Assembly: GCA_965207945.1 (NCBI GenBank)
Contig: OZ242303.1
Location: forward strand, 61,199 to 125,198
DNA: 64,000 nucleotides
Reading direction: 5' to 3'
DNA from: Gammaproteobacteria bacterium
GTDB taxonomy: Bacteria; Pseudomonadota; Gammaproteobacteria; CBDBNL01; JAAOII01
Part shown: one piece after another, positions 1 through 64,000 of the stretch
Layout: every line of letters starts with the position of its first letter
How positions within the stretch are numbered: position 1 is the stretch's first letter
The notes under the pieces: generated by a model
Told to the model about the DNA's origin: nothing
What the model saw: the letters and a program-made list of their open reading frames with translations, nothing else
The model's database searches: none
Position numbers and translations under genes: made by a program

Positions 1-1
1 T

Positions 2-769
2 CCTGCAGCCAGCAGCAGAAATCCACAACTAGCCGGCAAGCCCTACAAAGCATGCGGCATATCAATAGTTATCCATCCACTTAATCCTTCTGTACCAACA
101 AGTCATGCCAACTTAAGAATATTCTCGTTAGATGATGCGGAGCATAATGCCAGCCCCTCTACCGAGAAGGTGACTAACGGCTGGTGGTTTGGCGGTGGTT
201 TTGATTTAACTCCATATTACATAGAAGAAGAGGATTGCATCTTCTGGCATCAAGCGGCAAAAGACGTCTGCGATAAATTTGATAAGAATCTATATGGCGA
301 GCTAAAAAAGAACTGCGATGATTATTTCTACTTGCCGCATCGCAACGAAACCCGTGGCATAGGAGGATTATTCTTTGATGATTTTAACCGCTGGGATGCG
401 CAACGTTGCTTAGAGTTTGTTAAAGAAGTAGGGCAGTGTTATGTTAATACTTATATAGCATTAACACAAAGACGTCTGCGTGTTAATTTAGGCAAAGATT
501 CAGGAGAGAATTTTGGCAAGAAGGAAAGAGAGTTTCAGCTATATAGGCGTGGCCGTTATGTTGAATTTAACCTGCTATATGACAGAGGGACCTTGTTTGG
601 CTTGCAGTCAGGAGGACGTAGCGAATCTATATTGATGTCCTTGCCGCCTTTGGTCAGCTGGAAATATAAGCGTGATTCCTCTGAAGATAGCGCTGCCAAA
701 GATAATGCCGCCAAAGATAGTGATGAAGCCGTCTTGCAGAAATTTCTCCAAAAAAGAGATTGGTTATAG
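2..769 (+). CDS. hemF: Oxygen-dependent coproporphyrinogen III oxidase, 5'-partial. The frame is open from position 2, so the real start lies upstream of the window.
   Basis: The translation from position 2 (…[23 protein letters not shown]…[13 protein letters not shown]…[15 protein letters not shown]) matches the conserved C-terminal half of HemF. There is no stop between 2 and 170, and the GTG the ORF track reports at 170 is internal. Confidence 0.9.
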
Positions 770-779
770 CAGCGCAGTA

Positions 780-1361
780 TTATTTGGATTCTTTTCTGAG
801 GAATTCACCGCTGCTAAGGTCGCGAATATCTGATACAGCAGCAGCATTGCCTATATCTCCTGGGACAATATAATCCACCTGCTCACCAAAATATTCTTTA
901 ACTGAAGCACTATCTAAAGCGGGGGGATGCCCAGATATGTTGGCAGAGGTAGATACTAATGGCTTGCCAAATTCTTTAGCAAGCAAGGATACTACTGGAT
1001 GATGTGATATGCGAATAGCAACTTTGTTACTCCCCCCCCGGATATTACTCCCACCCTTGACTACGGCGGGAATATTGCCTGCTTTATCTTCAACCAACCA
1101 AGTGCAGGGATGAACTGTTGCCGCGCTTATCTTGTTAATATCCTCTTGGTTGATGTTTGGTAAATATGTGGCAAACTCTCTCCAATTGCCGGCTACTAAT
1201 ATAAATCCCTTGATAACCCCCCTGTTGCTTGGACGTTCTTTTATTTTCTGTAATTTACTAACTGCAGATAAACTCTCAAAATCACAGCCCAAACCCCAAA
1301 CTGCTTCAGTAGGATATGCAATAATCCCTCCCCTATTTAGGACAGCTACTGCCTCATCCAA
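780..1361 (-). CDS. tsaC: L-threonylcarbamoyladenylate synthase (single-domain YrdC/TsaC family).
   Basis: 193 aa consisting only of a YrdC domain; the N-terminal motif is RGGIIAYPTEAVWGLGCD. Confidence 0.8.
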   Translation of the reverse strand: MDEAVAVLNRGGIIAYPTEAVWGLGCDFESLSAVSKLQKIKERPSNRGVIKGFILVAGNWREFATYLPNINQEDINKISAATVHPCTWLVEDKAGNIPAVVKGGSNIRGGSNKVAIRISHHPVVSLLAKEFGKPLVSTSANISGHPPALDSASVKEYFGEQVDYIVPGDIGNAAAVSDIRDLSSGEFLRKESK

Positions 1362-1368
1362 TTGAGTT

Positions 1369-2151
1369 TTATTTGGCAGGATAGAACTGTTGTTTTAAGA
1401 TTAGGATGTAGGCATACAGCATGCCCCAATATTCATGCAGAGCCGTGTTGCTGTCTTTTAAACTATCTACCCGCGGAATAAGATCGTATGGAATATTAGC
1501 TTCTCCTACCCAACCTACATATCCAACCCCACTATATAGAGGAATCATCCCATAATGCTCTGCCCATACCTTGACGCGAGGAATATGAGTTGCCGTGCTT
1601 ACTATAAGAATATTGCTGCCAGCATTCACTATTTGCGAGATGCCGCGCAGTTCACTTTGTGTATCAAAAGCATTTGGGTTAATAATAATTTGCCATTCTT
1701 CAAGCCCTTGTTCAATAGCCGCTGCTTTTTGAGTATCAGCATGACTTATATCGCCATGTTTGAAGCCCCCGCTTACTATGAGATAAGCGTTTTTTTGTTG
1801 CTTCATTATAGCTACTCCTTCCAATACGCGCCGCAATGAAGCATCGTTAAGCGCATCTGTGCGAGAATTTTTATTCTTACTAGAATTAGAACCACCCATC
1901 ACTATCACATAATCAAAGTTTTGTGTTGTGTTAGATGCTTGTAACTGATTATAATGAGGGACATTTTTTTCTAAGCTATATGCCAAGAATCCAGCTACTG
2001 GTGGTAAGGCAAAAAACCATAATTGCATCAAGGACACAACAATTAGCCATATAGCAGCTCTGCGTCTAAAAATTAGAACGAGCAGCCCCAACAAAACTCC
2101 AACAAAAGCTAAAGTGGTGGGTTGCAGCAGTAAAGATAGTAGGGCTTTCAT
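1369..2151 (-). CDS. DUF218 (ElyC/SanA/YdcF-like) envelope-associated protein.
   Basis: 260 aa with N-terminal transmembrane helices followed by a DUF218-like core (VIVMGGSN…LIVSTATHIPR). Size and architecture resemble E. coli ElyC. Confidence 0.65.
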   Translation of the reverse strand: MKALLSLLLQPTTLAFVGVLLGLLVLIFRRRAAIWLIVVSLMQLWFFALPPVAGFLAYSLEKNVPHYNQLQASNTTQNFDYVIVMGGSNSSKNKNSRTDALNDASLRRVLEGVAIMKQQKNAYLIVSGGFKHGDISHADTQKAAAIEQGLEEWQIIINPNAFDTQSELRGISQIVNAGSNILIVSTATHIPRVKVWAEHYGMIPLYSGVGYVGWVGEANIPYDLIPRVDSLKDSNTALHEYWGMLYAYILILKQQFYPAK

Positions 2152-2253
2152 GGTTTTATGATCATGGTTCTATAATTCTATAATATAAGTTTTCAAAGTA
2201 CCTATATTATAAATGAATGATTATAAATGAATGATTGTAAATGAACGGCATGG

Positions 2254-2736
2254 CTATTTAATAATATTCACGCTTGTTCCTGGATCTAACATATCAAACA
2301 ATGCTATTACATCCTCATTGGAAACCCTTATGCAACCGCGTGAATTGGGAACGGATAAATCCACTGGCTCTGGCGAACCGTGTATGTAAATATACCTTTT
2401 CATAGTATCAACCTCGCCAAAACGGTTATAGCCCACCTGACATCCGCTTAACCATAAAATCCGCGTTAGAATCCAATCACGTTCTGGGGATTTATTGTAA
2501 AGTTCTGCATCACATATCTCGCCAGTCCATCTACGCCCTACCAAGACCGCTCCAGCAGGCAGATTGGCGCCTATTTTAGCGCGAATAACATGCTCGCCAA
2601 GAGGAGTGCAAAAAGAATTCATCTTATTGCCAGCGCCATTAGCTGCGGTTGATGCTTGGCAATGATAGATTAATTTGCCAGCCGATAATACAGATAAATC
2701 CTGGAGCGCAATGTTTATGCTGACTTGTTTAGACAT
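2254..2736 (-). CDS. L,D-transpeptidase catalytic-domain (YkuD/ErfK) protein.
   Basis: The C-terminal motif YIYIHGSPEP…SRGCIRVSNEDV is the characteristic His/Cys L,D-transpeptidase signature. Confidence 0.7.
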   Translation of the reverse strand: MSKQVSINIALQDLSVLSAGKLIYHCQASTAANGAGNKMNSFCTPLGEHVIRAKIGANLPAGAVLVGRRWTGEICDAELYNKSPERDWILTRILWLSGCQVGYNRFGEVDTMKRYIYIHGSPEPVDLSVPNSRGCIRVSNEDVIALFDMLDPGTSVNIIK

Positions 2737-2797
2737 TTAAATAGCGTTCAAGCAAATAAATAAGTTTGTCGCTCAAACAGTAGATTATTCCAGGGGA

Positions 2798-4270
2798 TTA
2801 TTCGCGCTGATAATTTGGTGCTTCGCCAGTTATCCGCACATCATGAACGTGACTTTCCTGCATTCCTGCGGCGGTGACGCGGACAAACTTAGCATTCTTT
2901 TGCAATTCTTCAATATTTTTAGCACCCAAATATCCCATGCCCGAACACAAACCGCCAGTCAGCTGCCCCACCACTATATTAACTGCTCCACGACTTGGGA
3001 CTATGCCTTCAACCCCTTCGGGCACTAATTTGTCTGGTTCATAATCATCTTGGAAATAGCGGTCTTTGGAGCCATCTCTAAATGCCCCTAATGAGCCCAT
3101 GCCGCGATATGTTTTATAGGATCTGCCCTGACGCAGAACCACCTCGCCTGGAGCTTCGTCTGTGCCAGCCAGCAAGCTGCCTATCATAACTGTGTCGGCT
3201 CCTGCCGCGAGTGCTTTGGTTATATCGCCAGAATAACGAATTCCTCCATCAGCTATTACGGTTACATGCGGATATTTAGATTTTAGTGCTTTGGTAGCAT
3301 CCGCTATGGCGGTTAGCTGGGGAACTCCTACTCCACTAATCATTCGCGTAGTACATATTGTCCCTGGTCCTATGCCAACTTTAACTGCATCTGCGCCGGC
3401 TTTTGCCAAAGCTAATGCGGCGGCACCAGTCGCTATATTGCCAGCAATTATGGGGATATTCAAAAATCGTTGGCGGCATTCTTGCACAGCATTGATAACT
3501 TTTTGTGAGTGGCCATGAGCTGTATCCAGCACTATGACATCAGTGCCAGCGGCGATTAGGGCTTCTGTTCTCTCAATGTTATGAGCATCTGTCCCAATTG
3601 ATGCTGCAACTCGCAACCGTCCATGCTCATCTTTGTTAGACAGCGGGTATCTTTTATCATACTCTACATCTTTTAGTGTCATCATGCCGCATAGAGTGTT
3701 GCCTTGTTTAACCAATAGAATTTTTTCAATCCGATTGTCATACATAAGCTTGCGCGCTTTAGCAGGAGATACATTCTCTGAGGCAGTTATTAGCTTGCTA
3801 AAAGGAGTCATTAGGTCTGCCACCTTTTTTGCTGGGTCCTTTTCAAGACGAAAATCGCGTGAAGTTACTATGCCAGCCAATTTGTGGGAATCCTTATCCA
3901 ACACTGGCACCCCAGATATTCCGTGACGTTCAGTGATATTGCGCAGCTCCTCTATGGAGGCATCACTGTGAATTGTTATGGGAGTCCGCACTATAACGCT
4001 TTCGTGTTTCTTTACTGTTATCACTTCCTGCGTTTGCTTTTCAATGCTGGTATTTCTGTGTATTACCCCTATGCCTCCCATTCTCGCCATAGCTACTGCC
4101 ATAGCCGATTCTGTTACAGTGTCCATAGCTGCAGAGAGAAAAGGTATGCTCAGTGATATGTTTTTAGTTAGTCGTGTTTGGGTTTCTACCTCGTTAGGAA
4201 GAACCGCTGAATAATTCGGTATGAGGAGGAGGTCATCAAATGTGTAGGCATCGCCTTCAATCTTTACCAT
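2798..4270 (-). CDS. guaB: Inosine-5'-monophosphate dehydrogenase.
   Basis: 490 aa. The N-terminal [15 protein letters not shown] motif, tandem CBS region and catalytic IGPGSICTT loop-like segment ([11 protein letters not shown]) are present. Confidence 0.95.
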
Positions 4271-4407
4271 ATATGTATTATAGGGAAAACTTTATAAATG
4301 TGAGGCAATGTTAAGCATAGTTAGACATTATTTGCGGAAATTTTGGATTATTATTGCTCTAATCACTTGTAATTGAAGCATAAAGATCTATAAATAACTG
4401 TGTAATG

Positions 4408-4416
4408 TGGTATAAT
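4408..4416 (+). promoter_or_regulatory. Candidate extended -10 element (TGgTATAAT) for rpoD in the divergent guaB/rpoD intergenic region.
   Basis: The sequence tgtggTATAAT sits 38 nt upstream of the annotated ATG at 4454. I see no good -35 hexamer. Confidence 0.3.
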
Positions 4417-4453
4417 TATACCCCAATCGGCACCCTTTACATTAAATACATAA

Positions 4454-7117
4454 ATGATTGATAAACAGACAAGCGGAAAAGCAGCAGAGCCGCCTAAAAA
4501 AGATGCGGGCAAATCCTCTGGAAACTCCGCTACAAAACCCGCAATAAAGATTGCAAAGGTTGCGCGTAAAAGTGCAACAGCAAAAACATTGAAGGCATCA
4601 GAAGTGCTAAAGTCGTCGTCAAAGGCAGTAAAGCCATCAGGGGCGTCAAAGCCGTTAAGCAAGCAAGCCAAGCCAGTTGCGGTTAAAAAAGCAAAACCAG
4701 CTGCTTCCGCTTCTTCCAAGCCAGCGAAGGGAACAGCGAAGGGAACTAAGTCAGCTAAGCCCAAGTCAGCAGCACCTAAAGCAGTTGTTTCTAAGAAGAG
4801 TGCATCAAGTCCATCCAAGACGAGCAAACCTTCAACTACAGCTAATAAGAAGGCAAAACCCGTCACCAAGGCAGCTGCTAAACCATCAGCCAAGCCATCC
4901 GCTAAATCATCAACCAAATTAAAGTCAGGGTCAAAGCTGACATCACGCAATAAATCTAATACTAAACATAAAGAGGGGACAAAAATGTTATCTACAGCTA
5001 CAACAACCGCAAACAAAGCGGAAGAGACGAGAGTAATAAAAACGGCAGACGCTTTAAATAAAACGGGAAATAAAACGGGAAAGAAAGCCAGTAAAAGCGT
5101 ATCAGCTAAACCAGCAACTAAAGGAAAAACAAAAGCTAAAATTACTGCATCAAACCAGAAAGCAGCTACCAGTAAAAAGACATCGCAAGATTCATCAACA
5201 ACTAAAGGCAAGGGGTTTGATGATTATAAAATTAGCGCCAGGTTGGAAGAGCTAATAGCCAAAGGAAAAGAAGCAGGCAAGATTGGCAACGATGATATAG
5301 ACCAATGCATTGCAGATATAGTGGAAGACCATGAAGATATCAATGTAACCGAACTCACTTCCCATATAGCCGAAGGGCTGCGCTCTAATGATGTTGACGT
5401 TAAAGACGAAAGTGAAAGCGATTTGGATTATAACGTTAGCGGCTTGTATGACGATGATGATTCAAGCTCGGACGTAAAAGTAGATGCAGATAGTTTAGGG
5501 GATGCTCCTTCAAGCGGAAATTTCTTGGCAGGGAGTATAGATGATATGGACCACCTAAGCCCCGAGGAATTAACTGGACCAGGCAGAGGGGCAATAAGCG
5601 CTCCAATAAAAATGTATATGCGCCAGATGGGTTCTCATGCTCTGCTGGATCGTGAAGAAGAATTAACCTTAGCCAAAAGGATAGAACACAATATGCGTAG
5701 TGTGATGGGGCAGCTGGCTTATTTTCACTACGAAGTTCAGAAAGTAGTTGATAGCCATAATGCAGCTCATAAAGCCAAAGGTAAATTTAATGAGGTGTGC
5801 ATGGCGCTTTATCGTGAAGATGAAGTAGATATGACAGCTCAGATAGCTGAAGTAAAGAAGAACATGCCCAAGAGTGTTTCGGTGCAGAAGCGCCGCAGCA
5901 ATATCAGCCAACGCATGAAGAAGCTGCGCAGCGATATGAACGATATAATGACTCGCTTGGAAAGACAACTCAAGGCAGCCAAACTATCTTATCAAAATGG
6001 CGATGCTCTGGGTAAGGTAGCTCGGAAAAAACAAGAGCACCTGAGCCGCACTCTTTCTTTGATGAAACTGCAGCCCCATTACTATGAGGAGCTAATTTTA
6101 AATGCAGAAAACCTATTGCGTTCTATTTATAAGGCGGAAGAGGTTATAGAAAACATAGCAGTTGGCAAGGCGGGCTACGACAAAGAACTTATTCACGAAA
6201 AGGTAATATCCACTCCTCGCTATTTTACCTCTCTGGCAAAACGCACTGGACCTAAGGCGAAGATAATTGAAAAACATCTGAAAGAACTTGAAGATGCAGC
6301 CAGTGATTTGCTTATGGTAGTCATGGTATGTAATATGCCGTTAGATATGATTAAGAAATTGACTAAGAATATTCTCACCGCGAATCGCCAAGCAGATAAG
6401 GATAAAAAGAAAATGGTAGAGGCAAATTTAAGGTTGGTTATCTCAATTGCTAAAAGATATACTAATCGCGGACAACAATTGCTGGACTTAATCCAAGAAG
6501 GCAATATTGGATTGATGAAGGCAGTGGATAAGTTTGAATATAAAAGAGGATTCAAGTTCTCTACTTATGCTACTTGGTGGATAAGACAAGCAGTTACCCG
6601 CTCTATCGCCGACCAAGCGCGCACTATACGGGTGCCCGTCCACATGATAGAGACAATGAATAAACTCAGCCGTCTGCAAAGAACCGCCATGCAGAAATAT
6701 CAGAGAGAAGCAACTCCGCAAGAACTCGCAGTGGAGATGGAATTGCCAGAAGATAAAATCCACCGCATGCTGAAAATTGCTAAAGAGACAATTTCTACCG
6801 AGACCCCAGTGGGAGATGAGGAGGACGCAAGTTTGAAGGATTTTATTGAAGACACCCAAACCCTATCTCCTTATGAAACAACTCTAAAGACAAACCTAAA
6901 GACCGAGATGCATAAAGCAATTAGCTCTTTACCCGAGAAAGAGGCAAAGGTGTTGAGTATGAGATTTGGCTTGGAAACCAATAGCGACTATACATTGGAT
7001 GAGATTAGCCGCCAACTTTCGGTAACCCGTGAAAGAATTAGACAGATAGAATCCCGTGCCCTGCGCCGCCTGAATAATTTAGCTAATGTTGAAACAATAA
7101 AAGAATTTAGGGAATAA
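4454..7117 (+). CDS. rpoD: RNA polymerase sigma-70 (RpoD) with a ~250-aa Lys/Ala-rich histone-H1-like N-terminal extension. An alternative internal start at 4985 is possible.
   Basis: Regions 1.2 through 4 are conserved ([10 protein letters not shown], the [19 protein letters not shown] 2.4/-10 recognition segment, and the region 4 helix-turn-helix). The N-terminal 250 aa are KPAAK/KSAKP repeats, and the ORF stays open through them. Confidence 0.9.
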
Positions 7118-7168
7118 GTTATTGCAAAACTTGCCTAAATCCCATAAAATAGAATAATCAATTTACGC

Positions 7169-7242
7169 GGGCCTGTAGCTCAGTCGGTTAGAGCAGTGGA
7201 CTCATAATCCATTGGTCGTAGGTTCGAGTCCTACCGGGCCCA
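7169..7242 (+). tRNA. tRNA with a CAU anticodon. By synteny after rpoD this is probably tRNA-Ile2 (ileX-like, lysidine-modified); elongator tRNA-Met is the alternative.
   Basis: A 74-nt cloverleaf can be drawn: acceptor GGGCCTG/CGGGCCC, D-stem GCTC/GAGC, anticodon loop CTCATAA, T-arm GTAGG-TTCGAGT-CCTAC. CCA is not encoded. Confidence 0.85.
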
Positions 7243-7259
7243 CTATTTATAAATACTTA

Positions 7260-10200
7260 TCAATCCACCCACAACCTGGCATTGTAAAACATTGCTTGCC
7301 AAGGGGTTATATAAGAGGTTGCCACCTCCGCTTTTCTTTGTATGGCTGTGGCGGATTTATCATGCCAGCACTGATTCACTCTTCTTAACGTCCTTTCTGG
7401 ATGCGGCATTAATAGCGTAACCCTGCCATCTTTGGATGTCATACCGGCAATGCCATGCTCAGAACCATTGGGATTGAGCGGATAAGCGGGATTATCATTT
7501 CCCTGTCCGTCTGTATAAACCATTGCTGCTCGTTTCTTGTTAAGCGCCTGTTCGCCGTCCTTGCTCCTGCTAAAAGTTGCCATGCCTTCACCATGTGCCG
7601 AAGCAATTGGTATAACGCTACCTTCCATGCCTGTAAAAAATATACTTGGTGATTTGCATATTTTCACCATAACCGTACGTGCTTCAAACCTACGTGATTC
7701 GTTACGCTGGAAGCGGCAATTCCAATCCGCCCCTTCAATAATCTCCTGTAGGCGAGACAGCACCTGACAACCATTGCATATCCCCAGCGTAAAGGTATCC
7801 TTGCGTTGAAAGAATTGCTGAAACTCTTCTTTAAGTTTGGGATTATATAGAATGCTTGCCGCCCAACCAACTCCAGCGCCCAAAGCATCGCCGTAAGTAA
7901 AGCCGCCACAGAAAACTGCCCCTTTATAATCCTTCAATTTATCGGAGCCATCTTTTTTGAGGTCATTTATATGCACATCCACCGCCTCAAAACCCGCATT
8001 ATGAAAGGCAAGAGCGGTTTCTATATTACTATTCACTCCCTGTGTGCGCAAAATTGCAACCTTAGGACGGCTTTTGTTTAGCAGCTTTATGCTGTTATAG
8101 CTATTATATTTCCCCGCCATATCAAACTTAATATTCTCTTGAATTCCTTTATAGTTAAAATCTTCTATTAGGAGCGCTTCCTGTTTAACACACTGTGGAT
8201 TATCATCCCTGAGTTCACGTATATTATCTGAAACCTTGTTCCACAACGAACGCATTGCACTCATCTTTTTATCTATCAGAGTCCGTCCAGCACAGCTAAT
8301 TTCTATCCTATCTTTATCAATGGGGACGCCAAGCTTATGCACAACTAAATTATGTTGCTTTCCACGCTCTAATACCTTACTCTCATTCTCGGGCGCCACT
8401 TGGATAACAGCACCTGCCTCTTCACCAAATAGGGCGGTATACTCATTCTGCTGTTGTTTCATCATCCCAGTTAAATCAATGGATAGCCCGCAATTGGAAG
8501 CAAAAGCCATTTCACTTAACGTTGTCCATAACCCGCCATCCGACACATCATGATAGGCAAGCAATAACTTATCGTGCACTGCATCGCTAACAAAAGAAAA
8601 GAAGTTGGCAATATCCTTGGGCGACTCTATGTCCGCAGTTTCCCCCTCCCATTGTTGCATCACTTGTGCCAGCGCCGAACCCCCAAGACGATTACTGCCA
8701 TGCCGTGTGCTAACCAGCCACAAGGAGGGCAGCATATTTTTATAAGTGTCGGTATGTAATAGTGAGTTGTCAGCACCAGTGTTTTTATAAGTGTCGGTTT
8801 GCAATAGCGAGTTGTCAGCACCAGTGTTTTTATAAGTGTCGGTATGCAATAGTGAGTTATCGCCATCAATGTTTTTATAAGTGTCGGTTTGTAATAGTGG
8901 GTCAACCCCCAACCTGACATCTATTAGTGGCGCCAGCCCGCTCATTATCAAAGATAGAGGCGATATAACATTTTGCTTATCCCAGGAGGCAGACATAAAT
9001 AAAGAATCCTTGCCAACCGGTATAGCAAGCCCCAACTCCTGACACATTTCTTCAGTTAAAGTCCTAACCCCCTCATAGAGATTTGCCATCTGACCATCCT
9101 CATTGCTGGCAGCCATCCAGTTAGCACATAGTTTTATATCCTGTAGTTTCTTTATGCCGCTGGCAGCCAAATTAGTTACTACCTCTGCCAATGCCATACG
9201 CACCGCCGCTTTGGGATTGAGGATTGCCAAAGGAGTACGCTCACCAATTGCCGCCGCCTCACCACCAAACCCGCTAAAATCTGCCAAAGTGGCGGCATAA
9301 TCATTGATTGGCACTTGCCAGGGACCAACCATCTGCTCTCGCGCCGTCAGACCGCCAACAAACCTATCACCAATAGTAATTAGAAAGCCCTTGCTTGCCA
9401 CCGCTGGCAACTGCAGCACCTTCTCTGCATACTCACTAATCTCGCTAATGTTTGGTACCACAAAATCCTTAGTTTCAACTGGTACATAAGAGACGATAAT
9501 CTCCTTAGGTGTTTTAGGGAATAGAATTTCAAGGGGCAAGTTGATGGCATCGGTATCCCGACTATCTTCTTTATTCTCACGATTATCCTTATTATCCTGC
9601 TGCATCAGACGCAGTTCACCACTCTTGTTAGTTTTACCTATTACCTTGTAAGGAGCATTCTCACGCTGGCAGATTTTATCAAACTCATCCAAACGCTCTG
9701 GATCCACCGCCAGCAAAAATCTCTCTTGGCTTTCATTACTCCATACTTCTGCTGGAGACATAGAAGGATCCGCAACAGGAATATCACGCAGCTCAACCTC
9801 ACCACCACATTTGCCATCCTTCAACAGTTCCGCTACTGCGTTGCCGAGCCCTCCAGCTCCCAAGTCGTGTATAAAAATAATTGGGTTTTTCTTCCCCTGG
9901 CGCGAGCAGGCCTCAATCGCCTCTGCACATCTTTTTTCCGTCTCCGCATTATCACGTTGCACCGAAGCAAAATCTAACTCTACATTCTTCTTGCCGCCGC
10001 TACTTTTAAGGGAAGATACTGAACCACCACCAATCCCAATTCGTAATGCAGGTTCTCCCATAAGCACTAAATGCGCTCCCTCATCAATTTCCTCTGGCTT
10101 GATAGCTTGGTCGTTGCTAATCTCGCCCCAACCACCAGCAAGCATAATTGGTTTATGATAACCGTATTTGATACCATCTCTTTCACAACTTAGAGTGCGA

Positions 10201-11507
10201 AAGTATCCTGCCAAGGTAGGTCTGCCAAACTCATTAGCATAGTGACTGCTACCCAAAGGTGCCTCCAACATTATCTGTTGGGCTGATGCCTTGCCAAAAG
10301 GGCAACCAAAATCCTGCTCCCAAGTATAATTATTTTTATCCAACAGCAGGTCGGATACACTAAAGCCAGCAAACCCAGCTTTAGTTCTACCTCCTATGCC
10401 GCAGGCGAGTTCATCCCTTATCTCTCCGCCAACCCCAGTGGCAGCCCCTGGAAAGGGTGACACAAATGTAGGATGATTGTGTGTTTCGGCTTTGAATATT
10501 AGATGACGCTTTTGTTCTCTATGCTGATATTCACTAGAGCTATCTCCCTCATAACGATTGAAAGCAGATATCTTTGCAGTGGCAAAGATAGCCGCATTAT
10601 CTGTATATGCGGAAACTAAACCAGCAGGAGATTTTTTACTGGTTTCTTTGATGAGCCCAAACATTGTCGGACTGTGACCATTCTGGCTTGAAGATTTATC
10701 CGCCGAGTCGTCGCTGCTTATCACAGCATTAAAAATCTTATGGCGACAATGTTCCGAATTAAGTTGCGCAAACAGCATCAACTCTGCATCTGTAGCAGGG
10801 CGTTCAAGCTTGTGATAAACCTCCCGCAGATACTCTAACTCATCCTCACTAATCGCCAAACCCCATTCTCTATTGGCAACTTGCAGCTCAGCAAGGTCAT
10901 CCATATTGACACGCCTTAAATCATTGTCGGCATGGCTATCAATAAAATACCGCTCCAATTCTTGCTCGGACAATATCTCTTGCGTCATCTTATCGCAAAC
11001 TGAACCTTTCAACTCGTCTATATTATTTTTCAATGAAGCAGGAAGTGCATATTTATAACCCTTTTCAATTAATCTTCCACCATCCCAATCTTTTAACGAA
11101 GGAAAAATATCCTCAAGTATATCCTGCGTCTTGCTCGACCAAGGAGAATGAGTGCCACGCCGCGGCGCCACATAAAAGAGGGTATCTCGGAAGGAGTGAG
11201 TAGCCGCCTGGCTGTGAGAGGGTGCATCATCTTTATTAGCCAGTGATATCGCGCCAAAATTTGTACTGAATAATAATTTTTTCAGTTGTTCTTTTTCTCG
11301 CTCATTAAAAGGGTGATCTGGATGAAGGAAAAAGAACTCGCTACGAGTTGCAGTATAAATTGATTTAACAACATGCCCTTTACCGGATTTGGGTGCATGA
11401 AGGATAACTGGAATATCTATCTTCTCACTTGACAATCCCTTTTCGTCAAAAATAATCTCGGTGCGTGATTGTTTGTCCGACTCTGACACCAAATCCTTAT
11501 GATTCAT
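7260..11507 (-). CDS. purL: Phosphoribosylformylglycinamidine synthase, large single-chain form.
   Basis: 1415 aa. The FGAM synthetase core is followed by a C-terminal glutamine amidotransferase domain with GICNGCQ. It carries extra insertions relative to E. coli PurL (1295 aa). Confidence 0.95.
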   Translation of the reverse strand: MNHKDLVSESDKQSRTEIIFDEKGLSSEKIDIPVILHAPKSGKGHVVKSIYTATRSEFFFLHPDHPFNEREKEQLKKLLFSTNFGAISLANKDDAPSHSQAATHSFRDTLFYVAPRRGTHSPWSSKTQDILEDIFPSLKDWDGGRLIEKGYKYALPASLKNNIDELKGSVCDKMTQEILSEQELERYFIDSHADNDLRRVNMDDLAELQVANREWGLAISEDELEYLREVYHKLERPATDAELMLFAQLNSEHCRHKIFNAVISSDDSADKSSSQNGHSPTMFGLIKETSKKSPAGLVSAYTDNAAIFATAKISAFNRYEGDSSSEYQHREQKRHLIFKAETHNHPTFVSPFPGAATGVGGEIRDELACGIGGRTKAGFAGFSVSDLLLDKNNYTWEQDFGCPFGKASAQQIMLEAPLGSSHYANEFGRPTLAGYFRTLSCERDGIKYGYHKPIMLAGGWGEISNDQAIKPEEIDEGAHLVLMGEPALRIGIGGGSVSSLKSSGGKKNVELDFASVQRDNAETEKRCAEAIEACSRQGKKNPIIFIHDLGAGGLGNAVAELLKDGKCGGEVELRDIPVADPSMSPAEVWSNESQERFLLAVDPERLDEFDKICQRENAPYKVIGKTNKSGELRLMQQDNKDNRENKEDSRDTDAINLPLEILFPKTPKEIIVSYVPVETKDFVVPNISEISEYAEKVLQLPAVASKGFLITIGDRFVGGLTAREQMVGPWQVPINDYAATLADFSGFGGEAAAIGERTPLAILNPKAAVRMALAEVVTNLAASGIKKLQDIKLCANWMAASNEDGQMANLYEGVRTLTEEMCQELGLAIPVGKDSLFMSASWDKQNVISPLSLIMSGLAPLIDVRLGVDPLLQTDTYKNIDGDNSLLHTDTYKNTGADNSLLQTDTYKNTGADNSLLHTDTYKNMLPSLWLVSTRHGSNRLGGSALAQVMQQWEGETADIESPKDIANFFSFVSDAVHDKLLLAYHDVSDGGLWTTLSEMAFASNCGLSIDLTGMMKQQQNEYTALFGEEAGAVIQVAPENESKVLERGKQHNLVVHKLGVPIDKDRIEISCAGRTLIDKKMSAMRSLWNKVSDNIRELRDDNPQCVKQEALLIEDFNYKGIQENIKFDMAGKYNSYNSIKLLNKSRPKVAILRTQGVNSNIETALAFHNAGFEAVDVHINDLKKDGSDKLKDYKGAVFCGGFTYGDALGAGVGWAASILYNPKLKEEFQQFFQRKDTFTLGICNGCQVLSRLQEIIEGADWNCRFQRNESRRFEARTVMVKICKSPSIFFTGMEGSVIPIASAHGEGMATFSRSKDGEQALNKKRAAMVYTDGQGNDNPAYPLNPNGSEHGIAGMTSKDGRVTLLMPHPERTLRRVNQCWHDKSATAIQRKAEVATSYITPWQAMFYNARLWVD
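8737..8905 (-). repeat. In-frame tandem 45-bp repeat of about 3.7 copies inside purL, encoding four 15-aa units of the form LLQTDTYKN(T/I)G(A/D)DNS.
   Basis: The plus strand shows tttttataagtgtcggt(a/t)tg(t/c)aatag(t/c)gagttgtcagcaccagtg repeated head to tail. The frame is preserved through the repeats. Confidence 0.85.
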
Positions 11508-11956
11508 TAGAGTAAAACTTTAATTGTAATTGTCTTATATCTATCCGCACGCAAACTCCCTAAAACTAACATATTCATTTAGCAAGCAAGGTTATTGAAA
11601 AAGTGCATTCATTGTAGCACTATTATATTACATTATAGAGATTTCAATCCTTGTAGTCATCGGTTGTATTGAATATTTCTGCCCGTTCTGTTTTATTGCT
11701 TTACCCTAAAAATAGAAGAATACTTACTTAATGGGAGATAGTATAATTCCCCTTGATAAAATTGTACTTCAGTTAGTCAGCAGACACCAAAAAACCTCTT
11801 CAGATTAAACGTCACTATGCAAAGATGATTAAAGAATTTTATATGGAGATATTTGAACCAGGCGCTATAATTTTCATGGTCATAATTAATTTTTTAATGT
11901 ATAATTAACGTTTTATTATTAATAAATTTTTATAAACCATACAAAGGAGTAGTACC

Positions 11957-12262
11957 ATGATTGAAGCAGTATTTATAAACAATGATGGAAAGATCGTAGA
12001 AGTTTCTGTGAGGAACATTTATGATATTTCCAATAAAATCCAACGATTAGTAAATGATAACAACTTCCCATTGCATGAAAGTGAGGAAGAAGCTACGAGG
12101 GCTGGAAGTTCGTATGATCGCATCTCCAGATCTGATATGAATGAGTGGACTGATGCCCGTAAGGAATTAATAAAGCAGGCAGATAGTAATCAAAGTTTAT
12201 GGATATTAATTTCTTTCTTTGATTCTTTGGCGGAAAAAGTTGGGATGCAGAACTATAAATAA
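11957..12262 (+). CDS. Hypothetical small protein (101 aa) at the left edge of the island.
   Basis: The ORF has a good AAGGAG Shine-Dalgarno 7 nt upstream. I see no recognisable domain. Confidence 0.4.
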   Translation: MIEAVFINNDGKIVEVSVRNIYDISNKIQRLVNDNNFPLHESEEEATRAGSSYDRISRSDMNEWTDARKELIKQADSNQSLWILISFFDSLAEKVGMQNYK

Positions 12263-12355
12263 TATAAATATTTTAAGGAGTATGTTGTTGATAAACTAGG
12301 AGGCTTATTCTAATACACTTTCTGCTAGTATATCTTTAACTTATAATATAAAGCA

Positions 12356-12718
12356 ATGAAAGAGAAAATGAAGTTTAATTACGGCAACGTTAGGCGCATA
12401 CCTGATAATCTATCTGGGGTTTATGCATTTTGGGTTTTCCCTGAGGCTATTAGTGTTTGGCGATGCCTTTATATTGGAAAAGCAGACGTTTGCTTAAAGA
12501 AAAGATTAAAAAATCACTGGGATAGAGAACCTAGTGTAGGGAAAGATTTTATTGATGATAGAGAGGTATACTCAGATGATTTGTACTTTTGTTACTATTC
12601 AAGGAGTTATCTAGATAAGCAAAAGGTACATAACTTGGAGAGTATGCTAATTAAAAAATGGGGGCCTGATAGTAATACTGTCAAAAAAATTAAGAAATTA
12701 AAGTATAATAGAAAGTGA
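12356..12718 (+). CDS. GIY-YIG nuclease-family protein (120 aa).
   Basis: The GIY-YIG motifs are visible: GVYAF…YIGKA…RLKNH, followed by a conserved Glu. Confidence 0.65.
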   Translation: MKEKMKFNYGNVRRIPDNLSGVYAFWVFPEAISVWRCLYIGKADVCLKKRLKNHWDREPSVGKDFIDDREVYSDDLYFCYYSRSYLDKQKVHNLESMLIKKWGPDSNTVKKIKKLKYNRK

Positions 12719-12754
12719 ATTTAGTAATAATTAACCGAAGAGGAAATTAATAAC

Positions 12755-14071
12755 ATGTCAATTACATTACCTGTGATAAGAGGTCAAATGGGGATACATA
12801 CATATTATGTGGCTACAATGTCTGCACAAGATGCGACATTATTAATAAAAATGCCAAGCATTGTACCTGGCTGGAATTCTATTGAAGCTAGAGCTCAAAG
12901 AACGGTGGATTCTAAAAGAGTTGAGAAGGGGTTATATCCTTACTTAACTAATAAAAGTGCCGATAGATTTTTTGGCTCTTTAATAGTTGGAGTTCAATAT
13001 CTGGAAGAGGCGGATACTAGTAGTAAGATAGACAAAAAAAAGAAAAAAATTGTTTTTGAACCTATCGAAAAATATGGGGATTTACCCGTTGCATATGACC
13101 AACCAGCCGAAAGAATGGGAATATTAACTATAAAAGATAGTAGTATACTAGTAGTTCCTTATGATGGACAGCATAGGTTATTAGGATTAAGGTATGCTAT
13201 TGAAGGAAGAAAAAACACAGGGGATGAGATTCGTTCAGGAGAAAACAATCTCTCGGTGGCTAAGGATATAATTTCTGTTATTCTTCTTCCATATAGCGTA
13301 GGAACTTCCAGAAATATATTTACCAAACTTAATAGATATTCTAAGCCAACCAGTGCTACCCAGAATTATATCACCGATGATGATGACTCTATAGCGAGCA
13401 TAGCAAGAAAAATAACAAATACGGTTATTAACCAAAAGAGAGACGATATTGATTTAGTTAATTGGATAAGCAATTCTTTAAAGAAGAAGGATGGTTACTT
13501 CACCACACTTGATACGATTTACAAATGCACAAAGGCAATAATAGAAGAGATAGCGTCTAAAAAAATTCTAACAGGTGAAAGATTGAAGGATGAACTGGAG
13601 AGGAAATATTTTAAAGCAGCAAAGGATACTTGGGAGTTTTTATTAAAAGAGATAGATGAGTTTAAGGATGCTTTAAAGAATAGAACTAAAGCGGGTGATG
13701 AAAATAGAATGCAGATACGCGAATATTCGTTGCTTGGGAAGCCAGTGCCTCAGCAATGCATAGTAGAGGCATTTTTAAAAATTATAAGAGATAAAAAGAT
13801 ATCAAAGGAAGAGGCTGTTAAAAGGTTAAATAAAATACCCTGGGATATAGGAAATCCGCTATGGGATAGCATACTGTGGCAAGGAGATGGGGATACAGGA
13901 AAAATATTGACCAAAGGTAAAAAAATTGCCATTGATCTAGTATCTTACATGTGTGGGGCAACCATGACAACTGCTCAAGAAAGTAATCTATTAGCAAGAT
14001 ATGAGGCTTTATTATCACCTGATGATAATAGGAGGGGAAAGTTACCTAATAAGTTGAATAAACGCAGCTAG
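12755..14071 (+). CDS. DGQHR-domain protein, DndB-like (ParB/sulfiredoxin fold).
   Basis: The N-terminus LPVIRGQMGIHTYYVATM matches the DndB PAIRG…YY signature, and the eponymous YDGQHRLLGL motif is present. 438 aa. Confidence 0.8.
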   Translation: MSITLPVIRGQMGIHTYYVATMSAQDATLLIKMPSIVPGWNSIEARAQRTVDSKRVEKGLYPYLTNKSADRFFGSLIVGVQYLEEADTSSKIDKKKKKIVFEPIEKYGDLPVAYDQPAERMGILTIKDSSILVVPYDGQHRLLGLRYAIEGRKNTGDEIRSGENNLSVAKDIISVILLPYSVGTSRNIFTKLNRYSKPTSATQNYITDDDDSIASIARKITNTVINQKRDDIDLVNWISNSLKKKDGYFTTLDTIYKCTKAIIEEIASKKILTGERLKDELERKYFKAAKDTWEFLLKEIDEFKDALKNRTKAGDENRMQIREYSLLGKPVPQQCIVEAFLKIIRDKKISKEEAVKRLNKIPWDIGNPLWDSILWQGDGDTGKILTKGKKIAIDLVSYMCGATMTTAQESNLLARYEALLSPDDNRRGKLPNKLNKRS

Positions 14072-15243
14072 TGGTTAGATCACTTTCTGCTGCCGTCCCT
14101 GCTACAGATAACATAATAGCGACAAGTGCGGAATTCCTTAATCCTATTAGCTTAAAAGAAAAAATATCACGCATCCAAGCAGACATAGAGGAAGCCTATT
14201 TTGAGAAGACCTGTCCGTGGGTTATTGCTTATTCCGGAGGGAAGGACTCTACTATGGTACTTCAGTTGGTCTGTGAGTTCTTATTATCCTTGCCCAAAGA
14301 CAAGCATAATAAAGAAATCCATATAGTGTCAAATGATACTCGTGTGGAGTCGCCCGTTATATCACAACATTTAGATAAAAGCTTGGAGTTACTCAAAAAA
14401 TTTCAAAAAGAACACTCGCTACCTATCAAGGTGCAGAAAACAGTGCCAGCAGAGAATGATTCTTTTTGGGTGAATCTCATAGGGCGTGGTTACATACCAC
14501 CGACTAGAGTGTTTAGGTGGTGTACTAGCAAGATGAAAATAGAACCAACCAACAAGTACATTAAGAACTTCATAGATAGGAATGGTGAAGTAGTCCTTTT
14601 ATTAGGGGTAAGGACAAGTGAATCAACTTCGCGCGGAAGATCTATTAAGAAGCACACCAATGACGATGGGACTAGGTATAACCCTCATAGTATGATGCCG
14701 AAGTGCTTAATATATAGACCGATTATAGATATAGAGAATGAAGAAATATGGCAGTTACTGCTGCAACGTCCTTCCCTTTGGGGTGGAAATAATCGCGAGC
14801 TAATTACTATTTACAGAAATGCTGCTGGTGGAGAATGCCCTACAGTTCTGTCCGAAGACGATGCCCCTTCTTGTGGGTCGTCATCTGTTAGGTTTGGTTG
14901 CTGGACGTGCACCGTTATTAGCAAAGATAGGAGCTTGGGCGGCCTAGTAGATTCTGGACTTGATTATCTAGAACCCTACATGAATTTTAGAGATTGGTTA
15001 ATAGAATTAAGAGAAGATGATGGCAATAGAACACCCGTGCGTAGAAATGGCCGTTGGAAGAAAAAAGAAAATGGTTCTACGGTTAAGGGACCATTTTTAA
15101 TAAGTATTCGCAAGGAGATATATAGTAGATTACTTGAATTAGAGAAAGAAGTAGGAGAGAAATTAATTACTAAGAGCGAAATTTTCTTAATAGAAAGAAT
15201 CTGGCGCCAAGATGAGAAAAAAGCAATCTGGCCAGTAAATTAA
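14071..15243 (+). CDS. PAPS-reductase-family PP-loop ATP pyrophosphatase, DndC/SspD/IbrA-like, with a C-terminal Cys cluster.
   Basis: The PP-loop VIAYSGGKDST is present, together with Cys motifs ECPTV…SCGSS…RFGCWTCT. The GTG start overlaps the upstream stop (TAGTG), consistent with translational coupling. Confidence 0.8.
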   Translation: MVRSLSAAVPATDNIIATSAEFLNPISLKEKISRIQADIEEAYFEKTCPWVIAYSGGKDSTMVLQLVCEFLLSLPKDKHNKEIHIVSNDTRVESPVISQHLDKSLELLKKFQKEHSLPIKVQKTVPAENDSFWVNLIGRGYIPPTRVFRWCTSKMKIEPTNKYIKNFIDRNGEVVLLLGVRTSESTSRGRSIKKHTNDDGTRYNPHSMMPKCLIYRPIIDIENEEIWQLLLQRPSLWGGNNRELITIYRNAAGGECPTVLSEDDAPSCGSSSVRFGCWTCTVISKDRSLGGLVDSGLDYLEPYMNFRDWLIELREDDGNRTPVRRNGRWKKKENGSTVKGPFLISIRKEIYSRLLELEKEVGEKLITKSEIFLIERIWRQDEKKAIWPVN

Positions 15244-15254
15244 GTAGTGTTATA

Positions 15255-17000
15255 GTGAAGAAAAATCCTTTTTCTGCCAAAGCTCTACCACTGTATGAAC
15301 TCTTTAATGGCTTTATGGCGGAGCACAATATAGAGTCATTTCTCATTCCACAATATCAGAGGTTCTACTCATGGAAACCTAAGCATGTGAAGGACCTTTT
15401 ATCAGATATAGCTATGGCTATAACTGATAATGAAGATGGTTTTTTTTTAGGACCCATTCTATTATCTAATTCCCCAGAATCCCAGAAGAGTATTTCAATA
15501 GTTGATGGTCAGCAGAGGATAATAACCACGTCCCTAATTTTAGGGGCATTAATGCATCATGTTTATAACTTGAAACAAGAGAACAATGAAGTTGCTATGC
15601 GCTGCCTTTGGGATTTACCCAAAGAACTCACAGATATAGCCCATATATCACCTGGCAATATACCAACTAAACTAAGCTTTTCTTTAGAAAATGATGATAC
15701 TTCTTATCAGCTGATGATATGTGATAATCAGGCATATATTTCAGGACCTATTAAAAAAGCTTATGAAAGTATAAATGCATTTTTTGCTGGGTACTCTTAT
15801 GAAGATACTTGTAAGTATATCAATTATCTCACTAATAAGGTGTTCTTTGTGGCAATAAAACCAGATGAACATGTCAAGCAAATAAACAAGATATTTGAAA
15901 CATTGAATGATAGAGGGATGCCTCTTAATCAAATAGAGTTATTTAAGAACTTTGCACTTAGTTATTTTAGCCCCCGTGACAAGAAATTTGATTTATTTGA
16001 AAAACTATACATGTGGCTAAATACTGTGGATTCTGTTGAAAGATATTTGGCTGTATATTCTATGCTGCACTATGATTATAAGACAGTTAAGCGTGAGAAA
16101 AATTTATACAGGTTATGGAAAAATAGAATCTATGAATATCCAAAGTCCGAGAGGAAGAGTCAAATGCGTATTATTCTTGATGACCTCTCATCCTCTCTTG
16201 AATATTACCAGGCGATCTCCAAAGAGGGCAGTTCGCTTTGGATGACAAGGTATAAAGGTGCAGCAATGAATGATGACAGAATGCTTGCTATGATTCAATT
16301 TTTGAGTAAATACAAAATTACTCATCCTATTCTTTTTGCTATAGTTAAAAGAGAACCTGGCTATAAGGTTTTGAAAAGCTGCTATCATATAATTTATTCC
16401 CTTTTAGCTAGAGTGTGGTTAATTCACTCTCTATCACGGGCTGGCAATTTGGAGGAAATATTAACCACTGTAGCATTAGGTATAAATAAGAAAGAAATTG
16501 AACTATCTCCTGATAATCTATATAAGAATATAGTTAAACAAGCTGGATCTCACTATACAGATATAACGGATGATAAACTATTTAGTACCAAGTTGGGCGT
16601 TATAGAATATCCAGGAAATGTGGATCCCCGCACTAAATTCATATTTACTGAGATAGTTAACTCAAATCAAAAAGAGATTAAGATTATGAAGGAAGATACC
16701 CTCAAGGTATCCCATGTATTGCCTAGGGATGAAGGGGAGCTCTCCGATTGGGGTGGCTTCCCTTTAGCGGATTACCTTACAAGCCGCCATAAATTAGGAA
16801 ACATGGTTTTATTAAATGGAGAAGCCCCTCGGGTTGTTAATAGTCAATCTTTTAAAGAAAAGAAAAAGATCTTTGCGGAATCTGATTTTGATATAACTAA
16901 AAATATATCTTTGGTGCATAATTGGGGTCCACAAGAGATCCAACAAAAGCAAAAAGAATACGCCCAGCAAATCACCCAAATACTTTCATTGCCCTCTTAA
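15255..17000 (+). CDS. DUF262 + DUF1524 protein (GmrSD/SspE-like putative modification-dependent or modification-sensing nuclease).
   Basis: The N-terminal DUF262 signature is IPQYQRFYSW…VDGQQRI. The C-terminal DUF1524 His-Me motif is VSHVLPRDEG…GN(M)VLLN. 581 aa, with a GTG start. Confidence 0.8.
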   Translation: MKKNPFSAKALPLYELFNGFMAEHNIESFLIPQYQRFYSWKPKHVKDLLSDIAMAITDNEDGFFLGPILLSNSPESQKSISIVDGQQRIITTSLILGALMHHVYNLKQENNEVAMRCLWDLPKELTDIAHISPGNIPTKLSFSLENDDTSYQLMICDNQAYISGPIKKAYESINAFFAGYSYEDTCKYINYLTNKVFFVAIKPDEHVKQINKIFETLNDRGMPLNQIELFKNFALSYFSPRDKKFDLFEKLYMWLNTVDSVERYLAVYSMLHYDYKTVKREKNLYRLWKNRIYEYPKSERKSQMRIILDDLSSSLEYYQAISKEGSSLWMTRYKGAAMNDDRMLAMIQFLSKYKITHPILFAIVKREPGYKVLKSCYHIIYSLLARVWLIHSLSRAGNLEEILTTVALGINKKEIELSPDNLYKNIVKQAGSHYTDITDDKLFSTKLGVIEYPGNVDPRTKFIFTEIVNSNQKEIKIMKEDTLKVSHVLPRDEGELSDWGGFPLADYLTSRHKLGNMVLLNGEAPRVVNSQSFKEKKKIFAESDFDITKNISLVHNWGPQEIQQKQKEYAQQITQILSLPS

Positions 17001-17158
17001 CTGTCATTATCTCTCAGCCAGTATAAATTATTCTGGCTTATAATTCTATAATACCTTTTATACAATTTACCCAATAATAATGCAGGCATACAACCTCCAC
17101 ACCATACCCCCCCAACCTCACCATCTTGCAATCCCAACATATAATATAATCCATATAT

Positions 17159-18226
17159 ATGAAAGATAAGATTAAGGTAGCTATTTATGGAGCTTCGGGT
17201 TATACCAGTTCGGAGTTGTTGCGGTTGCTTGAGCAGCATCCGAATGTGCAGGTTTGCGCGGTGGTGTCGCACTCGCAAGTTGGTAAGTGTTTGGGTGCGT
17301 TGCATCCCCATCTTGGTGAGGAGCTTGGCGCTATGGAGGCGATTTCTGCCGAGCAGGTTCCTGATTGTGATTGTGTATTTTTTGCTACGCCAGCGTGTGT
17401 TGCAATTAAGGAGGCGGGTAGGTTGTTAGATAAGGGGGTAAAAGTTATAGATTTGTCGCCCGATTTTCGGATTAAGGATGCCAAGTTATGGCAGCAGTGG
17501 TACGCAAAGGAGCATGGCGCGACTGATTTATTGGCAGAGGCGGTGTATGGTTTGCCTGAGGCGAATCGCGCTGCCATTAAGAAGGCGCGGCTTATTGCTA
17601 ATCCAGGTTGCTATGCAACTACGGTGCAGTTGGCATTGTTGCCGTCATTGCTATCCGCTAAGCATGGTGGGCAACTTGCAGGTAAGGAGTTAGTCGTGGA
17701 TGCCAAGTCCGGCGTTAGTGGGGCGGGTAAGAATCTGGCAACCGATCTTTTATTGGGTGAGGCGGGAGAGGATTTTACCTGCTATTCAGCGGAAGGGCAT
17801 AGGCATCAGCCAGAGATGGAGGAGTCATTACAAGAAAAGAGTGGAGTAAATGTGAAGCTACGTTTTGTTCCTCATTTATTGCCGCTGGTGCGTGGAATTT
17901 TTGTGGATATATATTTACCGCTTGGCAGTGGAAGTGATAACAATCCAGCTGCTGATGAATTAAGAAGCGTGTATAGTAAGTTTTATGCCGCCGAGCCGTT
18001 TGTGAAAGTATTGGCTAAGGGGCAGGCACCACATATTAAACATACTCGCGGGAGCAATCATTGTCATTTAGCTGTTTTCGCTGCTCCTGGTTCTACTTAT
18101 ATACAGGTGTGTGGAGTTTTGGATAACTTGGTTAAGGGGGCGTCTGGTCAGGCGATCCAGAATATGAATATTATTTTTGGTTTGGATGAGAAGGAGGGGC
18201 TGCAGCAGGCAGCGTTGACGCCTTAG
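17159..18226 (+). CDS. argC: N-acetyl-gamma-glutamyl-phosphate reductase.
   Basis: IAIYGASGYTSSELLRLLEQHP at the N-terminus and the catalytic-Cys region NPGCYAT. Confidence 0.9.
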   Translation: MKDKIKVAIYGASGYTSSELLRLLEQHPNVQVCAVVSHSQVGKCLGALHPHLGEELGAMEAISAEQVPDCDCVFFATPACVAIKEAGRLLDKGVKVIDLSPDFRIKDAKLWQQWYAKEHGATDLLAEAVYGLPEANRAAIKKARLIANPGCYATTVQLALLPSLLSAKHGGQLAGKELVVDAKSGVSGAGKNLATDLLLGEAGEDFTCYSAEGHRHQPEMEESLQEKSGVNVKLRFVPHLLPLVRGIFVDIYLPLGSGSDNNPAADELRSVYSKFYAAEPFVKVLAKGQAPHIKHTRGSNHCHLAVFAAPGSTYIQVCGVLDNLVKGASGQAIQNMNIIFGLDEKEGLQQAALTP

Positions 18227-18232
18227 TAAAGT

Positions 18233-19099
18233 TTAGGGGGTATTGTTAGTCATGCGGGCTACTTTAAAAAGCTTACCATCTTCCAGTCGTTTGGCTGCTA
18301 AGTGTAGTCCCCAAGCACAGCCATAATCCATCGCCAGCATTTTTGCTTGGTTGGTTACGCCGCGGATAGCAGCCCAATGTCCAAAGACAATCAGCGTCTT
18401 TTCTTTTCTGGGATAGTCAAACCATGCTGCGCAGTTGGCGGGTGCTTCATTTGCTGCTCCTGCACTGCTCAGTTCCATCTTACCTTCGGCAGTGCAGAAG
18501 CGCATGCGGGTTAGGTAGTTGATAATTACCCTTAGGCGTTCACTTTCGTTGGATACCTCATCCATAGAAGAGGGCTGGTTGCCATATAGACCGCTCATTA
18601 GTTTTTGCATAGCAATTTGTTGTGTGGGGGCAGAACCAGAGGCATAAGTGCTTTGTAGTTGCTGCTCAGCATATCTGGCAAATCTCGCTGCTTGCTCTAT
18701 GCTCCAAATATGGGGTATTCCAGCATGCACCAAAACATAGTCATCTTGCTTGTTCCAATATAACAGCGATTGATGCAGCAGCCATTCAATTATTTGTTGG
18801 GCATCGCTGGCATCTATAATTTGGTTTAGGGTTGTATCTTGGTTTTTATCTCTGTCGTAGCCGCCAAAGTAAAGGGCGATTAGGTGCAGGTCGTGATTGC
18901 CAAGGACAACTTTCACCTCGGGATTTTCTTGCTGTAAGGAACGGACTAAGTGCACTGTTTTATATGCCTCGCTGCCACGCCCCACTAAGTCGCCAGTGAA
19001 TAGAAGTTTGTCTTGGTTCGGTTGATAGGATATAGCATCAAGCATTTTTGCTAGTTCATCATAGCAGCCATGCACATCGCCAATAAAATAAGATGCCAT
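18233..19099 (-). CDS. apaH: Bis(5'-nucleosyl)-tetraphosphatase (symmetrical).
   Basis: FIGDVHGCYDEL…TGDLVGRG…LGNHDLHL are the ApaH metallophosphatase motifs. Confidence 0.9.
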   Translation of the reverse strand: MASYFIGDVHGCYDELAKMLDAISYQPNQDKLLFTGDLVGRGSEAYKTVHLVRSLQQENPEVKVVLGNHDLHLIALYFGGYDRDKNQDTTLNQIIDASDAQQIIEWLLHQSLLYWNKQDDYVLVHAGIPHIWSIEQAARFARYAEQQLQSTYASGSAPTQQIAMQKLMSGLYGNQPSSMDEVSNESERLRVIINYLTRMRFCTAEGKMELSSAGAANEAPANCAAWFDYPRKEKTLIVFGHWAAIRGVTNQAKMLAMDYGCAWGLHLAAKRLEDGKLFKVARMTNNTP

Positions 19100-19132
19100 G
19101 CTGGATTAACTCCAGCTTTTGTTAGTCATTGA

Positions 19133-19519
19133 TTAATTGATAATTCGCGGTATAGAGAGCGTGAATTTTTTGATCGGAACATTAAATTCCATGCCATCCG
19201 AGCTGCGCATAATGTATTCGCCTTCCATGGTTCCCATCTCGGTATCCAACATTATTCCACTGGTATATGCAAACGAATGATTGGGTTCAATAACGGGCTT
19301 CTTGCCCACCACGCCTTCTCCTTCAACTTCGTGTGATTCGTTGTTGCCATCGGTCACTGTCCACTTACGTCCCACCAGCTGTATATTGTCATCGCACAAG
19401 TTTGTTATGCCGATGGTATATAAGAAGACATAACGATTCTCATTTGGGTTGGATTTTTTTCCATCATATTTTGTGAATATCTCTATTCGCAAAGCTTCGT
19501 CGTCGTGTTTAGAATTCAT
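19133..19519 (-). CDS. apaG: ApaG (DUF525) protein.
   Basis: NENRYVFLYTIGITN…EVEGEGVVGKKPVIEP…YTSG corresponds closely to E. coli ApaG. It sits in the conserved rsmA-apaG-apaH context. Confidence 0.85.
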   Translation of the reverse strand: MNSKHDDEALRIEIFTKYDGKKSNPNENRYVFLYTIGITNLCDDNIQLVGRKWTVTDGNNESHEVEGEGVVGKKPVIEPNHSFAYTSGIMLDTEMGTMEGEYIMRSSDGMEFNVPIKKFTLSIPRIIN

Positions 19520-19577
19520 AACGCTTATTTAAGGTTGTTTAGGTATTATACAAGACATCTGCGTATTTATGCATACT

Positions 19578-20549
19578 TTAACTTAGCGCTCGCATTATGC
19601 TGATGAAGTCAGCGAGGGATGTTTGTTTGGCGCGTTTTTCTGCAAGGTTTAGGTGGTGCAGGGTTTCTTGCTGGTGTAATTCTTTAATGGTATTACGCAG
19701 ATGGCGGTTAGGGCGGGAGAAGGCGGAAGTTATGATACCATTGAGTGTGCGTATTTCTTGCGGGCTAGTTATACTTTCGTATAGGCATGGTGTTAGACGA
19801 ACAAAGGAAGACATTACTTTAGGTGGGGGGACAAAAGAACGGGGCGGTAAGTCAAACAACTTTTCACCCTGAGCCATGGTTTGGCGCATTAAGCTGAGAC
19901 GACAATAGTTGTCGCCGCCCACTGCGGCAAGTAATCTTTGCGCTATTTCTTTTTGCACCAAGAAGTGCATGTCTCTTACATTGATTGCCGCAGTGTTGTT
20001 TGCGGCGGAATTATTAACGCCATCATTGCTTGCGACACTTATCCTCTCGCTGCCGATGCCGAAGTGGGCGAGCAGAAGAAACCGTTCCATTAAGTGCACG
20101 CTGATGTTATAGGGTAAGTTGCCCACTATACGTATTTCTTTTGATTTCGTCTTCGCCCCTGCCTCTATCTTCGTCTCCGTCCCTACCTTTGCCCCTGCCT
20201 TATTGTCCTCGCCCTCACTCTCCCCAGGTAATCCAGCAAACGCATCATCAAGGTTATCCTTTAGAGCATCTGCATTAATGATAGTTAAGTTGTTTATATG
20301 GGAGGTCTTGTCGCGTAAGTTGGTTGCCAGCTGTTGGTCTATTTCTATGGCTGTTATATGCCGACACCTTTCGCTGAGCGGCAGAGTTAGAGCGCCATCA
20401 CCACATCCTATTTCTATAAAAACATCTTCCTTTTGAGGTGCGATTGCTTCAACCAATCTATCCAGCGCATTGGGGTTGCGTAGAAAGTGCTGCCCTAAGC
20501 TCTTGCGCGCTTTTGGCTGATTATTGTTTGCTTGCTTCTTCAATCTCAA
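19578..20549 (-). CDS. rsmA: 16S rRNA (adenine1518/1519-N6)-dimethyltransferase, carrying two low-complexity insertions.
   Basis: LGQHFL…IEIGCGDGALT…GNLPYNIS are the KsgA motifs. 323 aa against ~273 aa typical. The inserts are GLPGESEGEDNKAGAKVGTETKIEAGAKTKSKE and SNDGVNNSAANNTAAIN. Confidence 0.9.
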   Translation of the reverse strand: MRLKKQANNNQPKARKSLGQHFLRNPNALDRLVEAIAPQKEDVFIEIGCGDGALTLPLSERCRHITAIEIDQQLATNLRDKTSHINNLTIINADALKDNLDDAFAGLPGESEGEDNKAGAKVGTETKIEAGAKTKSKEIRIVGNLPYNISVHLMERFLLLAHFGIGSERISVASNDGVNNSAANNTAAINVRDMHFLVQKEIAQRLLAAVGGDNYCRLSLMRQTMAQGEKLFDLPPRSFVPPPKVMSSFVRLTPCLYESITSPQEIRTLNGIITSAFSRPNRHLRNTIKELHQQETLHHLNLAEKRAKQTSLADFISIMRALS

Positions 20550-20550
20550 T

Positions 20551-21807
20551 TTAGTTTTTATGTAATCTCAATGCCAGACGCACTGCATATTCCATGCTGC
20601 CACTATTTGCCTTGCCACTGCCTGCCAATGAGAATGCGGTGCCATGGTCAGGAGATAAACGTAAAAAGGGCAAACCAAAAGTTAACTGTGCCCCCTGGTT
20701 AAATGTTAATGCTTTGAATGGAGTAAGTCCCTGGTCGTGGAACATAGCGATGACGGCGTCATAGTGTGCGAGATTACCTACGGCAAATAACGAGTCCGCT
20801 GCCAATGGGTCGGATACATTTATACCTTCCCCTTGGAGACGGCGAGCTAAGGTCGTCATCCATTGTGCTTCTTCTTCACCAAGCAGCCCCTCTTCACCAG
20901 CATGAGGATTGAGCCCGCATAGCGCCAAGCGGGGAGGGGGCAGTGGGGATGGAGTAGAGGGGGCAGATGTAGAGGGTGATAGAGTAGAGGCGGGCGACGT
21001 GGCGAGGGATGATGCGGTGGCGGGCGATGTGCTGTCTGACGTTGGCGATTTACAACTAAAATACTTTTGCATAATTATGTTGGTGTCGCGGATAGTGCGT
21101 TCCACAAGTTCTGGGTTAAGCTTGTTAGCAATCTCACTCACAGGAATATGCATAGTGGCAAAGGTTACCCGTAACTCTTTATCGCTGCCTACATCATTGC
21201 CTGTATCATAGATCGCGCTGTTTAGTTTTCCGCAAAACATTCTAAGCATCGTTGTTGTCGCTTGAGTTGTTTGGAGTGCTTGATATTCTTGCGATGTAGC
21301 AGGCAAATCTTTTGGCGCAGTTGATAAAAGCGATAAATCTGATGAGCATGTCTCCTGTAAAAATTCACTGAGGCCGATGAAGGGGATGCTCTTGTTGATA
21401 AGCTGCTTGCTTACTGGGGCGGTAACCATTGTGGTGTATTCACGCTTCATGCATAACTGCACTGCTTGCTTAAGCATTCCCAGTAGATAGGGATTATTTT
21501 CTGCATCTGGCTTTCCAGGAGTTACTTCTTTATTGAGTGGCAGATGGATAAAACGGAAGTCGGTATCATTTGTTCTGGCAGTTGTGCTGCCGTTCGTGCT
21601 GCCAGCCATCCCAGATGCCTTGCTTTCCACCTGACTATTTTCCACCCGCTTAAAAGAGACCTTCAGCCCTAATGACTCTGCTCTTTCAGATAGCATATCA
21701 CCATCGCCCATGAACACCAAATCCTGCCGTAGTTCAGATGGCAGCATAAGGCATATATCAGGACCTATACCGGCGGGTTCTCCTGTGGGGATTAGTATTT
21801 CTTGCAT
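20551..21807 (-). CDS. pdxA: 4-hydroxythreonine-4-phosphate dehydrogenase, with a Ser/Thr/Pro-rich insertion.
   Basis: PAGIGPDI…LCGLNPHAGE…DHGTAF are the PdxA motifs. 418 aa against ~330 aa. The insert TSDSTSPATASSLATSPASTLSPSTSAPSTPSPLPPP precedes the catalytic loop. Confidence 0.85.
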   Translation of the reverse strand: MQEILIPTGEPAGIGPDICLMLPSELRQDLVFMGDGDMLSERAESLGLKVSFKRVENSQVESKASGMAGSTNGSTTARTNDTDFRFIHLPLNKEVTPGKPDAENNPYLLGMLKQAVQLCMKREYTTMVTAPVSKQLINKSIPFIGLSEFLQETCSSDLSLLSTAPKDLPATSQEYQALQTTQATTTMLRMFCGKLNSAIYDTGNDVGSDKELRVTFATMHIPVSEIANKLNPELVERTIRDTNIIMQKYFSCKSPTSDSTSPATASSLATSPASTLSPSTSAPSTPSPLPPPRLALCGLNPHAGEEGLLGEEEAQWMTTLARRLQGEGINVSDPLAADSLFAVGNLAHYDAVIAMFHDQGLTPFKALTFNQGAQLTFGLPFLRLSPDHGTAFSLAGSGKANSGSMEYAVRLALRLHKN

Positions 21808-21813
21808 CGTCTT

Positions 21814-22560
21814 CTAAAAATGATAATTAAATAGGGATATCTCCTTGGCGCAACTCCTTGCCACAATGTTTTTTTGCTCTTCATTGTATATATGTTGATA
21901 TTGTAACTTTTCCTTTTTGTTGCTGCGCTTAAGCTTTATGTTTAGTTTGCCACTAAATGGGATGCCAAGTTGTTGGCATACTGCGCCAAAATCATCATCC
22001 AATCTCTCAAATCTCATAACCTTGTCTGCTAATACTTTACCTGAGGCATCACTATAAAAAGAAAAGTCACTTATATATGGCGAGGTTACAGCGCTATGTT
22101 TTATAAACTCATCAAACAGCTCGGGGGATATATTATTGGGTAATTGCTGGTCTTTATTGTGATAACTCCAGCAGTAGCGAGATAGAAGCTTGTCCCAAGG
22201 ATTACGTTCACAACAGAACTTAAAATAACTATTCCAGATATTGCGAGGAATACAATGTTTAATGTCTCGTGCTCTTATATGGTTGAAAAAATTGCCATTA
22301 ATTATCTGCCTCCTTTGCGAGCCGCTAGGGTGATGTTGGATAGGATTTTGCCAGAAGGACATTTCACCGATTCGCAGAGGAAGACGCCACCAAGGGACGG
22401 TTCCCTCCCAATTGCGCGATAGGTCATACTCCGCAGAGGACTGCATGGGCGTTATTATGTCATCTGCGCCACAATGTTGCGCTAAATACGCCTCTATGCT
22501 GCTGCCAGCACACTTGCGTATCTTTATAAAGATGAACTTATGCTTATGTGAAATTATCAT
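21814..22560 (-). CDS. Putative sulfotransferase-family protein (Sulfotransfer_2-like).
   Basis: The N-terminus HKFIFIKIRKCAGSSIE resembles the 5'-phosphosulfate-binding loop (hIPKtgGTS) of carbohydrate sulfotransferases. It sits where surA would lie in the E. coli surA-pdxA-rsmA order, next to tRNA-Leu. Confidence 0.5.
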   Translation of the reverse strand: MIISHKHKFIFIKIRKCAGSSIEAYLAQHCGADDIITPMQSSAEYDLSRNWEGTVPWWRLPLRIGEMSFWQNPIQHHPSGSQRRQIINGNFFNHIRARDIKHCIPRNIWNSYFKFCCERNPWDKLLSRYCWSYHNKDQQLPNNISPELFDEFIKHSAVTSPYISDFSFYSDASGKVLADKVMRFERLDDDFGAVCQQLGIPFSGKLNIKLKRSNKKEKLQYQHIYNEEQKNIVARSCAKEISLFNYHF

Positions 22561-22589
22561 TTATATTGTTATTATAAACTCACTACAAA

Positions 22590-22672
22590 TACCGAGGGCG
22601 AGACTTGAACTCGCACTCCCAAAAGGAACTGGTTTTTGAGACCAGCGCGTCTACCGATTCCGCCACCCCGGC
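22590..22672 (-). tRNA. tRNA-Leu (anticodon CAA), class II with a long variable arm.
   Basis: The reverse complement reads GCCGGGGTGGCGGAATCGGTAGACGCGCTGGTCTCAAAACCAG…GCGAGTTCAAGTCTCGCCCTCGGTA. The anticodon loop is CTCAAAA and the T-arm is GCGAG-TTCAAGT-CTCGC. Confidence 0.8.
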
Positions 22673-23015
22673 TAAAGATGTTGTAGCCCATTATAGCATA
22701 ATCATAAAGGAGGAATACTTGCTTCCTAACGCTTGCATGCACTTATATAGTGGCTTTTAATCAGAAAAATCTCTAAAAATCTTGGAAAAAGCAAAAAATT
22801 AATTATTAATATGCGTTAATAAAGTTAACCTGTGTTATACTTGTAATGTTGTGTTTATTTATTTTGTTGCAACGGGAAATTTAGTGAGAAGTTTAGTGAG
22901 AGATTTGTTATGTTAGTAGTAATGTCGGCAATAAAAACTATGGTCTTCGGATTATGGAGCCGAACAGACCTGGACGAAAGTCCAGGGGTTCAGTCATCGG
23001 ATGCATCTTATTTAT

Positions 23016-24079
23016 GGAGGCATCCGATGACCTTTTTGAAGATTCCAGTTTTATGGACAGGAATCTCACAAACCCAGCAAACCCAGCAAATTAAGTCAAG
23101 CTACTTCAAAGGATTAGTCACTGCCTTTTTAGTAATAGGGCTAACAGCGTCTTTTATGCCGCAGCAGGGGCAAGCAGATGACCTTGACTTTAAGAAAGAG
23201 CGGGGTAAGAATTATGAAGTGATCACGTCCATTGCTCAGCTAGGTGAACCCCTCGCACATATAACGGAGAGCTGTGTTTATGTAAAGAGCCTACTGGGTA
23301 GTGGAACGGATCCTCATTTATATCGTCTTAGTAGAGCCGATGTTCGAAAAATGCATCGCTCTGAGATGGTTCTGTATGTTGGCCATTTATTGGAAGCACA
23401 GATGAAACCATTTCTGCATTTATTATCAATTACCAAACCAGTTCATCCAGTGGGAGAGTTAATAAATCCTAATCTGATGATGGAAGTAGAGCCAGGTATA
23501 CATGACCCTCACCTATGGATGGATCCTGTTTTATGGAGCGAGGTATTACAAGTCGCAATTAATATTATTATCAATCAGTATCCGGCATGTAAAGAAACTA
23601 TAATGGCAAGGGCTAATACGTATTTTTACGAATTGGGGGTGCTCCATGAAAAAACTGAAAAAATATTTCACTTAGTCCCTAAAGAGAAGAGAATATTAGT
23701 TACTTCCCATGATGCTTTTGGTTATTTTGGTGCCCGCTTTGGGATTAAGGTTTTAGCGATTCAAGGGATATCCACTGATAGGCAGATTAGTATCAATAAA
23801 ATAAATTCTTTGGTTGATTCTTTAATTGAATATAACATTAAAAGCGTATTTGTGGAAAGCTCGGTTAGTTCGCGTGATATTCTTGCAGTTATTGAAGGAG
23901 CGGCAAGCAGGGGGCATGAAATAAAAATAGGAGGGACTCTGTATTCTGATGCTATGGGAGAAAGCGGAACTTTGGAAGGAACTTATATGGGTATGTTGGA
24001 ACATAATATACGAACTATTGCAACAGCTTGGGGAGTGGATACTTCCATTTTAGATTCAGTAGCTTTAGACAGCTTATAA
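23016..24079 (+). CDS. Metal (Mn/Zn) ABC transporter substrate-binding protein, TroA/ZnuA family. The ORF is open from 22910, but 23016 is the likely start.
   Basis: The HDPHLWMDP metal-binding-region motif is present. A GGAGG Shine-Dalgarno lies 6 nt before the ATG at 23016, and a signal-peptide-like KGLVTAFLVIGLTASF segment follows. Confidence 0.75.
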
Positions 24080-24117
24080 CCCCTGCACAGGAGGCATCAC
24101 TGGAGGCATCGCAATAG

Positions 24118-24840
24118 ATGAAAGCAAGTAACACGAACATCATTGAGTGTAGCGGCTTGTCAGTTTTTTATGGTAAAAAACAAGTATTGGGAACGTTAAA
24201 CTGTAATTTAAAGCGTGGGGTTAAGATAGGCATTTTGGGACCCAATGGGGCGGGGAAAAGTACATTTCTTAAAGCGATAGTTGGTCTCATTCCGTATAAA
24301 GGAAAGATAATTAAAAACTGTTCATCTTTGGTGTATACTGCGCAACGTCAAGAAATAGATTGGGACTTTCCAGTAACTTGCCGTGATGTAGCTCAAATGG
24401 GATTGTATCGTAACATTGGTTGGTTTAAAAAAGTAACACGTCAGCATAAGGATAAAGCACTTGAAGCATTGAAAGATGTAGGTATGGAGAATTACGCAGA
24501 CACCCCTATAAGCGACCTTTCTGTAGGGCAGCAACAGCGTATCTTTTTAGCGCGCGCTATGGTGGATGATAATGCCGACCTATTTCTTTTTGATGAACCC
24601 TTAGCAGGGGTTGATATGAAAACTGAGCGGGTAATTCAAAACCTGTTCAACCGCCTGATTAAACAAGGCAAGAGTATTCTATGTATTCATCATGACTTAT
24701 ATAGTGCTGCAGTTCATTTTGATTATGGAATACTACTTAATAGCAAGTTGATAGCCAGTGGTCCCATTAACAAGGTTTTATCTGCGACTAACTTACGTCG
24801 CGCTTATGGCAGCGGTATTGTCATTCCTAAATTGCGCTAA
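24118..24840 (+). CDS. Metal ABC transporter ATP-binding protein.
   Basis: Walker A GPNGAGKST, signature LSVGQQQR and Walker B LFLFDEP. Confidence 0.85.
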   Translation: MKASNTNIIECSGLSVFYGKKQVLGTLNCNLKRGVKIGILGPNGAGKSTFLKAIVGLIPYKGKIIKNCSSLVYTAQRQEIDWDFPVTCRDVAQMGLYRNIGWFKKVTRQHKDKALEALKDVGMENYADTPISDLSVGQQQRIFLARAMVDDNADLFLFDEPLAGVDMKTERVIQNLFNRLIKQGKSILCIHHDLYSAAVHFDYGILLNSKLIASGPINKVLSATNLRRAYGSGIVIPKLR

Positions 24841-25745
24841 TGTTTTCTATAGATTATAATTTTCAAGAATTCACCTCAGCCCTATTATTTTCATATTCAT
24901 ATAATTCTGCCGTAGTATCCAGCGCGGTCATGATGCAGGGTATTGCGTCTGGTATTTTAGGTGCCTACTTATTATATAGACGTAAAGCGTTGTTGGCAGA
25001 TGCGCTAAGTCATGCATCTCTTCCAGGTGTTGGCTTGGGTTTCTTGGTGGCGCATTTCTTCTTGGGGGGTACTCGCGAGGAATGGGTAATTATTGCAGGA
25101 GCTTTCGTTACTATTTTTATATGTCTAATTTTCATTAATTTCTTAACCCGTCATATAAAACAGGATGCCGCCTTAGCTCTTTCCCTCAGTAGCTTCTATG
25201 GCTTGGGGATAGTGTTGCTTAGTTATATCCAAAGCATTCCCAGTGGCGCCAAAGCCGGTTTGGAAACATTTATTTTAGGACAGAGCGCCACAATCAATTT
25301 AGCAGAAGCGCAGCTTATTGGCTTGGGTGCTTTGGTAGTGGTGCTAATGTGCGTTCTTTTTTATAAAGAATTACAATTGTTATGTTTTGATGAAATATTT
25401 GCCTTGTCTCAGGGCTACAGAGTTCGGCTGTTAGATTTTGTAATAACCCTGCTGGCAGTTATTGTTATAGCGATCGGAATGAAGGCGATGGGTTTAATTC
25501 TTATTATGGGGTTATTAACTATTCCACCTTTAACCTCGGCTTTGATATTTAAGAACTGGCATACTTTCTTAATTAGCTCAGCCACCATAGGCGGGTTGAG
25601 CTGTCATTTAGGAGCTGCAATAAGTACTGGGCTGGAGGGCATTCCCACTGGGGTGTCAATAATATTGGTGTGCGCTTTTTTCTATATCATTGGCTTATTA
25701 TGGTCGTTTAATAAAAATGTCATTCACAGATTTTTGGCTAATTGA
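24840..25745 (+). CDS. Metal ABC transporter permease (ABC-3 family, TroC/ZnuB-like).
   Basis: A multi-transmembrane protein with a typical ABC-3 N-terminus (…LADALSHASLPGV). Its start overlaps the upstream stop as TAATG. Confidence 0.85.
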   Translation: MFSIDYNFQEFTSALLFSYSYNSAVVSSAVMMQGIASGILGAYLLYRRKALLADALSHASLPGVGLGFLVAHFFLGGTREEWVIIAGAFVTIFICLIFINFLTRHIKQDAALALSLSSFYGLGIVLLSYIQSIPSGAKAGLETFILGQSATINLAEAQLIGLGALVVVLMCVLFYKELQLLCFDEIFALSQGYRVRLLDFVITLLAVIVIAIGMKAMGLILIMGLLTIPPLTSALIFKNWHTFLISSATIGGLSCHLGAAISTGLEGIPTGVSIILVCAFFYIIGLLWSFNKNVIHRFLAN

Positions 25746-26634
25746 TTTTGCCCCTTTGCTTGCTGCTATTCTTAGCGGAATTTGCTGCGCTTTATGCGGC
25801 AATTTTTTGTTAGTGCGGGGGCATAGTATGACGGTGGACGCGCTTTCTCACATGGTATTGCCAGGGATGGTTGTTGCATTTTTTATTGCTGGAAGCATCT
25901 CTTTTTTCTATATGTTTTGGGGGGCATTGGCTGCGGCGCTTATCGGCATTATTCTCATTGAGCTGTTAAGCCGCATTCAAGATAGAAACGCAGTTATGGG
26001 CATGATATTTAGTGTGATGTTTGCTATGGGTATTTTGTTACTAGAACTTTTTGTTGACCGCAGAGTTCACTTTGATGTAACTCATATTCTATTTGGCAGT
26101 TTAGAATCAGTTTATTGGGTTGGTTTAGGAACGCCTGATATAGGCGTATGGGATCTGCTTGGGTACATCCCGTCTTCTATTGCGGTGCTTATCTTTCTTG
26201 TTGGGTTAATATCTTTATTGATAATATTATTTTATAAAGAGTTATTGTTAGTATGCTTTGACTATGAATTTGCGCGCTGCACTATTAAAGGAGCTCGTTT
26301 AATTTATTATGCCATCCCTATTATAATTACGATGACTGTAGTAGGTGCCTTTAGATTAGTGGGATTAATATTAATTGTGGGAATGTTTATAATCCCGCCG
26401 CTTATTGCTTCTTTATTTGCGAAATCCATAGTGTCGCGCATATTTATTAGTTGCTTGCTCTCGGTGGTGTTATGCATAGCAGGTTATAGCATAGCGGTTT
26501 ATGTTCCCATTTATATGCTCAATGAGGGCTTTAGCTTAAATGTTGGAGGGACTATTGTTACTACAGGAGGGGTATTATTATTTTTAATGCTTTTGTGTAA
26601 GCAATTATTTATTACGACAACAAAAACGACTTAG
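25717..26634 (+). CDS. Second metal ABC transporter permease (ABC-3 family, TroD-like). The ORF is open from a TTG at 25690; the ATG at 25717 is preferred.
   Basis: It is paralogous to the upstream permease (…VDALSHMVLPGM…) and overlaps it by 29 nt. Confidence 0.8.
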   Translation: MSFTDFWLIDFAPLLAAILSGICCALCGNFLLVRGHSMTVDALSHMVLPGMVVAFFIAGSISFFYMFWGALAAALIGIILIELLSRIQDRNAVMGMIFSVMFAMGILLLELFVDRRVHFDVTHILFGSLESVYWVGLGTPDIGVWDLLGYIPSSIAVLIFLVGLISLLIILFYKELLLVCFDYEFARCTIKGARLIYYAIPIIITMTVVGAFRLVGLILIVGMFIIPPLIASLFAKSIVSRIFISCLLSVVLCIAGYSIAVYVPIYMLNEGFSLNVGGTIVTTGGVLLFLMLLCKQLFITTTKTT

Positions 26635-26650
26635 TTGGAATTCTTGCGAC

Positions 26651-27067
26651 TCAGTTTGAATTATAACGGGTAAACTTTTCCAGGCAGCTCAGGGATTCTT
26701 CACTGAGATAATGCTCAAGTCCTTCGGCATCCTGCTCTGCATTTTCCTTGCTTACCCCTAATGATAATAAAAACTTAACTACCAGTTCATGACGTTTGGC
26801 GCACTTTTCTGCCAACTCTTGCCCCTCATCAGTTAAGAAAACGGAGCGATAAGGGTCGGAGCGAACCAGCCCTTCTTTCTTTAAACGAGCAACCGCTCCA
26901 TTAACTGCTGATTGAGAAACACCAAAAGCAGTAGCCAAATCAGTTGAACGCGCTTCACCTTTTTCTGCAATTAAAGATGCAATCATTTCTACATAGTCCT
27001 CTTGCAATTCTTTACTTTGTGCCTCGCGGGTCTTGTTAAATCTAAGATATGTTTTATCTTGTTCCAT
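26651..27067 (-). CDS. DtxR/MntR-family metal-dependent transcriptional regulator.
   Basis: 138 aa with an N-terminal winged helix-turn-helix (IASLIAEKGEARSTDLATAFGVSQSAVNGAVARL) and a C-terminal metal-binding/dimerisation helix region. It is divergent from the adjacent metal importer operon. Confidence 0.8.
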   Translation of the reverse strand: MEQDKTYLRFNKTREAQSKELQEDYVEMIASLIAEKGEARSTDLATAFGVSQSAVNGAVARLKKEGLVRSDPYRSVFLTDEGQELAEKCAKRHELVVKFLLSLGVSKENAEQDAEGLEHYLSEESLSCLEKFTRYNSN

Positions 27068-27102
27068 AATAGCTTTTTATATTATAAGGCATTGGTAGTG
27101 CG

Positions 27103-29001
27103 TTACAAATCGGAATTAAAGAAACCCGAGTCAGGATTTAGTGCCCGCCAATTTACGCTATGCGAATCCATTACTTTCCGCAGAACATCAGAATTTGAAT
27201 CCTGTTCGTAAGCAGTTAACCAGATATACTTAGCTCTTTGAATCTTATTCTGACTCCATGACACCTCGCCAAGATGCGCGGCAATCTCAGCGTCTTGTTT
27301 TTGTCTGTATGCCCATTGCAGTAGGTCCTCTGCCTTTTGCAGTTCCCCTTTACGAAAATACCACCAACCCAAGCTATCAACATAAGCGGGGCTGATGGGG
27401 TTTGCTTCAATAGCATCATCTATTAATTTCTTTGCCTTATCAAGCTGGATATTTTTGTCGGTTAATGAATAGCCATAACTATTCTTTATCGCATGACTTT
27501 GACCGCTGACACTCATTGCCTTATCAAATTGCTTTTTCATTGCTGAAATCTGGTTTATTTCGTAATACATAAATGCGGATGACTGGATTAAATCCTCATC
27601 AAGCGGAATTCTATTATTAGCGGTTTTCATAATAGCTCCCGCCTCTTTAACATAGCCACGTTTGCCTAGTTCATTAGCATATCTGCCGGTAAGGAATACA
27701 TATTCTCGGCGGCTATAGCTAAGAACTTCTTCCAGCAACGACTCTCCAGCACTAAAGTCCTTAGTGTTTATAGAGTTTTTTAATCTAAGCCATAACGCAT
27801 TGTATGAAAAATCGGATGAGGTTGAGACCCTGCTTAGAAACTCTTCCGCGAGCACTTCATTTCTGCCTGCCAAAGCAACCATGCCCATCCTAAAAGATGA
27901 CTCATTTTTATCCGGTAAATTTTGCAGATAAGTTGCTGATTTACGAAATAAATCTTCCATGCCTTGTTTTTGCGCTCCCATAGTTAAAAAGAGTATAGTA
28001 TTTGTTTCTTTTGCTGGGATTAATTTTTTCTCTAACATTTGAATCAATATTTTTTCTGCTTTCTCTTCTTCTTGTTGATTAATCAAATATAAGGCATAGT
28101 AGATTTGCAACGGATAGGACTCAGGGTTTTCTCTTATGGATTTTACATAAAACGGTTCGCCATTGCTTCTTTTAGTTAAGTAATAAATACGCCCCTTGAG
28201 TTCTATAACCTGTTGCATCAAACGCACATTGTTGTTAGATTTATTAGAGTCAATAATTAGGTTTAGTAGCTGTAAGGACTTATCATGCTGTTCTTGGTAA
28301 AAAAGAAAATGAGCTAAACGATAATAGGCGATTTCTAACCCCGCGCGCAAGTTATTTTTTGCTTCGGGGTATATGTTCATATAGCGGATATATGTCCTAA
28401 TTAAATCTCTTGCCTGCTCTTCATCTAATAATTGGTAGAAGTTGGCGATGGGTCTGAAATCGCTAGTTCTTCCTTGTTCAATTCGCTGTGCCATTAACTC
28501 AAAGGCGAGTTTATAGTTGGAATTTGTAATTAGTTCTTTGATATAGCTGCTTTGGGCTGCCGATGATTGAGGGTCAATCTCATACCACAGCTTTGCAGTT
28601 TCCCTTGATATATCAGAATTGTATAAAAATACGGAAAGGTCATAAGCCCGTTGGGCAATTTCAGGGTCGTTATAGGTTTTAGCATATTTAAGCATTCCTT
28701 CAACGGACTCTGTTTTATCGGGGTTTCTTTGCGCGCTTATCTCCAGACGAAGAATTTCACCTAAATCAAAAGAAGGGGGTTCCTCCTCTATAATTCCTGG
28801 CGAGGCGCTTGCAGCCCCAAATCCTTTTATGCTTTTTCCTGCTTCTTCCACCCCCAAATCTACTCCGTAGCTACGGGTTTTACTTTTTTTGTGAACTCTA
28901 CTTTCTTCAAAGCCAGGAGTGGAAACCCGTGAAGAATTATTAATAGTGGCGCAGGAAAGTAATAGTAGAGATAAAACTATTAACGTAAATATTTTTATCA
29001 T
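27103..29001 (-). CDS. TPR-repeat lipoprotein (632 aa) in the LapB/YciM genomic position, but lacking a rubredoxin-like Cys domain.
   Basis: A lipoprotein signal (LLLSC) is followed by many TPR-like helical repeats. There are no C-terminal CxxC pairs. Confidence 0.55.
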   Translation of the reverse strand: MIKIFTLIVLSLLLLSCATINNSSRVSTPGFEESRVHKKSKTRSYGVDLGVEEAGKSIKGFGAASASPGIIEEEPPSFDLGEILRLEISAQRNPDKTESVEGMLKYAKTYNDPEIAQRAYDLSVFLYNSDISRETAKLWYEIDPQSSAAQSSYIKELITNSNYKLAFELMAQRIEQGRTSDFRPIANFYQLLDEEQARDLIRTYIRYMNIYPEAKNNLRAGLEIAYYRLAHFLFYQEQHDKSLQLLNLIIDSNKSNNNVRLMQQVIELKGRIYYLTKRSNGEPFYVKSIRENPESYPLQIYYALYLINQQEEEKAEKILIQMLEKKLIPAKETNTILFLTMGAQKQGMEDLFRKSATYLQNLPDKNESSFRMGMVALAGRNEVLAEEFLSRVSTSSDFSYNALWLRLKNSINTKDFSAGESLLEEVLSYSRREYVFLTGRYANELGKRGYVKEAGAIMKTANNRIPLDEDLIQSSAFMYYEINQISAMKKQFDKAMSVSGQSHAIKNSYGYSLTDKNIQLDKAKKLIDDAIEANPISPAYVDSLGWWYFRKGELQKAEDLLQWAYRQKQDAEIAAHLGEVSWSQNKIQRAKYIWLTAYEQDSNSDVLRKVMDSHSVNWRALNPDSGFFNSDL

Positions 29002-29273
29002 TTATCTGCCTGTTCTTTTATCAAGCTCTTACTTTTACTGTTTCTTTGTTTGGACTTTCCGATGATTGTTAGAGATGCTATAAACCCAAGGATAAAACCA
29101 CATAAAAGTAGCATAATGCTTAGCAGCCCTAAATTTATTTGAGGTATTTGTAAGAAGATTAAATCAAACTTTACAAGTTGTTGATTATGCAGAGCAAAGT
29201 ATATTCCTAAGAATATAAATAACAAGCAAATGATTAGCTTGGCTATAAATACAGGTCCTGATAAAAATTTCAT
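28998..29273 (-). CDS. lapA: LapA/YciS-like small inner-membrane protein (DUF1049).
   Basis: 91 aa with two transmembrane helices and the segment ALHNQQLVKFDLIFLQ between them, analogous to the LapA AQNDQQVTFNYLL segment. It lies immediately downstream of rpsA. Confidence 0.55.
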   Translation of the reverse strand: MKFLSGPVFIAKLIICLLFIFLGIYFALHNQQLVKFDLIFLQIPQINLGLLSIMLLLCGFILGFIASLTIIGKSKQRNSKSKSLIKEQADK

Positions 29274-29348
29274 TTCAAACCTAACTGGAATATTTTAAAG
29301 GTTGTTAATAAATGCTGCTTACTCCAACAAGTAAACCCCAAAAGTAAA

Positions 29349-29372
29349 AACTGTTATGAGACGTCATAAAAT
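29349..29372 (-). terminator. Weak candidate intrinsic terminator downstream of rpsA.
   Basis: An imperfect 9-bp inverted repeat (agacgccat/atgacgtct on the transcribed strand, one mismatch) is followed by a T-rich tract (gtttttactttt). Confidence 0.2.
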
Positions 29373-29387
29373 AATGGCGTCTGTCAT

Positions 29388-31394
29388 TTAGCTGTCGCTG
29401 TCTTTAGCCGCGTCTTCTTTTACTTTTACTTCTTTGCTGTCTTCTGTAGATTCCCCAGATTCTTCTGTTTCTGTAGATTCTTCAGTTGCGAGCTTCTCTT
29501 CGGCTTCTTCCTGCTCTGGGCTGTCTTTATTTTCTTCGGCTTCGTCAGCTACTTCTTCAGATTTCTTATCTTCGGTCTCTTGTGCTTCCTCACCTTCTGC
29601 ATTTGCTGTTGCTTCTACGGGCTCTTCTTGTGTAGTCGTTTCTTCAGTGGCGTCCTTGTCCGAAGTTTCTTTTGCTTCTTTTGCTTCTTTTGCTTCCTCG
29701 CCTTCGCCTTCTTCTCCTTCGGTATCTTGTTTATCTTTCAGATTCAATATATCTCCCAATGTTGAAAAGAAACCGCCTTTCTTCTTCTGTTGATGATCCA
29801 GCGCAACTTGGTCTTGTTGCTCATTTACTGCTCTCAACGAAAGAAAGATTTGTCTTTTCTTAGTGTCCACTCTCCATATCAAAGCAGTTAGTTCTTCACC
29901 CACTTTGACTAAATCTGCAGGTTCTTTCATTTTGTCAATGCCCAACTCAGAAGCATTTATTATGCCATCCAAATCGTCATTTATTTTAACTATAACTTTC
30001 CTGCCGTCCACGGACTTGACTATGCATTTAACTTCGGTTTTCTTAACAGGATTCCTCTTAATAAAATCCATAAAGTTATTTGGCTTGGTCTTCTTAATGC
30101 TAAGAGAAATCTTTTCTTTAGGAACATCTATTACAGTTATCACAGCTTTAACCATATCATTTTTGGAATATAGTTTTAATGCTTCTTCGGCTGGGATTTC
30201 CCAATCAATATTGTTAGCATGAATAAAACCGTCTAAATATTCATTAAGTTCCACAAACATTCCAAACTCTTTTATGTCTTTAATCCTGGATTCTACAATA
30301 TCACCTGCTGAATTGAGTTGCGCATATTCATCCCAAGGATTATTAAAGCATTGTTTATAGCCCAATGATATGCGGCGATTTTGAATATCTATGGAGAGGA
30401 TTTTAATGTTTACTGTATCGCCAACCTTAACATAGTTTGCGGGGCGGGGCGATTTATTTACCCAGTCAATCTCAGAAATATGAACCAATCCCACTATACC
30501 AGGAGCAAGCTCAACAAAGAAGCCGTATTTATCAATCTTAGTTACTAAGCCACTAACTTCTTGACCTTCCTCAATCTTACCTTCAAGCTCATCCCAAGGG
30601 TTATTTTGCATCTCGCGTAAACTAAGTGATAAGCGGTTCTTTTCTCTATTATAATTAATGACCTTAAATTCATACTCTTCCCCGACTTTTAGCACCTCAC
30701 TGGGGTGTTGAATTCTTTGCCACATAATATCGGCTATGTATACCAGCCCTTCGCCTTTGCCGAGATCTATAAAAGCACCGAAATCCATAATCTTCTTAAC
30801 TCTGCCCCTGACAGTTCCAGCTTCCATTAGTGATTCAAAGAATATTTGTTTATCTGAATCGCTTTTTTCATCGCTTAGTGATTTGTGCGAAAGCACTACA
30901 TTAAACCTAGACCTGCTTATCTTGACTATTTTGAAATTTGTTTCGGTATTTTCCCATGCGGCTGGATTAACTCCTTCGCCTATTTCAATTAATGAGCCGG
31001 GTAAGAACCCTTTAATTCCATCTATGAATACGCTAAAACCACCGCGCACTCTATTCTTAATTAATCCTTTAACTGTTTCGCCCTTTTTATATGACGCTTC
31101 AAGTTCCGTCCATCTGCGCCAGAACTTGGCTTTCCCATAAGAAACCTGTGTTCTTCCCAACCCGTTTTCAACGGATTCAAGCATCAGTTCAATTTCATCC
31201 CCTACGTGGACATCGGAATTTCCTTCGGTATCATTAAATTGCTCAAGTGGCAATATACTCTCAGTTTTAAGATGGGTATCTACTATAACCCAATTTTTTT
31301 GGACATCAATAATATTCCCTTTAATTAGGGCACCTGGCTTCATACTGGAAACCTTTAAGTCCTGTTCTACAATAGTAGCAAAATCAATTTTCAT
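29388..31394 (-). CDS. rpsA: 30S ribosomal protein S1 with a ~110-aa acidic C-terminal extension.
   Basis: Six S1 domains are present (…GFFVELAPGIVGLVHISEI…). The C-terminus is a Glu/Asp/Thr/Lys-rich low-complexity tail (EGEEGEGEEAKEAKEAKE…EEAEEKLATEESTETEE). 668 aa against ~557 aa in E. coli. Confidence 0.95.
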   Translation of the reverse strand: MKIDFATIVEQDLKVSSMKPGALIKGNIIDVQKNWVIVDTHLKTESILPLEQFNDTEGNSDVHVGDEIELMLESVENGLGRTQVSYGKAKFWRRWTELEASYKKGETVKGLIKNRVRGGFSVFIDGIKGFLPGSLIEIGEGVNPAAWENTETNFKIVKISRSRFNVVLSHKSLSDEKSDSDKQIFFESLMEAGTVRGRVKKIMDFGAFIDLGKGEGLVYIADIMWQRIQHPSEVLKVGEEYEFKVINYNREKNRLSLSLREMQNNPWDELEGKIEEGQEVSGLVTKIDKYGFFVELAPGIVGLVHISEIDWVNKSPRPANYVKVGDTVNIKILSIDIQNRRISLGYKQCFNNPWDEYAQLNSAGDIVESRIKDIKEFGMFVELNEYLDGFIHANNIDWEIPAEEALKLYSKNDMVKAVITVIDVPKEKISLSIKKTKPNNFMDFIKRNPVKKTEVKCIVKSVDGRKVIVKINDDLDGIINASELGIDKMKEPADLVKVGEELTALIWRVDTKKRQIFLSLRAVNEQQDQVALDHQQKKKGGFFSTLGDILNLKDKQDTEGEEGEGEEAKEAKEAKETSDKDATEETTTQEEPVEATANAEGEEAQETEDKKSEEVADEAEENKDSPEQEEAEEKLATEESTETEESGESTEDSKEVKVKEDAAKDSDS

Positions 31395-31403
31395 AAATAT
31401 TAA

Positions 31404-32081
31404 TTATAATGTATTAAATCTCTCTTTAGTCATTTTCATAATTTTTTCAACTGTTTGGTCAATAGTTAAATCTGTTGAATCCACAACAACGGCATCTTCT
31501 GCTTGTTTCAAAGGGGCGGTTGCACGATTGCGATCGGACTCGTCTCTTTTTTTGATAGCGTCAAAGATGTCGTCCATTTTAGCATATTTATCACCTAAAT
31601 TTTGAAATTGTTTTAATCTTCTAATTGCACGCTGTTCAAGTGAGGCAAATAGGTATATTTTAAGCCCTGCTTCAGGGAAAATAACGGTTCCCATGTCTCG
31701 TCCTTCAGCCACTAACCCTGGATGCTTGATAAAAGAACGTTGATATGGCATTAGTTTTTGGCGCAATTCAGGATAAATCGCTATTTGGGACGCTATTTCG
31801 CTGGTATTATCGCTGCTTATTTCTTCATCCACGCACTTACCACTTATATAAGTGTGTAATTGGCCATTTTCCACGATAAACTCTAGATTAAGCTGAGCTA
31901 TTAGCTTAATTACCTCGTCCCGATTCCGACTTTCAATGTTTTTTTGCTTTGCTTGCACAGCGATAGCGCGGTAAATATTCCCACTTGGCAGGATATGCCA
32001 TTTAATCTGTTGCGCTACTTGCAGTGCAACAGTTCCCTTGCCAGAAGCGCTGGGACCATCTATGGCGATAATATTATCCAC
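31404..32081 (-). CDS. cmk: Cytidylate kinase.
   Basis: IAIDGPSASGKGTV P-loop; 225 aa; sits upstream of rpsA as in other gammaproteobacteria. Confidence 0.9.
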   Translation of the reverse strand: MDNIIAIDGPSASGKGTVALQVAQQIKWHILPSGNIYRAIAVQAKQKNIESRNRDEVIKLIAQLNLEFIVENGQLHTYISGKCVDEEISSDNTSEIASQIAIYPELRQKLMPYQRSFIKHPGLVAEGRDMGTVIFPEAGLKIYLFASLEQRAIRRLKQFQNLGDKYAKMDDIFDAIKKRDESDRNRATAPLKQAEDAVVVDSTDLTIDQTVEKIMKMTKERFNTL

Positions 32082-34329
32082 TTTTTGTTATGATTTCCAT
32101 GCCTAAAGATGAAGCACATTCCCTAAAATCGGGAAATGAGGTAGCCACATTGGCGCATCTTTGCACGTGGATGGGCTTTTCTGCAGCGCAAGCAGCTACT
32201 GTAAATGACATAGCAATACGATGGTCTTGATACGAGTCCACAATCCCGCCCTTAACACCTTTTCCTCCTTCAATGACAGCGCCATCTTTGGTGGCTTTGA
32301 CTTTCACACCTATGCGGGTTAATCCATCAACCATTGCGGCTATTCTATCCGTTTCCTTCACTCTTAATTCTTCTGCTCCACTTATGCGAGTGGTTCCTTT
32401 AGCATAAGCTGCCGCCACCATAATAATTGGCATTTCATCTATTGCCAGAGGCACAAGTTCAGGGGCGATGGTTATGCCGCTAAGTTCGCTGCTGGTAACT
32501 GCAATATCAGCCACTGGTTCGTTGCCAAATTGTCTTTTATTTTGCAACTCTATATTTGCTCCCATCTGATTAAGGATAGTGATAATTCCAATGCGGGTTG
32601 GATTTACGCTTACATCTTTTAGTAATATGGAGGAATTAGGGGTGATTAAGGTGGCAACTATGAAAAATGCTGCAGAAGAAATGTCTGCGGGCACATTTAT
32701 TGATGCAGCGTTAAGCCGTCCACGCCCTTTAACCGATACGGTGCCGTCTTTGGTGCGAGCAACCCTGTAGCCAAAGTTCTTGAGCATTCTTTCGGTATGG
32801 TCGCGGGTTGGCGCTATTTCTTTGATTAGAGTTTCCCCGTCTGTATATAGAGAAGCGAGTATAAGCGCGGATTTTATCTGGGCGCTAGCCACAGGCATAT
32901 CATAATCAATAGGGCGCAGGGTGCGATTGCCAATAATCAACAAAGGCAAGCGATGGTTATTACTGGCATAGATGCGCGCTCCCATCTGACTTAGCGGGGT
33001 TATCACTCTATCCATTGGACGTGAACTTAGGGATATATCACCACGTATCTGGCTGGAAAAACTCTGACCACTCAACAATCCGCATAATAAACGGGCGGCA
33101 GTTCCTGAATTGCCGCAATCTAAGAAGTTGTCTGGTTTACGCAAGCCCTGCAGTCCTACGCCCTTTATTTTTATACTTTTTTTGCTCCGGTCCATAGTTA
33201 TGCTTACCCCCATAGCCCGAAAAATATTAATCGTGTTTAAGGTATCTTCTGCTGGCAGAAAATTATTTACCGAACTTATTCCTTCGGCAATTGAGCCGAT
33301 TATAATTGACCTGTGTGAAATAGATTTATCTGCGGCGGTCTTAATTTCTCCAGTTAACTGTGAGCAGGGGTAAGATACATAGTCAAATTCACTACTGAAT
33401 TCAATACTAGAGTCGTCTGTTGACTTCTTATGTTTTGTGGATGATTCTTTGGATTTACTTTCTTCAAAGCGTTGCCGTCCATGGCGCGCTCTTTTTATTC
33501 TGGCAATTAGCTGCTCTTCATTGCTTTCCTGTAGGTCGCCCCGCATCTGAGCGAGAAACTTTTGAAACCGCGTTATGGCTTTGAGTAAATTACCGCGATT
33601 AACCGCAAAGACATCCGCCCACATTCTTTCATCACTTGCAGCTATGCGAGTGAAGTCGCGAAATCCTCCTGCCGCATAGTTAAAAAAATCTTCAGCGTTA
33701 GGATCTTGTGACAGTGATTCAACCAAAGTATAAGAAAGAAGGTGCGGTAAATGACTGGTATAAGAAAAAATCTTGTCATGCAGTTTTATATCCATATAGG
33801 AAACATCACTGCCTATTGCTTGCCAAAAAGCAGCGATGCGCGCCACGGACTCTGGTAAATTATTATCCAAAGGAGTAATGATGCATTTGTGATTTTTGTA
33901 TAGTTCAGTGCTGGCATTTTTCAGCCCATTCTTTTCTATTCCTGCTATCGGATGACTGGGGACAAAATTACTAAGAGATGACTTACCTTTAAGGTGGGCT
34001 TGTATCATACGATGTAGATGGCCTTTAGCGCTGCCTATTTCTGTTATCAGAGATTTAGGTGACGCGGCGGTGCAATCTATCAGCACTTGCTCGGTTGCCT
34101 TCAGAGGGACGGCAATTATAATTAAATCATTTTCATCTTGCGCCAGTGCAGCTGCCTCACTCATTGTCGGCACTGCTTTATTTATTATCTTTCTTTTAAC
34201 CGCTTCTTCTAACGCTTGCTCATCGCAATCATAAGCGATTACTTGTTTTGCCAAGTTGTTTTTTTTGATTGCCAGGGATAAGGAACCCCCCATAAGCCCT
34301 AAGCCAGCAATGATGATGTTATTGAACAC
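32074..34329 (-). CDS. Bifunctional prephenate dehydrogenase / 3-phosphoshikimate 1-carboxyvinyltransferase (TyrA-AroA fusion).
   Basis: The N-terminus has an NAD-binding IAGLGLMGGS TyrA domain. The C-terminal half is an EPSP synthase (LDCGNSGTAARLL, …ELRVKETDRIAAM…DHRIAMSF). Confidence 0.9.
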   Translation of the reverse strand: MFNNIIIAGLGLMGGSLSLAIKKNNLAKQVIAYDCDEQALEEAVKRKIINKAVPTMSEAAALAQDENDLIIIAVPLKATEQVLIDCTAASPKSLITEIGSAKGHLHRMIQAHLKGKSSLSNFVPSHPIAGIEKNGLKNASTELYKNHKCIITPLDNNLPESVARIAAFWQAIGSDVSYMDIKLHDKIFSYTSHLPHLLSYTLVESLSQDPNAEDFFNYAAGGFRDFTRIAASDERMWADVFAVNRGNLLKAITRFQKFLAQMRGDLQESNEEQLIARIKRARHGRQRFEESKSKESSTKHKKSTDDSSIEFSSEFDYVSYPCSQLTGEIKTAADKSISHRSIIIGSIAEGISSVNNFLPAEDTLNTINIFRAMGVSITMDRSKKSIKIKGVGLQGLRKPDNFLDCGNSGTAARLLCGLLSGQSFSSQIRGDISLSSRPMDRVITPLSQMGARIYASNNHRLPLLIIGNRTLRPIDYDMPVASAQIKSALILASLYTDGETLIKEIAPTRDHTERMLKNFGYRVARTKDGTVSVKGRGRLNAASINVPADISSAAFFIVATLITPNSSILLKDVSVNPTRIGIITILNQMGANIELQNKRQFGNEPVADIAVTSSELSGITIAPELVPLAIDEMPIIMVAAAYAKGTTRISGAEELRVKETDRIAAMVDGLTRIGVKVKATKDGAVIEGGKGVKGGIVDSYQDHRIAMSFTVAACAAEKPIHVQRCANVATSFPDFRECASSLGMEIITKSG

Positions 34330-34340
34330 TTATACGCCGC

Positions 34341-35438
34341 TTAGATGCTGCGAGGATAGGAACCCAGAATCTTGATGAAACTGCTTTGGGATTTTAATCT
34401 ATCAATTGCTTTTTTAACTGCCGCATCTTCCAAGTGACCGCGGCAATCTATGAAAAAATTATACTGCCAGTCGCCCATACGGGTGGGGTGGGATTCAAGC
34501 AAAGTTAAATCAACATCCTCTTTATAAAAGCACTCTAACAATTTGTATAAGCTGCCTGGCTGATTTTTTGCCCCAACTACTATAGAGGTTTTATCATCGC
34601 CGCTTGCTTTGGTCTCTTGGTCGCCTATCACAAAAAAGCGTGTGGTGTTATCTGGCTGGTCTTCAATATTCTTTGCCATTAATTTTAATCCGTAAAGGTT
34701 GGCATTCAACTCTCCAGCTATAGCTGCAGAGTTTGGGGTTTGCAGGGTTTGTTGCGCCGCCCGCGCATTGCTGTTTTCTACCCGAATTTCTATATTAGGC
34801 AGATATTCGGCAAGCCATAATCTACACTGGGCAATTGATTGCTGATGAGAGAACACTAAAGAAATATCTTTTAGTGATTCCGCCCAAGGATGCCCCAATA
34901 GGCAATGATGTATTGCCATCTTTACTTCCCCCACTATCTTTAACCCCGAATCAACCAACACATCCATGGTGTTTGACACCATCCCTTCAGATGAATTCTC
35001 TATTGGGACTACGCCATAGAAAGAGTTCTTTGCCTCCACTTCGCGAAATACTTCAGGGATGGAATGGACTGGCATCAGCTCAGAGTTTTTGCCAAAATAT
35101 TTGATTGCTGCTTGTTGGGTATAGGTGCCTTCAGGTCCTAAGTATGCTACCTTAGTTAATGATTCGGCATTAAGACAAAGAGAAATTATCTCTCTAAAAA
35201 TATTGAGTAGCTGCTCCTTTGATAGAGCATTTGACGCATTTTTATTTTTCTCCGCAAATTGTTGCACCCGCCGCAGAACTTCGGCTTGTCTTTCAGGCCT
35301 TAGAAAAACAGGGTTATCGCTCTTTTCTTTATGTTGCCCTATGGTATGGGCATGGTCTACACGCTTATTGATGAGGTCAAGTAAACTATCATCAATTGCA
35401 TCTATTTGGGCGCGGAGTTTTTCAAGTTCTTTCGTCAT
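34341..35438 (-). CDS. pheA: Chorismate mutase / prephenate dehydratase (P-protein).
   Basis: An N-terminal CM_2 helix (LEKLRAQIDAIDDSLLDLINKR) is followed by a prephenate dehydratase domain (TRF motif, ESRP-like motif ESHP) and a C-terminal ACT domain. Confidence 0.9.
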   Translation of the reverse strand: MTKELEKLRAQIDAIDDSLLDLINKRVDHAHTIGQHKEKSDNPVFLRPERQAEVLRRVQQFAEKNKNASNALSKEQLLNIFREIISLCLNAESLTKVAYLGPEGTYTQQAAIKYFGKNSELMPVHSIPEVFREVEAKNSFYGVVPIENSSEGMVSNTMDVLVDSGLKIVGEVKMAIHHCLLGHPWAESLKDISLVFSHQQSIAQCRLWLAEYLPNIEIRVENSNARAAQQTLQTPNSAAIAGELNANLYGLKLMAKNIEDQPDNTTRFFVIGDQETKASGDDKTSIVVGAKNQPGSLYKLLECFYKEDVDLTLLESHPTRMGDWQYNFFIDCRGHLEDAAVKKAIDRLKSQSSFIKILGSYPRSI

Positions 35439-35518
35439 TTATCCGCAATTAGAAATTGTTGAAATTCTTGAGGTTGCTAGAATTATTGAGGTTGCTAGAA
35501 TTGCTAGAATTATTGGAA

Positions 35519-36256
35519 TTATTGAGTAACGTCTTTCCAGTATTCTCGTTTTACAAAGTAGGTAAGTACAATTAATAAAAGCAAAAACAGCATAACCTTC
35601 CAGCCCAATTTAACCCGCTGAATTTTTGCTGGTTCGCTGAGATAATCCATAAAGTTAACCAGGTCGGTCATTGCATTATGAAACTCCTTTTTATTCATAG
35701 AACCAGGTGTAGCAATCTCTAACCCCACTAATTTTTGCTCGCCATGGCTATCCTTATATACTGGGTCTTGTATTCCTTGCATGGAAACTAACACATTGCT
35801 CATAGCAGTCCCAGGGAAAATGACATTGTTGTAACCAGTGGATGAATCCCCATCCCGATAGAAACCTTTTAAGTAAGAAAGCATCCAGTTAAGTCCGCGA
35901 ACCTTAGCGCGCAGAGTTAAATCTGGAGGGACAACTGCATAAGCAGCCAGTGCCGCCTCTTCGCTAAGAGGGCTAATAATTGGTTCGTATATGCCGCCGC
36001 GCACCAACATATTCTCGCGCAGCTCATCATTGTTCCATTTTAAGTCCTCCCCTATGCGACTATATCTCATATACTGAGCGGAATGACAAGCAACACAATT
36101 TTGCGCAAATGTTTTGGCGCCTCTTCTTAATGACTCAATGTCTGTAATCTTAGTATATGCCTTATCTAATCTATAGCTGGATTCGGCTGCGGACGCAATG
36201 TTGATACTGCCTATCAGAACAACAGCGGTAAGGAAAAAAATATTGAAAATTTTCAT
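35519..36256 (-). CDS. petC: Cytochrome c1 of the ubiquinol-cytochrome c reductase complex.
   Basis: A signal peptide, a CVACHS haem-binding motif and a C-terminal transmembrane anchor. Confidence 0.85.
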   Translation of the reverse strand: MKIFNIFFLTAVVLIGSINIASAAESSYRLDKAYTKITDIESLRRGAKTFAQNCVACHSAQYMRYSRIGEDLKWNNDELRENMLVRGGIYEPIISPLSEEAALAAYAVVPPDLTLRAKVRGLNWMLSYLKGFYRDGDSSTGYNNVIFPGTAMSNVLVSMQGIQDPVYKDSHGEQKLVGLEIATPGSMNKKEFHNAMTDLVNFMDYLSEPAKIQRVKLGWKVMLFLLLLIVLTYFVKREYWKDVTQ

Positions 36257-37572
36257 TAGGTTAATCTAGTTGGGACCGGCTTAGTTTTCTCAAGCCGCGA
36301 ATATATGGGCATAGTAAAAAAGTACGCAAAGTATACTAAGGTTAAAACCTGAGCTATGTTTGTGTATAAAGAAGAGATGGGCAAAGTGCCAAGAATACCA
36401 AGCCCGATAAAACTTACAACAAATGCGGCTAAAAATATTTTACTAATCGGACCTTTATATCTTATAGATTTTACTGGCGACCTATCAAGCCAGGGCAGGA
36501 AAAACCACACTAATATAGCGCTAAACATTACTAAAGTTGCGGGGAACTGACTGCCTGCTATGCTTGGAACCGCTCTTAGCATGGCATAAAAAGGAGTGAA
36601 ATACCACACGGGGGCAATATGCGCCGGGGTCTTTAGTGGATTTGCTTCTTCATAATTAGGCGGCTCAATAAAGTATCCGCCACCAGTGGGCTGATAAAAG
36701 ATAATAAATGAGAAGATAAATAAGAAAATCATTGCCACAAATATATCCTTAACCGTCATATATGGATGAAAGGGCACGCCGTCTATAGGTATTCCTTGGC
36801 TGTTCTTATGTTCTTTAATTTCTATGCCATCGGGGCTATTGGAGCCGACATGGCGCAGAGCCATCATGTGCAACACCACAAACATTAATAACAGCAGGGG
36901 CATTAATATTACATGATAGGCAAAAAATCTGTTGAGAGTTACATCGGAAATCACAAAGTCGCCGCGTACCCACTCTGCCAATGAAGTGCCGATATAAGGA
37001 ACGGAGGCGAATAAATTGACAATTACCTGACCGCCCCATAAAGACATTTGTCCCCAAGGCAATAGGTAGCCAAAGAATGCTTCCGCCATAAGAATTAGAT
37101 ATATGCACATCCCCACAATCCACAATAATTCGCGTGGTTTGCGGTATGAACCGTAAAGGATACCGCGAAACATGTGTAGATATACCACGATGAAGAAGGC
37201 GGAGGCGCCTGTTGAATGCATATAGCGAATTAGCCAGCCATAATCTACATCACGCATTATACTTTCTACTGAGGCGAATGCTTTGGCAGCATCTGGTTTG
37301 TAACTCATAGTTAGGAATATCCCGCTGCCTATCTGAATTACCATCACCAATAAAGCTAAACTGCCCATGAAATACCAAAAATTGAAGTTCTTGGGAGCAT
37401 AGTAGCTCAGCAGTTGCTTTTCTATAAAATCAGTTACGGGTAGACGATCGTCTATCCATTTCATTGCCCCACCTTTATTAGTGCTTTTAGTATTAGTGTT
37501 TTTAGCGCTTTGTGTGTTTTGCTTTTCTTCGCTGTTTGCGTTGTTTACGTTGTCTCTATTGTCTGTTTCCAT
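36256..37572 (-). CDS. petB: Cytochrome b of the bc1 complex.
   Basis: 438 aa polytopic protein with conserved haem-ligand His pairs in helices B and D and a PEWY-like region (PVWYF). Confidence 0.9.
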   Translation of the reverse strand: METDNRDNVNNANSEEKQNTQSAKNTNTKSTNKGGAMKWIDDRLPVTDFIEKQLLSYYAPKNFNFWYFMGSLALLVMVIQIGSGIFLTMSYKPDAAKAFASVESIMRDVDYGWLIRYMHSTGASAFFIVVYLHMFRGILYGSYRKPRELLWIVGMCIYLILMAEAFFGYLLPWGQMSLWGGQVIVNLFASVPYIGTSLAEWVRGDFVISDVTLNRFFAYHVILMPLLLLMFVVLHMMALRHVGSNSPDGIEIKEHKNSQGIPIDGVPFHPYMTVKDIFVAMIFLFIFSFIIFYQPTGGGYFIEPPNYEEANPLKTPAHIAPVWYFTPFYAMLRAVPSIAGSQFPATLVMFSAILVWFFLPWLDRSPVKSIRYKGPISKIFLAAFVVSFIGLGILGTLPISSLYTNIAQVLTLVYFAYFFTMPIYSRLEKTKPVPTRLT

Positions 37573-37598
37573 TTTGAATAACCAAATAAATAAATATT

Positions 37599-38180
37599 TT
37601 AACTTTCCCCTATGATGATGCTGCTTGTATCAGTAAACCTATAGGGGGGAACTTCTAAATTTGTTGGAGCGGGCATGTTCTTATACACTCTGCCTGACAT
37701 ATCAAAGCGAGAACCATGACAAGGGCAGAAGAATCCTCCCTCCCAATCCGTGCCAACGTCTGGGTCGCCTTTCACGGGCTTATATAAAGGAGAGCAACCA
37801 AGATGGGTGCAAATTCCCACTAATACCAGGTATTCAGGGTTTATGGCGCGGGCATCGCCGCTTATCTGCGTTGGTTGGATGCTGCTTTTAGAGGTGGGAT
37901 CTGCCAACAGGGCAGCGTTAGTGGCTAATTCTTGAATAATGCTGGATGAGCGGCGGAGAATCCATATAGGTTTGCCTCGCCATTCAATAATTTTAAATTC
38001 GCCCATTTTTAAGCCCGATATGTCTACTTCTAAGGGAGCGCCTAGTGCCTTGACCAAATCATTAGGCAGTAATGACCTCATGAAAGGTATGGCGGCAAAC
38101 ACGAATCCTATGGAGGCGAATACCCCTGTAATAATATTCAGGACTTTGCGTCTTTGTAAATTAGGTTTATTTTCAATCAT
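37599..38180 (-). CDS. petA: Ubiquinol-cytochrome c reductase Rieske iron-sulfur subunit.
   Basis: Rieske boxes CTHLGC and CPCHGS. Confidence 0.9.
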   Translation of the reverse strand: MIENKPNLQRRKVLNIITGVFASIGFVFAAIPFMRSLLPNDLVKALGAPLEVDISGLKMGEFKIIEWRGKPIWILRRSSSIIQELATNAALLADPTSKSSIQPTQISGDARAINPEYLVLVGICTHLGCSPLYKPVKGDPDVGTDWEGGFFCPCHGSRFDMSGRVYKNMPAPTNLEVPPYRFTDTSSIIIGES

Positions 38181-38319
38181 CTCTATTAAATAATGTGTAC
38201 GTATTAATTATAAACAATAGGAGACATTTTACAGCAAAAACATCATTTCTGCTCCTCCTCCGCTTTAATTATACACCATTTATTCTCTGCCTTTTCCTTA
38301 TATAAGTATAATAACAATT

Positions 38320-39636
38320 ATGATTAAATACCTAAAACAAGCAACACGCTCCGATGACAAAACATCCCGTGAGCAAATATCACGCACAGTCGCTGATATT
38401 GTCAAATCAATAGAAGAACGCGGCGATGAAGCGATCCGCGAGTTCTCACAAAAATTTGATAACTGGTCACCTCCTTCTTTTCAAGTATCAAAGGATGAAA
38501 TCGCAGATGCGATGAAGCAAGTGCCCACTACTGCGTTGGACGATATTAAATACGCCCAACAACAGATAAGCACTTTTGCGCAAAAACAGCGCGATGCATT
38601 ACAAGACACAGAAGTAGAAATTCAGCCAGGAGTTATCTTAGGGCATAAGAATATCCCAGTAAACCGAGCTGGCTGTTATGTCCCTGGCGGCAAGTACCCG
38701 CTGATTGCCGCAGCAAGTATGAGCATTATTACTGCCAAGGTGGCGGGAGTTAAACATATAACCGCAATGGCACCACCACAAGGCGGCAAGCCGCATCCAG
38801 TGGTAGTGGCGACCATGCATTTAGCCGGAGCTGATAGCATCTTAATGTTGGGAGGCATTCAAGCAATTGCTGCAATGGCTTATGGCATTGAGGCAGAGAA
38901 CATTAAACCCGTTGATATAATCGTGGGTCCTGGCAATGCTTATGTGGCAGAAGCCAAACGCCAATTATTTGGTGTGTCAGGTATTGATTTATTAGCAGGT
39001 CCCACCGAAACCTTAGTGGTTGCCGATGACACAGTGGATGGAGAGTTATGCGCCGTTGATTTATTGGGACAGGCAGAGCATGGACCTACTTCCCCAGCAG
39101 TGTTGATTACGGATTCGCAAAAACTTGCCGAGGATACTATGCAACACATAGAGCGATTATTAAAAGTAATGCCCACTGGCGAAACAGCCGCAGCCGCCTG
39201 GCGCGATTATGGCGAAGTTATTCTTTGCGATTCGCTGGAAGCCATGGTGCAGGCAGCCGATGAGGTTGCCTCCGAGCATGTGCAGATAATGACGCGCGAT
39301 GACGATTATTTTTTACAAAACCTAACCAACTTTGGAGCGCTTTTTCTGGGACCGCGCACCAATGTTTGTTATGGCGATAAGGTTATAGGCACCAATCATA
39401 CTCTGCCCACACTGAAAGCCGCCCGTTATACTGGAGGATTATGGGTAGGGAAATTCCTCAAAACTTGCACTTACCAACGAGTAACCAGCGATGAAGCGTC
39501 AGTCAAAATTGGCGAGTATGCCGCCCGTCTGTGTATGCTGGAAGGTATGAAAGGACATGCCGAACAAGCCAATATCAGAGTTAGACGTTATGGCGGCAAA
39601 AACATCAAGCCATATAGCGGCGCTGAGGAAGCATAA
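38320..39636 (+). CDS. hisD: Histidinol dehydrogenase.
   Basis: 438 aa with Zn-binding and NAD-binding HisD motifs (…GQAEHGPTSPAVLI…, …EHVQIMT…). Confidence 0.95.
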   Translation: MIKYLKQATRSDDKTSREQISRTVADIVKSIEERGDEAIREFSQKFDNWSPPSFQVSKDEIADAMKQVPTTALDDIKYAQQQISTFAQKQRDALQDTEVEIQPGVILGHKNIPVNRAGCYVPGGKYPLIAAASMSIITAKVAGVKHITAMAPPQGGKPHPVVVATMHLAGADSILMLGGIQAIAAMAYGIEAENIKPVDIIVGPGNAYVAEAKRQLFGVSGIDLLAGPTETLVVADDTVDGELCAVDLLGQAEHGPTSPAVLITDSQKLAEDTMQHIERLLKVMPTGETAAAAWRDYGEVILCDSLEAMVQAADEVASEHVQIMTRDDDYFLQNLTNFGALFLGPRTNVCYGDKVIGTNHTLPTLKAARYTGGLWVGKFLKTCTYQRVTSDEASVKIGEYAARLCMLEGMKGHAEQANIRVRRYGGKNIKPYSGAEEA

Positions 39637-39711
39637 AAGCTTATATAAGTGTATATATAAGTGTAATGACATAGAAGCATCGCAGAAAATTAAGTAACAT
39701 ATTAAAGCACA

Positions 39712-40476
39712 ATGGATATTCCTCGCACTCCCAGCCAAGACCTCACAGGCAAGCGCGCCATAATCACCGGAGCTAATGGCGGTTTGGGCTTTGCCTGCGC
39801 TGCAGCTTTGGCACAGGCGGGAGCAGAAGTATTCCTGCTGGCACGCAATGCCAAAACGCTTCGCGCCGCAGAAGATGCAATAAATCAAAGCGGCGGCAAG
39901 GCGCACTCAGTGATAGCGGACATCAATGATGTAGCCGCAATGAAAAGTGCGTTGGATGAGATTCCTTTGTGCAGTATTTTAGTGAATAATGCTGGCATCA
40001 ACCGCTTGGCAGATTTTGTTGATGTTACAGAGGATGACTTTGATGCCATATTTAATATAAACGTCCGCGCCTCTTTTTTTATGGCTCAAGAAGTTGCCAA
40101 GCGGCTGGTGGCAGCTAAACAACCTGGCTCAATCATAAACATATCTTCGCAAATGGGCTATGTGGGCGGTAATCAACGCAGTGTATATTGCGCGTCCAAA
40201 CATGCGATGGAAGGTTTCACCAAAGCTATGGCTTGGGAACTTGGTCCGCATAACATAAGAGCAAACACTATATGCCCCACTTTTTTTGCAACTCCCCTCA
40301 CTAAGCCAATGTTTGAAGATAAAGAGTTCATGCAAGAAGTTCTTGCTAAAATCGCCCTGAAGCGAGTAGGTGAACCACAAGATATTATGGCAGCAGTAGT
40401 ATTCTTAGCGGCAGATGGTTCCGCCATGATTACTGGCAGTGCCCTAAAAATTGACGGCGGCTGGACCGCAGTTTAA
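39712..40476 (+). CDS. Short-chain dehydrogenase/reductase (SDR) family oxidoreductase.
   Basis: ITGANGGLGFA Rossmann motif, NNAG motif and the YCASKHA catalytic Tyr-x3-Lys. Confidence 0.85.
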   Translation: MDIPRTPSQDLTGKRAIITGANGGLGFACAAALAQAGAEVFLLARNAKTLRAAEDAINQSGGKAHSVIADINDVAAMKSALDEIPLCSILVNNAGINRLADFVDVTEDDFDAIFNINVRASFFMAQEVAKRLVAAKQPGSIINISSQMGYVGGNQRSVYCASKHAMEGFTKAMAWELGPHNIRANTICPTFFATPLTKPMFEDKEFMQEVLAKIALKRVGEPQDIMAAVVFLAADGSAMITGSALKIDGGWTAV

Positions 40477-40591
40477 GGAACCACATAAAGTTATGGATAA
40501 TTTTATTAAAACAATGATGTCGCTCCACATTATTTATAAATTTAGTGCGGGTCCTCTCCATCTCGTCCAATTCACTCAAACCTACTTATAT

Positions 40592-42352
40592 ATGAACTGT
40601 TACAGAAAAATTAAGCGCTATATAAGCTTTTTCATTACGGCTATAATTCTCTCCTCATTAATTGCTTGCGGTGGAGACAGCGCAGCTACAGCTACCCCTG
40701 CTCCCGCCACAACTCCCCCTGCTCCCGCCACTGGCTCCCCTGGTCCTGCTGGTGTTACTGTTGTCATACTATCGGACTTCACTTCCTTGAGGATAACATG
40801 GGATAATATGCCACAAACCACCCGCTATGAAGTGTATGATAGCAGTGGGGTGAGAGTTGCCACTGTTACTCCTCCTGCCACTAGTTACACCGCCACAAAC
40901 CTATTGCCCAACACAAAATATACCTACGGTATCAAATCATGTAATCCATCTGGCTGCTCGGATTCCACTGAAGTATCTTTTACTACTAAGCCCATAGGTA
41001 CATCAAATGCCCCACAAGTTGCTGTAGTTACTTCAACTATTAGTACAGGAGTGATTTTCTTAAGGATTTCTTGGGACCGCATATCGGAAGTTACATCCTA
41101 CCAAATACTTAATCGGGCTGAGGAAGTGGTTGCAACAGTTCCAGCCCCATCTACCAGCTACATTATCACGCAACAATCAGTATATACCATATATAAATAT
41201 AAAGTTAGGGGCTGCTATGCCTCATCTGTCCCTGGAAGTTCCAATATATGCGGTGAGTTATCCCCAGCTGGCTCTGTTACCATTTCCACTGCTGACACTA
41301 ATATTATTAATAACAATACAGTTGGCGCTATAAGCATTAGTAACGCTACTGAACTTGCAGCTATCCGCACTAATAGCACTACTTTATCTGGCAACTATAA
41401 TCTAACTGGAAATATAGATCTATCCACCATACCTAATTGGCAGCCGATTGGCAACAAAACTAACGGGTTTACTGGCAGCTTTGATGGCAATGGTTACAAC
41501 ATAAGCGGAGTAAGTAGCTCGGGCTATCAACATGCTGGTCTGTTTGGTTATATGGAAAATGCAAATATAAGAAATATTCAGGTTTTGGTTGGTAATCTAT
41601 CATCACCAATATCTTATGCAGGAGGCCTGGTTGGTTTGGCTCGTTCAAGCGAGATTAGTAATTCTTATGTAGTAGTTGAAGGTAGTATATCATCAATATA
41701 TTCAGGAGGTCTGGTTGGCCATGCTGTCCGTAGTCGGATCAGCAATTCTCATGCAGTAGTTGAAGGGAGCATATCATCCTCATTTTCTGCAGGAGGTCTG
41801 GTTGGCTGGGCTGATAAAAGCTCAATAGGCAATTCTTATGCATTAGTTGCAGGCAGCATATCAGCATCAACATCATCAGATTATTCAACATATTCAGGAG
41901 GTCTGGTTGGCTGGGCTGATGAAAGCTCAATAAGTAATTCTTATGCATTAGTTGCAGGCAGTATATCAGCATCATCATCAAAATATGTTGGTTTTTCAGG
42001 AGGTCTGGTTGGCTTAGCTGAGAATAACTTGATTATCAATTCTTATGCAGCAGTTGCGGGCAGTATATCATCATCATCTAATCCTAGTTTTAGTACTTAT
42101 GCAGGAGGCCTGGTTGGCGAAGGCGATAATATGGATATTAAACGTTCTTATTACAACGGCAGCCGTAAATCTTCGGAAGGGGGATTTAGCAACACTCTCG
42201 GCACTTCTGAAACCCTTAGCGGATTGCGCAGATTAACTGCTGCGACTACTGGCTGGGACACAGGCATCTGGAATTTCGGTGCTGCTACTAACCTGCCGAC
42301 GTTGGTTGATAATCCTCTTACCGTGACTTTGCCGCCAGCTTTTCGGGAGTAG
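40592..42352 (+). CDS. P1: surface lipoprotein with two fibronectin-III-like domains followed by GLUG-like beta-helix repeats. The ORF is open from 40451, but the ATG at 40592 precedes the lipoprotein signal.
   Basis: The lipobox is LIACG. The FN3-like segments are (L/V)RI(T/S)WD…RYEVY…TSYT…NLLPNTKYTY. An NWQPIG…FTGSFDGNGYNISGV module is followed by repeated GGLVGx6-8SxIxNSYA units. Confidence 0.7.
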   Translation: MNCYRKIKRYISFFITAIILSSLIACGGDSAATATPAPATTPPAPATGSPGPAGVTVVILSDFTSLRITWDNMPQTTRYEVYDSSGVRVATVTPPATSYTATNLLPNTKYTYGIKSCNPSGCSDSTEVSFTTKPIGTSNAPQVAVVTSTISTGVIFLRISWDRISEVTSYQILNRAEEVVATVPAPSTSYIITQQSVYTIYKYKVRGCYASSVPGSSNICGELSPAGSVTISTADTNIINNNTVGAISISNATELAAIRTNSTTLSGNYNLTGNIDLSTIPNWQPIGNKTNGFTGSFDGNGYNISGVSSSGYQHAGLFGYMENANIRNIQVLVGNLSSPISYAGGLVGLARSSEISNSYVVVEGSISSIYSGGLVGHAVRSRISNSHAVVEGSISSSFSAGGLVGWADKSSIGNSYALVAGSISASTSSDYSTYSGGLVGWADESSISNSYALVAGSISASSSKYVGFSGGLVGLAENNLIINSYAAVAGSISSSSNPSFSTYAGGLVGEGDNMDIKRSYYNGSRKSSEGGFSNTLGTSETLSGLRRLTAATTGWDTGIWNFGAATNLPTLVDNPLTVTLPPAFRE

Positions 42353-42540
42353 ATTTGTAAGGGGGGGATAATACATATATAAGTGCGTTGCGAGCATGAG
42401 GATAGTTTATAGCAAGAGTTAAACATTTAGCGGACGGAGCCAGGGGGGATGAATATAGGCCCTCCGCCCCTACAGACCTGAGTTGCAAGGATTTATGTAT
42501 TATGTAAATTTGTGGACGCTGTAAAATAATTGATATGGCG

Positions 42541-42570
42541 GTTGTATTTTGGAGGGGATAGTGTTATAAT
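42541..42570 (+). promoter_or_regulatory. Candidate sigma-70 promoter for P2: TTGTAT, 17 bp, TATAAT.
   Basis: -35 at 42541-42546, a 17-nt spacer and a perfect -10 at 42564-42569. It lies in the 285-bp gap upstream of the second GLUG-repeat gene. Confidence 0.4.
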
Positions 42571-42646
42571 GGGCTTCTGTTAAATAAAGGGATTTAATAG
42601 AAGGGATTATTATACAAAGGGGATTTATACACAAGGGGTGATTCAA

Positions 42647-45600
42647 ATGAGGGGAATTAATCAATCAAAGATTAGTCAATTAATGGCTAATACATTAAGG
42701 ATTAGTGCATCAAAACTTAATAGCAACAAGCTATTTTTACAAGCGTTGTTATTTAGCGTTGCGCTGCTTGGCGCCTGTAGTTTAGATGTAAGCGTGTCTG
42801 ATGGAGAAGACGTTGCTTCGGTTCCACCGCAGCAGCCACAACCACCAGAGCAGCCAGGTATCCCGCCAGAGTATAATCCCCAGGAGCGATTTCCTGACAG
42901 CATCATCTTTGATGCGGATGGAGATGGAATTGTTAATGCTTATGACTTTGCTCATCTTGATAGCAATGTTCAGGTTAGAGGCAGAGGCACCCTTGATAAT
43001 CCTTTTATTATTCGTAATATTTATCAGTTGCAAGCAATTGCTGGAGTTGACCATACAGGGGTTGTATTGGACTCATCAAAATTCACTGATAGCACTTGGC
43101 TTTATGGCAACAGCAGAAGAGGGCAGCTCGGTAAGGCATACACCCTTGACAACAATATAGACGCAGCGCCAACCCGCGACTGGAATCATTATAGGGTGCA
43201 CGGTGTCTCAGAGGGATTATATCCGATAGGCAATTGCGGCAGAGACAATATCTGTAATAGTTTTGATGATTTACCTTTTAGCGGTAGTTTTATTGCTTCC
43301 TCTTTTTCCATTAATAACTTATATATACTACAGTCGTTTTTAAATGGAGTCGGCTTGTTCGGCATGGTTGCGGAGGATGCAGTTGTCGCTTCCCTGCGCT
43401 TAATTGGATTTGAGGTTAGCGGTAATAATAAAGTTGGTGGTTTGGCTGGCTTTAACGAAGGAACGCTTGGGGATATTTATGCTTATGGGACAGTTAACAG
43501 CAGATCAGAAGCTGGCGGGTTAGTTGGTGTTAACCGCAAGGATATTATTAATTCTTATGTCGGTGGCATAACTAATGGCGTGGATGTCACAGGCGGAATG
43601 GTGGGGCGCAATCAAGGCAAGGTTGAACACTCATCTTCCGCTGCCATAGTGCATGGCGGATCTTTTTCTGGTGGGATGATTGGCGTCAATGATGCTACTG
43701 GATTAATTGATTATTCTTTTGCGTTAGGAAAGATTATCGCCACTTCCGTAGTTGGTGGATTAGTAGGCAGCAATAATGGCAAGACACTTAATTCTTATGC
43801 CAGCGGCAATATGCATGCCGATGAAGAGGTGGGCGGTTTAGTCGGTAATAATCAAGGTTCAGTGGTTAGTTCTTATGCCTCAGGGAATGTCATCGGCGAG
43901 ATAAGTGTAGGCGGTTTGGTTGGCATGGGTGAAGGTCTTATAGATTATTCTTATGCGCACGGCAGTGTTACAGGAGGTAAAAAAGTTGGCGGCTTGGTAG
44001 GTTTCCAAAACGCTCATTCAGGAATATCATCTTCATATTCTACAGGGGCGGTGACAGGCACCAGCTTTGTCGGTGGATTGGTGGGTTATAGCTTAGCGGA
44101 TGCTTCTTTTTCATCATACTGGGATATACAAAGTAGCGGGCAGACGCAAAGTTTTGGTGGCTCTGCAGTGCAGGGTGTTACCACAGAGCAATTGAAAAAC
44201 TGCGGCATCAATGGCATCAGAGTTAACGATAATTTAGCTGTTGACTGTTCTGACTTATTTCCAGGAGATCTGTGGGATAGTAGGGATAACTCCGATGGCT
44301 CATCAACCTTATGGGACTTCTCATCTTCACAACACTACCCGCTTCTTACAGTTGGAGGTAAAAAACCTGGACGGATTAGATTTAGTGGCAGCTCTAACTT
44401 GCTACCCAATGAGATTTGTTTTGATATTGACAATATACGAGGAACATGTGTGAATAATATCTATGTGTTGGATGCAATTCAAGGGCTGGAAGTTGGCAGG
44501 ATTCTCGTAGCAAATAATAAGAATGCTTATTCTAAATTCACCTATACTTTTGCTGATGCCGATGCTAATGCCGACACTGACGCCGATGATAGCACCAATA
44601 ATATTAACAGGAGCATCACAGAATTATTTGCCATTGACTCAGATAGCGGTGTTATTACTATGGTGCGCAATGCCACTGTTGATGATATTGCTGCGTATCA
44701 GATGACTATTATAGCCCGCCCACAGAATCAACTACCAGGAAGAGAAGTTGAGCGCAGGCAACTTGTGGTTGAGTTTACTGCAGAGCTCACCAATGGAGAG
44801 CCGTTCTTTGATAAGCAAGATTATTCTTTCTCCAATCTGCCTGGTTATTTTATTACCCCTCTCGTTATGGTTAGTGCTGTAGACCCAGAAGGAGGAGATA
44901 TCTTATATACACTGGATTCCCCAGCAGCAACTCTGTTTCAAATAAGCGACACCGGCATAATAACTCCACGTAGTAATCTTGCTGCGGGTAAATATACAAT
45001 TGAGGTTACTGCCACTGATGAGGCAGGAGTATCCACCAGTAAAATTGCGCTGCTATATATAGCGTATGAGGATGCAGATAGAGATTTAGTGGTGGACCAT
45101 TATGATGCATTCCCTAATGATGCCTCAAAGTTTTCAAATGGTACTGGCACTGCCGAAGACCCTTTTATTATTAGCAACATATATCAGTTACAGGCAATCT
45201 CAGGATTTGATCATACATATAAAATAATTTCAAAAGCCGATTCATTAACAGGCGGCAGCTGGCTGTATGGCACAAGTCGTCTGGAACAACTTAACAACCA
45301 TTATCAACTTGCCAATAATATAAACGCCACGATTACTCATACTTGGTCCCCACATATTGCGGACGGAACAGAGGTCTCACCCGAGAATACACTATCTGGG
45401 TTTATACCTATCGGTAATTGCATAACTAACAAATCTTTTTCATGCGATGCAGGTGATACACAATTCTCTGGTTCTTTTGATGGTCGCGGCAATAGCATCA
45501 ACAACTTGCATATTAATTCTACGCAGGGGGAAAGAATAGCCCTGTTTGGCTCGCTTGCCTCAAATGGCAGCATAACCTCAGTAGGACTTCAAAACGTTGA

Positions 45601-46333
45601 TATATATGGTGGCAATAATGTTGCCGCTTTGGTTGGAGAAAACCATGGTTCGATCACCGCATCTTATGCTACTGGCAGGGTGGAGTTGTTTAGTAATGGT
45701 GGTATGTTGGCTGGATATAACAAGGGCGATATATATGCATCTTATGCAACAGGTAATTTGCATGGTTCTTTTGATGTCGGTGGATTAGCAGGTTACCATG
45801 AATTTGGCAACATAACTTCTTCTTACGCAGCCGTTAACATAATAGGCGGTTCGGCAAGTGGTGGTTTTGTCGGTCAGGCATTGCAGGGGTTCATTTATGC
45901 TACTTATTCTACGAGTATTATAAATTCTGAGGAGGGTGGTAGTGCCTTTGCGCACAGTAGATTATTGACTGTTATCTATTCATCTTATTGGGATAATAGA
46001 ACTAGTGGGGTGGATGTTGACATAGAAGATGATTTGATTGAGGATAAGAACTATTCCCCTACATCCATAACAACCCAACGTTTGCAGGGTTGTGGTAGAA
46101 ATGGAATACCTACGAGGGACTACTCAGGCAATGATTGTCTTGGAGTTTTTCCTGAAGTAGTATGGGGGGATGTTACAAACTCTCGCGGCATGACGATAGG
46201 TTGGATTTTTGAGCCCTTTAATCATTACCCTAAGTTAAGAGTGGTGGATAAGTTAGGCAACTCTTTAATGCCAAGCCCTGTAGAACAGTTCTGTCATCGT
46301 CAAGGGCTTTTCCTTGGCTGCTCAAATAATTAA
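42647..46333 (+). CDS. P2: large GLUG-repeat surface lipoprotein (about 1228 aa) with an internally duplicated module and a cadherin-like segment. A GTG at 42638 is also in frame.
   Basis: The lipobox is LLGAC. There are two copies of the D-x-D-x-D-G + PFII(R/S)NIYQLQAI(A/S)G(V/F)DHT + WLYG(N/T)SR module, each followed by GGLVG/NSYA repeats. The central segment AIDSDSGVITMVRNATVDD resembles a cadherin-like domain. Confidence 0.75.
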   Translation: MRGINQSKISQLMANTLRISASKLNSNKLFLQALLFSVALLGACSLDVSVSDGEDVASVPPQQPQPPEQPGIPPEYNPQERFPDSIIFDADGDGIVNAYDFAHLDSNVQVRGRGTLDNPFIIRNIYQLQAIAGVDHTGVVLDSSKFTDSTWLYGNSRRGQLGKAYTLDNNIDAAPTRDWNHYRVHGVSEGLYPIGNCGRDNICNSFDDLPFSGSFIASSFSINNLYILQSFLNGVGLFGMVAEDAVVASLRLIGFEVSGNNKVGGLAGFNEGTLGDIYAYGTVNSRSEAGGLVGVNRKDIINSYVGGITNGVDVTGGMVGRNQGKVEHSSSAAIVHGGSFSGGMIGVNDATGLIDYSFALGKIIATSVVGGLVGSNNGKTLNSYASGNMHADEEVGGLVGNNQGSVVSSYASGNVIGEISVGGLVGMGEGLIDYSYAHGSVTGGKKVGGLVGFQNAHSGISSSYSTGAVTGTSFVGGLVGYSLADASFSSYWDIQSSGQTQSFGGSAVQGVTTEQLKNCGINGIRVNDNLAVDCSDLFPGDLWDSRDNSDGSSTLWDFSSSQHYPLLTVGGKKPGRIRFSGSSNLLPNEICFDIDNIRGTCVNNIYVLDAIQGLEVGRILVANNKNAYSKFTYTFADADANADTDADDSTNNINRSITELFAIDSDSGVITMVRNATVDDIAAYQMTIIARPQNQLPGREVERRQLVVEFTAELTNGEPFFDKQDYSFSNLPGYFITPLVMVSAVDPEGGDILYTLDSPAATLFQISDTGIITPRSNLAAGKYTIEVTATDEAGVSTSKIALLYIAYEDADRDLVVDHYDAFPNDASKFSNGTGTAEDPFIISNIYQLQAISGFDHTYKIISKADSLTGGSWLYGTSRLEQLNNHYQLANNINATITHTWSPHIADGTEVSPENTLSGFIPIGNCITNKSFSCDAGDTQFSGSFDGRGNSINNLHINSTQGERIALFGSLASNGSITSVGLQNVDIYGGNNVAALVGENHGSITASYATGRVELFSNGGMLAGYNKGDIYASYATGNLHGSFDVGGLAGYHEFGNITSSYAAVNIIGGSASGGFVGQALQGFIYATYSTSIINSEEGGSAFAHSRLLTVIYSSYWDNRTSGVDVDIEDDLIEDKNYSPTSITTQRLQGCGRNGIPTRDYSGNDCLGVFPEVVWGDVTNSRGMTIGWIFEPFNHYPKLRVVDKLGNSLMPSPVEQFCHRQGLFLGCSNN

Positions 46334-46355
46334 TTAATAAAGGAGGTATATACAA

Positions 46356-48908
46356 ATGAGGAGGAAGTTCATAGAGAAGCTTATTAAGTTTCAGGCGGCA
46401 TTGATGCCGTGGCATGTCTTTAACAAACATAACATAAGCATTGTAATTTTATCATTTATGGCTTTAGTGCTAACATCTTGTGGTTCAAGCGATAATTCTG
46501 GGACTACGCGCCCGTTTGTCAACGAAGTTATTTCAGTGGAACAAAATGCGCCTATACTGGATAATGAGGGCAATCTGGAAAGAAGCGGACATCTTTTTGT
46601 TAGCTTATCCGTAGACGAATTATTTTGGCGGCAGGTATCACAGGCAACAAGTAAAATAGAAGTTGTTAATGAAGATACTGAAGAGAGTGTAGAAATAACG
46701 GTTCCCCTTGCCTATCTGGCAAATAGCTGGAGGGTTGATTTTGGTTTTGTCTATCCTGGCAACTATACCCTTGCCGCAACCTTTTCTCGTGTAGATGGCG
46801 TAAATATAAACGGCACAGACATTGCTTATATTGAAACTCCTATTCAGATTACTCAGGGCGAAGAAGAAAACTCCTTCATTTATTTTGATGTAGATTCTGC
46901 TCTTATTATAATTCCACCGCAGAGGTTAGTGGACACAGATGGTAACGGTCTGCTGGAAATAATAGATATGGCTCAATTTGAAGATGTCCGTGGAAATCCA
47001 AACGGCAACTATGAGTTGACGCGTGATTTTGACCTGACGAGATACCTCAATTACAAAACTCCTATTGACTCCATGGACTATAGATTAGGACGTAGCTTTG
47101 GGAAATGGCAGCCCATCGGCAAAGATGAGTTTACTCCTTTTACTGGCATATTTGAAGGTAACGGTTATACCATTAGCGGCGTTTCCGTTGAGGGGTTTGA
47201 GTATACTGGCTTTTTTGGCTATGTTAGGGGAGCAACAATTAGCAACACTGACTTTAACATAACGAGCATCAGCGGCAATTCTCATGTTGGCGGTTTAGCG
47301 GGCATTGCAACAACTAATAGCCGCATCAGCAATGTGAATGTTACTATAAGTGGAGATTTATCTAGCACAGCTTTAAATGACAAAGATAACTTATTTGTCG
47401 GTGGTCTACTCGGAAAGGGTGATGATATTTTTATGGTTGATTCTTATGCTACTATTGAGGGGGATATCTATGCAAGTGGCGGAGCTTCATCGCGAGTAGG
47501 TGGATTAGCTGGCAACATATATCGCAGCATAATTCAAAACCCTAAGGTCAGGGTTGCTGGAGATATACTATTGTCTGCAACTGGGGATGATTCATTAGGT
47601 GGAGGATTGGCTGGCATGTCAGAGCAAAACCAAATAATCAATCCGCAAATTACGGTTGGCGGCAAAATATCTTCTTTCCCAGTTCTTGAGTCCGCTAGTA
47701 ATTTTGTAGGTTCTTTTAAGTTAGGTGGCATGGCAGGCATAGCTTATGATACTGATATTAAAAATATTACTATTGAAGTTGATAATGGTATCATGGCTCA
47801 ATCCGCAGGGTATTCCTACTTGGGCGGTTTAGCCGGAGATATGGATGGCACGGATATACAAGAGGCACTTATTCGTATAGGTCAACCTATCAGTGCTGAA
47901 CTGTTAGATAGTGGCAGCTGGGTTGGAGGCGTGGCAGGAAGTGCCCGTAATGCTCTGGTGAATGCTACCGATGTGATTGTTGATGATCTAAAGATTACCT
48001 CTTCTGCACAAGCTAATAATTATGGCGGCGGCTTATTCGGCTTTGCTCGCCAAGTTGATATGGCTTCTATAGTTTTATCCGTAGAAGAGGTTGATGTTTC
48101 TGCGATTAATCATAATGCTTTTGCTGCTGGTTTGATTGGTGTTAGTGAGGATAATAATATCAACAAAGTGTCTATGTCCGTAAATAAGATCACTGCCTCT
48201 GCCCCACGTTCAGAGGGCTACAGCAGCGGCTTGATAGGGGTATCGGATGGCGATGAAATTACTGATGTATTTTTGGGCACCTCCTCTACCATAAATGCTG
48301 TTGGGCGGACAACTACCTCAGCAACAGGAGGGATTGGTTCTTTTGTTGACGGCACTCTATCATCATCATATTTTCTTATGGGTGGTAATATACACTCATT
48401 ATCAATGGGTGAAGTTAATGAGTTGGCTAATACTTATGCATCAGGAGTTGTAGGGTTTTGTAGTTTTTGTGAGATGAGTAACATTTATGTAGAGGCGGAA
48501 AGAAATATAAGCGCTTCCGCGACAGGAACGGTCTCAGTCGGCGGCATTATAGGAGCAGCAAGTTCTGCTTCAGTTATTACAAACTCTTACGCGGTTATCA
48601 GGGGAGATATATCTGCGCCTTACCCTCATTCTTATACTGGTGGATTAGCAGGATGGATATTAAATGGTGAGCTGGCAGCAACTGGAGTTTATTATCTGGC
48701 AAATCGCGCCACAAGCCAGAACAGTGGTATTTTTGAGAGTTCAGCTGGTGAGGCACGTAGTTTGCAACAGCTAAGTTGTCCTACTGCACCCAATGCCAGC
48801 TGCGAACTCCAGGGAAATGGCGTTACCTATTCTGATTGGGATGAGAGTATATGGAACTTTGGCACGACAGACGATCTGCCAGAATTACGGATTTTTCAAA
48901 ATTTTTAA
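46356..48908 (+). CDS. P3: GLUG-repeat surface lipoprotein (850 aa).
   Basis: GGAGG Shine-Dalgarno, lipobox VLTSC, the W(Q)PIG…FTGIFEGNGYTISGVS module, then GGLAG/GGLVG beta-helix-type repeats. The conserved C-terminus is ELQGNGVTYSDWDESIWNFGTTDDLPELRIF. Confidence 0.75.
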   Translation: MRRKFIEKLIKFQAALMPWHVFNKHNISIVILSFMALVLTSCGSSDNSGTTRPFVNEVISVEQNAPILDNEGNLERSGHLFVSLSVDELFWRQVSQATSKIEVVNEDTEESVEITVPLAYLANSWRVDFGFVYPGNYTLAATFSRVDGVNINGTDIAYIETPIQITQGEEENSFIYFDVDSALIIIPPQRLVDTDGNGLLEIIDMAQFEDVRGNPNGNYELTRDFDLTRYLNYKTPIDSMDYRLGRSFGKWQPIGKDEFTPFTGIFEGNGYTISGVSVEGFEYTGFFGYVRGATISNTDFNITSISGNSHVGGLAGIATTNSRISNVNVTISGDLSSTALNDKDNLFVGGLLGKGDDIFMVDSYATIEGDIYASGGASSRVGGLAGNIYRSIIQNPKVRVAGDILLSATGDDSLGGGLAGMSEQNQIINPQITVGGKISSFPVLESASNFVGSFKLGGMAGIAYDTDIKNITIEVDNGIMAQSAGYSYLGGLAGDMDGTDIQEALIRIGQPISAELLDSGSWVGGVAGSARNALVNATDVIVDDLKITSSAQANNYGGGLFGFARQVDMASIVLSVEEVDVSAINHNAFAAGLIGVSEDNNINKVSMSVNKITASAPRSEGYSSGLIGVSDGDEITDVFLGTSSTINAVGRTTTSATGGIGSFVDGTLSSSYFLMGGNIHSLSMGEVNELANTYASGVVGFCSFCEMSNIYVEAERNISASATGTVSVGGIIGAASSASVITNSYAVIRGDISAPYPHSYTGGLAGWILNGELAATGVYYLANRATSQNSGIFESSAGEARSLQQLSCPTAPNASCELQGNGVTYSDWDESIWNFGTTDDLPELRIFQNF

Positions 48909-48933
48909 TATGATTAACAGGGAGGATTAATTT

Positions 48934-51690
48934 ATGCAAGCGGAGGTTATTAAAACAAGGGCTATTATGGCTGTCTTGTTGCTGGCAGCACTGTTCAGCG
49001 GCTGCAGTTCCAGCAGTAAATCAAACAGCAGTGGGGCGTCACAGAATCCAGCGCAGAGTCGCGGGGAAGCCAGGGAAGAGCTGGGGACGATAAAAGAACC
49101 GGCTTCAAGTGGCGAGATAAACAATGAATATAGTCCAGGCAGTGGGCGTCTTATTGTTAAGTTGGAAATTCTTGATAACTTAATTAGTTATGAGCAGGTA
49201 TCGTATGCGCGAGTCCATATAACTCCGCAGGACCTGACGGGCAAGGTGGGAGAATATTTATCGCTGCCAGAAGATTCCGCACCACAAGATGAGATTCCAC
49301 TTGACATTGATGCCTCGCTGGGCATTGATGTAGCGCTTAGCGTGGGGGATGAAAGCGCCCGTCTGGACTTTGGCTATGTTGCTTTTGGACGCTACATCCT
49401 CAATGCGACAATCTATCATAACAACGGCAGAGCTCTTGCTTATAGCGAATTACTTATTGATGTTGGCTTGGCGGACGATGTCCAAGTTGGCGACTCCCAA
49501 GTTGGCGACTCCCAGATTGACGACACCCAGATTGACGACACCCAAACAGGCGAAGCAGAAGTTCCAATAGAGTATATTCGTCCGAATCCTGATGCGACAG
49601 ATACCGCTTTAGCGGAATATACAGCTACACTCATTTTTGATTTATCTTCGGCTTTGTTTCGTCTGGTAACTCTGCCGTTAGTTTTTACTGATGATGATAA
49701 TGATGGACTACTGGATGTCTGGCATCCCGCCTATCTTGCAGCAATTGCTAATGACTTAGATGGCGGATTGGATGGCAGCTATGAACTGACAGAAGATATT
49801 GACTTATCTTCCTATGATAACCGGGGAAACTGGGACAACCGGGGAAACTGGCAGCCACTGGGCAGTGAAGAGCAGCCCTTTAGGGGAACTTTTGTTGGCA
49901 ATGGTCATAGCATTAGAGGTCTCTCCGTCAAGGGACATAGCAGAGCCGGCTTATTCGCCGCTTTAGATGGAGCGAGCGTAAGAGACCTGATGGTTGAGGT
50001 GTGGCAGATTAATGCATCTAACTATAATGATGCTTCATATAGCGCTGGTTTTGCGGGAGCTGTTGCGGGGCTTGCCACTCATAGTACTTTTGCCAACATT
50101 ACAGTTGAGATGAATTCTTATGACGATGAATCACCATACATAACTGCATTTGCACAAGATGGTGTAACTTATGTTGGTGGCTTGGTTGGCCGCGTCAGGA
50201 ATAGCGTCATAGATAACACAACAATTATGGCGAACGGCATAATATCAGCCATGTCATTGGGAGATGACTATAGGGCACGTTCTTACGTTGGTGGATTGGC
50301 TGGATTAGTTAATCTATTCAATGAAATTACAAATGTTGAAGTTGTTGGGGAAGTTGATTTGCTGGCGAGCAGCTTTGATGGGGTATCAATGGGTGGTCTG
50401 ATAGGGTCGCTAACAAGGAGTGAAGTTAGTGCGGCAAGGGTTGCACTTAGCGGCGACATAATATCTTATAGTGATAATAATTATTTATTATCTGGCGGCG
50501 CAGTGGGAGAATGCAGCAGCTCTCCTATTGTTGATATGAATATTTTTGTTGAAGGAAATATACTGGCGGAATCATCCGGGGGTGGTGGTGATGTCTATGT
50601 TGGCGGAGCTATTGGGGAAGCAGACCGTTGCAACATTATCAATTTAAAAACAGATACTTATGGGACCATTAGCACTACAGGCAGTTATGCGGATAGAACT
50701 TATTTTAGCACAGGAGGTTTAGTGGGTTTTAGTCAACGGACGGAAACTAATCATGTTACGGTTACGCATAATGGCGATTTGCTTTCATTGGGTGATTCTT
50801 GCTATGTTGGTGCTGTAGTGGGTTACTCCTATTATGAAATAATGAATAATGTATCCGCAACAATTAATGGCAATCTAATCGCTGGAGCACCTAATAGTGA
50901 AGTTGGTATTTCTTTTAATTGCCATGTCGGGGGTATACTCGGTTATTCAGAAAATCTTATTGTAAGCAATTCTTATGCCATAGTTAATGGAGATGTTCTC
51001 TCTTATGCTAATAATAACCCTGCTAAGGCGGGAGGAATTGTGGGGAAAAATGAGAAAGACATAGAAATTGATAACTCTTATGCATTGATTAAAGGCAACT
51101 TGGCTGCCACTTCATTTTTTGCGCCGACTTATATAGGCGGTTTGGTTGGCGACTCTGATGGTGAGCTGTTGATAGTCCATGATTCTTATGTTCAGATTTT
51201 AGGCAATATAACCCTGCGGAGTATTTTTTCTGAGGATGAAAATGTCTCTTCTGGTGGAAACTTTGTTGGCATAACAAAGGGAGCTTATTTTGCTAACTCT
51301 TATGTTTTTATTGGCGGCAAGGCATCTGCCATAAATATACCGGTGCTCGGCACTTCTTCACCAGCCGTCTTTGGCGGTGCCTGGGGTGAGACAAAGATGA
51401 CTAACAATGACCCATATAGTATAACGTTGAGCTCGTCTTATTATAGGTCGCAGCGCGAGTTAGGTGAGGGTGGTTTTAATAGCGCTGAAGTGGACGGTGA
51501 TGCGATTGATGTAGATCGCAGTGACTTGCAACTACGTTGCCCGCAAGCGGCGGGACAAAATTGCGGAGGAGCCGTAACGCCAGGCAATCCGCAAACTTAT
51601 GTCGGTTGGGATGAGAGCGTATGGGACTTTGGTGCGGCAGACGAACTGCCCAGATTAAGAGTTTTTCCAAGTACTAATTTATTGGATTGA
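48934..51690 (+). CDS. P4: GLUG-repeat surface lipoprotein (918 aa), a member of the near-identical paralog set P4-P8.
   Basis: The GGAGGATTAATTT-ATG ribosome-binding site and lipobox LFSGC are conserved. So are the N-terminal ~130-aa block (GRLIVKLEILDNLISYE…), the DDDNDGLLDVWHPAYLAAIA and NWQPLGSE(E)QPFRGTFVGNGHSI(R/S)GLS module, and the C-terminus QLRCPQAAGQNCGG…TPGNPQTYVGWDESVWDFGAADELPRLRVF. Confidence 0.8.
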   Translation: MQAEVIKTRAIMAVLLLAALFSGCSSSSKSNSSGASQNPAQSRGEAREELGTIKEPASSGEINNEYSPGSGRLIVKLEILDNLISYEQVSYARVHITPQDLTGKVGEYLSLPEDSAPQDEIPLDIDASLGIDVALSVGDESARLDFGYVAFGRYILNATIYHNNGRALAYSELLIDVGLADDVQVGDSQVGDSQIDDTQIDDTQTGEAEVPIEYIRPNPDATDTALAEYTATLIFDLSSALFRLVTLPLVFTDDDNDGLLDVWHPAYLAAIANDLDGGLDGSYELTEDIDLSSYDNRGNWDNRGNWQPLGSEEQPFRGTFVGNGHSIRGLSVKGHSRAGLFAALDGASVRDLMVEVWQINASNYNDASYSAGFAGAVAGLATHSTFANITVEMNSYDDESPYITAFAQDGVTYVGGLVGRVRNSVIDNTTIMANGIISAMSLGDDYRARSYVGGLAGLVNLFNEITNVEVVGEVDLLASSFDGVSMGGLIGSLTRSEVSAARVALSGDIISYSDNNYLLSGGAVGECSSSPIVDMNIFVEGNILAESSGGGGDVYVGGAIGEADRCNIINLKTDTYGTISTTGSYADRTYFSTGGLVGFSQRTETNHVTVTHNGDLLSLGDSCYVGAVVGYSYYEIMNNVSATINGNLIAGAPNSEVGISFNCHVGGILGYSENLIVSNSYAIVNGDVLSYANNNPAKAGGIVGKNEKDIEIDNSYALIKGNLAATSFFAPTYIGGLVGDSDGELLIVHDSYVQILGNITLRSIFSEDENVSSGGNFVGITKGAYFANSYVFIGGKASAINIPVLGTSSPAVFGGAWGETKMTNNDPYSITLSSSYYRSQRELGEGGFNSAEVDGDAIDVDRSDLQLRCPQAAGQNCGGAVTPGNPQTYVGWDESVWDFGAADELPRLRVFPSTNLLD
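49483..49555 (+). repeat. Internal 15-bp x~5 in-frame repeat in P4 (QVGDS QVGDS QIDDT QIDDT QTGEA). Shorter versions occur in P5 (~52273-52310) and P8 (~60511-60565).
   Basis: caagttggcgactcc and cagattgacgacacc units lie head to tail. Confidence 0.8.
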
Positions 51691-51715
51691 CATGATTAAC
51701 AGTGAGGATTAATTC

Positions 51716-54442
51716 ATGCAAGCGGAGGTTATGAAAGCAGGGGGGATTACAACAAAGGGGATTACAACAAGAACTGTTATAGTGTTTTTGTTGCTGGCAG
51801 TCCTGTTCAGTGGCTGCAGTTCTAGCAGCAACTCAGGTGGTGCAAAATCGCCAGGGACGCCACAGCAGCCAGAGCAGAGTCGCGGGGAAGCTAGAGGAGA
51901 AGCTGGCGCGGGGCAACAACCGACTTCAAGCCCAATTTCAAGCGGTGAGATAAACAATGAATATACTCCTGGTAGTGGTCGCCTTATTGTTAAGTTAGAT
52001 ATTCTTGATAACTTAATTAGTTATGAGTCAGTATCGTTTGCGCGAGTATATATAACTCCGCTGGGCATAGATGCTGCGCATGATATTGATGACTCGCTGG
52101 GCATAGATGCCTCGCTTAGCATTGATGTTGCGCTTGATGTGGGAGATGAAAGCGCCCGTCTGGATTTTGGTTATGTTGCTTTTGGACGGTATATCCTCAA
52201 CGCGACAATCTATCACAGCAACGGCAGTGCTCTTGCTTATAGCCAGTCACTTATTGATATTGGTTTGGCGGATGACACCCAAGTTGGCGACACTCAAACA
52301 GGCGAAGCAGAAATCCAAATAGAATATATTCGTCCGAGTCCTGATGCAACAGATCCCAACTTAGCGGAATATACTGCCACGCTCATTTTTGATTTATCTT
52401 CATCTTTATTTCGTCTGGTAACTCTGCCATTAGTTTTTACTGATGATGATAATGATGGACTACTGGATGTTTGGCATCCCGCATATCTTGCGGCAATTGC
52501 TGATGACTTGACTGGTAGTTATGAATTAACGGCAGATTTGGATTTATCCTACTATAACGGTTGGGGTAACTGGCAGCCGCTGGGTAGTGAAGCATTACCT
52601 TTTAGCGGAACTTTTGTCGGCAATGGTCATAGCATTAGCGGACTCTCTAGCAAGGGATATAACAAAGCTGGCTTATTCGCCGTTGTAGAAGGAGCGAGCA
52701 TAACCGACCTTATAGTTGAGGCGTGGCAGATTAATGCATCGGACTATTACTATTCAAACGGTAATTTAAACGGAGATTTAAATGGGGCTTCTTATGCTGG
52801 CGTTGTTGCAGGTCTTGCCCGTTCCAGCACTTTTGCCAACATCACAGTTGTGATGAATTCTTATGACGATGAATCACCATATATAACTGCGTTGGCGCAA
52901 GATGGCGCAACTTATGTTGGTGGTTTGGTTGGTCGCGCCAGCAATAGCATTATAGCTAACACAACAATTGTGGCGAGTGGCATAATATCAGCCAATGCCT
53001 GGGGGAATAATAGTAGAGCGAAATCTTATGCTGGTGGGCTGGCAGGGTTGGTTGATGAAGGCAGTGAAGTTATGAATGTTGCGGTTACTGGGGAAGTTGA
53101 TGTGCGGGCGGACGGATTAACTGAAGCATTATCAGGCAATAAGTATGCTGGCGGTTTGTTAGGTAGAATAAATGATAGCAGAATAAGCGCGGTGAAAGTT
53201 GAGCTTAGTGGCGACATAATAGTTGATAATGGCAATTATTTATCAGCGGGCGGTGCAGTGGGCAACTGCAGGCACTCTTCCGTTGTTGATATGAATATTA
53301 TTATTGCTGGCAATATATTGGCGGAGTATTCTGGCAGGAATAACGATGCGGCTGCTGCTGGAGTACTTGGTGAGGTATTTCGTTGTGACATTACTAATGT
53401 AGTAAGCAAGTTCTTCGGTTTAATCAGCGCTGAAGGTTATGGTTATGTGACTGCAGGAGGGTTAATGGGATATGCTGAATATACGGCAATCAGCAATGTT
53501 AAGGTTACCCACCATGGCGATTTACTCTCATCAGGTGATTATTGCTACGTTGGCGGTTTAGCAGCTTACCACTCTTCATCTACTGCTCCCATACATAATT
53601 CATCCGCAATAATTAATGGCAATATAATTGCGGGGGTACCTAATAGTGAAGTCGGAGTTTACCTTGATTGCGAAGCTGGAGGGATGATTGGTTATTTATC
53701 TGGAGGCACTATTAATAGTTCTTATGCCATAGTTAATGGAGATGTTCGCTCTTATTCTAGTGGTAAACCTTCTGAGGTGGGAGGATTTGTGGGGAGTGGC
53801 ACTGGTGAACTAAAAATTGAGAAATCTTATGCATTGATTAAAGGTAACTTGGTTGCCTCTTCATTTTTTGCGCCAACTTATGTTGGCGGTGTAGTCGGCA
53901 TCTCTTATGGTTCGTTGGTGACAGTCCGCGATTCTTATGTTCATATTTTAGGCAATATAACCCTGCGGAGTATTTTGTCTGAGGATGACGCCATTTCTTA
54001 TGGTGGCAATTTTATCGGCAGAGTAAAGGGAGCTAATTTTGCTAACACTTATGTTTTTATTGGTGGCACGGCATCTGCCATAAATATACCAGAGATCGGT
54101 ACTTCCTCGCCGGCTATCTTTGGCGGCGTTTGGGGTGCTATTTCAAAGAGGACTGCCAATGAATCGCATAATATCACATTTAGCTCTTCTTATTATAGAT
54201 CGCAGCGCGAGCCAAGGGAGGGTGATTTTAACAGCGCTGATGTGGGCGGCGATGCAATTGATGCGGCTCGTAGTGATTTGCAACTACGTTGTCCGCAAGC
54301 GGCGGGACAAAATTGTGGCGGACTCATAACACCAGGCAACCCACAAACTTATGTCGGTTGGGATGAGAACGTATGGGACTTTGGTGCGACGGACGAGCTG
54401 CCCAGATTAAGAGTTTTTCCAAGTACTAATTTATTGGATTGA
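51716..54442 (+). CDS. P5: GLUG-repeat surface lipoprotein (908 aa), paralog of P4.
   Basis: It has the same conserved 5' and 3' blocks and ribosome-binding site as P4, with a divergent central repeat region. Confidence 0.8.
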   Translation: MQAEVMKAGGITTKGITTRTVIVFLLLAVLFSGCSSSSNSGGAKSPGTPQQPEQSRGEARGEAGAGQQPTSSPISSGEINNEYTPGSGRLIVKLDILDNLISYESVSFARVYITPLGIDAAHDIDDSLGIDASLSIDVALDVGDESARLDFGYVAFGRYILNATIYHSNGSALAYSQSLIDIGLADDTQVGDTQTGEAEIQIEYIRPSPDATDPNLAEYTATLIFDLSSSLFRLVTLPLVFTDDDNDGLLDVWHPAYLAAIADDLTGSYELTADLDLSYYNGWGNWQPLGSEALPFSGTFVGNGHSISGLSSKGYNKAGLFAVVEGASITDLIVEAWQINASDYYYSNGNLNGDLNGASYAGVVAGLARSSTFANITVVMNSYDDESPYITALAQDGATYVGGLVGRASNSIIANTTIVASGIISANAWGNNSRAKSYAGGLAGLVDEGSEVMNVAVTGEVDVRADGLTEALSGNKYAGGLLGRINDSRISAVKVELSGDIIVDNGNYLSAGGAVGNCRHSSVVDMNIIIAGNILAEYSGRNNDAAAAGVLGEVFRCDITNVVSKFFGLISAEGYGYVTAGGLMGYAEYTAISNVKVTHHGDLLSSGDYCYVGGLAAYHSSSTAPIHNSSAIINGNIIAGVPNSEVGVYLDCEAGGMIGYLSGGTINSSYAIVNGDVRSYSSGKPSEVGGFVGSGTGELKIEKSYALIKGNLVASSFFAPTYVGGVVGISYGSLVTVRDSYVHILGNITLRSILSEDDAISYGGNFIGRVKGANFANTYVFIGGTASAINIPEIGTSSPAIFGGVWGAISKRTANESHNITFSSSYYRSQREPREGDFNSADVGGDAIDAARSDLQLRCPQAAGQNCGGLITPGNPQTYVGWDENVWDFGATDELPRLRVFPSTNLLD

Positions 54443-54467
54443 TATGATTAGCGGAGAGGATTAATTT

Positions 54468-57170
54468 ATGCCAGCGGGGGTTATGAAAGCAGGAGGGATT
54501 CAAACAGAGAGGATTCAAATCGGGGAGATTCAAACAGGGGGAATTCAAACAGAGAGGATTAAAACAAGGGCTGTTATAGTGTTTATGTTGTTGGCAGTTC
54601 TGTTGCTGACAGCACTGTTCAGCGGCTGCAGTTCCAGCAGCAACTCAGGTGGTGCAAAATCGCCAGGGACGCCACAGCAGCCAGAGCAGAGTCGCGGTGA
54701 AGCGGGAGGAGAAGCTGGCGCGGGACAACAACCGACTTTAAGCCCAATTTCAAGAGGAGTAATAAACAATGAATATACTCCTGGTAGTGGTCGTCTTATT
54801 GTTAAGTTAGAGATTCTTGATAACTTAATTAGTTATGAGTCAGTGTCGTTTGCGCGAGTATATATAACTCCACTGGGCATAGATGCTGCGCAGGATATTG
54901 ATGCCTCGCTTAGCATTGATGTTGCGCTTCGCTTGGGGGATGAAAGTGCCCGTCTGGATTTTGGTTATGTTGCTTTTGGACGCTATCTCCTCAATGCGAC
55001 AATCTATCATAACAACGGCAGTGCTCTTGCTTATAGTGAATTGTTTATTGATGAGACAGATCCCAGCTTAGCGGAGTATACAGCTACGCTCGTTTTTGAT
55101 TTATCTTCGTCTTTGTTTCGTCTGGTAACTCTGCCATTAGCTTTTACTGATGATGATAATGATGGACTACTGGATGTTTGGCATCCCGCCTATCTTGCAG
55201 CAATTGCTGGCGACTTGACTGGTAGTTATGAATTAACGGCAGACCTGGACTTATCCTCCTGGGGCAACTGGCAGCCGCTGGGCAGTAGAGTTCAGCCCTT
55301 TGAAGGAATTTTTGTTGGCAACGGTCATCGCATCAGCGGTCTCTCCAGTCGGGGATATAGCAGCGCCGGCTTATTCGGTGTTGTGGAAGGAGCAAGCATA
55401 ACAGACCTGATGGTTGAGGTGTGGCAGATTAATACATCGGGCTATTATTCTTTAAATGGACATTTTTTAAGCAGTAATTCAAGCAGTAATTCAAGCAGTG
55501 ATTCAAGCGGTGCTTCTTATGCTGGTGCTGTTGCGGGAGCTGTTGTAGGTTTGGCACGTTCTAGTATTCTTGCCAACATCACAGTTATGATGAGTTCTTA
55601 TAATAATGAATTGCCATATATAACTGCATTTGGGCAAAATGAAGCAACTTATGTTGGCGGCTTGGTTGGTCACGCCAGCAATAGCACAATAGCAAACACA
55701 ACAATTATGGCAGCAGGACTAATATCGGGAGCTTCATCAATAGTTAAAAGTTATGCCAAAACTAATGTTGGTGGTTTGGCGGGGTTCGTTGATAATGGTA
55801 GTGATATTATAAATGTTGCGGTTACAGGTAAAGCGGATGTGCAGGCAGGTGGACTCCTTAATGTATTGTCAGGCAATTATATATCTGGCGGACTGTTAGG
55901 GAGAATAAGGCATAGCAGAATGAGAGAGGTAAGAGTTGCACTTAGCAGTGACATAACAACCTATAATGGTAAATTTTTATCAACCGGCGGCGCAGTGGGC
56001 GAATGCTTCAGGTCTTCTGTTGTTGATATAAATATTGTTGTTGCTGGCGATATACTAGCGGAGCATCCGCTCACTAATGGATATGCGTATGCTGGCGGAG
56101 TACTTGGCGAAGCTTATGAGTGCGGCATTACTAATGTAGTAAGTGAGACGTTCGGCTTAATCAGTGCTGTAAGTTCCAGTTTTACGTCTGCAGGAGGGCT
56201 AGTGGGTTATGCCGAATATGTGACAATCAGCAATATTAGGGTTGCCCATCATGGTGATGCATTCTCATCGGGTAAGTATTGCAACGTCGGTGGTTTAATG
56301 GGTTACTACTCTTTTTTAGATGATGAATCCATAAATAATACATCCACAATAATTAATGGCAATCTAATTGCCGGGAAGGATAATAATCCAGCAAGAATTC
56401 ACTTTAATTGCCAGATAGGAGGGATGATTGGTTATTTGGAAGGCGGCGCCATTAATAATTCTTATGCCATAGTTAGTGGAGATGTTCAATTATATTCTAA
56501 TGGAGAGAATGTTGCGGTGGGAGGAATGGTGGGGCGCAGTGCAACAGACATATTGGAGATTACGAATTCTTATGCATTGATTAAAGGCAACTTGGCTGCC
56601 GTTTCATTTTTTGCGCCGGCTTATGCTGGTGGTTTGGTTGGCATCTCTGAGGATAAATTTATGACAGTCCGCAATTCTTATGTTCAAATTTTAGGCAATA
56701 TTACTCTGCGGAGTATTTTGCCAGAGGATGATGCCATCTCTTATGGTGGCAATTTTATTGGATTAGTGGAAAGAGCTAGCGGCAGTTTCACTAACACTTA
56801 TGTTTTTGTTGGCGGCGCGATATCATCTATTCGTGATTCCTTGCCGGCTATCTTTGGCGGCACTCGGGGGAGTATTAGTACTGCCAAAGAATCGCATAAT
56901 ATCACATTTAGCTCGTCTTATTATAGGTCGCAACGCGAGCTAAGCGAGGGTGATTTTAACAGCGCTGAAGTGGGTGGCTATATAACTGATGTGGCTCGCA
57001 GTGATTTGCAACTACGTTGTCCGCAAGCGGCGGGACAAAACTGCGGCGGACCTGTAATGCCGGGTAATCCGAAAACTTATGTTGGTTGGGATGAGAGTGT
57101 ATGGGACTTTGGTGCGGTGGACGAGCTGCCCAGATTACGAGTTTTTTCTCTAATCAATATATTGGATTAA
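54468..57170 (+). CDS. P6: GLUG-repeat surface lipoprotein (900 aa), paralog of P4.
   Basis: It has the same conserved blocks. The signal-peptide n-region carries 5 copies of the 15-bp pentapeptide repeat (GIQTE RIQIG EIQTG GIQTE RIKTR). Confidence 0.8.
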   Translation: MPAGVMKAGGIQTERIQIGEIQTGGIQTERIKTRAVIVFMLLAVLLLTALFSGCSSSSNSGGAKSPGTPQQPEQSRGEAGGEAGAGQQPTLSPISRGVINNEYTPGSGRLIVKLEILDNLISYESVSFARVYITPLGIDAAQDIDASLSIDVALRLGDESARLDFGYVAFGRYLLNATIYHNNGSALAYSELFIDETDPSLAEYTATLVFDLSSSLFRLVTLPLAFTDDDNDGLLDVWHPAYLAAIAGDLTGSYELTADLDLSSWGNWQPLGSRVQPFEGIFVGNGHRISGLSSRGYSSAGLFGVVEGASITDLMVEVWQINTSGYYSLNGHFLSSNSSSNSSSDSSGASYAGAVAGAVVGLARSSILANITVMMSSYNNELPYITAFGQNEATYVGGLVGHASNSTIANTTIMAAGLISGASSIVKSYAKTNVGGLAGFVDNGSDIINVAVTGKADVQAGGLLNVLSGNYISGGLLGRIRHSRMREVRVALSSDITTYNGKFLSTGGAVGECFRSSVVDINIVVAGDILAEHPLTNGYAYAGGVLGEAYECGITNVVSETFGLISAVSSSFTSAGGLVGYAEYVTISNIRVAHHGDAFSSGKYCNVGGLMGYYSFLDDESINNTSTIINGNLIAGKDNNPARIHFNCQIGGMIGYLEGGAINNSYAIVSGDVQLYSNGENVAVGGMVGRSATDILEITNSYALIKGNLAAVSFFAPAYAGGLVGISEDKFMTVRNSYVQILGNITLRSILPEDDAISYGGNFIGLVERASGSFTNTYVFVGGAISSIRDSLPAIFGGTRGSISTAKESHNITFSSSYYRSQRELSEGDFNSAEVGGYITDVARSDLQLRCPQAAGQNCGGPVMPGNPKTYVGWDESVWDFGAVDELPRLRVFSLINILD
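54492..54566 (+). repeat. A 15-bp tandem repeat of 5 copies in the 5' coding end of P6. The same repeat family is present in 2 copies at 51740-51769 (P5), 4 copies at 57205-57264 (P7), 5 copies at 59955-60029 (P8) and 1 degenerate copy in P4.
   Basis: The unit is (g/a)(g/a)gg(g/a)gatt(c/a)aaaca. It is in-frame and encodes the pentapeptide G-I-(K/Q/T)-T-x in the signal-peptide n-region. Confidence 0.85.
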
Positions 57171-57195
57171 TATAATTAACGGAGAGGATTAATTT

Positions 57196-59907
57196 ATGCA
57201 AGCAGGGGGGATTAAAACCGGGGGGATTAAAATAGAGAGGATTAAAATAAAGATTATTAAAACAAGAGCTGTGATAGTGTTTTTGTTGTTGGCGGTTCTG
57301 TTGATGACAGCGCTGTTTAGTGGCTGCAGTTCCAGTGTCAACTCAAATAGTAGCGATACTACACAGAATCCAGAGCAGAGTCGCGGGGAAAGCAGAGAAG
57401 AACTGGGAGAAGAATCTGGAGCAGTAGAACAACCAAATTCAAGCCCAATTTCAAGAGGAGTAATAAATAATGAATATAGCCCAGGCAGTGGCCGTCTTAT
57501 TGTTAAGTTGGATATTCTTGATAACTTAATTAGTTATGAGTCGGTATCGTTTGCGCGAGTCCATATAACTCCGCTTGACATTGATGCTGCGCTGGGCATA
57601 GATGCTGTGCAGGGCATTGATGTTTCGCTTGGCATAGATGCTGTGCAGGGCATTGATGTTTCGCTTGGCATAGATGTTGCGCTTCGTGTGGGCGATGAAA
57701 GCGCTCGTCTGGACTTTGGCTATGTTGCTTTTGGACGCTACTTCCTCAATGCGACAATCTATCATAGCAACGGCAACGCTCTTGCTTATAGTGAATTACT
57801 GATTGATGCAACAGACCCCAGTTTAGCGGAATATACAGCAACGCTCGTTTTTGATTCATCTTCGGCTTTGTTTCGTCTGGTAACTCTGCCACTTGTTTTC
57901 AATGATTATGATAATGATGGACTACTGGATGTTTGGCATCCCGCCTACCTTGCGGTAATTGCTAGCGACTTAGATGGCAATTATGAATTGACGGCAGATT
58001 TGGATTTATCCTCCTATTCTAACTGGCAGCCACTGGGCAGTGAAGATCAGCCCTTTAGAGGAACTTTTGTTGGCAATGGTCATCGCCTCAGTGGTTTATC
58101 CAGCAAGGGATATATGAATGCCGGCTTATTCGGTGTTGTGGAAGGAGCAAGCATAACAGACCTAATAGTTGAGGCGTGGCAGATTAGTTCCTTGGACTAT
58201 GATAACTCCAATGCAGGCGCTATTGCGGGGTTAGCCCGTTCCAGCACTTTTGCAAATATCACAGTTGTGATGAGTTCTTATGACGATGAATTATCTTATA
58301 TAACTGCGGTTTCTCAAGATGATACCGTTAGTGCAGGCGGTTTGTTTGGTCGCTTCAGAAATAGCACTATAGCTAACGCAAAGATTATGGCAGCAGGACT
58401 AATATCAGGAATTTCATCAAAAGTTGAAGGTTCTGCCAAAGTTTATGTAGGCGGCTTGGCAGGATATGTTTATAGGGGTAGTGATATCATAAATGCTGAG
58501 GTTATGGGTAAAGTGGATGTACAGGCAGGCGGTATCTTTGGAAATTCAACGGGCGATTATAAATCTGGCGGACTGATAGGGAGAATTAGTCGTAGCCGAC
58601 TTAGAGAGACAAAAATTATGCTTAGCGGAAACATAACAACTCATAATGGAGATTATCTAACATCTGGCGGCGCGATGGCTAAATGCGGGAGTTCTTCTGT
58701 AGTTGATATGGATATTGTTATTGTTGGCAATATACTGGCGGAAAATCCCACCATTAAAGATAGCGTCCTTGCCGCTGGAGTTATTGGTGAGAACAGTAAT
58801 TGTAGTATAAATAATGTAACGGCAGAAATATTTGGTTCAATAAGAGCCACCTCCACTTATGCTAAGTATGCGTTTTCTGGAGGGGTACAGGCAGGAGGGG
58901 AAAATAAATACGTTACTGATGTAACTCAAATTAGTGATATTATGGTTACAGTTCATGGTGATGTGCTTTCTTCAGGAAAGAAATGCGCTTCTGGGGGTTT
59001 GGGAGGAAACCAGAATAACAACATTAATATAAATAATTCGTCTGTAACTATTTATGGCGATATAATTGCTGGAAATCTTATAGAGGGAGACACTTATTTT
59101 ACTTGTAGTGGTGGAGGAATATTCGGCTCATTAAGTGGAGGAGTTATTAATAATTCTTATGCCATAGTTAATGGGGATGTTCGCTCTTATGCTAATGGAA
59201 GAACTTCTAAGGCGGGAGGCATGGTGGGCGTTAATATCTATCCATTAGAGATTATGAATTCTTATGCATTGATTAAAGGTAATTTAGATGCTACTGCATT
59301 TATTAAGCCAGTTTATGTTGGTGGCTTTGTTGGCAACTCTTATGGTTCACTATTTGTAGAGCGCAATGATTATGTCTCGTCGTTAGGCGTTCGTGATTCT
59401 TATGTTCAGGTTTTAGGCAATATGACCCTGCGGAGTATTTTGCCCGAGGATAATGCCCTCTCTTATGGCGGCAACTTTATTGGTGTAGGACAGACAAGCA
59501 TTTTCACCAACACTTATGCTTTTGTTGGTGGCACGATATCAGCTATTATTGATTCCACACCAGCCACTTTTGGCGGTATCCAGGGGCGTATTATAGATGG
59601 GAGTTTCGTAAAGGCGGCACGCGATGAACTACATAATATTTCATTAACCTCATCCTATTATAGGGGGGAGAGAGATCTAAGTGAGGATAACTTTAATAGC
59701 GCTGATGCTGACGGGGATGCAGTTTCTGCAGCGCGTAGTGATTTGCAACTGCGTTGTCCGCAAGCAGCGGGACAAAACTGCGGCGGACCTGTAATGCCTG
59801 GCAATCCGCAAACTTATGTCGGTTGGGATGAGAGCGTATGGAACTTTGGTACGCCAGACGAGCTTCCCAGATTACGTATTTTTTCAAACATTAATATATT
59901 GAATTAA
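57196..59907 (+). CDS. P7: GLUG-repeat surface lipoprotein (903 aa), paralog of P4.
   Basis: It has the same conserved blocks, 4 N-terminal pentapeptide repeats, and an internal 36-bp x2 repeat (GIDAVQGIDVSL). Confidence 0.8.
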   Translation: MQAGGIKTGGIKIERIKIKIIKTRAVIVFLLLAVLLMTALFSGCSSSVNSNSSDTTQNPEQSRGESREELGEESGAVEQPNSSPISRGVINNEYSPGSGRLIVKLDILDNLISYESVSFARVHITPLDIDAALGIDAVQGIDVSLGIDAVQGIDVSLGIDVALRVGDESARLDFGYVAFGRYFLNATIYHSNGNALAYSELLIDATDPSLAEYTATLVFDSSSALFRLVTLPLVFNDYDNDGLLDVWHPAYLAVIASDLDGNYELTADLDLSSYSNWQPLGSEDQPFRGTFVGNGHRLSGLSSKGYMNAGLFGVVEGASITDLIVEAWQISSLDYDNSNAGAIAGLARSSTFANITVVMSSYDDELSYITAVSQDDTVSAGGLFGRFRNSTIANAKIMAAGLISGISSKVEGSAKVYVGGLAGYVYRGSDIINAEVMGKVDVQAGGIFGNSTGDYKSGGLIGRISRSRLRETKIMLSGNITTHNGDYLTSGGAMAKCGSSSVVDMDIVIVGNILAENPTIKDSVLAAGVIGENSNCSINNVTAEIFGSIRATSTYAKYAFSGGVQAGGENKYVTDVTQISDIMVTVHGDVLSSGKKCASGGLGGNQNNNININNSSVTIYGDIIAGNLIEGDTYFTCSGGGIFGSLSGGVINNSYAIVNGDVRSYANGRTSKAGGMVGVNIYPLEIMNSYALIKGNLDATAFIKPVYVGGFVGNSYGSLFVERNDYVSSLGVRDSYVQVLGNMTLRSILPEDNALSYGGNFIGVGQTSIFTNTYAFVGGTISAIIDSTPATFGGIQGRIIDGSFVKAARDELHNISLTSSYYRGERDLSEDNFNSADADGDAVSAARSDLQLRCPQAAGQNCGGPVMPGNPQTYVGWDESVWNFGTPDELPRLRIFSNINILN
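57580..57690 (+). repeat. Internal 18/36-bp in-frame repeats in P7 (GIDAVQ GIDVSL x2 plus flanking LGIDAA/LGIDVAL units).
   Basis: ggcatagatgctgtgcagggcattgatgtttcgctt is duplicated exactly. Confidence 0.8.
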
Positions 59908-59945
59908 TATATTGAATTAATATAATTAAAAGAGAGAATAAATTT

Positions 59946-62678
59946 ATGCGAGCCGGGGGGATTAAAACAAAGGGGATTAAAACAAAGGGGGATAAAACAG
60001 AGATGATTAAAACAGGGGGGATTAAAATAAAGGGGGCTATTATAGCTGCCTTGTTGCTGGCAGCGCTGTTTAGCGGCTGCAGTTCCAGTGTCAACTCAAA
60101 CAGTAGCGATCCGCCACAGAACCCAGAGCAGAGTCGCGGGGAAGGCAGGGAAGAACTGGGAGCAGAATCTGGAGCAGTGGAACAACCAAATTCAAGAGGA
60201 GCGATAAACAATGAATATAGTCCGGGCAATGGGCGTCTTATTGTTAAGTTGGAGATACTTGATAACTTAATTAGTTATGAGTCGGTATCGTTTGTGCGAG
60301 TAGATATAACTCCTCAGAGCATAGATGCTGTGCAGGGCATTGATGCCTCGCTTAGCATTGATGTTGCGCTTCGCGTGGGGGATGAGAGTGCCCGTCTGGA
60401 TTTCGGCTATGTCGCTTTTGGACGCTACCTCCTTAATGGGACAATCTATCATGGCAACGGCAACGCTCTTGCTTATAGTGAATTGCTTATTGATGTTGGT
60501 TTGGAGGACGACCCCCAGATGGACAACATCCAAATCGGCGTCGCCCAAACGGGAGAAACAGAAATACCAATAGAATATATTCGCCCGAATACTGATGCAA
60601 CAGATCCCGCTTTAGCAGAGTATACAGCCACGCTCGTTTTTGACTCATCTTCTGCTTTGTTTCGTTTTGCAACTCTGCCACTTATTTTCACTGATGATGA
60701 TAATGATGGACTACTGGATGTTTGGCATCCCGCCTACCTTGCAGCAATTGATGGCGACTTAGATGACAGTTATGAATTGACGGCAGATTTGGATTTATCC
60801 TCCTGGGGCAACTGGCAGCCACTGGGTGATGATGCACAGCCCTTTAGAGGAATTCTTATCGGCAATGGTCATCGTATCAGCGGTCTCTCCAGTAAGGGGT
60901 ATAGCAGCGCTGGCTTATTCGGTGTTGTGGAAGGAGCGAGCATAACAGACCTGATAGTTGAGGCGAGGCATATTAATGCATCGGGCGGGTATTTAAATGA
61001 AATTTTAAACAATGCTAGTTTTGCGGGAGCTGTTGCGGGGCTTGCTCGTTCCAGCACTTTTGCGAACATCACAGTTGTGATGAGTTCTTATGACGATGAA
61101 TCGCCCTACATAACCGCATTTTCTCAGGATGGTGTATCTCATGCCGGCGGTTTAGTTGGTCGTGCCAGCAATAGCACCATAGCCAATACAACGATTGCGG
61201 CAAGCGGCATAATATCAGTTACCTCTTGGGGGGATAACTTTTATTTAGAATCTTATGCTGGTGGACTTGCGGGGTTGGTTGATGAGGGCAGTAGAATTAT
61301 GAATATTACGGTTACCGGGGAAGTTGATGTGCTAGCAAATGGTATAAGTGAAGCATCACCAGGCGACCGTATCTCAGGCGGCTTAATAGGGGTGATAGAT
61401 GAAAGCCAAATTAGCGCAGCAAGGGTTATGATTAGCGGAAATATAAAAACTGATAATGGTGAATATTTATCATCTGGTGGTGGAATGGGTTCTTGTGGCA
61501 GTTCTTCTATTACTGACGTGAATATTGTTATTGTCGGAAATATACTGGCGGATAATTTTGTATCTGGTGATACCTTAGCTTCTGGCGGAGCTATTGGCGG
61601 GATTAGCAGTTGCACCATAACCGATATAAAGGTAGAAATATTTGGTTCAATAAGAACTATCACTGATTATTATGCTTATGCCTTTTCTGGGGGGCTATAT
61701 GGATACATTGTTGATGGTTCTCAAATTAGTAATATCAAGGTTACAGTTCATGGTGATGTATTTTCTTCTGGAGGGGAATGCGCTTCCGGGGGGATGGGGG
61801 GATACCAGGGTAGCAATATCAATATGAATAATTTGTCCGCAACTATTTATGGCGATATAATTGCTGGGGAGTTTATAGAGAACGATATTATTATTGCCTG
61901 TAATGGTGGGGGGATGCTTGGTGAATCACGAGGAGGCGTTATTAATAGTTCGTCCGCCATAGTTAAAGGAGATGTTCTATCTTATTCTAACGGGGATTCT
62001 GCTGAGGCAGGAGGAATGGTGGGACGCAATACAGCCCCATTGGAGATTATGAACTCTTATGCATTGATTACTGGAGATTTAGTTGCTACTTCATTTCTTG
62101 CATCTTCTTATGCTGGTGGTTTTATTAGCAGCTCTTATAGTCGGACTGGTATAACGAGGAATAATCTTCTTTTTAATAGGGATTCTATAGTAACGGTAGG
62201 CAATTCTTATGTTCATATTTTAGGCAATATAACCTTGCGCAGTATTTTGCCTGAGGATGACGCTGTCTCTTCTGGCGGCAATTTCATTGGCAGAGGACGG
62301 CTAAGCAGTTTTACTAATACTTATGTTTTTGTTGGCGGCACTATATCAGCCATTCGCGATTCCTTGCCAGCTATCTTTGGCGGTTCTTGGGGGACGATAG
62401 GAGGGGTTGCAGTTGACTCTTACAATATCACGCTAACCTCATCCCATTATAGGGGCGAGAGGGAGCTAAGCGAGGATGACTTTAATAGCGCTGATGCTGC
62501 TGGAGATGAAATTGCTGCGGCACGTAGTGATTTGCAACTGCGTTGTCCGCAAGCGGCAGGACAAAATTGCGGCGGAGATATAACTCCAGGCAATCCGCAA
62601 ACTTATGTCGGTTGGGATGAAAAGATATGGGATTTTGGCACGGTAGACGATCTGCCCAGATTAAGAATTTTTCAATAA
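59946..62678 (+). CDS. P8: GLUG-repeat surface lipoprotein (910 aa), paralog of P4.
   Basis: It has the same conserved blocks and 5 N-terminal pentapeptide repeats (GIKTK GIKTK GDKTE MIKTG GIKIK). Confidence 0.8.
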   Translation: MRAGGIKTKGIKTKGDKTEMIKTGGIKIKGAIIAALLLAALFSGCSSSVNSNSSDPPQNPEQSRGEGREELGAESGAVEQPNSRGAINNEYSPGNGRLIVKLEILDNLISYESVSFVRVDITPQSIDAVQGIDASLSIDVALRVGDESARLDFGYVAFGRYLLNGTIYHGNGNALAYSELLIDVGLEDDPQMDNIQIGVAQTGETEIPIEYIRPNTDATDPALAEYTATLVFDSSSALFRFATLPLIFTDDDNDGLLDVWHPAYLAAIDGDLDDSYELTADLDLSSWGNWQPLGDDAQPFRGILIGNGHRISGLSSKGYSSAGLFGVVEGASITDLIVEARHINASGGYLNEILNNASFAGAVAGLARSSTFANITVVMSSYDDESPYITAFSQDGVSHAGGLVGRASNSTIANTTIAASGIISVTSWGDNFYLESYAGGLAGLVDEGSRIMNITVTGEVDVLANGISEASPGDRISGGLIGVIDESQISAARVMISGNIKTDNGEYLSSGGGMGSCGSSSITDVNIVIVGNILADNFVSGDTLASGGAIGGISSCTITDIKVEIFGSIRTITDYYAYAFSGGLYGYIVDGSQISNIKVTVHGDVFSSGGECASGGMGGYQGSNINMNNLSATIYGDIIAGEFIENDIIIACNGGGMLGESRGGVINSSSAIVKGDVLSYSNGDSAEAGGMVGRNTAPLEIMNSYALITGDLVATSFLASSYAGGFISSSYSRTGITRNNLLFNRDSIVTVGNSYVHILGNITLRSILPEDDAVSSGGNFIGRGRLSSFTNTYVFVGGTISAIRDSLPAIFGGSWGTIGGVAVDSYNITLTSSHYRGERELSEDDFNSADAAGDEIAAARSDLQLRCPQAAGQNCGGDITPGNPQTYVGWDEKIWDFGTVDDLPRLRIFQ

Positions 62679-62723
62679 TATTGATATTATTGTATTAATA
62701 TAATCAATGGAGAGGATTAATTT

Positions 62724-64000
62724 ATGAAGTGGGGGCTTCTTATATCTGCGCTATTATTGGCTATGGCTACGACTAGCTGTAACAGAACTGAATATGTGAA
62801 TGATAGACAATTAGAGAATGAGCAAGGCATAGAACAACCGGTAGAAGAACAACCGGTAGAAGAACAACCGGGAGAAGAACAACCACCGAAGGAAGAAAAA
62901 CCACCGAAGGAAGAAAAACCACCGAAGGAAAAACCACCGAAGGAAGAAAAACCACCGAAGGAAGAAAAACCACCAAAGGAAAAACCACCAAAGGAAAAAC
63001 AACCGAAGGAAAAACAACCGAAGGAAGAACCACCGAAAGAAAAAAAACCGAAGGAAAAACCACCGAAAGAAAAAAAACCGAAAGATAAATGCCTGGATGT
63101 GGGAACAACAGATAAAGATAAAAATTTAAATAGCACATTAATTGATGGCGATGGAAACGGCTTATTGGATATTTGGAATCATCTGCAGCTTGCTGCAGTT
63201 TCCCATAATCTTACTGGTAATTATGAGTTGAAAAATCATATATCTTTATCGTCTTGCGCCAACGCTAACTGGCAGCCGTTAGGTAATGACACTATTCCAT
63301 TTAGTGGTGTCCTTGTTGGCAACGACTATGGCATAAGCAACTTAGTTAGCAAGGGCTATCGCAGCGGTGGATTATTTGGAGTTATACAAGATGCGACAAT
63401 AAGTAATCTCATAATTGATGTAAAGCATATTAACTCAACCCAATATTCTGGCTCTCTTACGGGGTTGGCTAATTCTGGTGTGCTTGAGAATATTACAGTT
63501 CGCCTGCTTTCTTCCACAGATGAGATGCCTCATATAACGGCGGTTGCTTCATCTGGCGTGGCGAATGCTGGTGGTTTAATTGGCGGAGCTAACAATATCA
63601 TCATCAATAACGCAACAATTATAGCGGCAGATAGCACAATCTCTGCTTATGCTATTGATAATAACACATCAAAAGAAGCGTATGCTGGCGGATTGGTGGG
63701 GATGCTTAACCGCGGCACTGTAACCAATACCGCGGTCATGGGTGAAGTTAATGTACTGGCGTACGCGTTAGAGTATTCAGTTTCTAAAGCCCATGCTGGT
63801 GGTTTAGTAGGAGACGTAAGAAGAAGCAAGTTAATAGATACCCGAATTGAGATTAGTGGAGATGTAATAAGTAGTAGCAAAGATTTAGTGTCGTCTGGCG
63901 GGGTGGTGGGAAATTGTTTTCATTCCCCCTTTGATGGCATGGATATAATTTTCAAAGGGAGTGTATTAGTAGTGGAGCAGAAATATTCTAATATAGCTGC
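62724..64000 (+). CDS. P9: GLUG-repeat surface lipoprotein, 3'-partial (runs off the window), with a Pro/Lys/Glu-rich (PKEEK) linker.
   Basis: An ATG at 62724 follows GGAGGATTAATTT and the lipobox is ATTSC. The (E)EQPVEEQP…PPKEEKPPKEEK… repeats are followed by DGDGNGLLDIWNHLQLAAV…NWQPLGNDTIPFSGVLVGN…GGLIG/GGLVG repeats. The ORF track omits it because no stop occurs before the window ends. Confidence 0.75.
   Translation, partial: MKWGLLISALLLAMATTSCNRTEYVNDRQLENEQGIEQPVEEQPVEEQPGEEQPPKEEKPPKEEKPPKEKPPKEEKPPKEEKPPKEKPPKEKQPKEKQPKEEPPKEKKPKEKPPKEKKPKDKCLDVGTTDKDKNLNSTLIDGDGNGLLDIWNHLQLAAVSHNLTGNYELKNHISLSSCANANWQPLGNDTIPFSGVLVGNDYGISNLVSKGYRSGGLFGVIQDATISNLIIDVKHINSTQYSGSLTGLANSGVLENITVRLLSSTDEMPHITAVASSGVANAGGLIGGANNIIINNATIIAADSTISAYAIDNNTSKEAYAGGLVGMLNRGTVTNTAVMGEVNVLAYALEYSVSKAHAGGLVGDVRRSKLIDTRIEISGDVISSSKDLVSSGGVVGNCFHSPFDGMDIIFKGSVLVVEQKYSNIA
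62832..63085 (+). repeat. Coding microsatellite-like repeats of 12-18-bp units encoding EEQPV/PPKEEK/KPPKEK in the P9 N-terminal linker.
   Basis: aaccggtagaagaac, ccaccgaaggaagaaaaa and ccaccgaaggaaaaa units recur directly in the sequence. Confidence 0.85.

Follow-up and report, generated by a model that had tools for sequence, protein, structure and literature searches.

Which part of this rpoD gene encodes the sigma factor? In the window (the whole stretch of DNA analyzed, 64 kb, from an uncultured gammaproteobacterium), the rpoD reading frame continues for roughly 250 lysine- and alanine-rich codons upstream of its recognizable sigma-70 domains; this raises the questions of whether the extension is translated, how it is related to the histone H1-like proteins that it resembles in composition, and what it might do on a housekeeping sigma factor.

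Domain architecture

A single rpoD ORF of 887 aa occupies positions 4454-7117 of the forward strand. It divides as follows:

4454..4984, + strand: hypervariable tail part, codons 1-177; K/A/S/P-rich, net charge +42
4985..5218, + strand: more conserved tail part, codons 178-255; K/T/A-rich, net charge ~+13
5225..5404, + strand: sigma region 1.1, an acidic three-helix domain, aa 258-317 (NCBIfam, AF2, Foldseek, charge profile)
5411..5596, + strand: acidic, disordered linker that joins region 1.1 to region 1.2, aa 320-381 (charge profile, AF2)
5603..7117, + strand: regions 1.2, non-conserved, 2, 3, and 4 plus the stop codon (Pfam; Foldseek to E. coli and V. cholerae sigma-70); Sigma70 region 1.2 is at aa 384-412 (Pfam)

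The ORF is a group 1 (housekeeping) sigma-70, or RpoD, with a canonical acidic region 1.1. Pfam models for Sigma70_r1_2 (1.8e-9), r2 (9.5e-24), r3 (7.1e-21), and r4 (1.9e-16) all exceed their gathering scores; the Sigma70_ner model, for the non-conserved region between 1.2 and 2, reaches 23.9 bits against a cut-off of 29.7. The NCBI RpoD equivalog NF004208 is the top-scoring NCBIfam model (532.6 bits, short of its 555 cut-off, with the next model at 357.9), and its alignment begins only at aa 243 (model position 6). For region 1.1, Pfam PF03979 has no match in the window RpoD at E<=0.01; AF2 predicts the three region 1.1 helices at 258-274, 279-292, and 298-311 (pLDDT 80-87), as well as a helical insertion at the non-conserved region. 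The top structural match of this model is E. coli sigma-70, with Foldseek alignments to E. coli sigma-70 chains spanning ~630 columns. No second RpoD-like protein from the same 1.86-/2.06-Mb contigs is found among the matches listed, and the closest named RpoDs (Pseudomonadales, Halomonas, Marinobacterium) share at most 31% identity in the N-terminal half.

Upstream of this scaffold, aa 1-242 consist of 24.8% K, 18.2% A, 15.7% S, 10.7% T, and 6.6% P, with a net charge of +55 (63 K+R against 8 D+E) and neither aromatic nor Cys residues. A reading made from the sequence alone had described a polycationic lysine/alanine-rich stretch of ~250 codons with KPAAK, SAKPS, and KKAK motifs; the extension is borne out at ~242-255 aa, and the quoted motifs are present in its translation. 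AF2 returns no secondary structure for aa 1-254 (pLDDT ~33), and the more conserved part, codons 178-255, is likewise predicted to be disordered (pLDDT ~30). As region 1.1 and the linker together carry a net charge of -26, the +55 tail abuts an acidic -26 segment, making the window RpoD a blocky polyampholyte. In a six-frame scan of the 64 kb, the tail was the sole segment of such lysine-rich, acid-poor composition. Judged from its sequence, this RpoD very probably bears a translated, disordered, polycationic, low-complexity N-terminal extension.

Probable translation of the tail and candidate start sites

Three further features bear on where, and on which strand, translation of this region begins:

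4408..4416, + strand: extended -10 promoter element TGgTATAAT, read from the sequence
4971..4987, + strand: internal SD-like AAGAGGGG, 6-nt spacer, and in-frame ATG; candidate secondary start at codon 178
4363..5211, - strand: antisense 282-aa "shadow" ORF

Over 254 codons the sense frame has no stop, while the two remaining forward frames have 11 and 25. After mononucleotide shuffling of these 762 nt, the frame was closed in all 5000 replicates (mean 13 stops), so the open frame exceeds chance expectation even at this T-poor composition. The frame is also open across 172-255 codons at all five loci of the clade, whose sequences cannot be aligned with one another. The earlier view that the tail is translated is supported. 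The antisense ORF was rejected as a gene: codon-usage log-likelihoods do not separate the two frames (-3.954 per codon for sense, -3.933 for antisense), but in a comparative stop-codon test the antisense frame is broken at two of the five loci (one stop in L004, three in L007). It arises as a by-product of the K/A-rich codons on the sense strand.

Translation probably begins at ATG 4454, to judge from sequence conservation. The N-terminus reads MIDKQTS in the window and its closest relative (L003), and MIDKLNK in P0005, a protein only ~50% identical in its core. ATG 4454 lacks an SD (SD:anti-SD duplex energy +1.7 kcal/mol); many genes of the window also lack one and have TATAAT within ~10 nt of the ATG, so that the absence of an SD is normal here. 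The -10 hexamer of the extended -10 element ends 37 nt 5' of ATG 4454, which predicts an SD-less leader of ~30 nt. The same TGGTATAAT element sits just 5' of where the long ORF begins in L003, L004, L006, and L007, such that an extended -10 directly precedes the long ORF at five of six loci; the intergenic region is near-identical between the window and L003. The consensus promoter scan missed this element because it has no -35 match. Transcription would then start from the conserved extended -10 (4408-4416), with translation from ATG 4454 on a short SD-less leader. With Rfam, the rpoD leader and its surroundings yielded no known RNA element and the window as a whole only two tRNAs, and the terminator-like hairpin at 4924-4941 (- strand) is one site where shuffles predict 1.5.

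The sequence-only reading had also pointed to a very good SD with a 6-nt spacer before an internal ATG at 4985, and proposed a shorter sigma factor or two isoforms. The site is where it was said to be: AAGAGGGG lies at 4971-4978 and the ATG at 4985-4987, with a duplex energy of -8.2 kcal/mol. A comparably strong SD lies upstream of only ~1.3% of tail positions, and this ATG is the sole internal in-frame ATG of the tail. On L009, a contig with DNA identical to that of the window, one gene caller chose the 4985 start, giving the 710-aa P0123; this protein was accordingly dismissed as a tail-less relative. The strong SD at 4985, the missing SD at 4454, and this gene call are what favor translation only from 4985 or later, with 4454-4984 being a long 5' leader that is open by accident. 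We regard such an arrangement as very improbable, given the shuffling result, the persistence of the open frame in five clade members despite full sequence turnover, strain indels that are all in frame, the retained MIDK N-terminus, and the frequency of SD-less genes in this genome. In L005, moreover, a complete region 1.1 is attainable only from a start near codon 1.

A second product alongside the full-length one is a less remote prospect, though still a tentative one: the tailed 887-aa form from 4454 and a 710-aa form from 4985 may be made from the same mRNA, in which case the short form would retain ~65 aa of basic tail and the balance between the forms would adjust the amount of tailed sigma. 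No promoter-like site was found inside the tail on the + strand in the consensus scan, and any short form must therefore arise by internal initiation. The strength and ideal spacing of the SD, its rarity in the tail, the gene caller's preference, and a still stronger counterpart in L003 (-11.1 kcal/mol) are all consistent with two isoforms. The conservation in L003 carries little weight, however, because this locus and the window are too close (dS ~0.2), and the internal SD and ATG are confined to these two. No equivalent SD and start near the boundary of tail and region 1.1 occurs in L004, L005, or L007; L005 has no in-frame ATG from codon 39 to region 1.1; and AAG-GAG-GGG simply codes for K-E-G. 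The internal signal is real, and a shorter isoform made from it would be possible but is less likely than not. Two isoforms would be compatible with the explanation of the tail that we favor below.

Variation within the clade

The tail changes quickly in length and sequence. Members of one 90%-identity cluster have RpoDs of 887, 831, 818, and 809 aa, all of these differences being in-frame repeat changes. Between the window and L003, codons 1-177 differ by in-frame indels of 58, 4, 4, 1, and 9 codons and show 58% aa identity and a dN/dS of ~0.37 in the alignable part; the conserved part of the tail, from codon 178, shows 75% aa identity and a dN/dS of ~0.95. At ~0.4 for aa 1-177 and ~0.95 for aa 178-242, these ratios suggest that the primary sequence of the tail is near neutral. 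The hypervariable part contains short tandem repeats that keep the frame (12 nt at 4722-4746 and 24 nt at 4865-4917). In-frame slippage in steps of 12 and 24 nt would drive the evolution of the tail, with length and sequence turning over fast while the basic K/A/S/T character is retained.

Net charge stays between +30 and +56 across all five lineages, and the L005 tail remains basic despite a GC shift from 42% to 54%. None of the five has lost the tail or has it interrupted, which is the outcome of the comparison of related rpoD N-termini that had been proposed as a check. Frameshifted or absent tails in relatives would have counted against the extension; the two apparent cases are both artefacts, P0123 being the gene-caller start choice described above and P0003 (684 aa) resulting from a scaffold N-gap within KPAAKQDK repeats, with a true ORF of 828 aa. 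The nearest relatives without any tail are P0136/L010, P0137, P0283, P0284, and P0006/L002. In the outgroup L010, which shares rpoD-purL synteny, in-frame stops lie upstream of an RpoD of 622 aa. The tail would thus have been gained after the clade's split from these tail-less relatives.

Such turnover invites the reading that the tail is a near-neutral, slippage-driven low-complexity expansion, which the flexible sigma N-terminus would tolerate and which would have no specific function, in small-genome and probably host-associated bacteria under weak selection. The dN/dS of ~0.4-0.95 and the fast gain and loss of repeats are consistent with it, as are the sizes of the related genomes (1.07-2.06 Mb). 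Since the same genomes carry other in-frame expansions, the tail could be tolerated rather than useful: the window contains many further in-frame coding repeats, purL includes an in-frame 45-nt repeat (x3.6), and PurL in the clade is 130-240 aa longer than in the outgroup. We nonetheless consider a purely neutral tail unlikely. Composition and charge have been kept in five lineages through both the turnover and the GC shift, no lineage of the clade has lost or interrupted the tail, and basic tails recur independently in Betaproteobacteria and Actinobacteria, being functional in Mtb (PMC12312024).

Comparison with histone H1-like proteins

The description of the tail as H1-like stands for composition; it does not stand for motifs or homology. 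The tail contains no S/TPKK, a single KPAA, and no (S/T)(A/T)AKK, against 8 KP[AS] and 7 AKP, and its Ser/Thr content exceeds its Pro content. Searched alone, it matches nothing in Pfam (best E 3.7, an unrelated DUF) or NCBIfam, no PDB chain at E<=10, and none of 8000 word-sharing candidates from a 5.8-billion-protein database at E<=1e-3. The tail is therefore not assignable to any family by homology.

The C-terminal domain of eukaryotic linker histone H1 is likewise disordered, polycationic, and rich in K, A, P, and S/T. H1 tails contain roughly 40% Lys; the window tail has 25%, lacks S/TPKK, and shows no detected homology to them. Among Gammaproteobacteria, the Pseudomonas "histone H1-like" proteins AlgP and PhaF also have disordered K/P/A-rich tails, whose repeat number differs among clones (PMC9239181), a parallel to the 887/831/818/809-aa series of the window clade. 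These tails are C-terminal, belong to non-sigma proteins, and are built of regular KPAA tandem repeats, whereas the window tail has one KPAA. AlgP KPAA peptides bind DNA, and the AlgP tail is found at polyP granules, which it spaces (PMC9239181); in PhaF, KPAA motifs in the disordered region bind specific mRNAs (PMC12818456). In Streptomyces DdbA, a lysine-rich H1-like segment is also fused to a protein acting on RNA polymerase, through a DksA-like domain. DNA is bound and condensed by this segment, and DdbA was put forward as a link between DNA conformation and transcription (PMC3643593). However, the partner in DdbA is a secondary-channel factor rather than a sigma factor, and its (S/T)(A/T)AKK pentapeptides are missing from the window tail.

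Basic extensions on other primary sigma factors

A polycationic tail on a housekeeping sigma factor had been called unusual. This is so among its relatives, as no tail was found in the nearest tail-less relatives or in named gammaproteobacterial RpoDs; elsewhere such tails recur, and the window tail is no one-off. A basic N-terminal extension precedes region 1.1 in 24 of the 111 nearest RpoD representatives that have region 1.1 (about 20%), dozens of betaproteobacterial RpoDs have one, and basic extensions are also seen on actinobacterial sigma-A/HrdB. Long betaproteobacterial RpoDs (837 aa in Actimicrobium sp. CCC2.4; 750-1030 aa in many MAGs) have the same architecture as the window protein, with a K/A/P-rich tail of 140-417 aa and net charge +15 to +66 followed by region 1.1, region 1.2, the non-conserved region, and regions 2-4. 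These tails are Pro-rich, have less Ser/Thr than the window tail, come from a different class, and show no detectable tail homology. Within the literature searched, no description of a lysine-rich N-terminal tail on a proteobacterial RpoD was found, including these long betaproteobacterial proteins.

In Actinobacteria, the primary sigma factor of mycobacteria, sigma-A (Mtb 1-205), also has a lineage-specific disordered N-terminal extension. Its removal in Mtb (205 residues) cuts Vmax ~100-fold (PMC12312024), and in vivo complementation fails with a protein truncated by its first 179 residues (PMC12312024, citing Singha et al.). In the M. smegmatis protein, a positively charged stretch of 60 aa comes first and an acidic one second (PMC11656743). 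The two cases differ in phylum and origin, with sequence similarity confined to regions 2-4; the mycobacterial extension replaces canonical region 1.1 whereas the window tail precedes a recognizable one, and the basic block is ~240 aa and Ser/Thr-rich in the window, four times longer than the ~60 aa of mycobacteria. Lysine-repeat low-complexity segments likewise occur on the DNA-acting Streptomyces proteins HrdB, TopA, Ku, and HupS; such tails are needed for DNA interaction in Ku and mycobacterial HupB, and lysine repeats confer processivity on TopA (PMC7398561, PMC3553676). The actinobacterial repeats are of PAKKA/AKKA types and differ from the window tail in motif, position in the protein, and phylum.

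No tail-to-tail similarity with the sigma extensions of other lineages was detected and the nearest relatives are tail-less, which argues for independent gain; the window tail appears to be an analogous, independently acquired member of a functional class rather than of a homologous family. It is a clade-specific case of a recurring, little-studied sigma-factor feature and not an isolated oddity.

Possible function

The function we infer to be likeliest for the tail is modulation of initiation through non-specific binding of nucleic acid; we hold the chance that it acts in this way to be about even. On sigma and the holoenzyme alike, the tail would serve as an arm that binds nucleic acid electrostatically and without specificity, and, being joined to the channel-gating region 1.1, would sit near the DNA channel. 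It would most likely touch duplex DNA near the promoter, the acidic region 1.1 and linker, or both. The outcome could be altered promoter association, open-complex formation, or holoenzyme recycling, an effect analogous to the raising of transcription output by the mycobacterial sigma-A extension.

The main partner of a functional tail might also be something other than DNA, namely RNA (nascent transcripts or rRNA), polyphosphate granules, or, within the protein itself or through condensates, the acidic region 1.1/linker. The mRNA binding of the disordered KPAA region of PhaF (PMC12818456), the location of the AlgP KPAA tail at polyP granules (PMC9239181), and the adjacency of the +55 and -26 blocks in the window RpoD are consistent with such partners; on the other side, the window tail has just one KPAA, and a charge-based partnership with region 1.1 finds no echo in charge co-variation. 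Across 281 RpoDs, the charge of the tail and that of region 1.1 plus linker are correlated at Spearman rho +0.21, which is not compensation, and the latter is slightly less acidic in tailed sigmas (mean -14.8 vs. -16.4); compensatory co-variation was rejected on these data. A principal partner other than DNA is in our view possible but improbable.

The best explanation overall, and one we consider reasonably probable, is a translated, clade-specific polycationic tail on rpoD that modulates initiation via nucleic acid. A much bolder version, which we think unlikely, has the tail make sigma a built-in nucleoid-associated or condensate-forming module, with repeat length tuning global transcription, at least three convergent origins, and an internal-start isoform switch. 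If true, the holoenzyme would be concentrated by charge on the chromosome, RNA, or polyP; the origins would be this gammaproteobacterial clade, the Betaproteobacteria, and the Actinobacteria; this convergence would indicate a general, overlooked principle of sigma-factor design; and in this lineage the switch would consist in a second isoform with almost no tail, made from the internal start.

Implications

The locus illustrates a hazard for annotation, in that start calls differ (887 vs. 710 aa on identical DNA) and assemblies break within the tail repeats, as with the N-gap that shortens P0003. It also offers an experimental opening: this clade and the long betaproteobacterial RpoDs carry basic tails on an E. 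coli-like sigma having both region 1.1 and the non-conserved region, and because tail-less close relatives provide pairs with and without a tail on this well-understood scaffold, the question can be put to the test using core enzyme from E. coli.

Within sigma-70, region 1.1 acts as the gate to the RNA polymerase DNA channel. An arm of 240 residues and +55 charge attached to it is placed where promoter search, open-complex formation, and sigma recycling could change, and Mtb sigma-A, the sole experimentally studied analogue, indicates that extensions of this kind can shift transcription output by two orders of magnitude.

Architecture of the rpoD gene

The rpoD gene and the features that bear on its N-terminus are:

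4454–7117, + strand: rpoD, a single ORF of 887 aa
4971–4978, + strand: Shine–Dalgarno (SD)-like AAGAGGGG, with a 6-nt spacer to ATG 4985
4985–4987, + strand: in-frame internal ATG, codon 178
4363–5211, − strand: antisense "shadow" ORF of 282 aa opposite the N-terminal tail

Pfam places sigma-70 regions 1.2 (aa 384–412), 2, 3, and 4 above threshold, with a sub-threshold match to the non-conserved region. The best model by far is the NCBIfam RpoD equivalog (532.6 bits, slightly below its cut-off of 555); its alignment starts only at residue 243, and ~242 residues therefore precede anything recognizably sigma. This tail (aa 1–242) is 24.8% K, 18.2% A, 15.7% S, 10.7% T, and 6.6% P, contains no aromatic or Cys residues, and has a net charge of +55 (63 K+R vs. 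8 D+E). A six-frame scan found no comparable composition elsewhere in the 64-kb window. These data bear out the sequence-only reading, which described a lysine/alanine-rich tail ahead of the sigma regions within one ORF. Over 254 codons the frame contains no stops, as compared with 11 and 25 in the other forward frames, and 0 of 5000 shuffles of the tail's own bases remained open; the open frame is not an artifact of T-poor composition.

The same reading likened the tail to histone H1. The K/A-rich composition supports this, but motifs and homology searches do not: the tail has no S/TPKK, one KPAA, and no (S/T)(A/T)AKK motif, alongside eight KP[A/S] and seven AKP, and searches with the tail alone of Pfam, NCBIfam, PDB chains, and a 5.8-billion-protein collection returned no match. 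The likeness is one of composition only, and the tail is not a histone-H1 homolog.

An AlphaFold2 model built with a 24-sequence alignment assigns no secondary structure to aa 1–254 (pLDDT ~33), a confident three-helix domain to region 1.1 (aa 258–311; pLDDT 80–87), an acidic disordered linker to aa 320–381, and a well-modeled sigma core to the remainder. In Foldseek, the model is matched best by sigma-70 of E. coli and V. cholerae; these matches include chains with region 1.1 resolved, which align over ~630 columns. Charge is distributed in blocks, +55 across aa 1–242 followed by −26 across region 1.1 and the linker.

Conservation and translation of the tail

A 2.06-Mb MAG chromosome (OZ242292.1) is the closest relative. 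Its RpoD (P0001, 831 aa, encoded in locus L003) shares the N-terminus MIDKQTS with the window RpoD and is 95%–99% identical to it across the core. The guaB-rpoD intergenic regions are near-identical, including an extended −10 element, TGGTATAAT, and the two tails differ by in-frame indels of 58, 4, 4, 1, and 9 codons. Within a 90%-identity cluster, RpoD variants of 887, 831, 818, and 809 aa differ solely in the count of SASTSASK-, KPTT-, and KHKDI-type units; the tandem-repeat units in the tail are 12 and 24 nt, and its evolution is of the slippage type. Sample ERZ25069764 contains both the 831-aa strain (L003, ctg6815_128x_c; 128x) and a window-identical strain (L009, ctg3680_3x_l; 3x), so two tail-length variants co-occur.

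More distant members of the clade encode RpoDs of 824 (P0002), 826 (P0004), and 847 aa (P0005), with cores 49%–59% identical to that of the window. Their tails (172–196 aa) are not alignable in sequence with the window tail but share its composition (K 21%–24%, net +30 to +39); P0005 retains the MIDK start. The sense frame is free of stops in all five clade loci, and the antisense frame is broken in two. Between the window and L003, dN/dS is ~0.37 for codons 1–177, where alignment within the repeats is uncertain, ~0.95 for codons 178–242, and 0.01–0.12 for the rest of the gene. Selection appears to act on the frame and composition of the tail and not on its exact sequence, as is typical of a disordered region.

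Both apparent examples of relatives with a broken or absent tail are artifacts. P0003 (684 aa) reflects a scaffold N-run inside KPAAKQDK repeats; its uninterrupted ORF is 828 aa. P0123 (710 aa, starting MLSTATTT) reflects the gene caller's choice of start: its source contig, L009, at 3x coverage, is 100% identical in DNA to window 4271–5020, and the caller picked the SD-preceded internal ATG and also called the antisense shadow ORF, here as a spurious ORF of 195 aa.

The shuffles, the frame open across the clade, and the in-frame strain indels make it very probable that the tail is translated, as the earlier reading had argued. Translation probably begins at ATG 4454: in five of six loci, TGGTATAAT lies close upstream of where the long ORF starts. 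No SD precedes this ATG, which is not unusual because many long ORFs in the window also lack one; several of these have TATAAT within ~10 nt of the ATG.

The internal SD, its 6-nt spacer, and ATG 4985 lie exactly where the earlier reading placed them in raising the possibility of two isoforms. SD:anti-SD pairing is predicted at −8.2 kcal/mol for 4985 versus +1.7 for 4454; an SD this strong lies upstream of only ~1.3% of tail positions. The motif is retained in L003 (−11.1 kcal/mol), but the clade loci L004, L005, and L007 have no equivalent internal SD and start, and in L005 the stretch from codon 39 to region 1.1 is devoid of in-frame ATGs. A second isoform would therefore be possible in the window lineage, and not a feature of the clade. 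No promoter-like site was found on the + strand inside the tail. On this evidence, a shorter RpoD from 4985 seems unlikely; it would retain ~65 basic residues.

Distribution and origin of the tail

The closest representatives outside the clade (P0136, P0137, P0283, P0284, and P0006 of locus L002) are all 618–637 aa and start at region 1.1. Upstream of rpoD in L010, the outgroup locus encoding P0136, are several in-frame stops and a separate promoter and SD. Named gammaproteobacterial RpoDs (Pseudomonadales, Halomonas, Marinobacterium, Marinomonas) are ~600–615 aa. Within its neighborhood, the tail is a clade-specific gain.

At L002 (OZ242372.1, 2050–5881), which belongs to a more distant relative, a P0006-like RpoD of 637 aa lacks the tail, and the classical dnaG-rpoD arrangement is kept. 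In the clade, rpoD adjoins both guaB and purL:

7260–11507: purL, containing an in-frame tandem repeat

As rpoD also lies beside purL in tail-less L010, with dnaG-rpoD in L002, relocation of rpoD preceded gain of the tail.

A search of 1.84 billion representatives used the tail-less core as query, and the sample is therefore unbiased as to the tail. Of the nearest RpoDs in which region 1.1 can be detected (111), 64 show the canonical form, 24 carry a net-basic extension of 30 aa or longer, and the other 23 are extended in other ways. Dozens of betaproteobacterial RpoDs, including the RefSeq-named RpoD of cultured Actimicrobium sp. CCC2.4, carry K/A/P-rich tails of 140–417 aa (net +15 to +66) before region 1.1. 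The suggestion that such a fusion would be unusual thus holds for the nearest outgroups and named gammaproteobacterial RpoDs, but not more widely. The tail is not a unique fusion. Primary sigma factors bearing disordered, basic extensions at the N-terminus form a recurrent class, of which this RpoD is a new case with an independently evolved tail.

Other features of the window

7169–7243, + strand: tRNA with anticodon CAT, directly downstream of rpoD
8737–8899, − strand: 45-nt × 3.6 repeat inside purL, inserting the 15-aa unit LL(H/Q)TDTYKNTGADNS into an essential enzyme
46355–62678, + strand: six tandem paralogous ORFs of 850–918 aa
62720–64000, + strand, continuing past the window end: lipoprotein-like ORF MKWGLLISALLLAMATTSC...

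In E. coli, ileX, encoding a tRNA-Ile with a CAU anticodon, lies close downstream of rpoD; by comparison, the window tRNA could reflect conserved synteny and be a lysidine-modified tRNA-Ile, not tRNA-Met. All coding-DNA tandem-repeat periods checked are multiples of 3. The six paralogs share a near-identical upstream RBS context (gattaacRgRgaggattaattt), with GLUG motifs (E = 1.5e-12 for 48934–51687) and a weak Peptidase_M26_N match in Pfam, and may represent a tandem-expanded surface or secreted protein family. The lipoprotein-like ORF contains an (E)EKPPK × 13 linker, from a 15-nt × 12.9 tandem repeat (62877–63082), followed by a domain resembling the GLUG paralogs. Many long SD-less ORFs have TATAAT 6–10 nt before the ATG, among them those starting at 4270 (−; guaB), 17159 (+), 31394 (−), and 38320 (+), a pattern suggesting that mRNAs with no leader or a very short one are common here.

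Possible function of the tail

Region 1.1 of sigma-70 lies within the DNA channel or at its mouth, and the structures matched by Foldseek agree. Among Actinobacteria, sigma extensions of this kind are already documented. In M. tuberculosis sigma-A, deletion of a 205-residue disordered N-terminal extension cuts Vmax ~100-fold, and a form truncated by the first 179 residues does not complement in vivo (PMC12312024). The first 60 residues of M. smegmatis sigma-A are positively charged and precede an acidic stretch (PMC11656743); the lysine repeats of Streptomyces HrdB resemble those in TopA, Ku, and HupS (PMC7398561). Lysine-rich low-complexity tails of Ku, HupB, DdbA, and AlgP bind DNA (PMC3553676, PMC7398561, PMC3643593, PMC9239181), and the TopA tail provides processivity (PMC3553676, PMC7398561).

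Given these DNA-binding tails and the position of region 1.1, the most economical model is a non-specific electrostatic arm, which we infer by analogy. The tail would contact promoter-proximal DNA and/or acidic region 1.1, and either contact would affect association, formation of the open complex, or recycling, as has been proposed for sigma-A. Alternatively, the partner might be RNA, which the KPAA disordered region of PhaF binds (PMC12818456), or polyP, which AlgP binds (PMC9239181).

Near-neutral expansion of the tail also has some support, since the same genomes carry other in-frame expansions, such as the repeat inside purL, and PurL is 1415–1525 aa in the clade versus 1288 aa in L010. 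However, the tail has stayed basic through complete sequence turnover and a change in GC from 42% to 54%, and none of the clade members lacks it.

A tail of this kind on RpoD is of moderate interest and would not astonish a specialist. Its value lies in the convergent recurrence of basic sigma extensions and in close relatives whose E. coli-like sigma lacks a tail, which make the role of such extensions testable.

Follow-up and report, generated by a model that had tools for sequence, protein, structure and literature searches.

An in-frame, copy-number-variable tandem repeat at the A2-B2 connector of PurL in an uncultured gammaproteobacterial clade

Low-complexity and repeat expansions in the housekeeping proteins of genomes under weak selection are well known in Plasmodium and Dictyostelium. 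The locus described in this study is similar to those cases in that multiple essential proteins (RpoD, RpsA, PdxA, KsgA and PurL) carry inserts in loops or termini, but it belongs to a bacterium of 42% GC, and the insert of PurL is a defined 15-residue unit instead of a homopolymeric tract. In bacteria, a survey of L. pneumophila reported 26 significant intragenic repeats in named genes of the whole genome, the unit lengths of which were all divisible by 3 (PMC2639597), and more than 4 satellites per Mb were found in only 18 of 119 reference bacteria (PMC6749651), the repeat criteria of both studies being different from those used for the window, i.e., the whole 64,000-nucleotide stretch of DNA analysed here. 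The Legionella repeats and the PurL array are both head-to-tail, divisible by 3, frame-keeping and variable in copy number, slippage being presumed, and the SclB array of Legionella also has a 45-bp period (PMC2639597). However, the Legionella arrays are mostly located in surface, effector or repeat-domain proteins (PMC2639597), whereas the PurL array is located in a central biosynthetic enzyme, and unlike them it is composed of conserved cores and variable spacers and persists across lineages at dS of about 0.4. It also shares with contingency loci and phase-variable simple sequence repeats a slippage-prone repeat inside a gene, but with a period of 45 bp the frame is always preserved, so that the gene is not switched on and off, and a promoter plays no part. 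A phase-variable contingency locus was rejected because all variants are multiples of 3 and no promoter-like site is present. Intragenic VNTRs are well known, and PurL as a host gene is apparently unreported; no report of a tandem-repeat insertion in PurL was found in the literature.

The purL gene is located at 7260..11507 on the minus strand of the window and encodes, in an intact ORF of 1415 aa, a large single-chain FGAR amidotransferase, as supported by profile, Pfam and 1t3t matches. In the NCBIfam profile search the ORF scored 1466 bits against NF003672 (cut-off 783) and 1353 bits against TIGR01735 (cut-off 1123), a full-length match to the large-PurL equivalog, and it matched Salmonella PurL 1t3t with an E value of 4e-303 (HMMER). 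The Pfam domains are arranged as FGAR-AT_N, linker, AIRS_C, PurM_N-like (705-859), second AIRS_C and GATase_5 (1147-1414), which is the domain order of large PurL, i.e., the N-domain, the linker, two PurM-like halves and the triad glutaminase. The residues H216, H296, D657, N1051, S1052, C1135, H1260, E1262 and R1263 (E. coli numbering) are conserved, including the Cys-His-Glu triad of the glutaminase (C1135, H1260 and E1262) and the synthetase-site histidines H216 and H296. The ORF is a complete large PurL, and its sequence predicts FGAR-to-FGAM activity. As compared to the Salmonella and E. coli enzymes (1t3t), it has an overall identity of 44%, the same domain order, the same fold (TM 0.88) and identical catalytic residues at the positions checked, but the connector discussed below is 48 residues longer, small inserts are also present at 269-276, 637-647 and 1388-1400, and the N-terminus is extended.

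The repeat array spans 8736..8897 on the minus strand and comprises 54 codons (residues 871-924), composed of four 9-residue cores of 27 nt, LL[H/Q]TDTYKN, and three 6-residue spacers of 18 nt, all in frame. Core 1 (LLQTDTYKN, residues 871-879, 8871..8897, minus strand as are all the following elements) occupies the native position and is aligned to Q818-E822 of E. coli. It is followed by spacer 1 (IDGDNS, residues 880-885, 8853..8870), core 2 (LLHTDTYKN, residues 886-894, 8826..8852), spacer 2 (TGADNS, residues 895-900, 8808..8825), core 3 (LLQTDTYKN, residues 901-909, 8781..8807), spacer 3 (TGADNS, residues 910-915, 8763..8780) and core 4 (LLHTDTYKN, residues 916-924, 8736..8762), after which the chain continues with MLPSLWLVS, the first strand of subdomain B2. 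Tandem Repeats Finder (TRF) reported the array at 8737-8899 with a period of 45, 3.6 copies, 89% matches, no indels and a score of 256, which is the second-highest among the 71 TRF rows of the window, and in a direct-repeat search it appeared as three copies of 76 nt that overlap, being spaced 45 nt apart and 88-93% identical. The degenerate 27-nt core CTATTRCAWACCGACACTTATAAAAAY has exactly four matches in the window, all on the minus strand, and none in 100 shuffles. The period divisible by 3, the lack of indels and the intact 1415-aa ORF are as expected for a coding VNTR. The initial annotation had described a 45-bp in-frame repeat of four copies that is nearly perfect at the DNA level. The repeat is indeed real and in frame, but it consists of 3.6 units (four cores and three spacers) over 8736-8897, and near-perfect identity applies to the cores and to the two central units, unit 2 (core 2 plus spacer 2) and unit 3, which are identical at 43 of 45 nt, but not to the spacers, which differ.

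In the alignment with PurL of E. coli K-12, the repeat site corresponds to residues 817-828 with the insertion point at E822-L826, and it falls between the Pfam domains PurM_N-like (705-859) and the second AIRS_C. The HMMER alignment to 1t3t splits at the same place, leaving query residues 876-928 unaligned between chain positions 830 and 834. The repeat site is the connector of subdomains A2 and B2 in the non-catalytic half of PurL. This half, A2/B2, is the gene-duplicated one, and it contains an auxiliary ADP site of unknown function instead of the FGAM synthetase active site (PMC3815217). The invariant anchors D863 and L929 (query numbering) are 16-17 residues apart in 46 of 47 typical PurLs, 14-22 residues apart in the nearest outgroups and 50-73 residues apart in the repeat-bearing clade, and the outgroup protein P0011 has an independent 47-residue version of this segment. 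Since the length of the A2-B2 connector varies among PurLs, the site is naturally length-tolerant. The placement of the repeat in a short loop proposed at the outset was borne out, the site being a short, length-variable loop, whereas the peptide LRPELTADYDRGQ quoted with that proposal as the E. coli loop is absent anywhere in E. coli K-12 PurL.

An AlphaFold2 model of PurL residues 216-1415, built on a 65-sequence alignment, had a mean pLDDT of 81.8 and a pTM of 0.88, and it superposed on the Salmonella crystal structures (1t3t and mutants) with a TM of 0.88 and an rmsd of 2.1-2.5 A. The repeat (model residues 664-705, protein residues 879-920) was predicted as coil with a pLDDT of 28-45 and without secondary structure, where disorder is a prediction from an alignment in which just 7 sequences cover the repeat. 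The flanks of the repeat were modelled confidently: the strand before it ends at residue 861, and the one after it, SLWLVS (928-933, model residues 713-718), had a pLDDT of 92. The first half of core 1 was confident as well, the block 866-875 having a pLDDT of 88. When only clade sequences were aligned, a second AlphaFold2 run (residues 690-1140) yielded no usable model, the mean pLDDT being 29. The initial annotation had asked for the position to be mapped onto a PurL structure, and in the model it maps to the A2-B2 connector as a predicted coil excursion on a PurL-like fold (TM 0.88 to 1t3t). The first core would stay docked at its native place at the end of A2, and the last one would run into the first B2 strand, while the cores and spacers between them are predicted to form a flexible excursion from the half of the FGAM synthetase domain that has the auxiliary ADP site. 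An effect on catalysis would presumably be absent.

The segment of E. coli PurL aligned to the repeat core is PQLSTE...DNA-LLL. A single copy, LITDTNKNQGKAPGLWL, is present at the native connector of P0016, a protein of 48% identity, and P0010 and P0012-14 also have single connector copies. Since other PurLs have an alignable counterpart of the core in their native connector, the array is not foreign DNA, and the simplest reading of the sequences is that it represents a tandem duplicate of PurL's own connector plus a short linker. The word "inserted" in the earlier description is misleading in this respect, because the unit duplicates the connector peptide of the enzyme itself and is not an added sequence. 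The ancestral state suggested by the outgroups would be one P-[LV]-L-x-T-[DE]-x-x-K-N followed by LP-x-LWLV. A 45-bp unit, i.e., the 27-nt core plus an 18-nt spacer, would then have been duplicated by slipped-strand mispairing or unequal recombination. We consider it rather probable that the array is an inherited, copy-number-variable coding minisatellite that arose by tandem duplication of the A2-to-B2 connector.

Another origin considered was the insertion of foreign or mobile DNA, e.g., a mini-transposon, a REP/MITE-like element or a repeat cassette spread by horizontal transfer; coding repeat cassettes that spread in this way do occur in some bacteria (PMC2996958). Against such an origin stand the alignment of the core to the native PurL connector, the absence of terminal inverted repeats and the absence of further copies. 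No inverted repeats were detected at the PurL array, and the core motif was found neither in the rest of the 64-kb window, nor outside purL in 7 clade loci, nor in 80 other purL loci, nor in the JGI metagenome contigs. A mobile repeat element (REP, MITE or cassette) was rejected for the lack of extra copies and of inverted repeats, and we regard an origin of this kind as extremely improbable.

The protein search returned one identical protein, encoded on a 1.86-Mb contig, and eight relatives of 80-89% identity, the nearest relative having 89%, and two further relatives (P0121 and P0122) were obtained from cluster look-ups, giving eleven proteins in total including that of the window. The array is present at the same site in 11 of 11 clade proteins (the window, P0002-P0009, P0121 and P0122). 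Three cores were found in P0005 and P0007, four in the window, P0002, P0003, P0004, P0006, P0009, P0121 and P0122, and five in P0008. Even inside one 90%-identity cluster the number differs, with three cores in P0007 and four in P0121. The copy-number variation that had been anticipated between strains was seen between relatives. The spacers of the clade have 6 residues (I-type or T-type) or 12 residues, e.g., ISGDEATDDDNS, and the counterparts of spacer 1 among the relatives are IEDDNS, IEGGNP, IGGDNS or the 12-residue form. All the length variants of the array seen were multiples of 3.

The DNA of seven relatives was available from the ENA assemblies ERZ25069764 and ERZ25069762 and from OZ242292.1, and five of the seven lineages co-occur in one assembly. 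The same architecture, with lineage-specific spacer variants, is present in these seven independent relatives' contigs, which rules out an assembly artefact. Beyond the general mis-assembly risk of repeat arrays, nothing was found to favour an expanded or collapsed repeat produced by sequencing or assembly, and the array is just 162 nt long, with units that can be told apart and an unbroken reading frame; the probability of an artefact is next to negligible.

Whole-gene comparison of purL among the eight genomes (Nei-Gojobori) gave a dS of 0.28-0.47, a dN of about 0.07 and a dN/dS of about 0.18. Since the array is common to lineages at this distance, it predates a substantial radiation, and the duplication may well precede the radiation of this uncultured gammaproteobacterial clade, the genomes of which are roughly 1.8-2.2 Mb. 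The initial annotation had taken the near-identity at the DNA level as a sign of recent expansion. Our results do not agree with this, because lineages at dS 0.28-0.47 inherited the array from their common ancestor and the cores are alike from conservation; a recent duplication applies only to the TGADNS unit, as indicated by the 2 of 45 nt that distinguish unit 2 from unit 3. Identical or near-identical adjacent units with lineage-specific spacers were found in the window (TGADNS twice), in L081 (TGAGNS twice) and in L086 (TGANNS twice). These results demonstrated that unit turnover is ongoing in the clade. Units were gained and lost after the origin of the array, probably by slippage between the 27-nt cores, and some spacers were doubled to 12 residues.

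Cores and spacers evolve at different rates. Among the 31 cores compared, only 4 of 27 nucleotide positions are variable. The three orthologous cores had a pN of 0.017 and a pS of 0.088, and the interior core alone had a pN of 0.020 and a pS of 0.170, as compared to 0.067 and 0.304 for the gene minus the repeat, while the values of the spacers were 0.106-0.142 and 0.167-0.373. Sliding windows of 27 nt contained 1-3 variable sites in the cores and 8-10 in the spacers, and only 11.7% of the 27-nt windows across purL had 3 or fewer variable sites. Array-wide homogenisation, or concerted evolution, was rejected as the cause of core identity since the spacers within a genome are not homogenised and resemble each other no more than those of different genomes do (0.26 in both cases). 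It follows that the interior cores are under purifying selection, and our results showed that this holds for all cores, the interior ones included, while the spacers drift. The H/Q switch (CAT/CAA) is recurrent in the cores, in all copies in L084 and alternating in the window, and this pattern suggests some exchange between cores.

The conservation of the cores extends to synonymous positions. The number of codon-invariant core positions was 21 of 24 as compared to 14.2 expected (P=0.002, a post hoc statistic on 24 codons). Strong codon bias was rejected as the cause, because codon usage shows no strong bias; the minor codons CTA, ACC and GAC are retained in the cores. Selection at the amino-acid level alone does not explain the synonymous conservation. 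The excess of invariant codons and the weak codon bias speak for a 27-nt core acting at the nucleic-acid level, e.g., as an RNA signal, an internal promoter or a DNA site to which a protein binds, and the peptide would then be a by-product. On the other hand, no internal promoter or terminator was detected inside or adjoining the array, the search for a sigma-70-like promoter covering both strands, and the repeat transcript folded no better than shuffled sequences (z = +1.09). The Rfam and tRNA scans had no result relevant to the repeat, inverted repeats are absent, and the motif is restricted to purL in the window and in the related loci. Together with the post hoc nature of the synonymous statistic, these results make a nucleic-acid-level element very unlikely.

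The conservation of the interior cores exceeds the expectation for a purely neutral insert, and two related proposals take it as a sign of acquired function. One is that the array is a gained module, in which the cores would be a linear motif or beta-strand and the spacers, rich in G, D, N and S, would be turns, so that copy number would tune valency; what selection keeps would be a small beta-meander or a surface by which PurL newly interacts or oligomerises. The low pN of the cores (0.017-0.020 against 0.067 gene-wide) with the spacers free to change, and the retention of the array in 11 of 11 clade members over a dS of about 0.4, none of which has gone back to one copy, argue for this proposal, and alternating residues in the core resemble a strand while the spacer has turn-forming residues, as read from the sequence. 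However, the segment is predicted by AlphaFold2 as coil of low pLDDT (28-45), no Pfam family matched residues 871-924 at E <= 0.001, and both the copy number (3-5 cores) and the spacer length (6 or 12) vary freely, which is unusual for a structured module. Moreover, PurL is cytoplasmic, and the site lies on the non-catalytic half with no known partner. We regard the gained module as possible but doubtful. The other proposal, that the core is a selected multivalent motif, acting at the protein level as a surface or beta-module or, less likely, at the nucleotide level as a signal, appears unlikely; if it were true, a central metabolic enzyme would have in its copy number a trait that can be tuned, and not tolerated junk. 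The gained motif or module is the main rival of the preferred reading, the nucleotide-level function, the mobile element and the artefact being unlikely.

Under the preferred reading of an inherited minisatellite derived from the connector, the constraint on the cores may stem from unit turnover. Slippage would continually re-register the array, so any core may become the native connector, and only arrays in which all cores are native-like would survive the loss or gain of a unit.

The PurL array is a natural example of an essential, highly conserved enzyme absorbing a slippage-prone minisatellite at a permissive connector and retaining it over a long period. For protein engineering or tagging, the A2-B2 connector may serve as an insertion-tolerant site of PurL, and the array itself as a ready-made typing marker for the uncultured clade. 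The array and the other inserts of the window suggest that the load of repeats and low-complexity sequences in housekeeping proteins is unusually high in this lineage. The number of TRF arrays with a score of at least 50 was 3.6 per 10 kb in the window and about 2.75 per 10 kb in its housekeeping part (1-40 kb), while the purL neighbourhoods of 79 other gammaproteobacteria, 700 kb in all, had 0.5 per 10 kb, or 0.42 in those below 48% GC. The density of tandem arrays in the window is about 7 times that of the other gammaproteobacterial purL neighbourhoods. Of the TRF rows that lie inside long ORFs of the window, 46 of 54 have a period divisible by 3. Low-complexity segments were found in RpoD (887 aa), which is extended at the N-terminus by about 230 residues rich in K/A/S/T, in RpsA (668 aa), which has an acidic tail of about 130 residues, and in PdxA (418 aa) and KsgA (323 aa), which have inserts rich in S/T/P/A or G/A/K/E. 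The general tolerance of repeats and low-complexity inserts in housekeeping proteins that the initial annotation had suspected holds for this window, as shown by the excess of arrays and by these four proteins; within this stretch, the lineage tolerates many in-frame repeats and low-complexity inserts. As a separate observation, other small tandem duplications are present within the PurL proteins of the relatives, e.g., SRFEDRRFIDNRFEARTV in P0009.

Among the relatives whose PurL carries the same 45-bp in-frame tandem array, purL was split at the boundary between the N-domain and the linker in three (proteins P0008, P0009 and P0122; positions 1081-2100 of locus L086), and in this layout the N-terminal ORF runs to a stop codon and is followed, after about 100 nt, by a new start in another frame for the remainder. 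The split purL of these three relatives is either a gene fission, with a PurS-like piece and the remainder, or a pseudogene. The more distant PurL P0011 (51% identity) has a 47-residue insert in the same connector, which aligned to residues 864-928 of the window PurL, is non-identical and independent, and reads VIDAPS...LITDATTPS. This insert may come from a second duplication of that segment, one of older date. Other small tandem duplications were found in the PurL of relatives (P0009/P0122 and P0121, glutaminase domain), namely SRFEDRRFIDNRFEARTV and an insert that follows NPKLK and closes with a second YDPKLEEEF.

Five of the purL lineages carrying the array (L081, L082, L084, L085 and L086) were present in a single metagenome assembly (ENA ERZ25069764), each with a coverage of 6-10x, and dS among them was 0.32-0.47. 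They are a swarm of related species-level lineages sharing one sample. In the array cores of the window (8736-8897) and of the loci L001 and L081-L086, synonymous sites were more invariant than in the rest of purL; 21 of the 24 core codons were invariant as compared to 14.2 expected (P=0.002, post hoc). CTA, ACC and GAC in these cores are non-preferred codons, despite the synonymous invariance.

An AT-rich 19-bp repeat (ATAATTAATTTTTTAATAT, 2.7 copies) is located in the intergenic region upstream of purL, some 400 nt from the start of the gene (11882-11931), and a tRNA-Met (CAT) gene lies between rpoD and purL (7169-7243, + strand). Besides this tRNA and a tRNA-Leu (CAA) at 22590-22672 (- strand), no Rfam family was matched within the window. 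The GC content drops to 0.36 at 12755-17000 (+ strand) versus 0.42-0.43. DndB-like, PAPS-reductase-like and GmrSD genes occur in this patch, which is probably a defence island of the DNA-modification/restriction type adjoining purL.

Low-complexity inserts were also present in other housekeeping proteins. RpoD (4454-7117, + strand, 887 aa) has a histone-H1-like N-terminal extension of about 230 residues rich in lysine, alanine, serine and threonine, which contains 12- and 24-bp repeats (4722-5086), and its region 1.2 begins only at residue 384, after the extension and an acidic stretch. The ribosomal protein S1 (29388-31394, - strand, 668 aa) ends in an acidic, E/T/K-rich tail of about 130 residues, which is in part encoded by 9-bp repeats (29442-29720). 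At 19578-21807 (- strand), three S/T/P/A-rich inserts are present in PdxA (418 aa), among them an SPxT tract of 40 residues whose coding sequence includes a 15-bp repeat (20945-20990). Two inserts, G/A/K/E- or N/A-rich, are present in KsgA/RsmA (323 aa).

Eight consecutive large ORFs (633-1231 aa) occupy 40451-62678 (+ strand), six of which are paralogues of about 900 aa. GLUG motifs (PF07581) were detected in three of the four ORFs scanned, one of which also contains fn3, and the fourth (46356-48908) had no Pfam match. The last four of the eight open with 15-bp repeats (GGGGATTAAAACAAA-like), and 18/36-bp repeats occur in three of these four. In appearance, the products of these ORFs form a family of repeat proteins of the surface or adhesin-like type. 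Directly past the last paralogue, 15-bp repeats of 3.6 and 12.9 copies (GAAAAACCACCGAAG) extend over 62831-63082.

What the first reader, a model, noticed from the sequence alone, without database searches (positions are those of the whole stretch)
11508..17158. Compact DndB-like / DndC-like / GmrSD-like island between purL and argC, a candidate undescribed DNA modification-restriction defence module
Four co-directional genes sit in an AT-rich stretch flanked by conserved housekeeping genes: a GIY-YIG nuclease (12356-12718), a DndB-like DGQHR protein (12755-14071), a PAPS-reductase-family PP-loop enzyme with SGGKDS and a C-terminal RFGCWTC Cys cluster typical of DndC (14071-15243), and a DUF262+DUF1524 nuclease (15255-17000). 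In characterised phosphorothioation systems, DndB and DndC work with DndA/D/E, and SspD and SspE work with SspA/B/C. All of those partners (cysteine desulfurase, SMC-like DndD, DndE, SspC ATPase) are absent here. The combination also resembles the poorly understood ParB-like + PAPS-reductase IbrAB-type pairs. A DndB-fold DNA binder plus a DndC-like ATP pyrophosphatase plus a ParB-like/HNH reader-nuclease suggests a minimal 'modify and sense' system. The chemistry is unknown; sulfur insertion or adenylation-dependent base or backbone modification are possibilities. This is my best candidate for the novel system in this window.
Basis: partly seen in the sequence, partly recalled or inferred. Interest (0 to 1): 0.85.

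Follow-up and report, generated by a model that had tools for sequence, protein, structure and literature searches.

The report
DndD/E-less phosphorothioation defence cassette
Four co-directional genes between purL and argC form a mobile, AT-rich cassette that most likely marks the host's DNA backbone with sulfur and cuts unmarked DNA, but it lacks two proteins (DndD and DndE) that reviews treat as part of the core modification gene set of Dnd-type systems, and it carries a nuclease plus DNA-binder pair that turns out to travel with five different kinds of sulfur-marking machinery.

Summary
ORFs sit exactly at 12356-12718 (GIY-YIG), 12755-14071 (DndB-like DGQHR), 14071-15243 (DndC) and 15255-17000 (DUF262+DUF1524), in a 29-42% GC island between purL and argC.

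- The "GmrSD" is a full-length homolog of DndI, the known phosphorothioate (PT)-sensing nickase (profile E 1.5e-51 to PDB 9JFL).
- The same four genes recur in about 25 genomes of many phyla. 15 of 26 such loci also carry an adjacent DndA-type cysteine desulfurase. None has DndD or DndE within 10 kb. In a control set, 56 of 57 ordinary DndC loci have DndD next door.
- These DndCs form their own clade (bootstrap 59/60).
- The GIY-YIG + DndB-like pair is a portable two-gene module. It also sits behind SspBCD, PDC-M33, a lone SspD-like gene and a canonical dndCDE cluster, and in one genome it is a single fused protein.
- In a second genome the cassette is bracketed by a direct repeat of at least 300 bp, which shows it is mobile.

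Best reading: a compact PT modification-restriction cassette, a new variant of the IscS-DndBCDE-DndI system. Function is inferred and has not been demonstrated. No paper in the searchable library describes it.

The parts
12356..12718 (+). GIY-YIG nuclease (120 aa), first gene of the GIY-YIG + DndB-like pair
   Evidence: Family alignment A2 (40 sequences) has invariant Y23, Y39, G41, R50, E95, N107 and near-invariant H54, all present here. 35 of 40 members hit PF01541. A GIY-YIG gene lies directly upstream of the DndB-like gene in 53 of 57 loci that also carry a PAPS-reductase-family gene. In L043 the two are fused in one ORF.
12755..14071 (+). DndB-like DGQHR protein (438 aa): ParB/sulfiredoxin-fold N-terminal half plus a helical C-terminal half
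14071..15243 (+). DndC (390 aa), a PP-loop ATP pyrophosphatase / [4Fe-4S] sulfurtransferase of the DndD/E-less clade
   Evidence: TIGR03183 scores 356 bits, above its 290 cut-off. PADLOC DndC is 1.4e-120. The SGGKDS motif (55-60), C151, C256, C268, C277 and C280 are invariant in A5. The specificity loop is GYIPPTRVFRWC. The AF2 model is closest to the TtuA/NcsA [4Fe-4S] thiolases and PAPS reductases. It falls in the clade of DndCs that lack DndD/E (bootstrap 59/60).
15255..17000 (+). DndI-family protein (581 aa): DUF262 ParB-like NTPase plus DUF1524 HNH nickase
   Evidence: GmrSD_N 1.2e-31 and GmrSD_C 8.1e-14. The family profile A6 matches DndI (PDB 9JFL) end to end at E 1.5e-51; SspE matches at 1e-27 over the N-terminus only; BrxU is not matched. 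DGQQR 84-88, H487 and N516 are invariant. There is a Tyr at the position of DndI's PT-sensing Y25 (IPQ-Y-QRFYSW) (DndI data from PMC11662687).
11957..12262 (+). 101-aa ORF of unknown function inside the AT-rich island; membership in the cassette is doubtful
   Evidence: It is conserved only in the sister-strain locus L004 (89% aa, dN/dS 0.14). It has no family hit, is absent from other cassettes, and is unrelated to the c9 small protein of the Ssp-linked loci.
11508..11956 (.). AT-rich intergenic stretch (GC 0.29) at the left edge of the island
   Evidence: Composition profile. Promoter-like hexamers at 11844-11905 are no more frequent than in shuffled sequence.
12338..12351 (+). Left copy of a 14-nt direct repeat (AACTTATAATATAA) that brackets the four genes; possibly a chance match
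   Evidence: the repeat finder family D13: 12338-12351 and 17136-17149, 93% identical. The sequence is short and AT-rich, so this is weak evidence.
17136..17149 (+). Right copy of the 14-nt direct repeat

Best explanation
This is a compact, horizontally mobile phosphorothioate (PT) modification-restriction cassette built from two sub-modules.

Writer (inferred). DndC is a PP-loop, [4Fe-4S] enzyme. It would take sulfur from a cysteine desulfurase: the host's IscS here, or a cassette-encoded DndA in most relatives. It would adenylate a backbone phosphate at sites read by its own 'specificity loop', then replace the non-bridging oxygen with sulfur. It would do this without the DndD ATPase and the DndE DNA-binder of canonical Dnd systems.

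Readers and effectors (inferred). The DndI-family protein (ParB-like NTPase + HNH nickase) would scan DNA. By analogy with Salmonella DndI, it would be released from PT-marked self DNA and would nick unmarked invading DNA. The GIY-YIG nuclease and the DndB-like ParB-fold protein would act together as a second, split reader-nuclease with the same domain logic (ParB-like NTPase + nuclease).

Shown here: the homologies, the intact catalytic motifs, conserved synteny across phyla, a distinct DndC clade, absence of DndD/E nearby, mobility, and purifying selection. Inferred: PT writing without DndD/E, PT sensing, and anti-phage function.
For: Identity of the parts.
- DndC passes the equivalog cut-off.
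- PP-loop, Fe-S cysteines and specificity loop are conserved (residue roles from PMC12193691).
- The predicted fold is closest to [4Fe-4S] thiolases.
- The nuclease partner is DndI-family over its full length, with the Y25-equivalent Tyr, DGQQR and HNH residues. DndI is an experimentally shown PT-sensing restriction partner (PMC11662687).

Sulfur chemistry. A DndA/SspA cysteine desulfurase is the only recurrent flanking family (15 of 99 flank proteins from 26 loci, best E 1.7e-169).

Conservation.
- About 25 loci from many phyla carry DndC + DndI-like + GIY-YIG + DndB-like, in two cyclically permuted gene orders.
- None of these loci has DndD/E within 10 kb, against 56 of 57 in the DndC-anchored control.
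- These DndCs form a clade (59/60 bootstrap).
- Their specificity loop is nearly invariant: GYIPPTRNFRWC in 22 of 25.

The pair as an effector.
- The GIY-YIG + DndB-like pair follows complete SspBCD writers in 17 of 19 such loci. It also follows PDC-M33 (5 of 5), a lone SspD-like gene (7 of 8) and a canonical dndC-D...E cluster (L116).
- SspBCD with a cysteine desulfurase is known to be sufficient for PT, so in those loci the pair is not needed for writing.
- Those loci lack SspE and SspFGH.
- The pair is fused into one ORF in L043.

Precedent. tdpC alone suffices for PT synthesis in TdpABC, as cited in PMC12914056.

Mobility and selection. A direct repeat of at least 300 bp brackets the low-GC cassette in L001. 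dN/dS is 0.13-0.26 for all four genes.
Against: - No experiment links this cassette to PT or to defence.
- Canonical DndC needs DndD and DndE in vivo, and the Type A DndC is only modestly diverged from DndD/E-linked DndCs (49% versus 43-51% identity). It has no extra domain that could replace them. Its short C-terminus is shared with many DndD/E-linked DndCs.
- The rest of the roughly 1.86-Mb source genome, and of the related genomes, could not be searched for dndD/E acting in trans.
- In lone SspD-like + pair loci and in the window there is no dedicated ATPase or nickase for writing, so the pair or the DndI-like protein might be part of the writer instead.
- Canonical DndB is a transcriptional regulator, not a restriction factor.
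- TdpC could not be compared, because the paper and sequence are not held. No PDB relative of this DndC was found by sequence.
Confidence: 0.5

Rival explanations
1. The accessory proteins are part of the writer, not the restriction arm. The GIY-YIG nickase plus the DndB-like ParB-fold NTPase/DNA binder, and/or the DndI-like NTPase-nickase, would replace DndD (ATPase with nicking activity) and DndE (nicked-DNA binder), or SspB/SspC, to prepare DNA for DndC. The cassette may then be a modification-only or mostly epigenetic system.
For: Reviews state that every characterised Dnd/Ssp writer combines a PAPS-reductase-type enzyme, an ATPase and a DNA-recognising or nicking component (PMC12707154). 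The cassette has no DndD/E or SspB/C, yet it encodes two NTPase-type ParB-fold proteins and two nucleases. Loci with only an SspD-like gene plus the pair (7 of 8 with GIY-YIG) have nothing else to handle DNA. The DndB-like tree groups by writer type.
Against: The pair also follows complete SspBCD and a complete dndCDE cluster, where it would be redundant for writing. DndI homologs are experimentally restriction factors (PMC11662687). tdpC shows that a single PAPS-reductase-type enzyme can write PT (PMC12914056).
Confidence: 0.22
2. This is an ordinary split Dnd system. DndD and DndE, and possibly DndFGH, are encoded elsewhere in the genome and act in trans with this DndB/DndC/DndI cluster.
For: Only 64 kb of a roughly 1.86-Mb contig could be inspected. 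dndA is often unlinked in known systems (PMC8092258, PMC3632139).
Against: In a DndC-anchored sample, DndD is within three genes of DndC in 56 of 57 informative loci. None of about 25 cassette loci has DndD/E within 10 kb. The cassette DndCs are a separate clade (59/60). The cassette moves as a four-gene unit bracketed by a direct repeat in L001.
Confidence: 0.08
3. The clade-A DndC catalyses a different reaction from canonical PT. It might make a stable adenylated or otherwise derivatised backbone, or thiolate another nucleic-acid position, which the two ParB-fold readers then recognise.
For: It is a distinct clade with three clade-specific substitutions and a nearly fixed specificity loop. 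It has no DndD/E. Its nearest solved folds are tRNA thiolases.
Against: It passes the DndC equivalog threshold. All Fe-S and PP-loop residues are conserved. A DndA-type desulfurase is adjacent in 15 of 26 loci. The partner is DndI-family, with the PT-sensing Tyr in the window copy.
Confidence: 0.1
4. The arrangement is a chance juxtaposition or a decaying remnant: an orphan dndBC left after loss of dndDE, next to an unrelated type IV GmrSD enzyme and a stray GIY-YIG homing-type nuclease.
For: Defence genes cluster in islands, and orphan Dnd genes exist (PMC10853773).
Against: The same four genes recur in about 25 genomes of different phyla, in two orders. A GIY-YIG::DndB-like fusion exists. 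All ORFs are intact with dN/dS 0.13-0.26. The catalytic residues are invariant.
Confidence: 0.03

Closest known systems
IscS-DndBCDE-DndI phosphorothioation-sensing defence system (Salmonella enterica Cerro 87; PMC11662687)
   Same: Both have a DndC-family writer enzyme, a DGQHR/DndB-family protein and a DndI-family DUF262+DUF1524 nickase. The DndI match runs the full length of the protein, with DGQQR, the HNH residues and the Y25-equivalent Tyr. Both rely on IscS when no dndA is linked.
   Different: This cassette has no DndD ABC ATPase and no DndE. The DndB-like protein is far below the DndB equivalog cut-off (62 versus 328 bits) and is always paired with, and once fused to, a GIY-YIG nuclease. 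The DndC belongs to a separate clade. Here dndI is adjacent to dndC, whereas in Salmonella it is co-transcribed with dndFGH.
SspABCD-SspE (PMC8092258 and references therein; SspE PDB 6JIV/7DRS)
   Same: Both follow the logic of a PAPS-reductase-type writer plus a DUF262+DUF1524 PT-sensing nickase. The GIY-YIG + DndB-like pair of this cassette also occurs directly downstream of bona fide SspBCD operons (for example Thioalkalivibrio sulfidiphilus ALJ17, L048).
   Different: The window has no SspB (DUF4007) and no SspC. The writer scores as DndC (1e-120), not SspD (2.5e-12). The nuclease matches SspE only over the N-terminal domain.
TdpABC 'hypercompact' PT system of thermophiles (An et al., Nat Chem Biol 2025; known here only through citations in PMC12914056 and PMC13223576)
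   Same: It sets the precedent that a single PAPS-reductase-type gene (tdpC) suffices for PT synthesis without DndD/E or SspB/C.
   Different: From my own recollection of that paper, not checked here, TdpA and TdpB are a hexameric ATPase and a nuclease. They are not ParB-fold, HNH or GIY-YIG proteins. No sequence comparison with TdpC was possible. No solved structure is related to this DndC by sequence.
GmrSD/BrxU type IV restriction enzymes (PMC4619093; PDB 7P9M)
   Same: They share the DUF262 (ParB-like NTPase) + DUF1524 (HNH) architecture. The best PADLOC hit is the single-gene candidate HEC-06 (7.8e-65).
   Different: GmrSD and BrxU attack modified phage DNA and act alone. The family profile here does not reach BrxU at E<=0.01 but matches DndI at 1.5e-51. 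The gene is strictly linked to DndC in about 25 genomes.
Canonical DndABCDE with accessory nucleases (Rakesh, Aravind and Krishnan 2024, PMC10853773)
   Same: That survey noted URI/GIY-YIG, HNH and other nucleases in Dnd neighbourhoods and regarded DndB as a ParB-superfamily enzyme with possible effector roles.
   Different: That survey anchors every system on the DndD/CxC + DndE dyad and states that the modification component would be non-functional without it. The present cassette lacks that dyad entirely.

Membership tests
Dnd phosphorothioation system (DndABCDE) | DndC: PAPS-reductase-family PP-loop [4Fe-4S] sulfurtransferase | tested here: met
   TIGR03183 scores 356 bits, above its 290 cut-off. 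SGGKDS and the conserved cysteines are present.
Dnd phosphorothioation system (DndABCDE) | DndD: SMC-like ABC ATPase adjacent to DndC | tested here: not met
   There is no PADLOC DndD hit in the window. My DndD profile finds none within 10 kb in any of about 25 cassette loci; the L002 control scores 3e-175. The rest of the genome could not be tested.
Dnd phosphorothioation system (DndABCDE) | DndE: small double-RHH DNA-binding protein paired with DndD | tested here: not met
   No PADLOC DndE hit in the window. The DndE profile hits only the L002 control.
Dnd phosphorothioation system (DndABCDE) | DndB equivalog | tested here: not met
   TIGR03233 scores 62 bits against a 328 cut-off. The protein is a member only at domain level: TIGR03187 DGQHR 81.5 bits above 58.85, and PF14072 6.8e-34.
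Dnd phosphorothioation system (DndABCDE) | DndA or IscS cysteine desulfurase | tested here: inconclusive
   None in the 64-kb window. One is adjacent in 15 of 26 related cassette loci. A host iscS elsewhere in the genome is expected but cannot be tested.
IscS-DndBCDE-DndI | DndI: DUF262 NTPase (DGQQR) + DUF1524 HNH, with a Tyr in the N-terminal hydrophobic PT-sensing patch | tested here: met
   Profile A6 against 9JFL gives E 1.5e-51 over positions 6-586 of 588. DGQQR, H487 and N516 are invariant. The window has Tyr at the Y25-equivalent position, but most family members have His there.
IscS-DndBCDE-DndI | PT-dependent self/non-self discrimination and phage protection | not testable with these tools
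   Requires genetics and biochemistry.
Ssp system (SspABCD-SspE) | SspB (DUF4007) and SspC ATPase next to SspD | tested here: not met
   Absent from the window and not recurrent in Type A flanks. They are present in the Type B relatives of the pair.
Ssp system (SspABCD-SspE) | SspE full-length homology | tested here: not met
   Only the N-terminal ~100 residues match SspE (2.7e-6 for the single sequence; 1e-27 for the profile, N-terminal only).
TdpABC | TdpC ortholog with TdpA and TdpB partners | not testable with these tools
   The paper and sequences are not held. No solved-structure relative of the DndC was found by sequence.
GIY-YIG nuclease superfamily | GIY...YIG motifs plus catalytic Arg, His, Glu and Asn | tested here: met
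   Y23, Y39, G41, R50, H54, E95 and N107 are conserved. 35 of 40 family members hit PF01541, although the window protein alone does not.
IbrA/IbrB (PAPS reductase + ParB-like pair) | IbrA-type PAPS reductase with a C-terminal DUF3440, plus a small ParB-like IbrB | tested here: not met
   Pfam finds only PAPS_reduct (and a weak PP-loop hit) in the 390-aa protein, with no DUF3440. The DndC equivalog threshold is passed.
GmrSD-type type IV restriction enzymes | DUF262 + DUF1524 architecture | tested here: met
   PF03235 1.2e-31 and PF07510 8.1e-14. Within this superfamily the closest characterised member is DndI, not BrxU or GmrSD.

The most novel reading that the evidence does not exclude
Two linked claims.
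(1) The clade-A DndC writes phosphorothioate, or a related backbone mark, with no DndD/E or SspB/C-type ATPase or DNA-handling partner. That would be a second, independent 'single-enzyme' route alongside TdpC, this time in mesophilic and largely symbiont lineages.
(2) GIY-YIG + DndB-like is a previously unrecognised, portable PT-reader/nuclease module. It is a split analogue of SspE/DndI that uses GIY-YIG in place of HNH. It plugs into at least five different PT writers: DndC-DndI, DndCDE, SspBCD, PDC-M33 and a lone SspD-like gene. It would account for part of the ~84% of sspBCD operons that have no known restriction partner.
Probability: 0.35. Interest if true: 0.75.

Novelty: new variant of a known kind. 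Interest (0 to 1): 0.62.

Why it matters
PT systems are the only known enzymatic DNA-backbone modification. Current surveys define them by DndC+DndD(+E) or SspBCD, or by requiring a P-loop NTPase next to dndC, so this cassette escapes all of them.

If the cassette writes PT, DndD/E are dispensable for a whole clade of DndC. That constrains models of how the oxygen-sulfur swap and site selection work. The nearly invariant specificity loop predicts one shared target motif.

If the GIY-YIG + DndB-like pair is a PT-dependent effector, it adds a fifth restriction partner class after DndFGH, DndI, SspE/SspFGH and PbeABCD. It would also reinterpret 'DndB-like' genes in many genomes, including archaeal ammonia oxidisers, as effectors rather than regulators.

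The module is 4.6 kb, has no ATPase motor and is mobile, so it is an attractive minimal system to reconstitute.

Tried and rejected
- Short C-terminus as a marker of DndD independence. B7A DndC binds DndD through residues 433-482 and its C-terminal helix (PMC12193691), and the window DndC ends about 110 residues after the CxxC motif. However, 28 of 51 DndD/E-linked DndCs are equally short, so the feature is not diagnostic.
- Sequence search of the DndC, and of its family profile, against the PDB to locate TdpC or any solved relative. Nothing came back below E 0.1.
- Homolog search with the 120-aa GIY-YIG protein. Only same-species copies were returned. The family was assembled from locus ORFs instead.
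- Promoter and terminator scans. Nothing above shuffled expectation.
- Island boundaries in the window. I found only a 14-nt AT-rich direct repeat, which may be chance, and no integrase or tRNA.
- The 101-aa ORF as a cassette component or a relative of the ~95-aa 'c9' protein of Ssp-linked loci. There is no similarity.
- Diversifying selection on the GIY-YIG/DndB-like pair. The pair is far more diverged than DndC and DndI between two strains, but dN/dS is low (0.16-0.26) and the adjacent purL is also diverged. This is a recombination mosaic, not positive selection.
- Plasmid, phage and IMG/VR searches for the DndB-like protein. Essentially empty.
- Exact-sequence look-up of the source contig.

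Full report
OBSERVATION. They are tightly packed, with gaps of 36 and 11 bp and one 1-nt overlap. They lie in a 29-42% GC stretch between purL (7260-11507, -) and argC (17159-18226, +), whose GC is 44-49%.

Profile searches support three of the domain calls directly.
- DndB: PF14072 at 6.8e-34, and the TIGR03187 DGQHR domain above its cut-off.
- DndC: TIGR03183 at 356 bits, above the 290 cut-off, and PADLOC DndC at 1.4e-120.
- GmrSD: GmrSD_N at 1.2e-31 and GmrSD_C at 8.1e-14.

The 120-aa protein hits no GIY-YIG model on its own. In an alignment of 40 homologs taken from related loci, however, the whole GIY-YIG catalytic set is invariant or nearly so and is present in the window protein: Y23, Y39/G41, R50, H54, E95, N107. 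35 of the 40 members hit PF01541.

IS IT A UNIT? A neighbourhood look-up of DndC homologs gave the first answer.
- A 64%-identical DndC on a 2.17-Mb contig (L001) sits in the same GIY-YIG / DndB-like / DndC / GmrSD order.
- A 52%-identical DndC in Ca. Spongiihabitans (L003) sits in the order DndC / GmrSD / GIY-YIG / DndB-like, followed by a cysteine desulfurase.
- An equally similar DndC in Brevundimonas (L002) sits in a canonical dndA-C-D-E operon.

I then anchored a scan of 185,579 species genomes on the DndB-like protein (alignment A1). It returned 158 relatives, of which the best 80 loci were kept. I called and clustered the ORFs in these loci. Five architectures emerged.
- Type A, 25 distinct loci including the window: [DndA]-DndC-GmrSD-GIY-YIG-DndB-like. 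The window order is a cyclic permutation of this.
- Type B, 19 loci: [SspA]-SspB-SspC-SspD-(~95-aa ORF)-GIY-YIG-DndB-like. The Ssp genes were confirmed with PADLOC at E 1e-92, 0 and 1e-102 in Thioalkalivibrio sulfidiphilus ALJ17.
- Type C, 5 archaeal Nitrosopumilus/Cenarchaeum loci: PDC-M33A-B-C (the last with an SspD-like domain), then the pair.
- Type D, 8 loci: a lone SspD-like gene, then the pair.
- One metagenome contig (L116) has the pair inserted in a canonical dndC-dndD...dndE cluster.

A GIY-YIG gene lies directly upstream of the DndB-like gene in 24/25, 17/19, 5/5 and 7/8 of Types A to D. Where no PAPS-reductase-family gene is nearby, it does so in only 3 of 15 loci. In L043 the two are one 555-aa ORF, with GIY-YIG at residues 20-122 and DndB-like at 127-553. 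The cassette therefore consists of two sub-modules, DndC+GmrSD and GIY-YIG+DndB-like, and the second is portable.

ARE THE CANONICAL PARTNERS REALLY ABSENT?
- In the window, none of the other 39 ORFs of at least 90 aa matches any Dnd, Ssp or Pbe model (PADLOC E<=1e-3). By Pfam they are housekeeping genes.
- Among 99 proteins flanking 26 Type A loci, the only recurrent PADLOC family is the DndA/SspA cysteine desulfurase (15 members, best E 1.7e-169).
- DndD and DndE profiles built from canonical loci find nothing credible within 10 kb of any Type A locus. The L002 control scores 3e-175 and 4e-37.
- As a control for what is normal, I ran a DndC-anchored scan of metagenome contigs. DndD lies within three genes of DndC in 56 of 57 informative loci, and no GmrSD-like neighbour appears in any.
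- A neighbour-joining tree of 111 DndCs puts all 25 Type A sequences on one side of a split that excludes all 67 DndD/E-linked ones (59/60 bootstraps).

What could not be tested is whether dndD/E lie elsewhere in these genomes.

WHAT ARE THE PARTS?

DndC. The PP-loop (S55-S60) and the cysteines C151, C256, C268, C277 and C280 are invariant in alignment A5. They correspond to the Fe-S ligands of E. coli B7A DndC, C146/C273/C280/C283 (PMC12193691). The AF2 model (pLDDT 78) is closest to the [4Fe-4S] tRNA thiolases TtuA and NcsA, to PAPS/APS reductases and to LarE. It is GYIPPTRNFRWC in 22 of 25 Type A proteins but hypervariable in canonical DndCs. This predicts a single shared target motif for the clade.

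The 'GmrSD'. A profile of 25 Type A sequences matches DndI (PDB 9JFL) end to end at E 1.5e-51. It matches SspE only N-terminally (1e-27), and it does not reach BrxU. DGQQR, H487 and N516 are invariant. The window protein has a Tyr at the position of DndI's PT-sensing Y25. In Salmonella, DndI is a nickase. It is toxic to PT-free cells. PT stimulates its ATPase, and that releases it from self DNA (PMC11662687).

MOBILITY AND SELECTION. In L001 the cassette (GC 35-40%) sits in a 50-57% GC genome. It is bracketed by a direct repeat of at least 300 bp (96% identical, 5,478 bp apart). The repeat duplicates the first 139 codons of the GSDH gene that follows the island. In the window only a 14-nt AT-rich repeat brackets the genes, and this may be chance.

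I compared the window with a sister strain that has the same purL...argC context (L004). All four genes show dN/dS of 0.13-0.26. Divergence, however, is a mosaic. DndI (99.3% aa, dS 0.02) and DndC (96.1%, dS 0.11) resemble argC and its neighbours. DndB-like (78%, dS 0.49), GIY-YIG (69%, dS 1.16), the 101-aa ORF and the end of purL (84%) are much more diverged. The breakpoint at the DndB-like/DndC boundary fits two sub-modules with separate histories.

MECHANISM. The best-supported model is a PT modification-restriction cassette.

Writer (inferred). DndC takes sulfur from IscS or DndA, adenylates the backbone phosphate at loop-selected sites and replaces the oxygen with sulfur, without DndD/E. 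That a single PAPS-reductase-type enzyme can do this has a precedent in tdpC (cited in PMC12914056).

Reader 1 (inferred by homology to DndI). A ParB-like NTPase + HNH nickase that spares PT-marked DNA.

Reader 2 (inferred from context). GIY-YIG + DndB-like acts as a split enzyme with the same ParB-NTPase-plus-nuclease logic. Three arguments place the pair in the effector arm.
- It follows complete SspBCD and dndCDE writers, which are known to suffice for modification.
- Those loci lack SspE and SspFGH. The SspFGH paper reports that 84% of sspBCD operons have no known restriction partner (PMC8092258).
- Having more than one restriction module per writer is documented: SspE with SspFGH, and DndFGH with DndI.

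The main rival is that the pair and/or the DndI-like protein supply the NTPase and nickase functions that DndD/E or SspB/C provide elsewhere. Loci with only an SspD-like gene plus the pair keep that possibility alive. A trans-acting DndD/E, a different chemistry, and chance juxtaposition are less likely, for the reasons given under the rival explanations.

COMPARISON AND NOVELTY. The closest known system is IscS-DndBCDE-DndI. This cassette shares the DndC, DndB-family and DndI-family proteins. It lacks DndD and DndE, which are defining components and were tested and not found locally. It adds a GIY-YIG partner to a divergent DndB-like protein. It is not an Ssp system, not IbrAB, and not a stand-alone GmrSD.

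Published surveys would miss it.
- The Aravind/Krishnan survey anchors on the DndD/CxC-DndE dyad (PMC10853773).
- The BREX-4 paper required a P-loop NTPase beside dndC (PMC12914056).
- The DndI paper searched for dndBCD (PMC11662687).
- Sponge-symbiont genome papers only remarked on 'dnd-like' genes and on DUF262/DUF1524 enrichment (PMC6790972, PMC7848895).

Six full-text searches found no description of the arrangement. The library lacks most subscription-journal papers, so prior description cannot be excluded. I rate the cassette a new variant of a known kind, of moderate to high interest. Everything about its function remains inference.

Noticed in passing
window 42638-62678 (+): Seven tandem co-directional ORFs of 850-1231 aa. 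Five of them hit the Pfam GLUG motif (PF07581, best 1.6e-14). This is a paralog array of large putative surface or secreted proteins.
   Followed up: no
window 8660-8920 (within purL, - strand); also pdxA 20551-21807 and ksgA 19578-20549: purL carries an internal tandem peptide repeat (LL[HQ]TDTYKN[TM]GADNS...). pdxA and ksgA are 30 and 20 residues longer than in the sister strain L004, and their translations contain low-complexity runs (Ser/Thr/Pro-rich in pdxA; Gly/Ala/Lys/Glu-rich in ksgA). Whether those runs are the extra residues was not checked. Low-complexity stretches in housekeeping genes may be a feature of this genome.
   Followed up: no
L116:4760-~12000: A metagenome contig in which the GIY-YIG + DndB-like pair sits between dndD and a dndE-containing gene of an otherwise canonical dndC-D-E cluster. 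This is a fifth type of PT writer associated with the pair.
   Followed up: partly
L068, L071, L073, L076, L078 (for example L073:5309-11200): Archaeal (Nitrosopumilus/Cenarchaeum) loci combine the uncharacterised PADLOC candidate PDC-M33A/B/C with the GIY-YIG + DndB-like pair. The third PDC-M33 gene carries DUF6339 plus an SspD-like PAPS-reductase domain. This suggests PDC-M33 is itself a PT-type writer.
   Followed up: partly
L036, L043, L048, L049, L050, L065 (for example L048:9336-9632): A conserved ~95-aa ORF with no family hit lies between sspD and the GIY-YIG gene in six Ssp-linked loci. It may be a third component of the pair in that context. It is unrelated to the window's 101-aa ORF.
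   Followed up: partly
L001:14114-14233: About nine tandem copies of a 12-nt unit (AGAACCTAAGTA/AGAACCTAAATA), beginning within the last bases of the GSDH gene that follows the island.
   Followed up: no
window 11508-14071 versus 14071-21807, compared with L004: Mosaic divergence between two strains. The left side (end of purL, orf101, GIY-YIG, DndB-like) has dS 0.37-1.16. The right side (DndC, DndI-like, argC through pdxA) has dS 0.02-0.22. This implies a recombination breakpoint at the DndB-like/DndC junction.
   Followed up: yes
L005-L084 (record titles): Many genomes carrying the DndB-like family have sponge-associated names or lineages: Ca. Spongiihabitans, Ca. Porisulfidus, Ca. Poriferisocius, AqS3, Cenarchaeum, Binatia, Dehalococcoidia, Acidimicrobiia, Nitrospinota, Latescibacterota. 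This suggests ecological enrichment. It is inferred from the names only; sample metadata were not checked.
   Followed up: no
L052, L053, L084, L037, L060 flanks: PbeA/PbeC-like genes, from a PT-linked restriction module, lie a few kb from the Ssp + pair loci in about 3-5 of 27 cases. Some loci therefore stack several PT-dependent effectors.
   Followed up: partly

What the first reader, a model, noticed from the sequence alone, without database searches (positions are those of the whole stretch)
12755..15243. DGQHR (DndB-like) and DndC-like genes are translationally coupled (TAGTG overlap) and the DndC-like protein is unusually short
The stop codon of the DGQHR gene overlaps the GTG start of the PAPS-reductase gene by 1 nt, which implies obligate co-expression and a probable complex. 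The DndC-like protein is 390 aa, against about 500 or more for canonical DndC. It retains the PP-loop and the Fe-S-type Cys cluster (CPTV…SCGSS…FGCWTC). In Dnd systems DndB is a regulator, not a tightly coupled partner. The tight pairing here resembles ParB-like + PAPS-reductase (IbrB/IbrA-type) two-component systems, whose function remains unknown.
Basis: partly seen in the sequence, partly recalled or inferred. Interest (0 to 1): 0.7.

Follow-up and report, generated by a model that had tools for sequence, protein, structure and literature searches.

The report
DndD/E-less Dnd-like sulfur modification island
The overlapping gene pair is real but ordinary; it lies in a small acquired island that looks like an untested, stripped-down relative of the bacterial systems that put sulfur into the DNA backbone to tell self from virus.

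Summary
The DGQHR gene (12755-14071) ends in TAG, which shares one base with the only possible start (GTG 14071) of a 390-aa DndC-family gene.

- One- and four-base dndB/dndC overlaps also occur in canonical dnd operons.
- This overlap is absent from every relative, including the closest one (2-nt spacer).
- In deeper relatives the DGQHR gene is not next to dndC at all.

The protein is short because its whole clade lacks the C-terminal region that canonical DndC uses to bind DndD. The clade also lacks DndD and DndE.

The conserved partner of this short DndC is the downstream gene (15255-17000). It is a full-length homologue of DndI, the phosphorothioate-sensing DUF262+DUF1524 nickase.

The DGQHR protein belongs with the upstream GIY-YIG nuclease (12356-12718). 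That two-gene module also follows sspBCD in one genome and stands without DndC in another.

Best reading (inferred): a compact phosphorothioation-type modification and restriction island that uses housekeeping IscS. It is a new variant of a known kind. No paper in the searched library describes it, and it is not IbrAB-like.

The parts
11844..11905 (+). Two sigma-70-like promoter matches upstream of the first ORF of the island. They may mark the operon start.
   Evidence: These are the only + strand promoter-like sites ahead of the gene block. They are consensus matches only, and the region has fewer such sites than its shuffles, so the evidence is weak.
11957..12262 (+). ORF101, a small lineage-specific gene of unknown function at the head of the island.
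   Evidence: No hit in Pfam, NCBIfam, PADLOC or PHROGs. It is 89% identical in L081 with dN/dS 0.14, so it is a real gene. It is not conserved in L083 or L098.
12356..12718 (+). Stand-alone GIY-YIG nuclease (120 aa), the partner of the DGQHR protein.
   Evidence: phmmer links it to a cluster of about 110-aa ORFs in 7 loci. Members of that cluster hit PF01541/PF20815. The family profile hits the UvrC N-terminal GIY-YIG domain at E 6.7e-6. Y23, Y39, G41, R50, E95 and N107 are invariant. dN/dS is 0.16.
12755..14071 (+). DGQHR / DndB-superfamily ParB-Srx-fold protein (438 aa).
14069..14073 (+). TAGTG stop/start overlap (1 nt).
   Evidence: It is unique to this genome among the relatives examined.
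14071..15243 (+). Short DndC: a PP-loop ATP pyrophosphatase / Fe-S sulfurtransferase that lacks the DndD-docking C-terminus.
   Evidence: TIGR03183 356 bits over profile positions 2-365 of 447. PRK06850 positions 9-378 of 505. PADLOC DndC E 1.4e-120. It sits in the monophyletic GmrSD-linked clade carrying the GRGYIPPTR signature. The AF2 model has pLDDT 77.5 and its core resembles TtuA, CysH and NcsA.
15255..17000 (+). DndI-like DUF262 (ParB-like NTPase, DGQQR) + DUF1524 (HNH/His-Me nickase) protein, 581 aa.
   Evidence: GmrSD_N E 1e-31 and GmrSD_C E 8e-14. PADLOC Orf5 (=DndI) E 7e-51 over the full length, and HEC-06 E 8e-65. The family profile matches DndI (PDB 9JFL) at E 7.8e-41 end to end. 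It follows the short DndC in every clade member that has downstream sequence.

Best explanation
The two genes are the middle of a horizontally acquired island of 4-5 genes (about 11.9-17.0 kb). Its GC content is 0.34-0.38 against 0.42-0.45 in the flanks, and it lies between purL and argC. It encodes a DndD/DndE-less relative of the Dnd phosphorothioation-restriction systems and is built from two modules.

Module 1, the conserved core, is a short DndC plus a DndI-like DUF262+DUF1524 protein. In most relatives a cysteine desulfurase gene precedes it. That gene is missing here, so housekeeping IscS presumably supplies the sulfur.

Module 2 is an accessory pair: a GIY-YIG nuclease plus the DGQHR (DndB-superfamily) protein. 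In this lineage module 2 sits in front of module 1. That arrangement creates the DGQHR-to-DndC junction, and its 1-nt overlap is local operon compaction, not a conserved coupling.

The DndC is short because the clade has lost the C-terminal DndD-binding region (the Sp-DndD-like module and the terminal helix) together with DndD and DndE.

Inferred mechanism:
1. IscS persulfide loads the DndC cysteines.
2. DndC adenylates a backbone phosphate through its PP-loop and substitutes sulfur, marking host DNA with phosphorothioate without DndDE. TdpC, which alone makes phosphorothioate, is a reported precedent.
3. The DndI-like protein scans DNA. Phosphorothioate stimulates its NTPase and releases it from self DNA, while unmarked invading DNA is nicked by its HNH domain.
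4. GIY-YIG plus DGQHR is a second effector built on the same logic, a ParB-like NTPase sensor with a nuclease in trans.
For: Shown by tool results:
- All 13 GmrSD-linked short DndCs (12 genome loci plus the window) form one clade, separate from canonical DndC.
- A GmrSD_N+GmrSD_C gene follows DndC in all of them and in 7 further distinct metagenomic loci. Most junctions are tight: -4, -1, -7 to -26, or +4/+11; one is +36.
- A cysteine desulfurase (PF00266) is adjacent in at least 7 of the genome loci.
- No DndD, DndE or DndA homologue occurs anywhere in the 64-kb window.
- No Sp-DndD module occurs in any of the 20 clade sequences checked (the window and 19 loci). It is fused inside DndC in 15 of 17 canonical loci and is a separate ORF in 20 of 26 type-b loci. 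Canonical C-termini also hit PF20306.
- Published pull-downs place the DndD-binding site at DndC residues 433-482 plus the C-terminal helix (PMC12193691).
- All five island ORFs are under purifying selection against L081, with dN/dS 0.13-0.26.
- The GIY-YIG + DGQHR pair also occurs directly after SspB/SspC/SspD-like genes in Nitrosomonas nitrosa, where SspE normally sits (L102). It also occurs without DndC in L106.
- The Tyr that senses phosphorothioate in DndI (Y25, in PTYQR) aligns with Y34 (PQYQR) of the window protein.

From the literature: DndI and SspE are phosphorothioate-sensing DUF262+DUF1524 nickases (PMC11662687). TdpC alone suffices for phosphorothioate synthesis (stated in PMC12914056).
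Against: - No chemistry was tested. Phosphorothioate is inferred only from DndC-family membership and the linkage to a desulfurase and a DndI-like gene.
- Nothing shows what gives sequence specificity or DNA handling once DndD and DndE are gone.
- The window's HNH motif reads SHVLP rather than the family's EHxLP. Some relatives have HYVLP or ERVAS. Nuclease activity may therefore be altered.
- Y34 is not invariant in the family.
- Canonical DndB is a transcriptional regulator, so the DGQHR protein could simply regulate.
- IscS was not seen, because only 64 kb of the genome is available.
- The TdpC paper could not be read, so whether TdpC resembles this short DndC is unknown.
Confidence: 0.55

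Rival explanations
1. The chemistry is the same but the roles are swapped. An NTPase-plus-nickase set stands in for the missing DndD (ATPase) and DndE (binds nicked DNA) inside the modification machine. That set is either the DndI-like protein or the GIY-YIG/DGQHR pair. The other set is the restriction arm.
For: Known phosphorothioate modification modules pair the PP-loop enzyme with an NTPase and a nick-related protein: DndD/DndE, or SspC with the SspB nickase (PMC12707154). The island has two such sets. The DndC-to-DndI-like junction is nearly always an overlap. That pair also occurs without GIY-YIG/DGQHR in L008, L011, L016, L017, L022 and L096.
Against: The solved DndI and SspE act as restriction sensors, not modification factors (PMC11662687). 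L096 carries three tandem DndI-like paralogues, one without the catalytic His, which is typical of effector diversification. The DndI-like proteins diverge much faster than DndC in the same loci, 30-38% against 58-65% identity. GIY-YIG/DGQHR also follows a complete SspB/SspC/SspD-like gene set that needs no extra modification factor.
Confidence: 0.2
2. The DGQHR protein and the PAPS-reductase-like protein form an obligate, translationally coupled two-component complex of the IbrB/IbrA type with unknown function.
For: The 1-nt overlap exists and there is no Shine-Dalgarno motif. Both a ParB-fold protein and a PAPS-reductase-fold protein are present.
Against: The overlap is absent in all 6 same-order relatives. 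The adjacency is absent in the deeper clade. There is no DUF3440 hit, and DndC models score far above any other family. DGQHR travels with GIY-YIG rather than with DndC. The two genes have very different divergence from L081, dS 0.49 against 0.11, so they have separate histories.
Confidence: 0.05
3. The island is a decaying remnant of a canonical dndBCDE operon that lost dndD and dndE and the 3' end of dndC, and it is non-functional.
For: DndD and DndE are absent, and DndC lacks about 80-125 C-terminal profile positions.
Against: The short form is a monophyletic clade. It is found in MAGs labelled Chloroflexota, Nitrospirales, Alpha- and Gammaproteobacteria and Thermodesulfobacteriota, and it always has the same partner. 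All catalytic motifs are invariant. dN/dS is 0.13-0.26. 48 of the top 120 database clusters carry the clade signature.
Confidence: 0.04
4. The enzyme makes a sulfur (or other adenylation-dependent) modification that is not backbone phosphorothioate, for example a thio-base, or it acts on RNA. Alternatively the island is mainly a type IV (modification-dependent) restriction locus in which DndC has another role.
For: The structural neighbours of the core are tRNA thiolases such as TtuA and NcsA. GmrSD-family enzymes classically attack modified phage DNA (PMC4619093). No chemistry was tested.
Against: The protein passes the DndC equivalog cut-off and keeps the FGCWTC Cys dyad, which one paper describes as unique to DndC. 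The best solved homologue of the partner is DndI, not GmrSD or BrxU. The desulfurase linkage mirrors dndA.
Confidence: 0.12

Closest known systems
IscS-DndBCDE-DndI of Salmonella enterica Cerro 87 (PMC11662687)
   Same: It has a DndC-family sulfurtransferase, a DndB-superfamily DGQHR protein, and a full-length DndI-type DUF262+DUF1524 protein with DGQQR, the aligned phosphorothioate-sensing Tyr and the HNH His. The desulfurase is supplied in trans.
   Different: The window island has no DndD (ABC ATPase) and no DndE. Its DndC lacks the DndD-binding C-terminus. Its DGQHR protein is not a DndB equivalog and is paired with a GIY-YIG nuclease. There is no DndFGH.
SspABCD-SspE
   Same: A PP-loop sulfurtransferase is genetically linked to a DUF262+DUF1524 phosphorothioate-sensing nickase. 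The GIY-YIG/DGQHR pair is found in SspE's position after SspB/SspC/SspD-like genes in Nitrosomonas nitrosa.
   Different: The enzyme here is of DndC type (E 1e-120), not SspD type (E 2.5e-12, N-terminus only). There is no SspB (DUF4007) or SspC. SspE matches only the N-terminal 100 residues and short patches of the DndI-like protein.
TdpABC (An et al., Nat Chem Biol 2025; known here only from citing papers and my recollection)
   Same: It is a precedent for phosphorothioate synthesis by a single gene product without DndD/E or SspB/C (PMC12914056).
   Different: Its restriction partners, TdpA and TdpB, are as I recall a hexameric translocase and a nuclease, not DUF262/HNH. Homology between TdpC and this short DndC could not be tested: the paper is not held, and no TdpC-like chain was found in the PDB searches.
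Type-b short-DndC systems: short DndC + Sp-DndD small protein (PF20306) + DndD-like ABC ATPase + DndE-HerA fusion
   Same: This is the sister clade of short (about 375-400 aa) DndC proteins with the same core and Cys motifs.
   Different: Those loci keep the DndD-docking module as a separate ORF and keep the DndD/DndE-type partners. The window clade has none of these and has a DndI-like gene instead.
IbrA/IbrB (PAPS reductase-DUF3440 + ParB-like)
   Same: A PAPS-reductase-fold protein lies next to a ParB-fold protein.
   Different: There is no DUF3440 domain. The protein carries the DndC-specific Cys cluster and passes the DndC HMM cut-off. The adjacent DGQHR gene is not a conserved neighbour.

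Membership tests
DndC (TIGR03183 equivalog) | HMM score above the curated cut-off. | tested here: met
   356.1 bits against a cut-off of 290.4. PADLOC DndC E 1.4e-120.
DndC | PP-loop SGGKDS and the conserved Cys set, including the FGCWTC dyad. | tested here: met
   S55-S60, C151, C256, C268, C277 and C280 are invariant in 21 family members.
DndC (canonical) | C-terminal DndD-binding region (Sp-DndD-like module plus terminal helix). | tested here: not met
   The match ends at profile position 365 of 447 (TIGR03183) and 378 of 505 (PRK06850). No Sp-DndD-like segment occurs in the window or in any of the clade loci checked. The binding region is defined in PMC12193691.
Canonical Dnd modification system | Linked DndD/CxC ABC ATPase plus DndE. 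| tested here: not met
   No homologue in the 64-kb window at E<=1e-5. None lies next to any clade member. The rest of the genome was not available.
DndB (TIGR03233 equivalog) | HMM score above the cut-off. | tested here: not met
   62.1 bits against a cut-off of 328.
DGQHR domain / DndB superfamily (TIGR03187, PF14072) | Domain HMM above the cut-off, with the DGQHR, QR and FxxxN motifs. | tested here: met
   81.5 bits against 58.85. PF14072 E 6.8e-34. The motifs are invariant.
DndI / GmrSD-type DUF262+DUF1524 | N-terminal DUF262 with DGQQR, C-terminal DUF1524 His-Me nuclease, and full-length similarity to DndI. | tested here: met
   Pfam finds both domains. PADLOC Orf5 (=DndI) E 7e-51. The family profile matches 9JFL at E 7.8e-41 over residues 3-596. 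The catalytic His is kept, but the motif is SHVLP rather than EHxLP.
DndI / SspE function | Phosphorothioate-stimulated NTPase and nicking of unmodified DNA. | not testable with these tools
   This needs biochemistry. The only computational pointer is that DndI Y25 aligns with window Y34.
GIY-YIG nuclease | The GIY...YIG motifs and the catalytic Arg, Glu and Asn. | tested here: met
   The window ORF has no direct Pfam hit. Its family members hit PF01541/PF20815. The family profile hits the UvrC GIY-YIG domain at E 6.7e-6. Y23, Y39, G41, R50, E95 and N107 are invariant.
IbrA | PAPS-reductase domain followed by DUF3440. | tested here: not met
   PF01507 is the only Pfam hit and there is no DUF3440.
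CysH / assimilatory PAPS reductase | About 240-aa enzyme with a C-terminal ECGLH motif, scoring best on PAPS-reductase models. | tested here: not met
   PF01507 scores only 41 bits against 356 for DndC. No ECGLH motif is visible in the sequence. The structural match covers only the PP-loop core, with TMq 0.31-0.37.
SspD | Best match to SspD models and linkage to SspB/SspC. | tested here: not met
   PADLOC SspD E 2.5e-12 over residues 51-193 only. There is no DUF4007 and no SspC nearby.

The most novel reading that the evidence does not exclude
The GRGYIPPTR-type short DndC, together with a DndI-like protein, would be a self-contained fifth kind of DNA phosphorothioation system after Dnd, Ssp, Tdp and BREX type 4. 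It would work without any DndD/DndE or SspB/SspC-type scanning ATPase. The GIY-YIG + DGQHR pair would be a previously unrecognised split analogue of SspE/DndI, a ParB-like NTPase sensor plus a nuclease in trans, that can plug into either Dnd-type or Ssp-type modification modules.
Probability: 0.4. Interest if true: 0.7.

Novelty: new variant of a known kind. Interest (0 to 1): 0.5.

Why it matters
If the island does make phosphorothioate, it shows that a DndC-type enzyme can mark DNA without the DndD/DndE scanning complex that current models treat as the obligatory core (PMC10853773). It would offer a minimal two-to-four-gene system for studying how target sites are chosen and how DUF262-type sensors read sulfur marks.

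It would also assign a likely function to the DGQHR + GIY-YIG pair, which occurs with two different modification modules. Surveys anchored on dndD/dndE or on a P-loop NTPase neighbour (PMC10853773, PMC12914056) would tend to miss this clade. It accounts for 48 of the 120 closest DndC-like clusters in the protein database.

Tried and rejected
- PDB sequence and profile searches with the short DndC found no solved DndC, SspD or TdpC homologue. Foldseek found only generic PP-loop enzymes.
- No tool predicts complexes, so the proposed co-fold of the two proteins could not be run.
- The TdpC paper is not held. A search for TdpA/B/C returned unrelated neurology papers.
- The metagenome scan with the single protein added only one close relative.
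- Flanking repeats were sought as insertion scars. A 14-mer plus the first six codons are shared between the 5' ends of ORF120 and argC. The 14-mer is absent in L081 at the same site, so it was not accepted as evidence.
- I rejected CysH, IbrA and SspD membership, and I rejected the decayed-operon idea. The reasons are in the membership table and the rival explanations.
- The first Sp-DndD HMM was contaminated by a DndI-like fragment from L001. It was rebuilt without clade loci.
Full report
OBSERVATION. The ORFs are as described. DGQHR is 12755-14071 (438 aa, TAG at 14069-71). The DndC-like ORF is 14071-15243 (390 aa), and the junction reads TAGTG. In the DndC frame a TAA at 14059-61 closes the frame, and GTG 14071 is the only ATG/GTG/TTG before the PP-loop. 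The next in-frame ATG is M62, after SGGKDS, so no alternative gene model removes the overlap. The 96%-identical relative L081 starts with ATG one codon downstream of the aligned position. No Shine-Dalgarno motif lies within 20 nt, so termination-reinitiation is plausible. A third gene starts 11 nt after DndC (15255-17000). The block is AT-rich (GC 0.34-0.38 against 0.42-0.45) and lies between purL and argC.

WHAT THE PROTEINS ARE.
- The 390-aa protein passes the DndC equivalog model: TIGR03183 gives 356 bits against a cut-off of 290. It matches only profile positions 2-365 of 447, and 9-378 of 505 in PRK06850. PADLOC DndC gives E 1e-120, SspD only 2.5e-12, and PF01507 41 bits. It is DndC-type, not CysH, SspD or IbrA (no DUF3440 hit).
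- The DGQHR protein is in the DndB superfamily (PF14072, TIGR03187) but fails the DndB equivalog model, 62 bits against 328.
- The third gene has GmrSD_N + GmrSD_C domains, that is DUF262+DUF1524. It hits PADLOC 'Orf5' over its full length at E 7e-51. Orf5 is the old name of DndI (PMC4198939). A profile of its family matches the DndI crystal-structure sequence 9JFL end to end at E 7.8e-41. SspE matches only in patches.
- The 120-aa ORF upstream (12356-12718) belongs to a family of stand-alone GIY-YIG nucleases. Family members hit PF01541/PF20815, the family profile hits the UvrC N-terminal domain at E 6.7e-6, and the catalytic Y, Y, R, E and N are invariant.

COMPARATIVE GENOMICS. A database search shows that about 375-400 aa is the normal length for a large DndC subfamily. 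The top 120 hits are 363-470 aa at 48-96% identity. I fetched 80 genome loci, clustered their ORFs and annotated representatives. Three architectures emerge:
- (a) (cysteine desulfurase)-short DndC-DndI-like-(GIY-YIG-DGQHR).
- (b) short DndC + a 63-93-aa 'Sp-DndD' protein (PF20306) + a DndD-like ABC ATPase + a DndE-HerA fusion.
- (c) canonical DndB-long DndC-DndD-DndE-(DndA).

In an NJ tree of the DndC core, all GmrSD-linked proteins, the window's included, form one clade. That clade is sister to (b) and separate from (c). It is marked by GRGYIPPTR in 11 of 12 members and in none of the others. 48 of the top 120 database clusters carry that motif.

Close relatives recovered by exact look-up have the window's order, GIY-YIG-DGQHR-DndC-DndI-like. 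These are L081, L082, L083, L098/99 and L100, plus the partial contig L084. L096/97 instead have DndC followed by three DndI-like paralogues. L105 has the common order DndC-DndI-like-GIY-YIG-DGQHR. The window is therefore a circular permutation of the common order and has no linked desulfurase.

THE OVERLAP. The DGQHR-to-DndC junction is -1 nt in the window. In the relatives it is +2 (L081), +9 (L083), +24 (L098), +26 (L100), +29 (L084) and +74 (L082). In the common gene order the two genes are not adjacent at all. By contrast the DndC-to-DndI-like junction is tight in nearly every locus, mostly -4 or -1 and otherwise -7 to -26 or +4/+11, with one at +36. Canonical dndB-dndC junctions also overlap: TAATG in Acinetobacter ursingii L066, ATGA in L057 and L063, TAAATG in L065. 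The overlap is thus ordinary operon compaction. It is specific to this genome and says nothing special about a DGQHR-DndC complex.

WHY THE PROTEIN IS SHORT. The missing segment corresponds to the C-terminal part of canonical DndC. That part hits PF20306 Sp-DndD in 3 of 5 canonical proteins tested. With an HMM built from the type-b small ORFs, the module lies inside the DndC ORF in 15 of 17 canonical loci. It is a separate downstream ORF in 20 of 26 type-b loci. It is absent from all 20 clade-a sequences checked, the window included. Independently, AF3 modelling with pull-downs on E. coli B7A proteins showed that DndD binds DndC residues 433-482 and the terminal helix, and that L458D/E462A/R471A abolish binding (PMC12193691). 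The clade also lacks DndD and DndE. None occurs in the 64-kb window or next to any member. I infer that the docking region was lost together with its partner.

MODULARITY. Against L081, all five ORFs are under purifying selection (dN/dS 0.13-0.26), but dS differs sharply between genes:

| Gene | dS against L081 |
|---|---|
| GIY-YIG | 1.16 |
| DGQHR | 0.49 |
| ORF101 | 0.37 |
| DndC | 0.11 |
| DndI-like | 0.02 |
| argC (host flank) | 0.12 |
| apaH (host flank) | 0.17 |

The GIY-YIG/DGQHR pair therefore has a different history from DndC/DndI-like. Homologues of the DGQHR protein were traced in other genomes. In Nitrosomonas nitrosa (L102) the pair follows DUF4007 (SspB), a 1164-aa protein with no Pfam hit (SspC by position only) and a 263-aa PAPS reductase (SspD), exactly where SspE normally sits. 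In L106 the pair has no DndC within 8 kb. In L104 it is again a pair. In L103 DGQHR is alone. Conversely, DndC/DndI-like occurs without the pair in six loci. The natural partner of DGQHR is therefore the GIY-YIG nuclease, and the natural partner of the short DndC is the DndI-like protein.

MECHANISM (INFERRED). Sulfur chemistry is implied by DndC membership, the invariant Cys set and the linked desulfurase in relatives. The most economical model has four steps:
1. IscS persulfide passes sulfur to the short DndC.
2. DndC adenylates and thiolates the backbone phosphate on its own. Citing papers report that TdpC alone makes phosphorothioate (PMC12914056).
3. The DndI-like protein discriminates self from non-self as DndI does: phosphorothioate stimulates the NTPase and release, and unmarked DNA is nicked (PMC11662687).
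4. GIY-YIG/DGQHR acts as a second, split effector of the same design.

The main alternative is that one of the two NTPase+nickase sets replaces DndD/E in the modification step.

Uncertainties remain. No chemistry was tested. Nothing accounts for target specificity. The window's HNH motif is SHVLP rather than EHxLP. IscS was not seen.

LITERATURE. The Dnd reappraisal by Rakesh et al. anchors on DndD/DndE and states that the modification module would be non-functional without them (PMC10853773), so it does not cover this clade. Yuan et al. required a P-loop NTPase neighbour and mention a 'DUF262' dndC neighbourhood only as a putative new system (PMC12914056). A sponge-archaeon paper noted dndA- and dndC-like genes together with 'dndB-like' genes carrying DUF262/DUF1524 domains (PMC6790972). 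Searches combining DndC with GmrSD, DUF262, DUF1524, DGQHR, GIY-YIG or DndI found no paper that describes or tests the cassette.

VERDICT. The flagged features are ordinary, but the locus is an uncharacterised DndD/E-less variant of the phosphorothioate modification-restriction systems. Interest is 0.5.

Noticed in passing
window 12338-12375 and 17136-17178: The 5' flank and first six codons of the GIY-YIG gene (AACTTATAATATAA...ATGAAAGAGAAAATGAAG) resemble those of argC (AACATATAATATAA...ATGAAAGATAAGATTAAG). This could be an insertion scar or chance in AT-rich DNA. The 14-mer is absent upstream of the GIY-YIG gene in L081, which has the same insertion site.
   Followed up: partly
L082 5563-6063 and 11041-12138: The four-gene cassette lies between two fragments of a GSDH (PF07995) gene of 166 aa and 365 aa. 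It looks as if it inserted into and split that gene, which suggests the cassette is mobile.
   Followed up: no
L096 4287-9879 (also L097): The short DndC is followed by three tandem DndI-like paralogues of 609, 640 and 586 aa. The third has lost the catalytic His (ERVAS). A divergent Mrr_cat gene lies upstream.
   Followed up: partly
window about 16710-16725 (SHVLP in the DndI-like protein): The HNH motif is SHVLP in the window and L081, EHxLP in most relatives, and HYVLP in L098 and L100. The acidic residue before the catalytic His is not conserved in this sub-lineage.
   Followed up: partly
window 11957-17000 compared with L081: Divergence is mosaic. dS is 1.16 for GIY-YIG, 0.49 for DGQHR, 0.37 for ORF101, 0.11 for DndC and 0.02 for DndI-like, against 0.12-0.17 for the flanking host genes. 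This implies recombinational replacement of the left half of the island and a very recent common origin of the right half.
   Followed up: partly
window 11957-12262: ORF101 has no family match in any library. It is conserved (89% identity, dN/dS 0.14) only in the closest relative and sits just downstream of the only promoter-like sites. It may be a lineage-specific regulator or accessory gene.
   Followed up: partly
window 14045-14050 (DGQHR residues L430-P431): The DGQHR family has an invariant Leu-Pro dipeptide about 6-10 residues from the C-terminus, in an otherwise variable tail. It could be a docking peptide.
   Followed up: no
L102 1450-8266 (Nitrosomonas nitrosa): The gene order is DUF4007 (SspB), a 1164-aa protein, a 263-aa PAPS reductase (SspD-like), GIY-YIG, then DGQHR. 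The GIY-YIG/DGQHR pair occupies the place SspE normally has in an ssp cluster.
   Followed up: partly
window 8737-8899 (inside purL, minus strand): A 45-nt tandem repeat (3.6 copies, 89% matches) encodes a repeated LLHTDTYKN(T/I)G(A/D)DNS-like insert in the 1415-aa PurL.
   Followed up: partly
window 4454-5250: RpoD carries a roughly 250-aa Lys/Ala/Ser-rich N-terminal extension. The 282-aa ORF on the opposite strand (4363-5211) is probably a shadow ORF of this low-complexity region.
   Followed up: no
L001-L022 (record titles): Some clade-a loci come from sponge-associated MAGs (Ca. Spongiihabitans L001; perhaps several OZ24xxxx assemblies, whose source I did not check). One close protein homologue (P0002) is annotated as from an Endozoicomonadaceae MAG. 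Sponge archaeal symbionts were reported to carry similar genes (PMC6790972). This may be an ecological enrichment.
   Followed up: no
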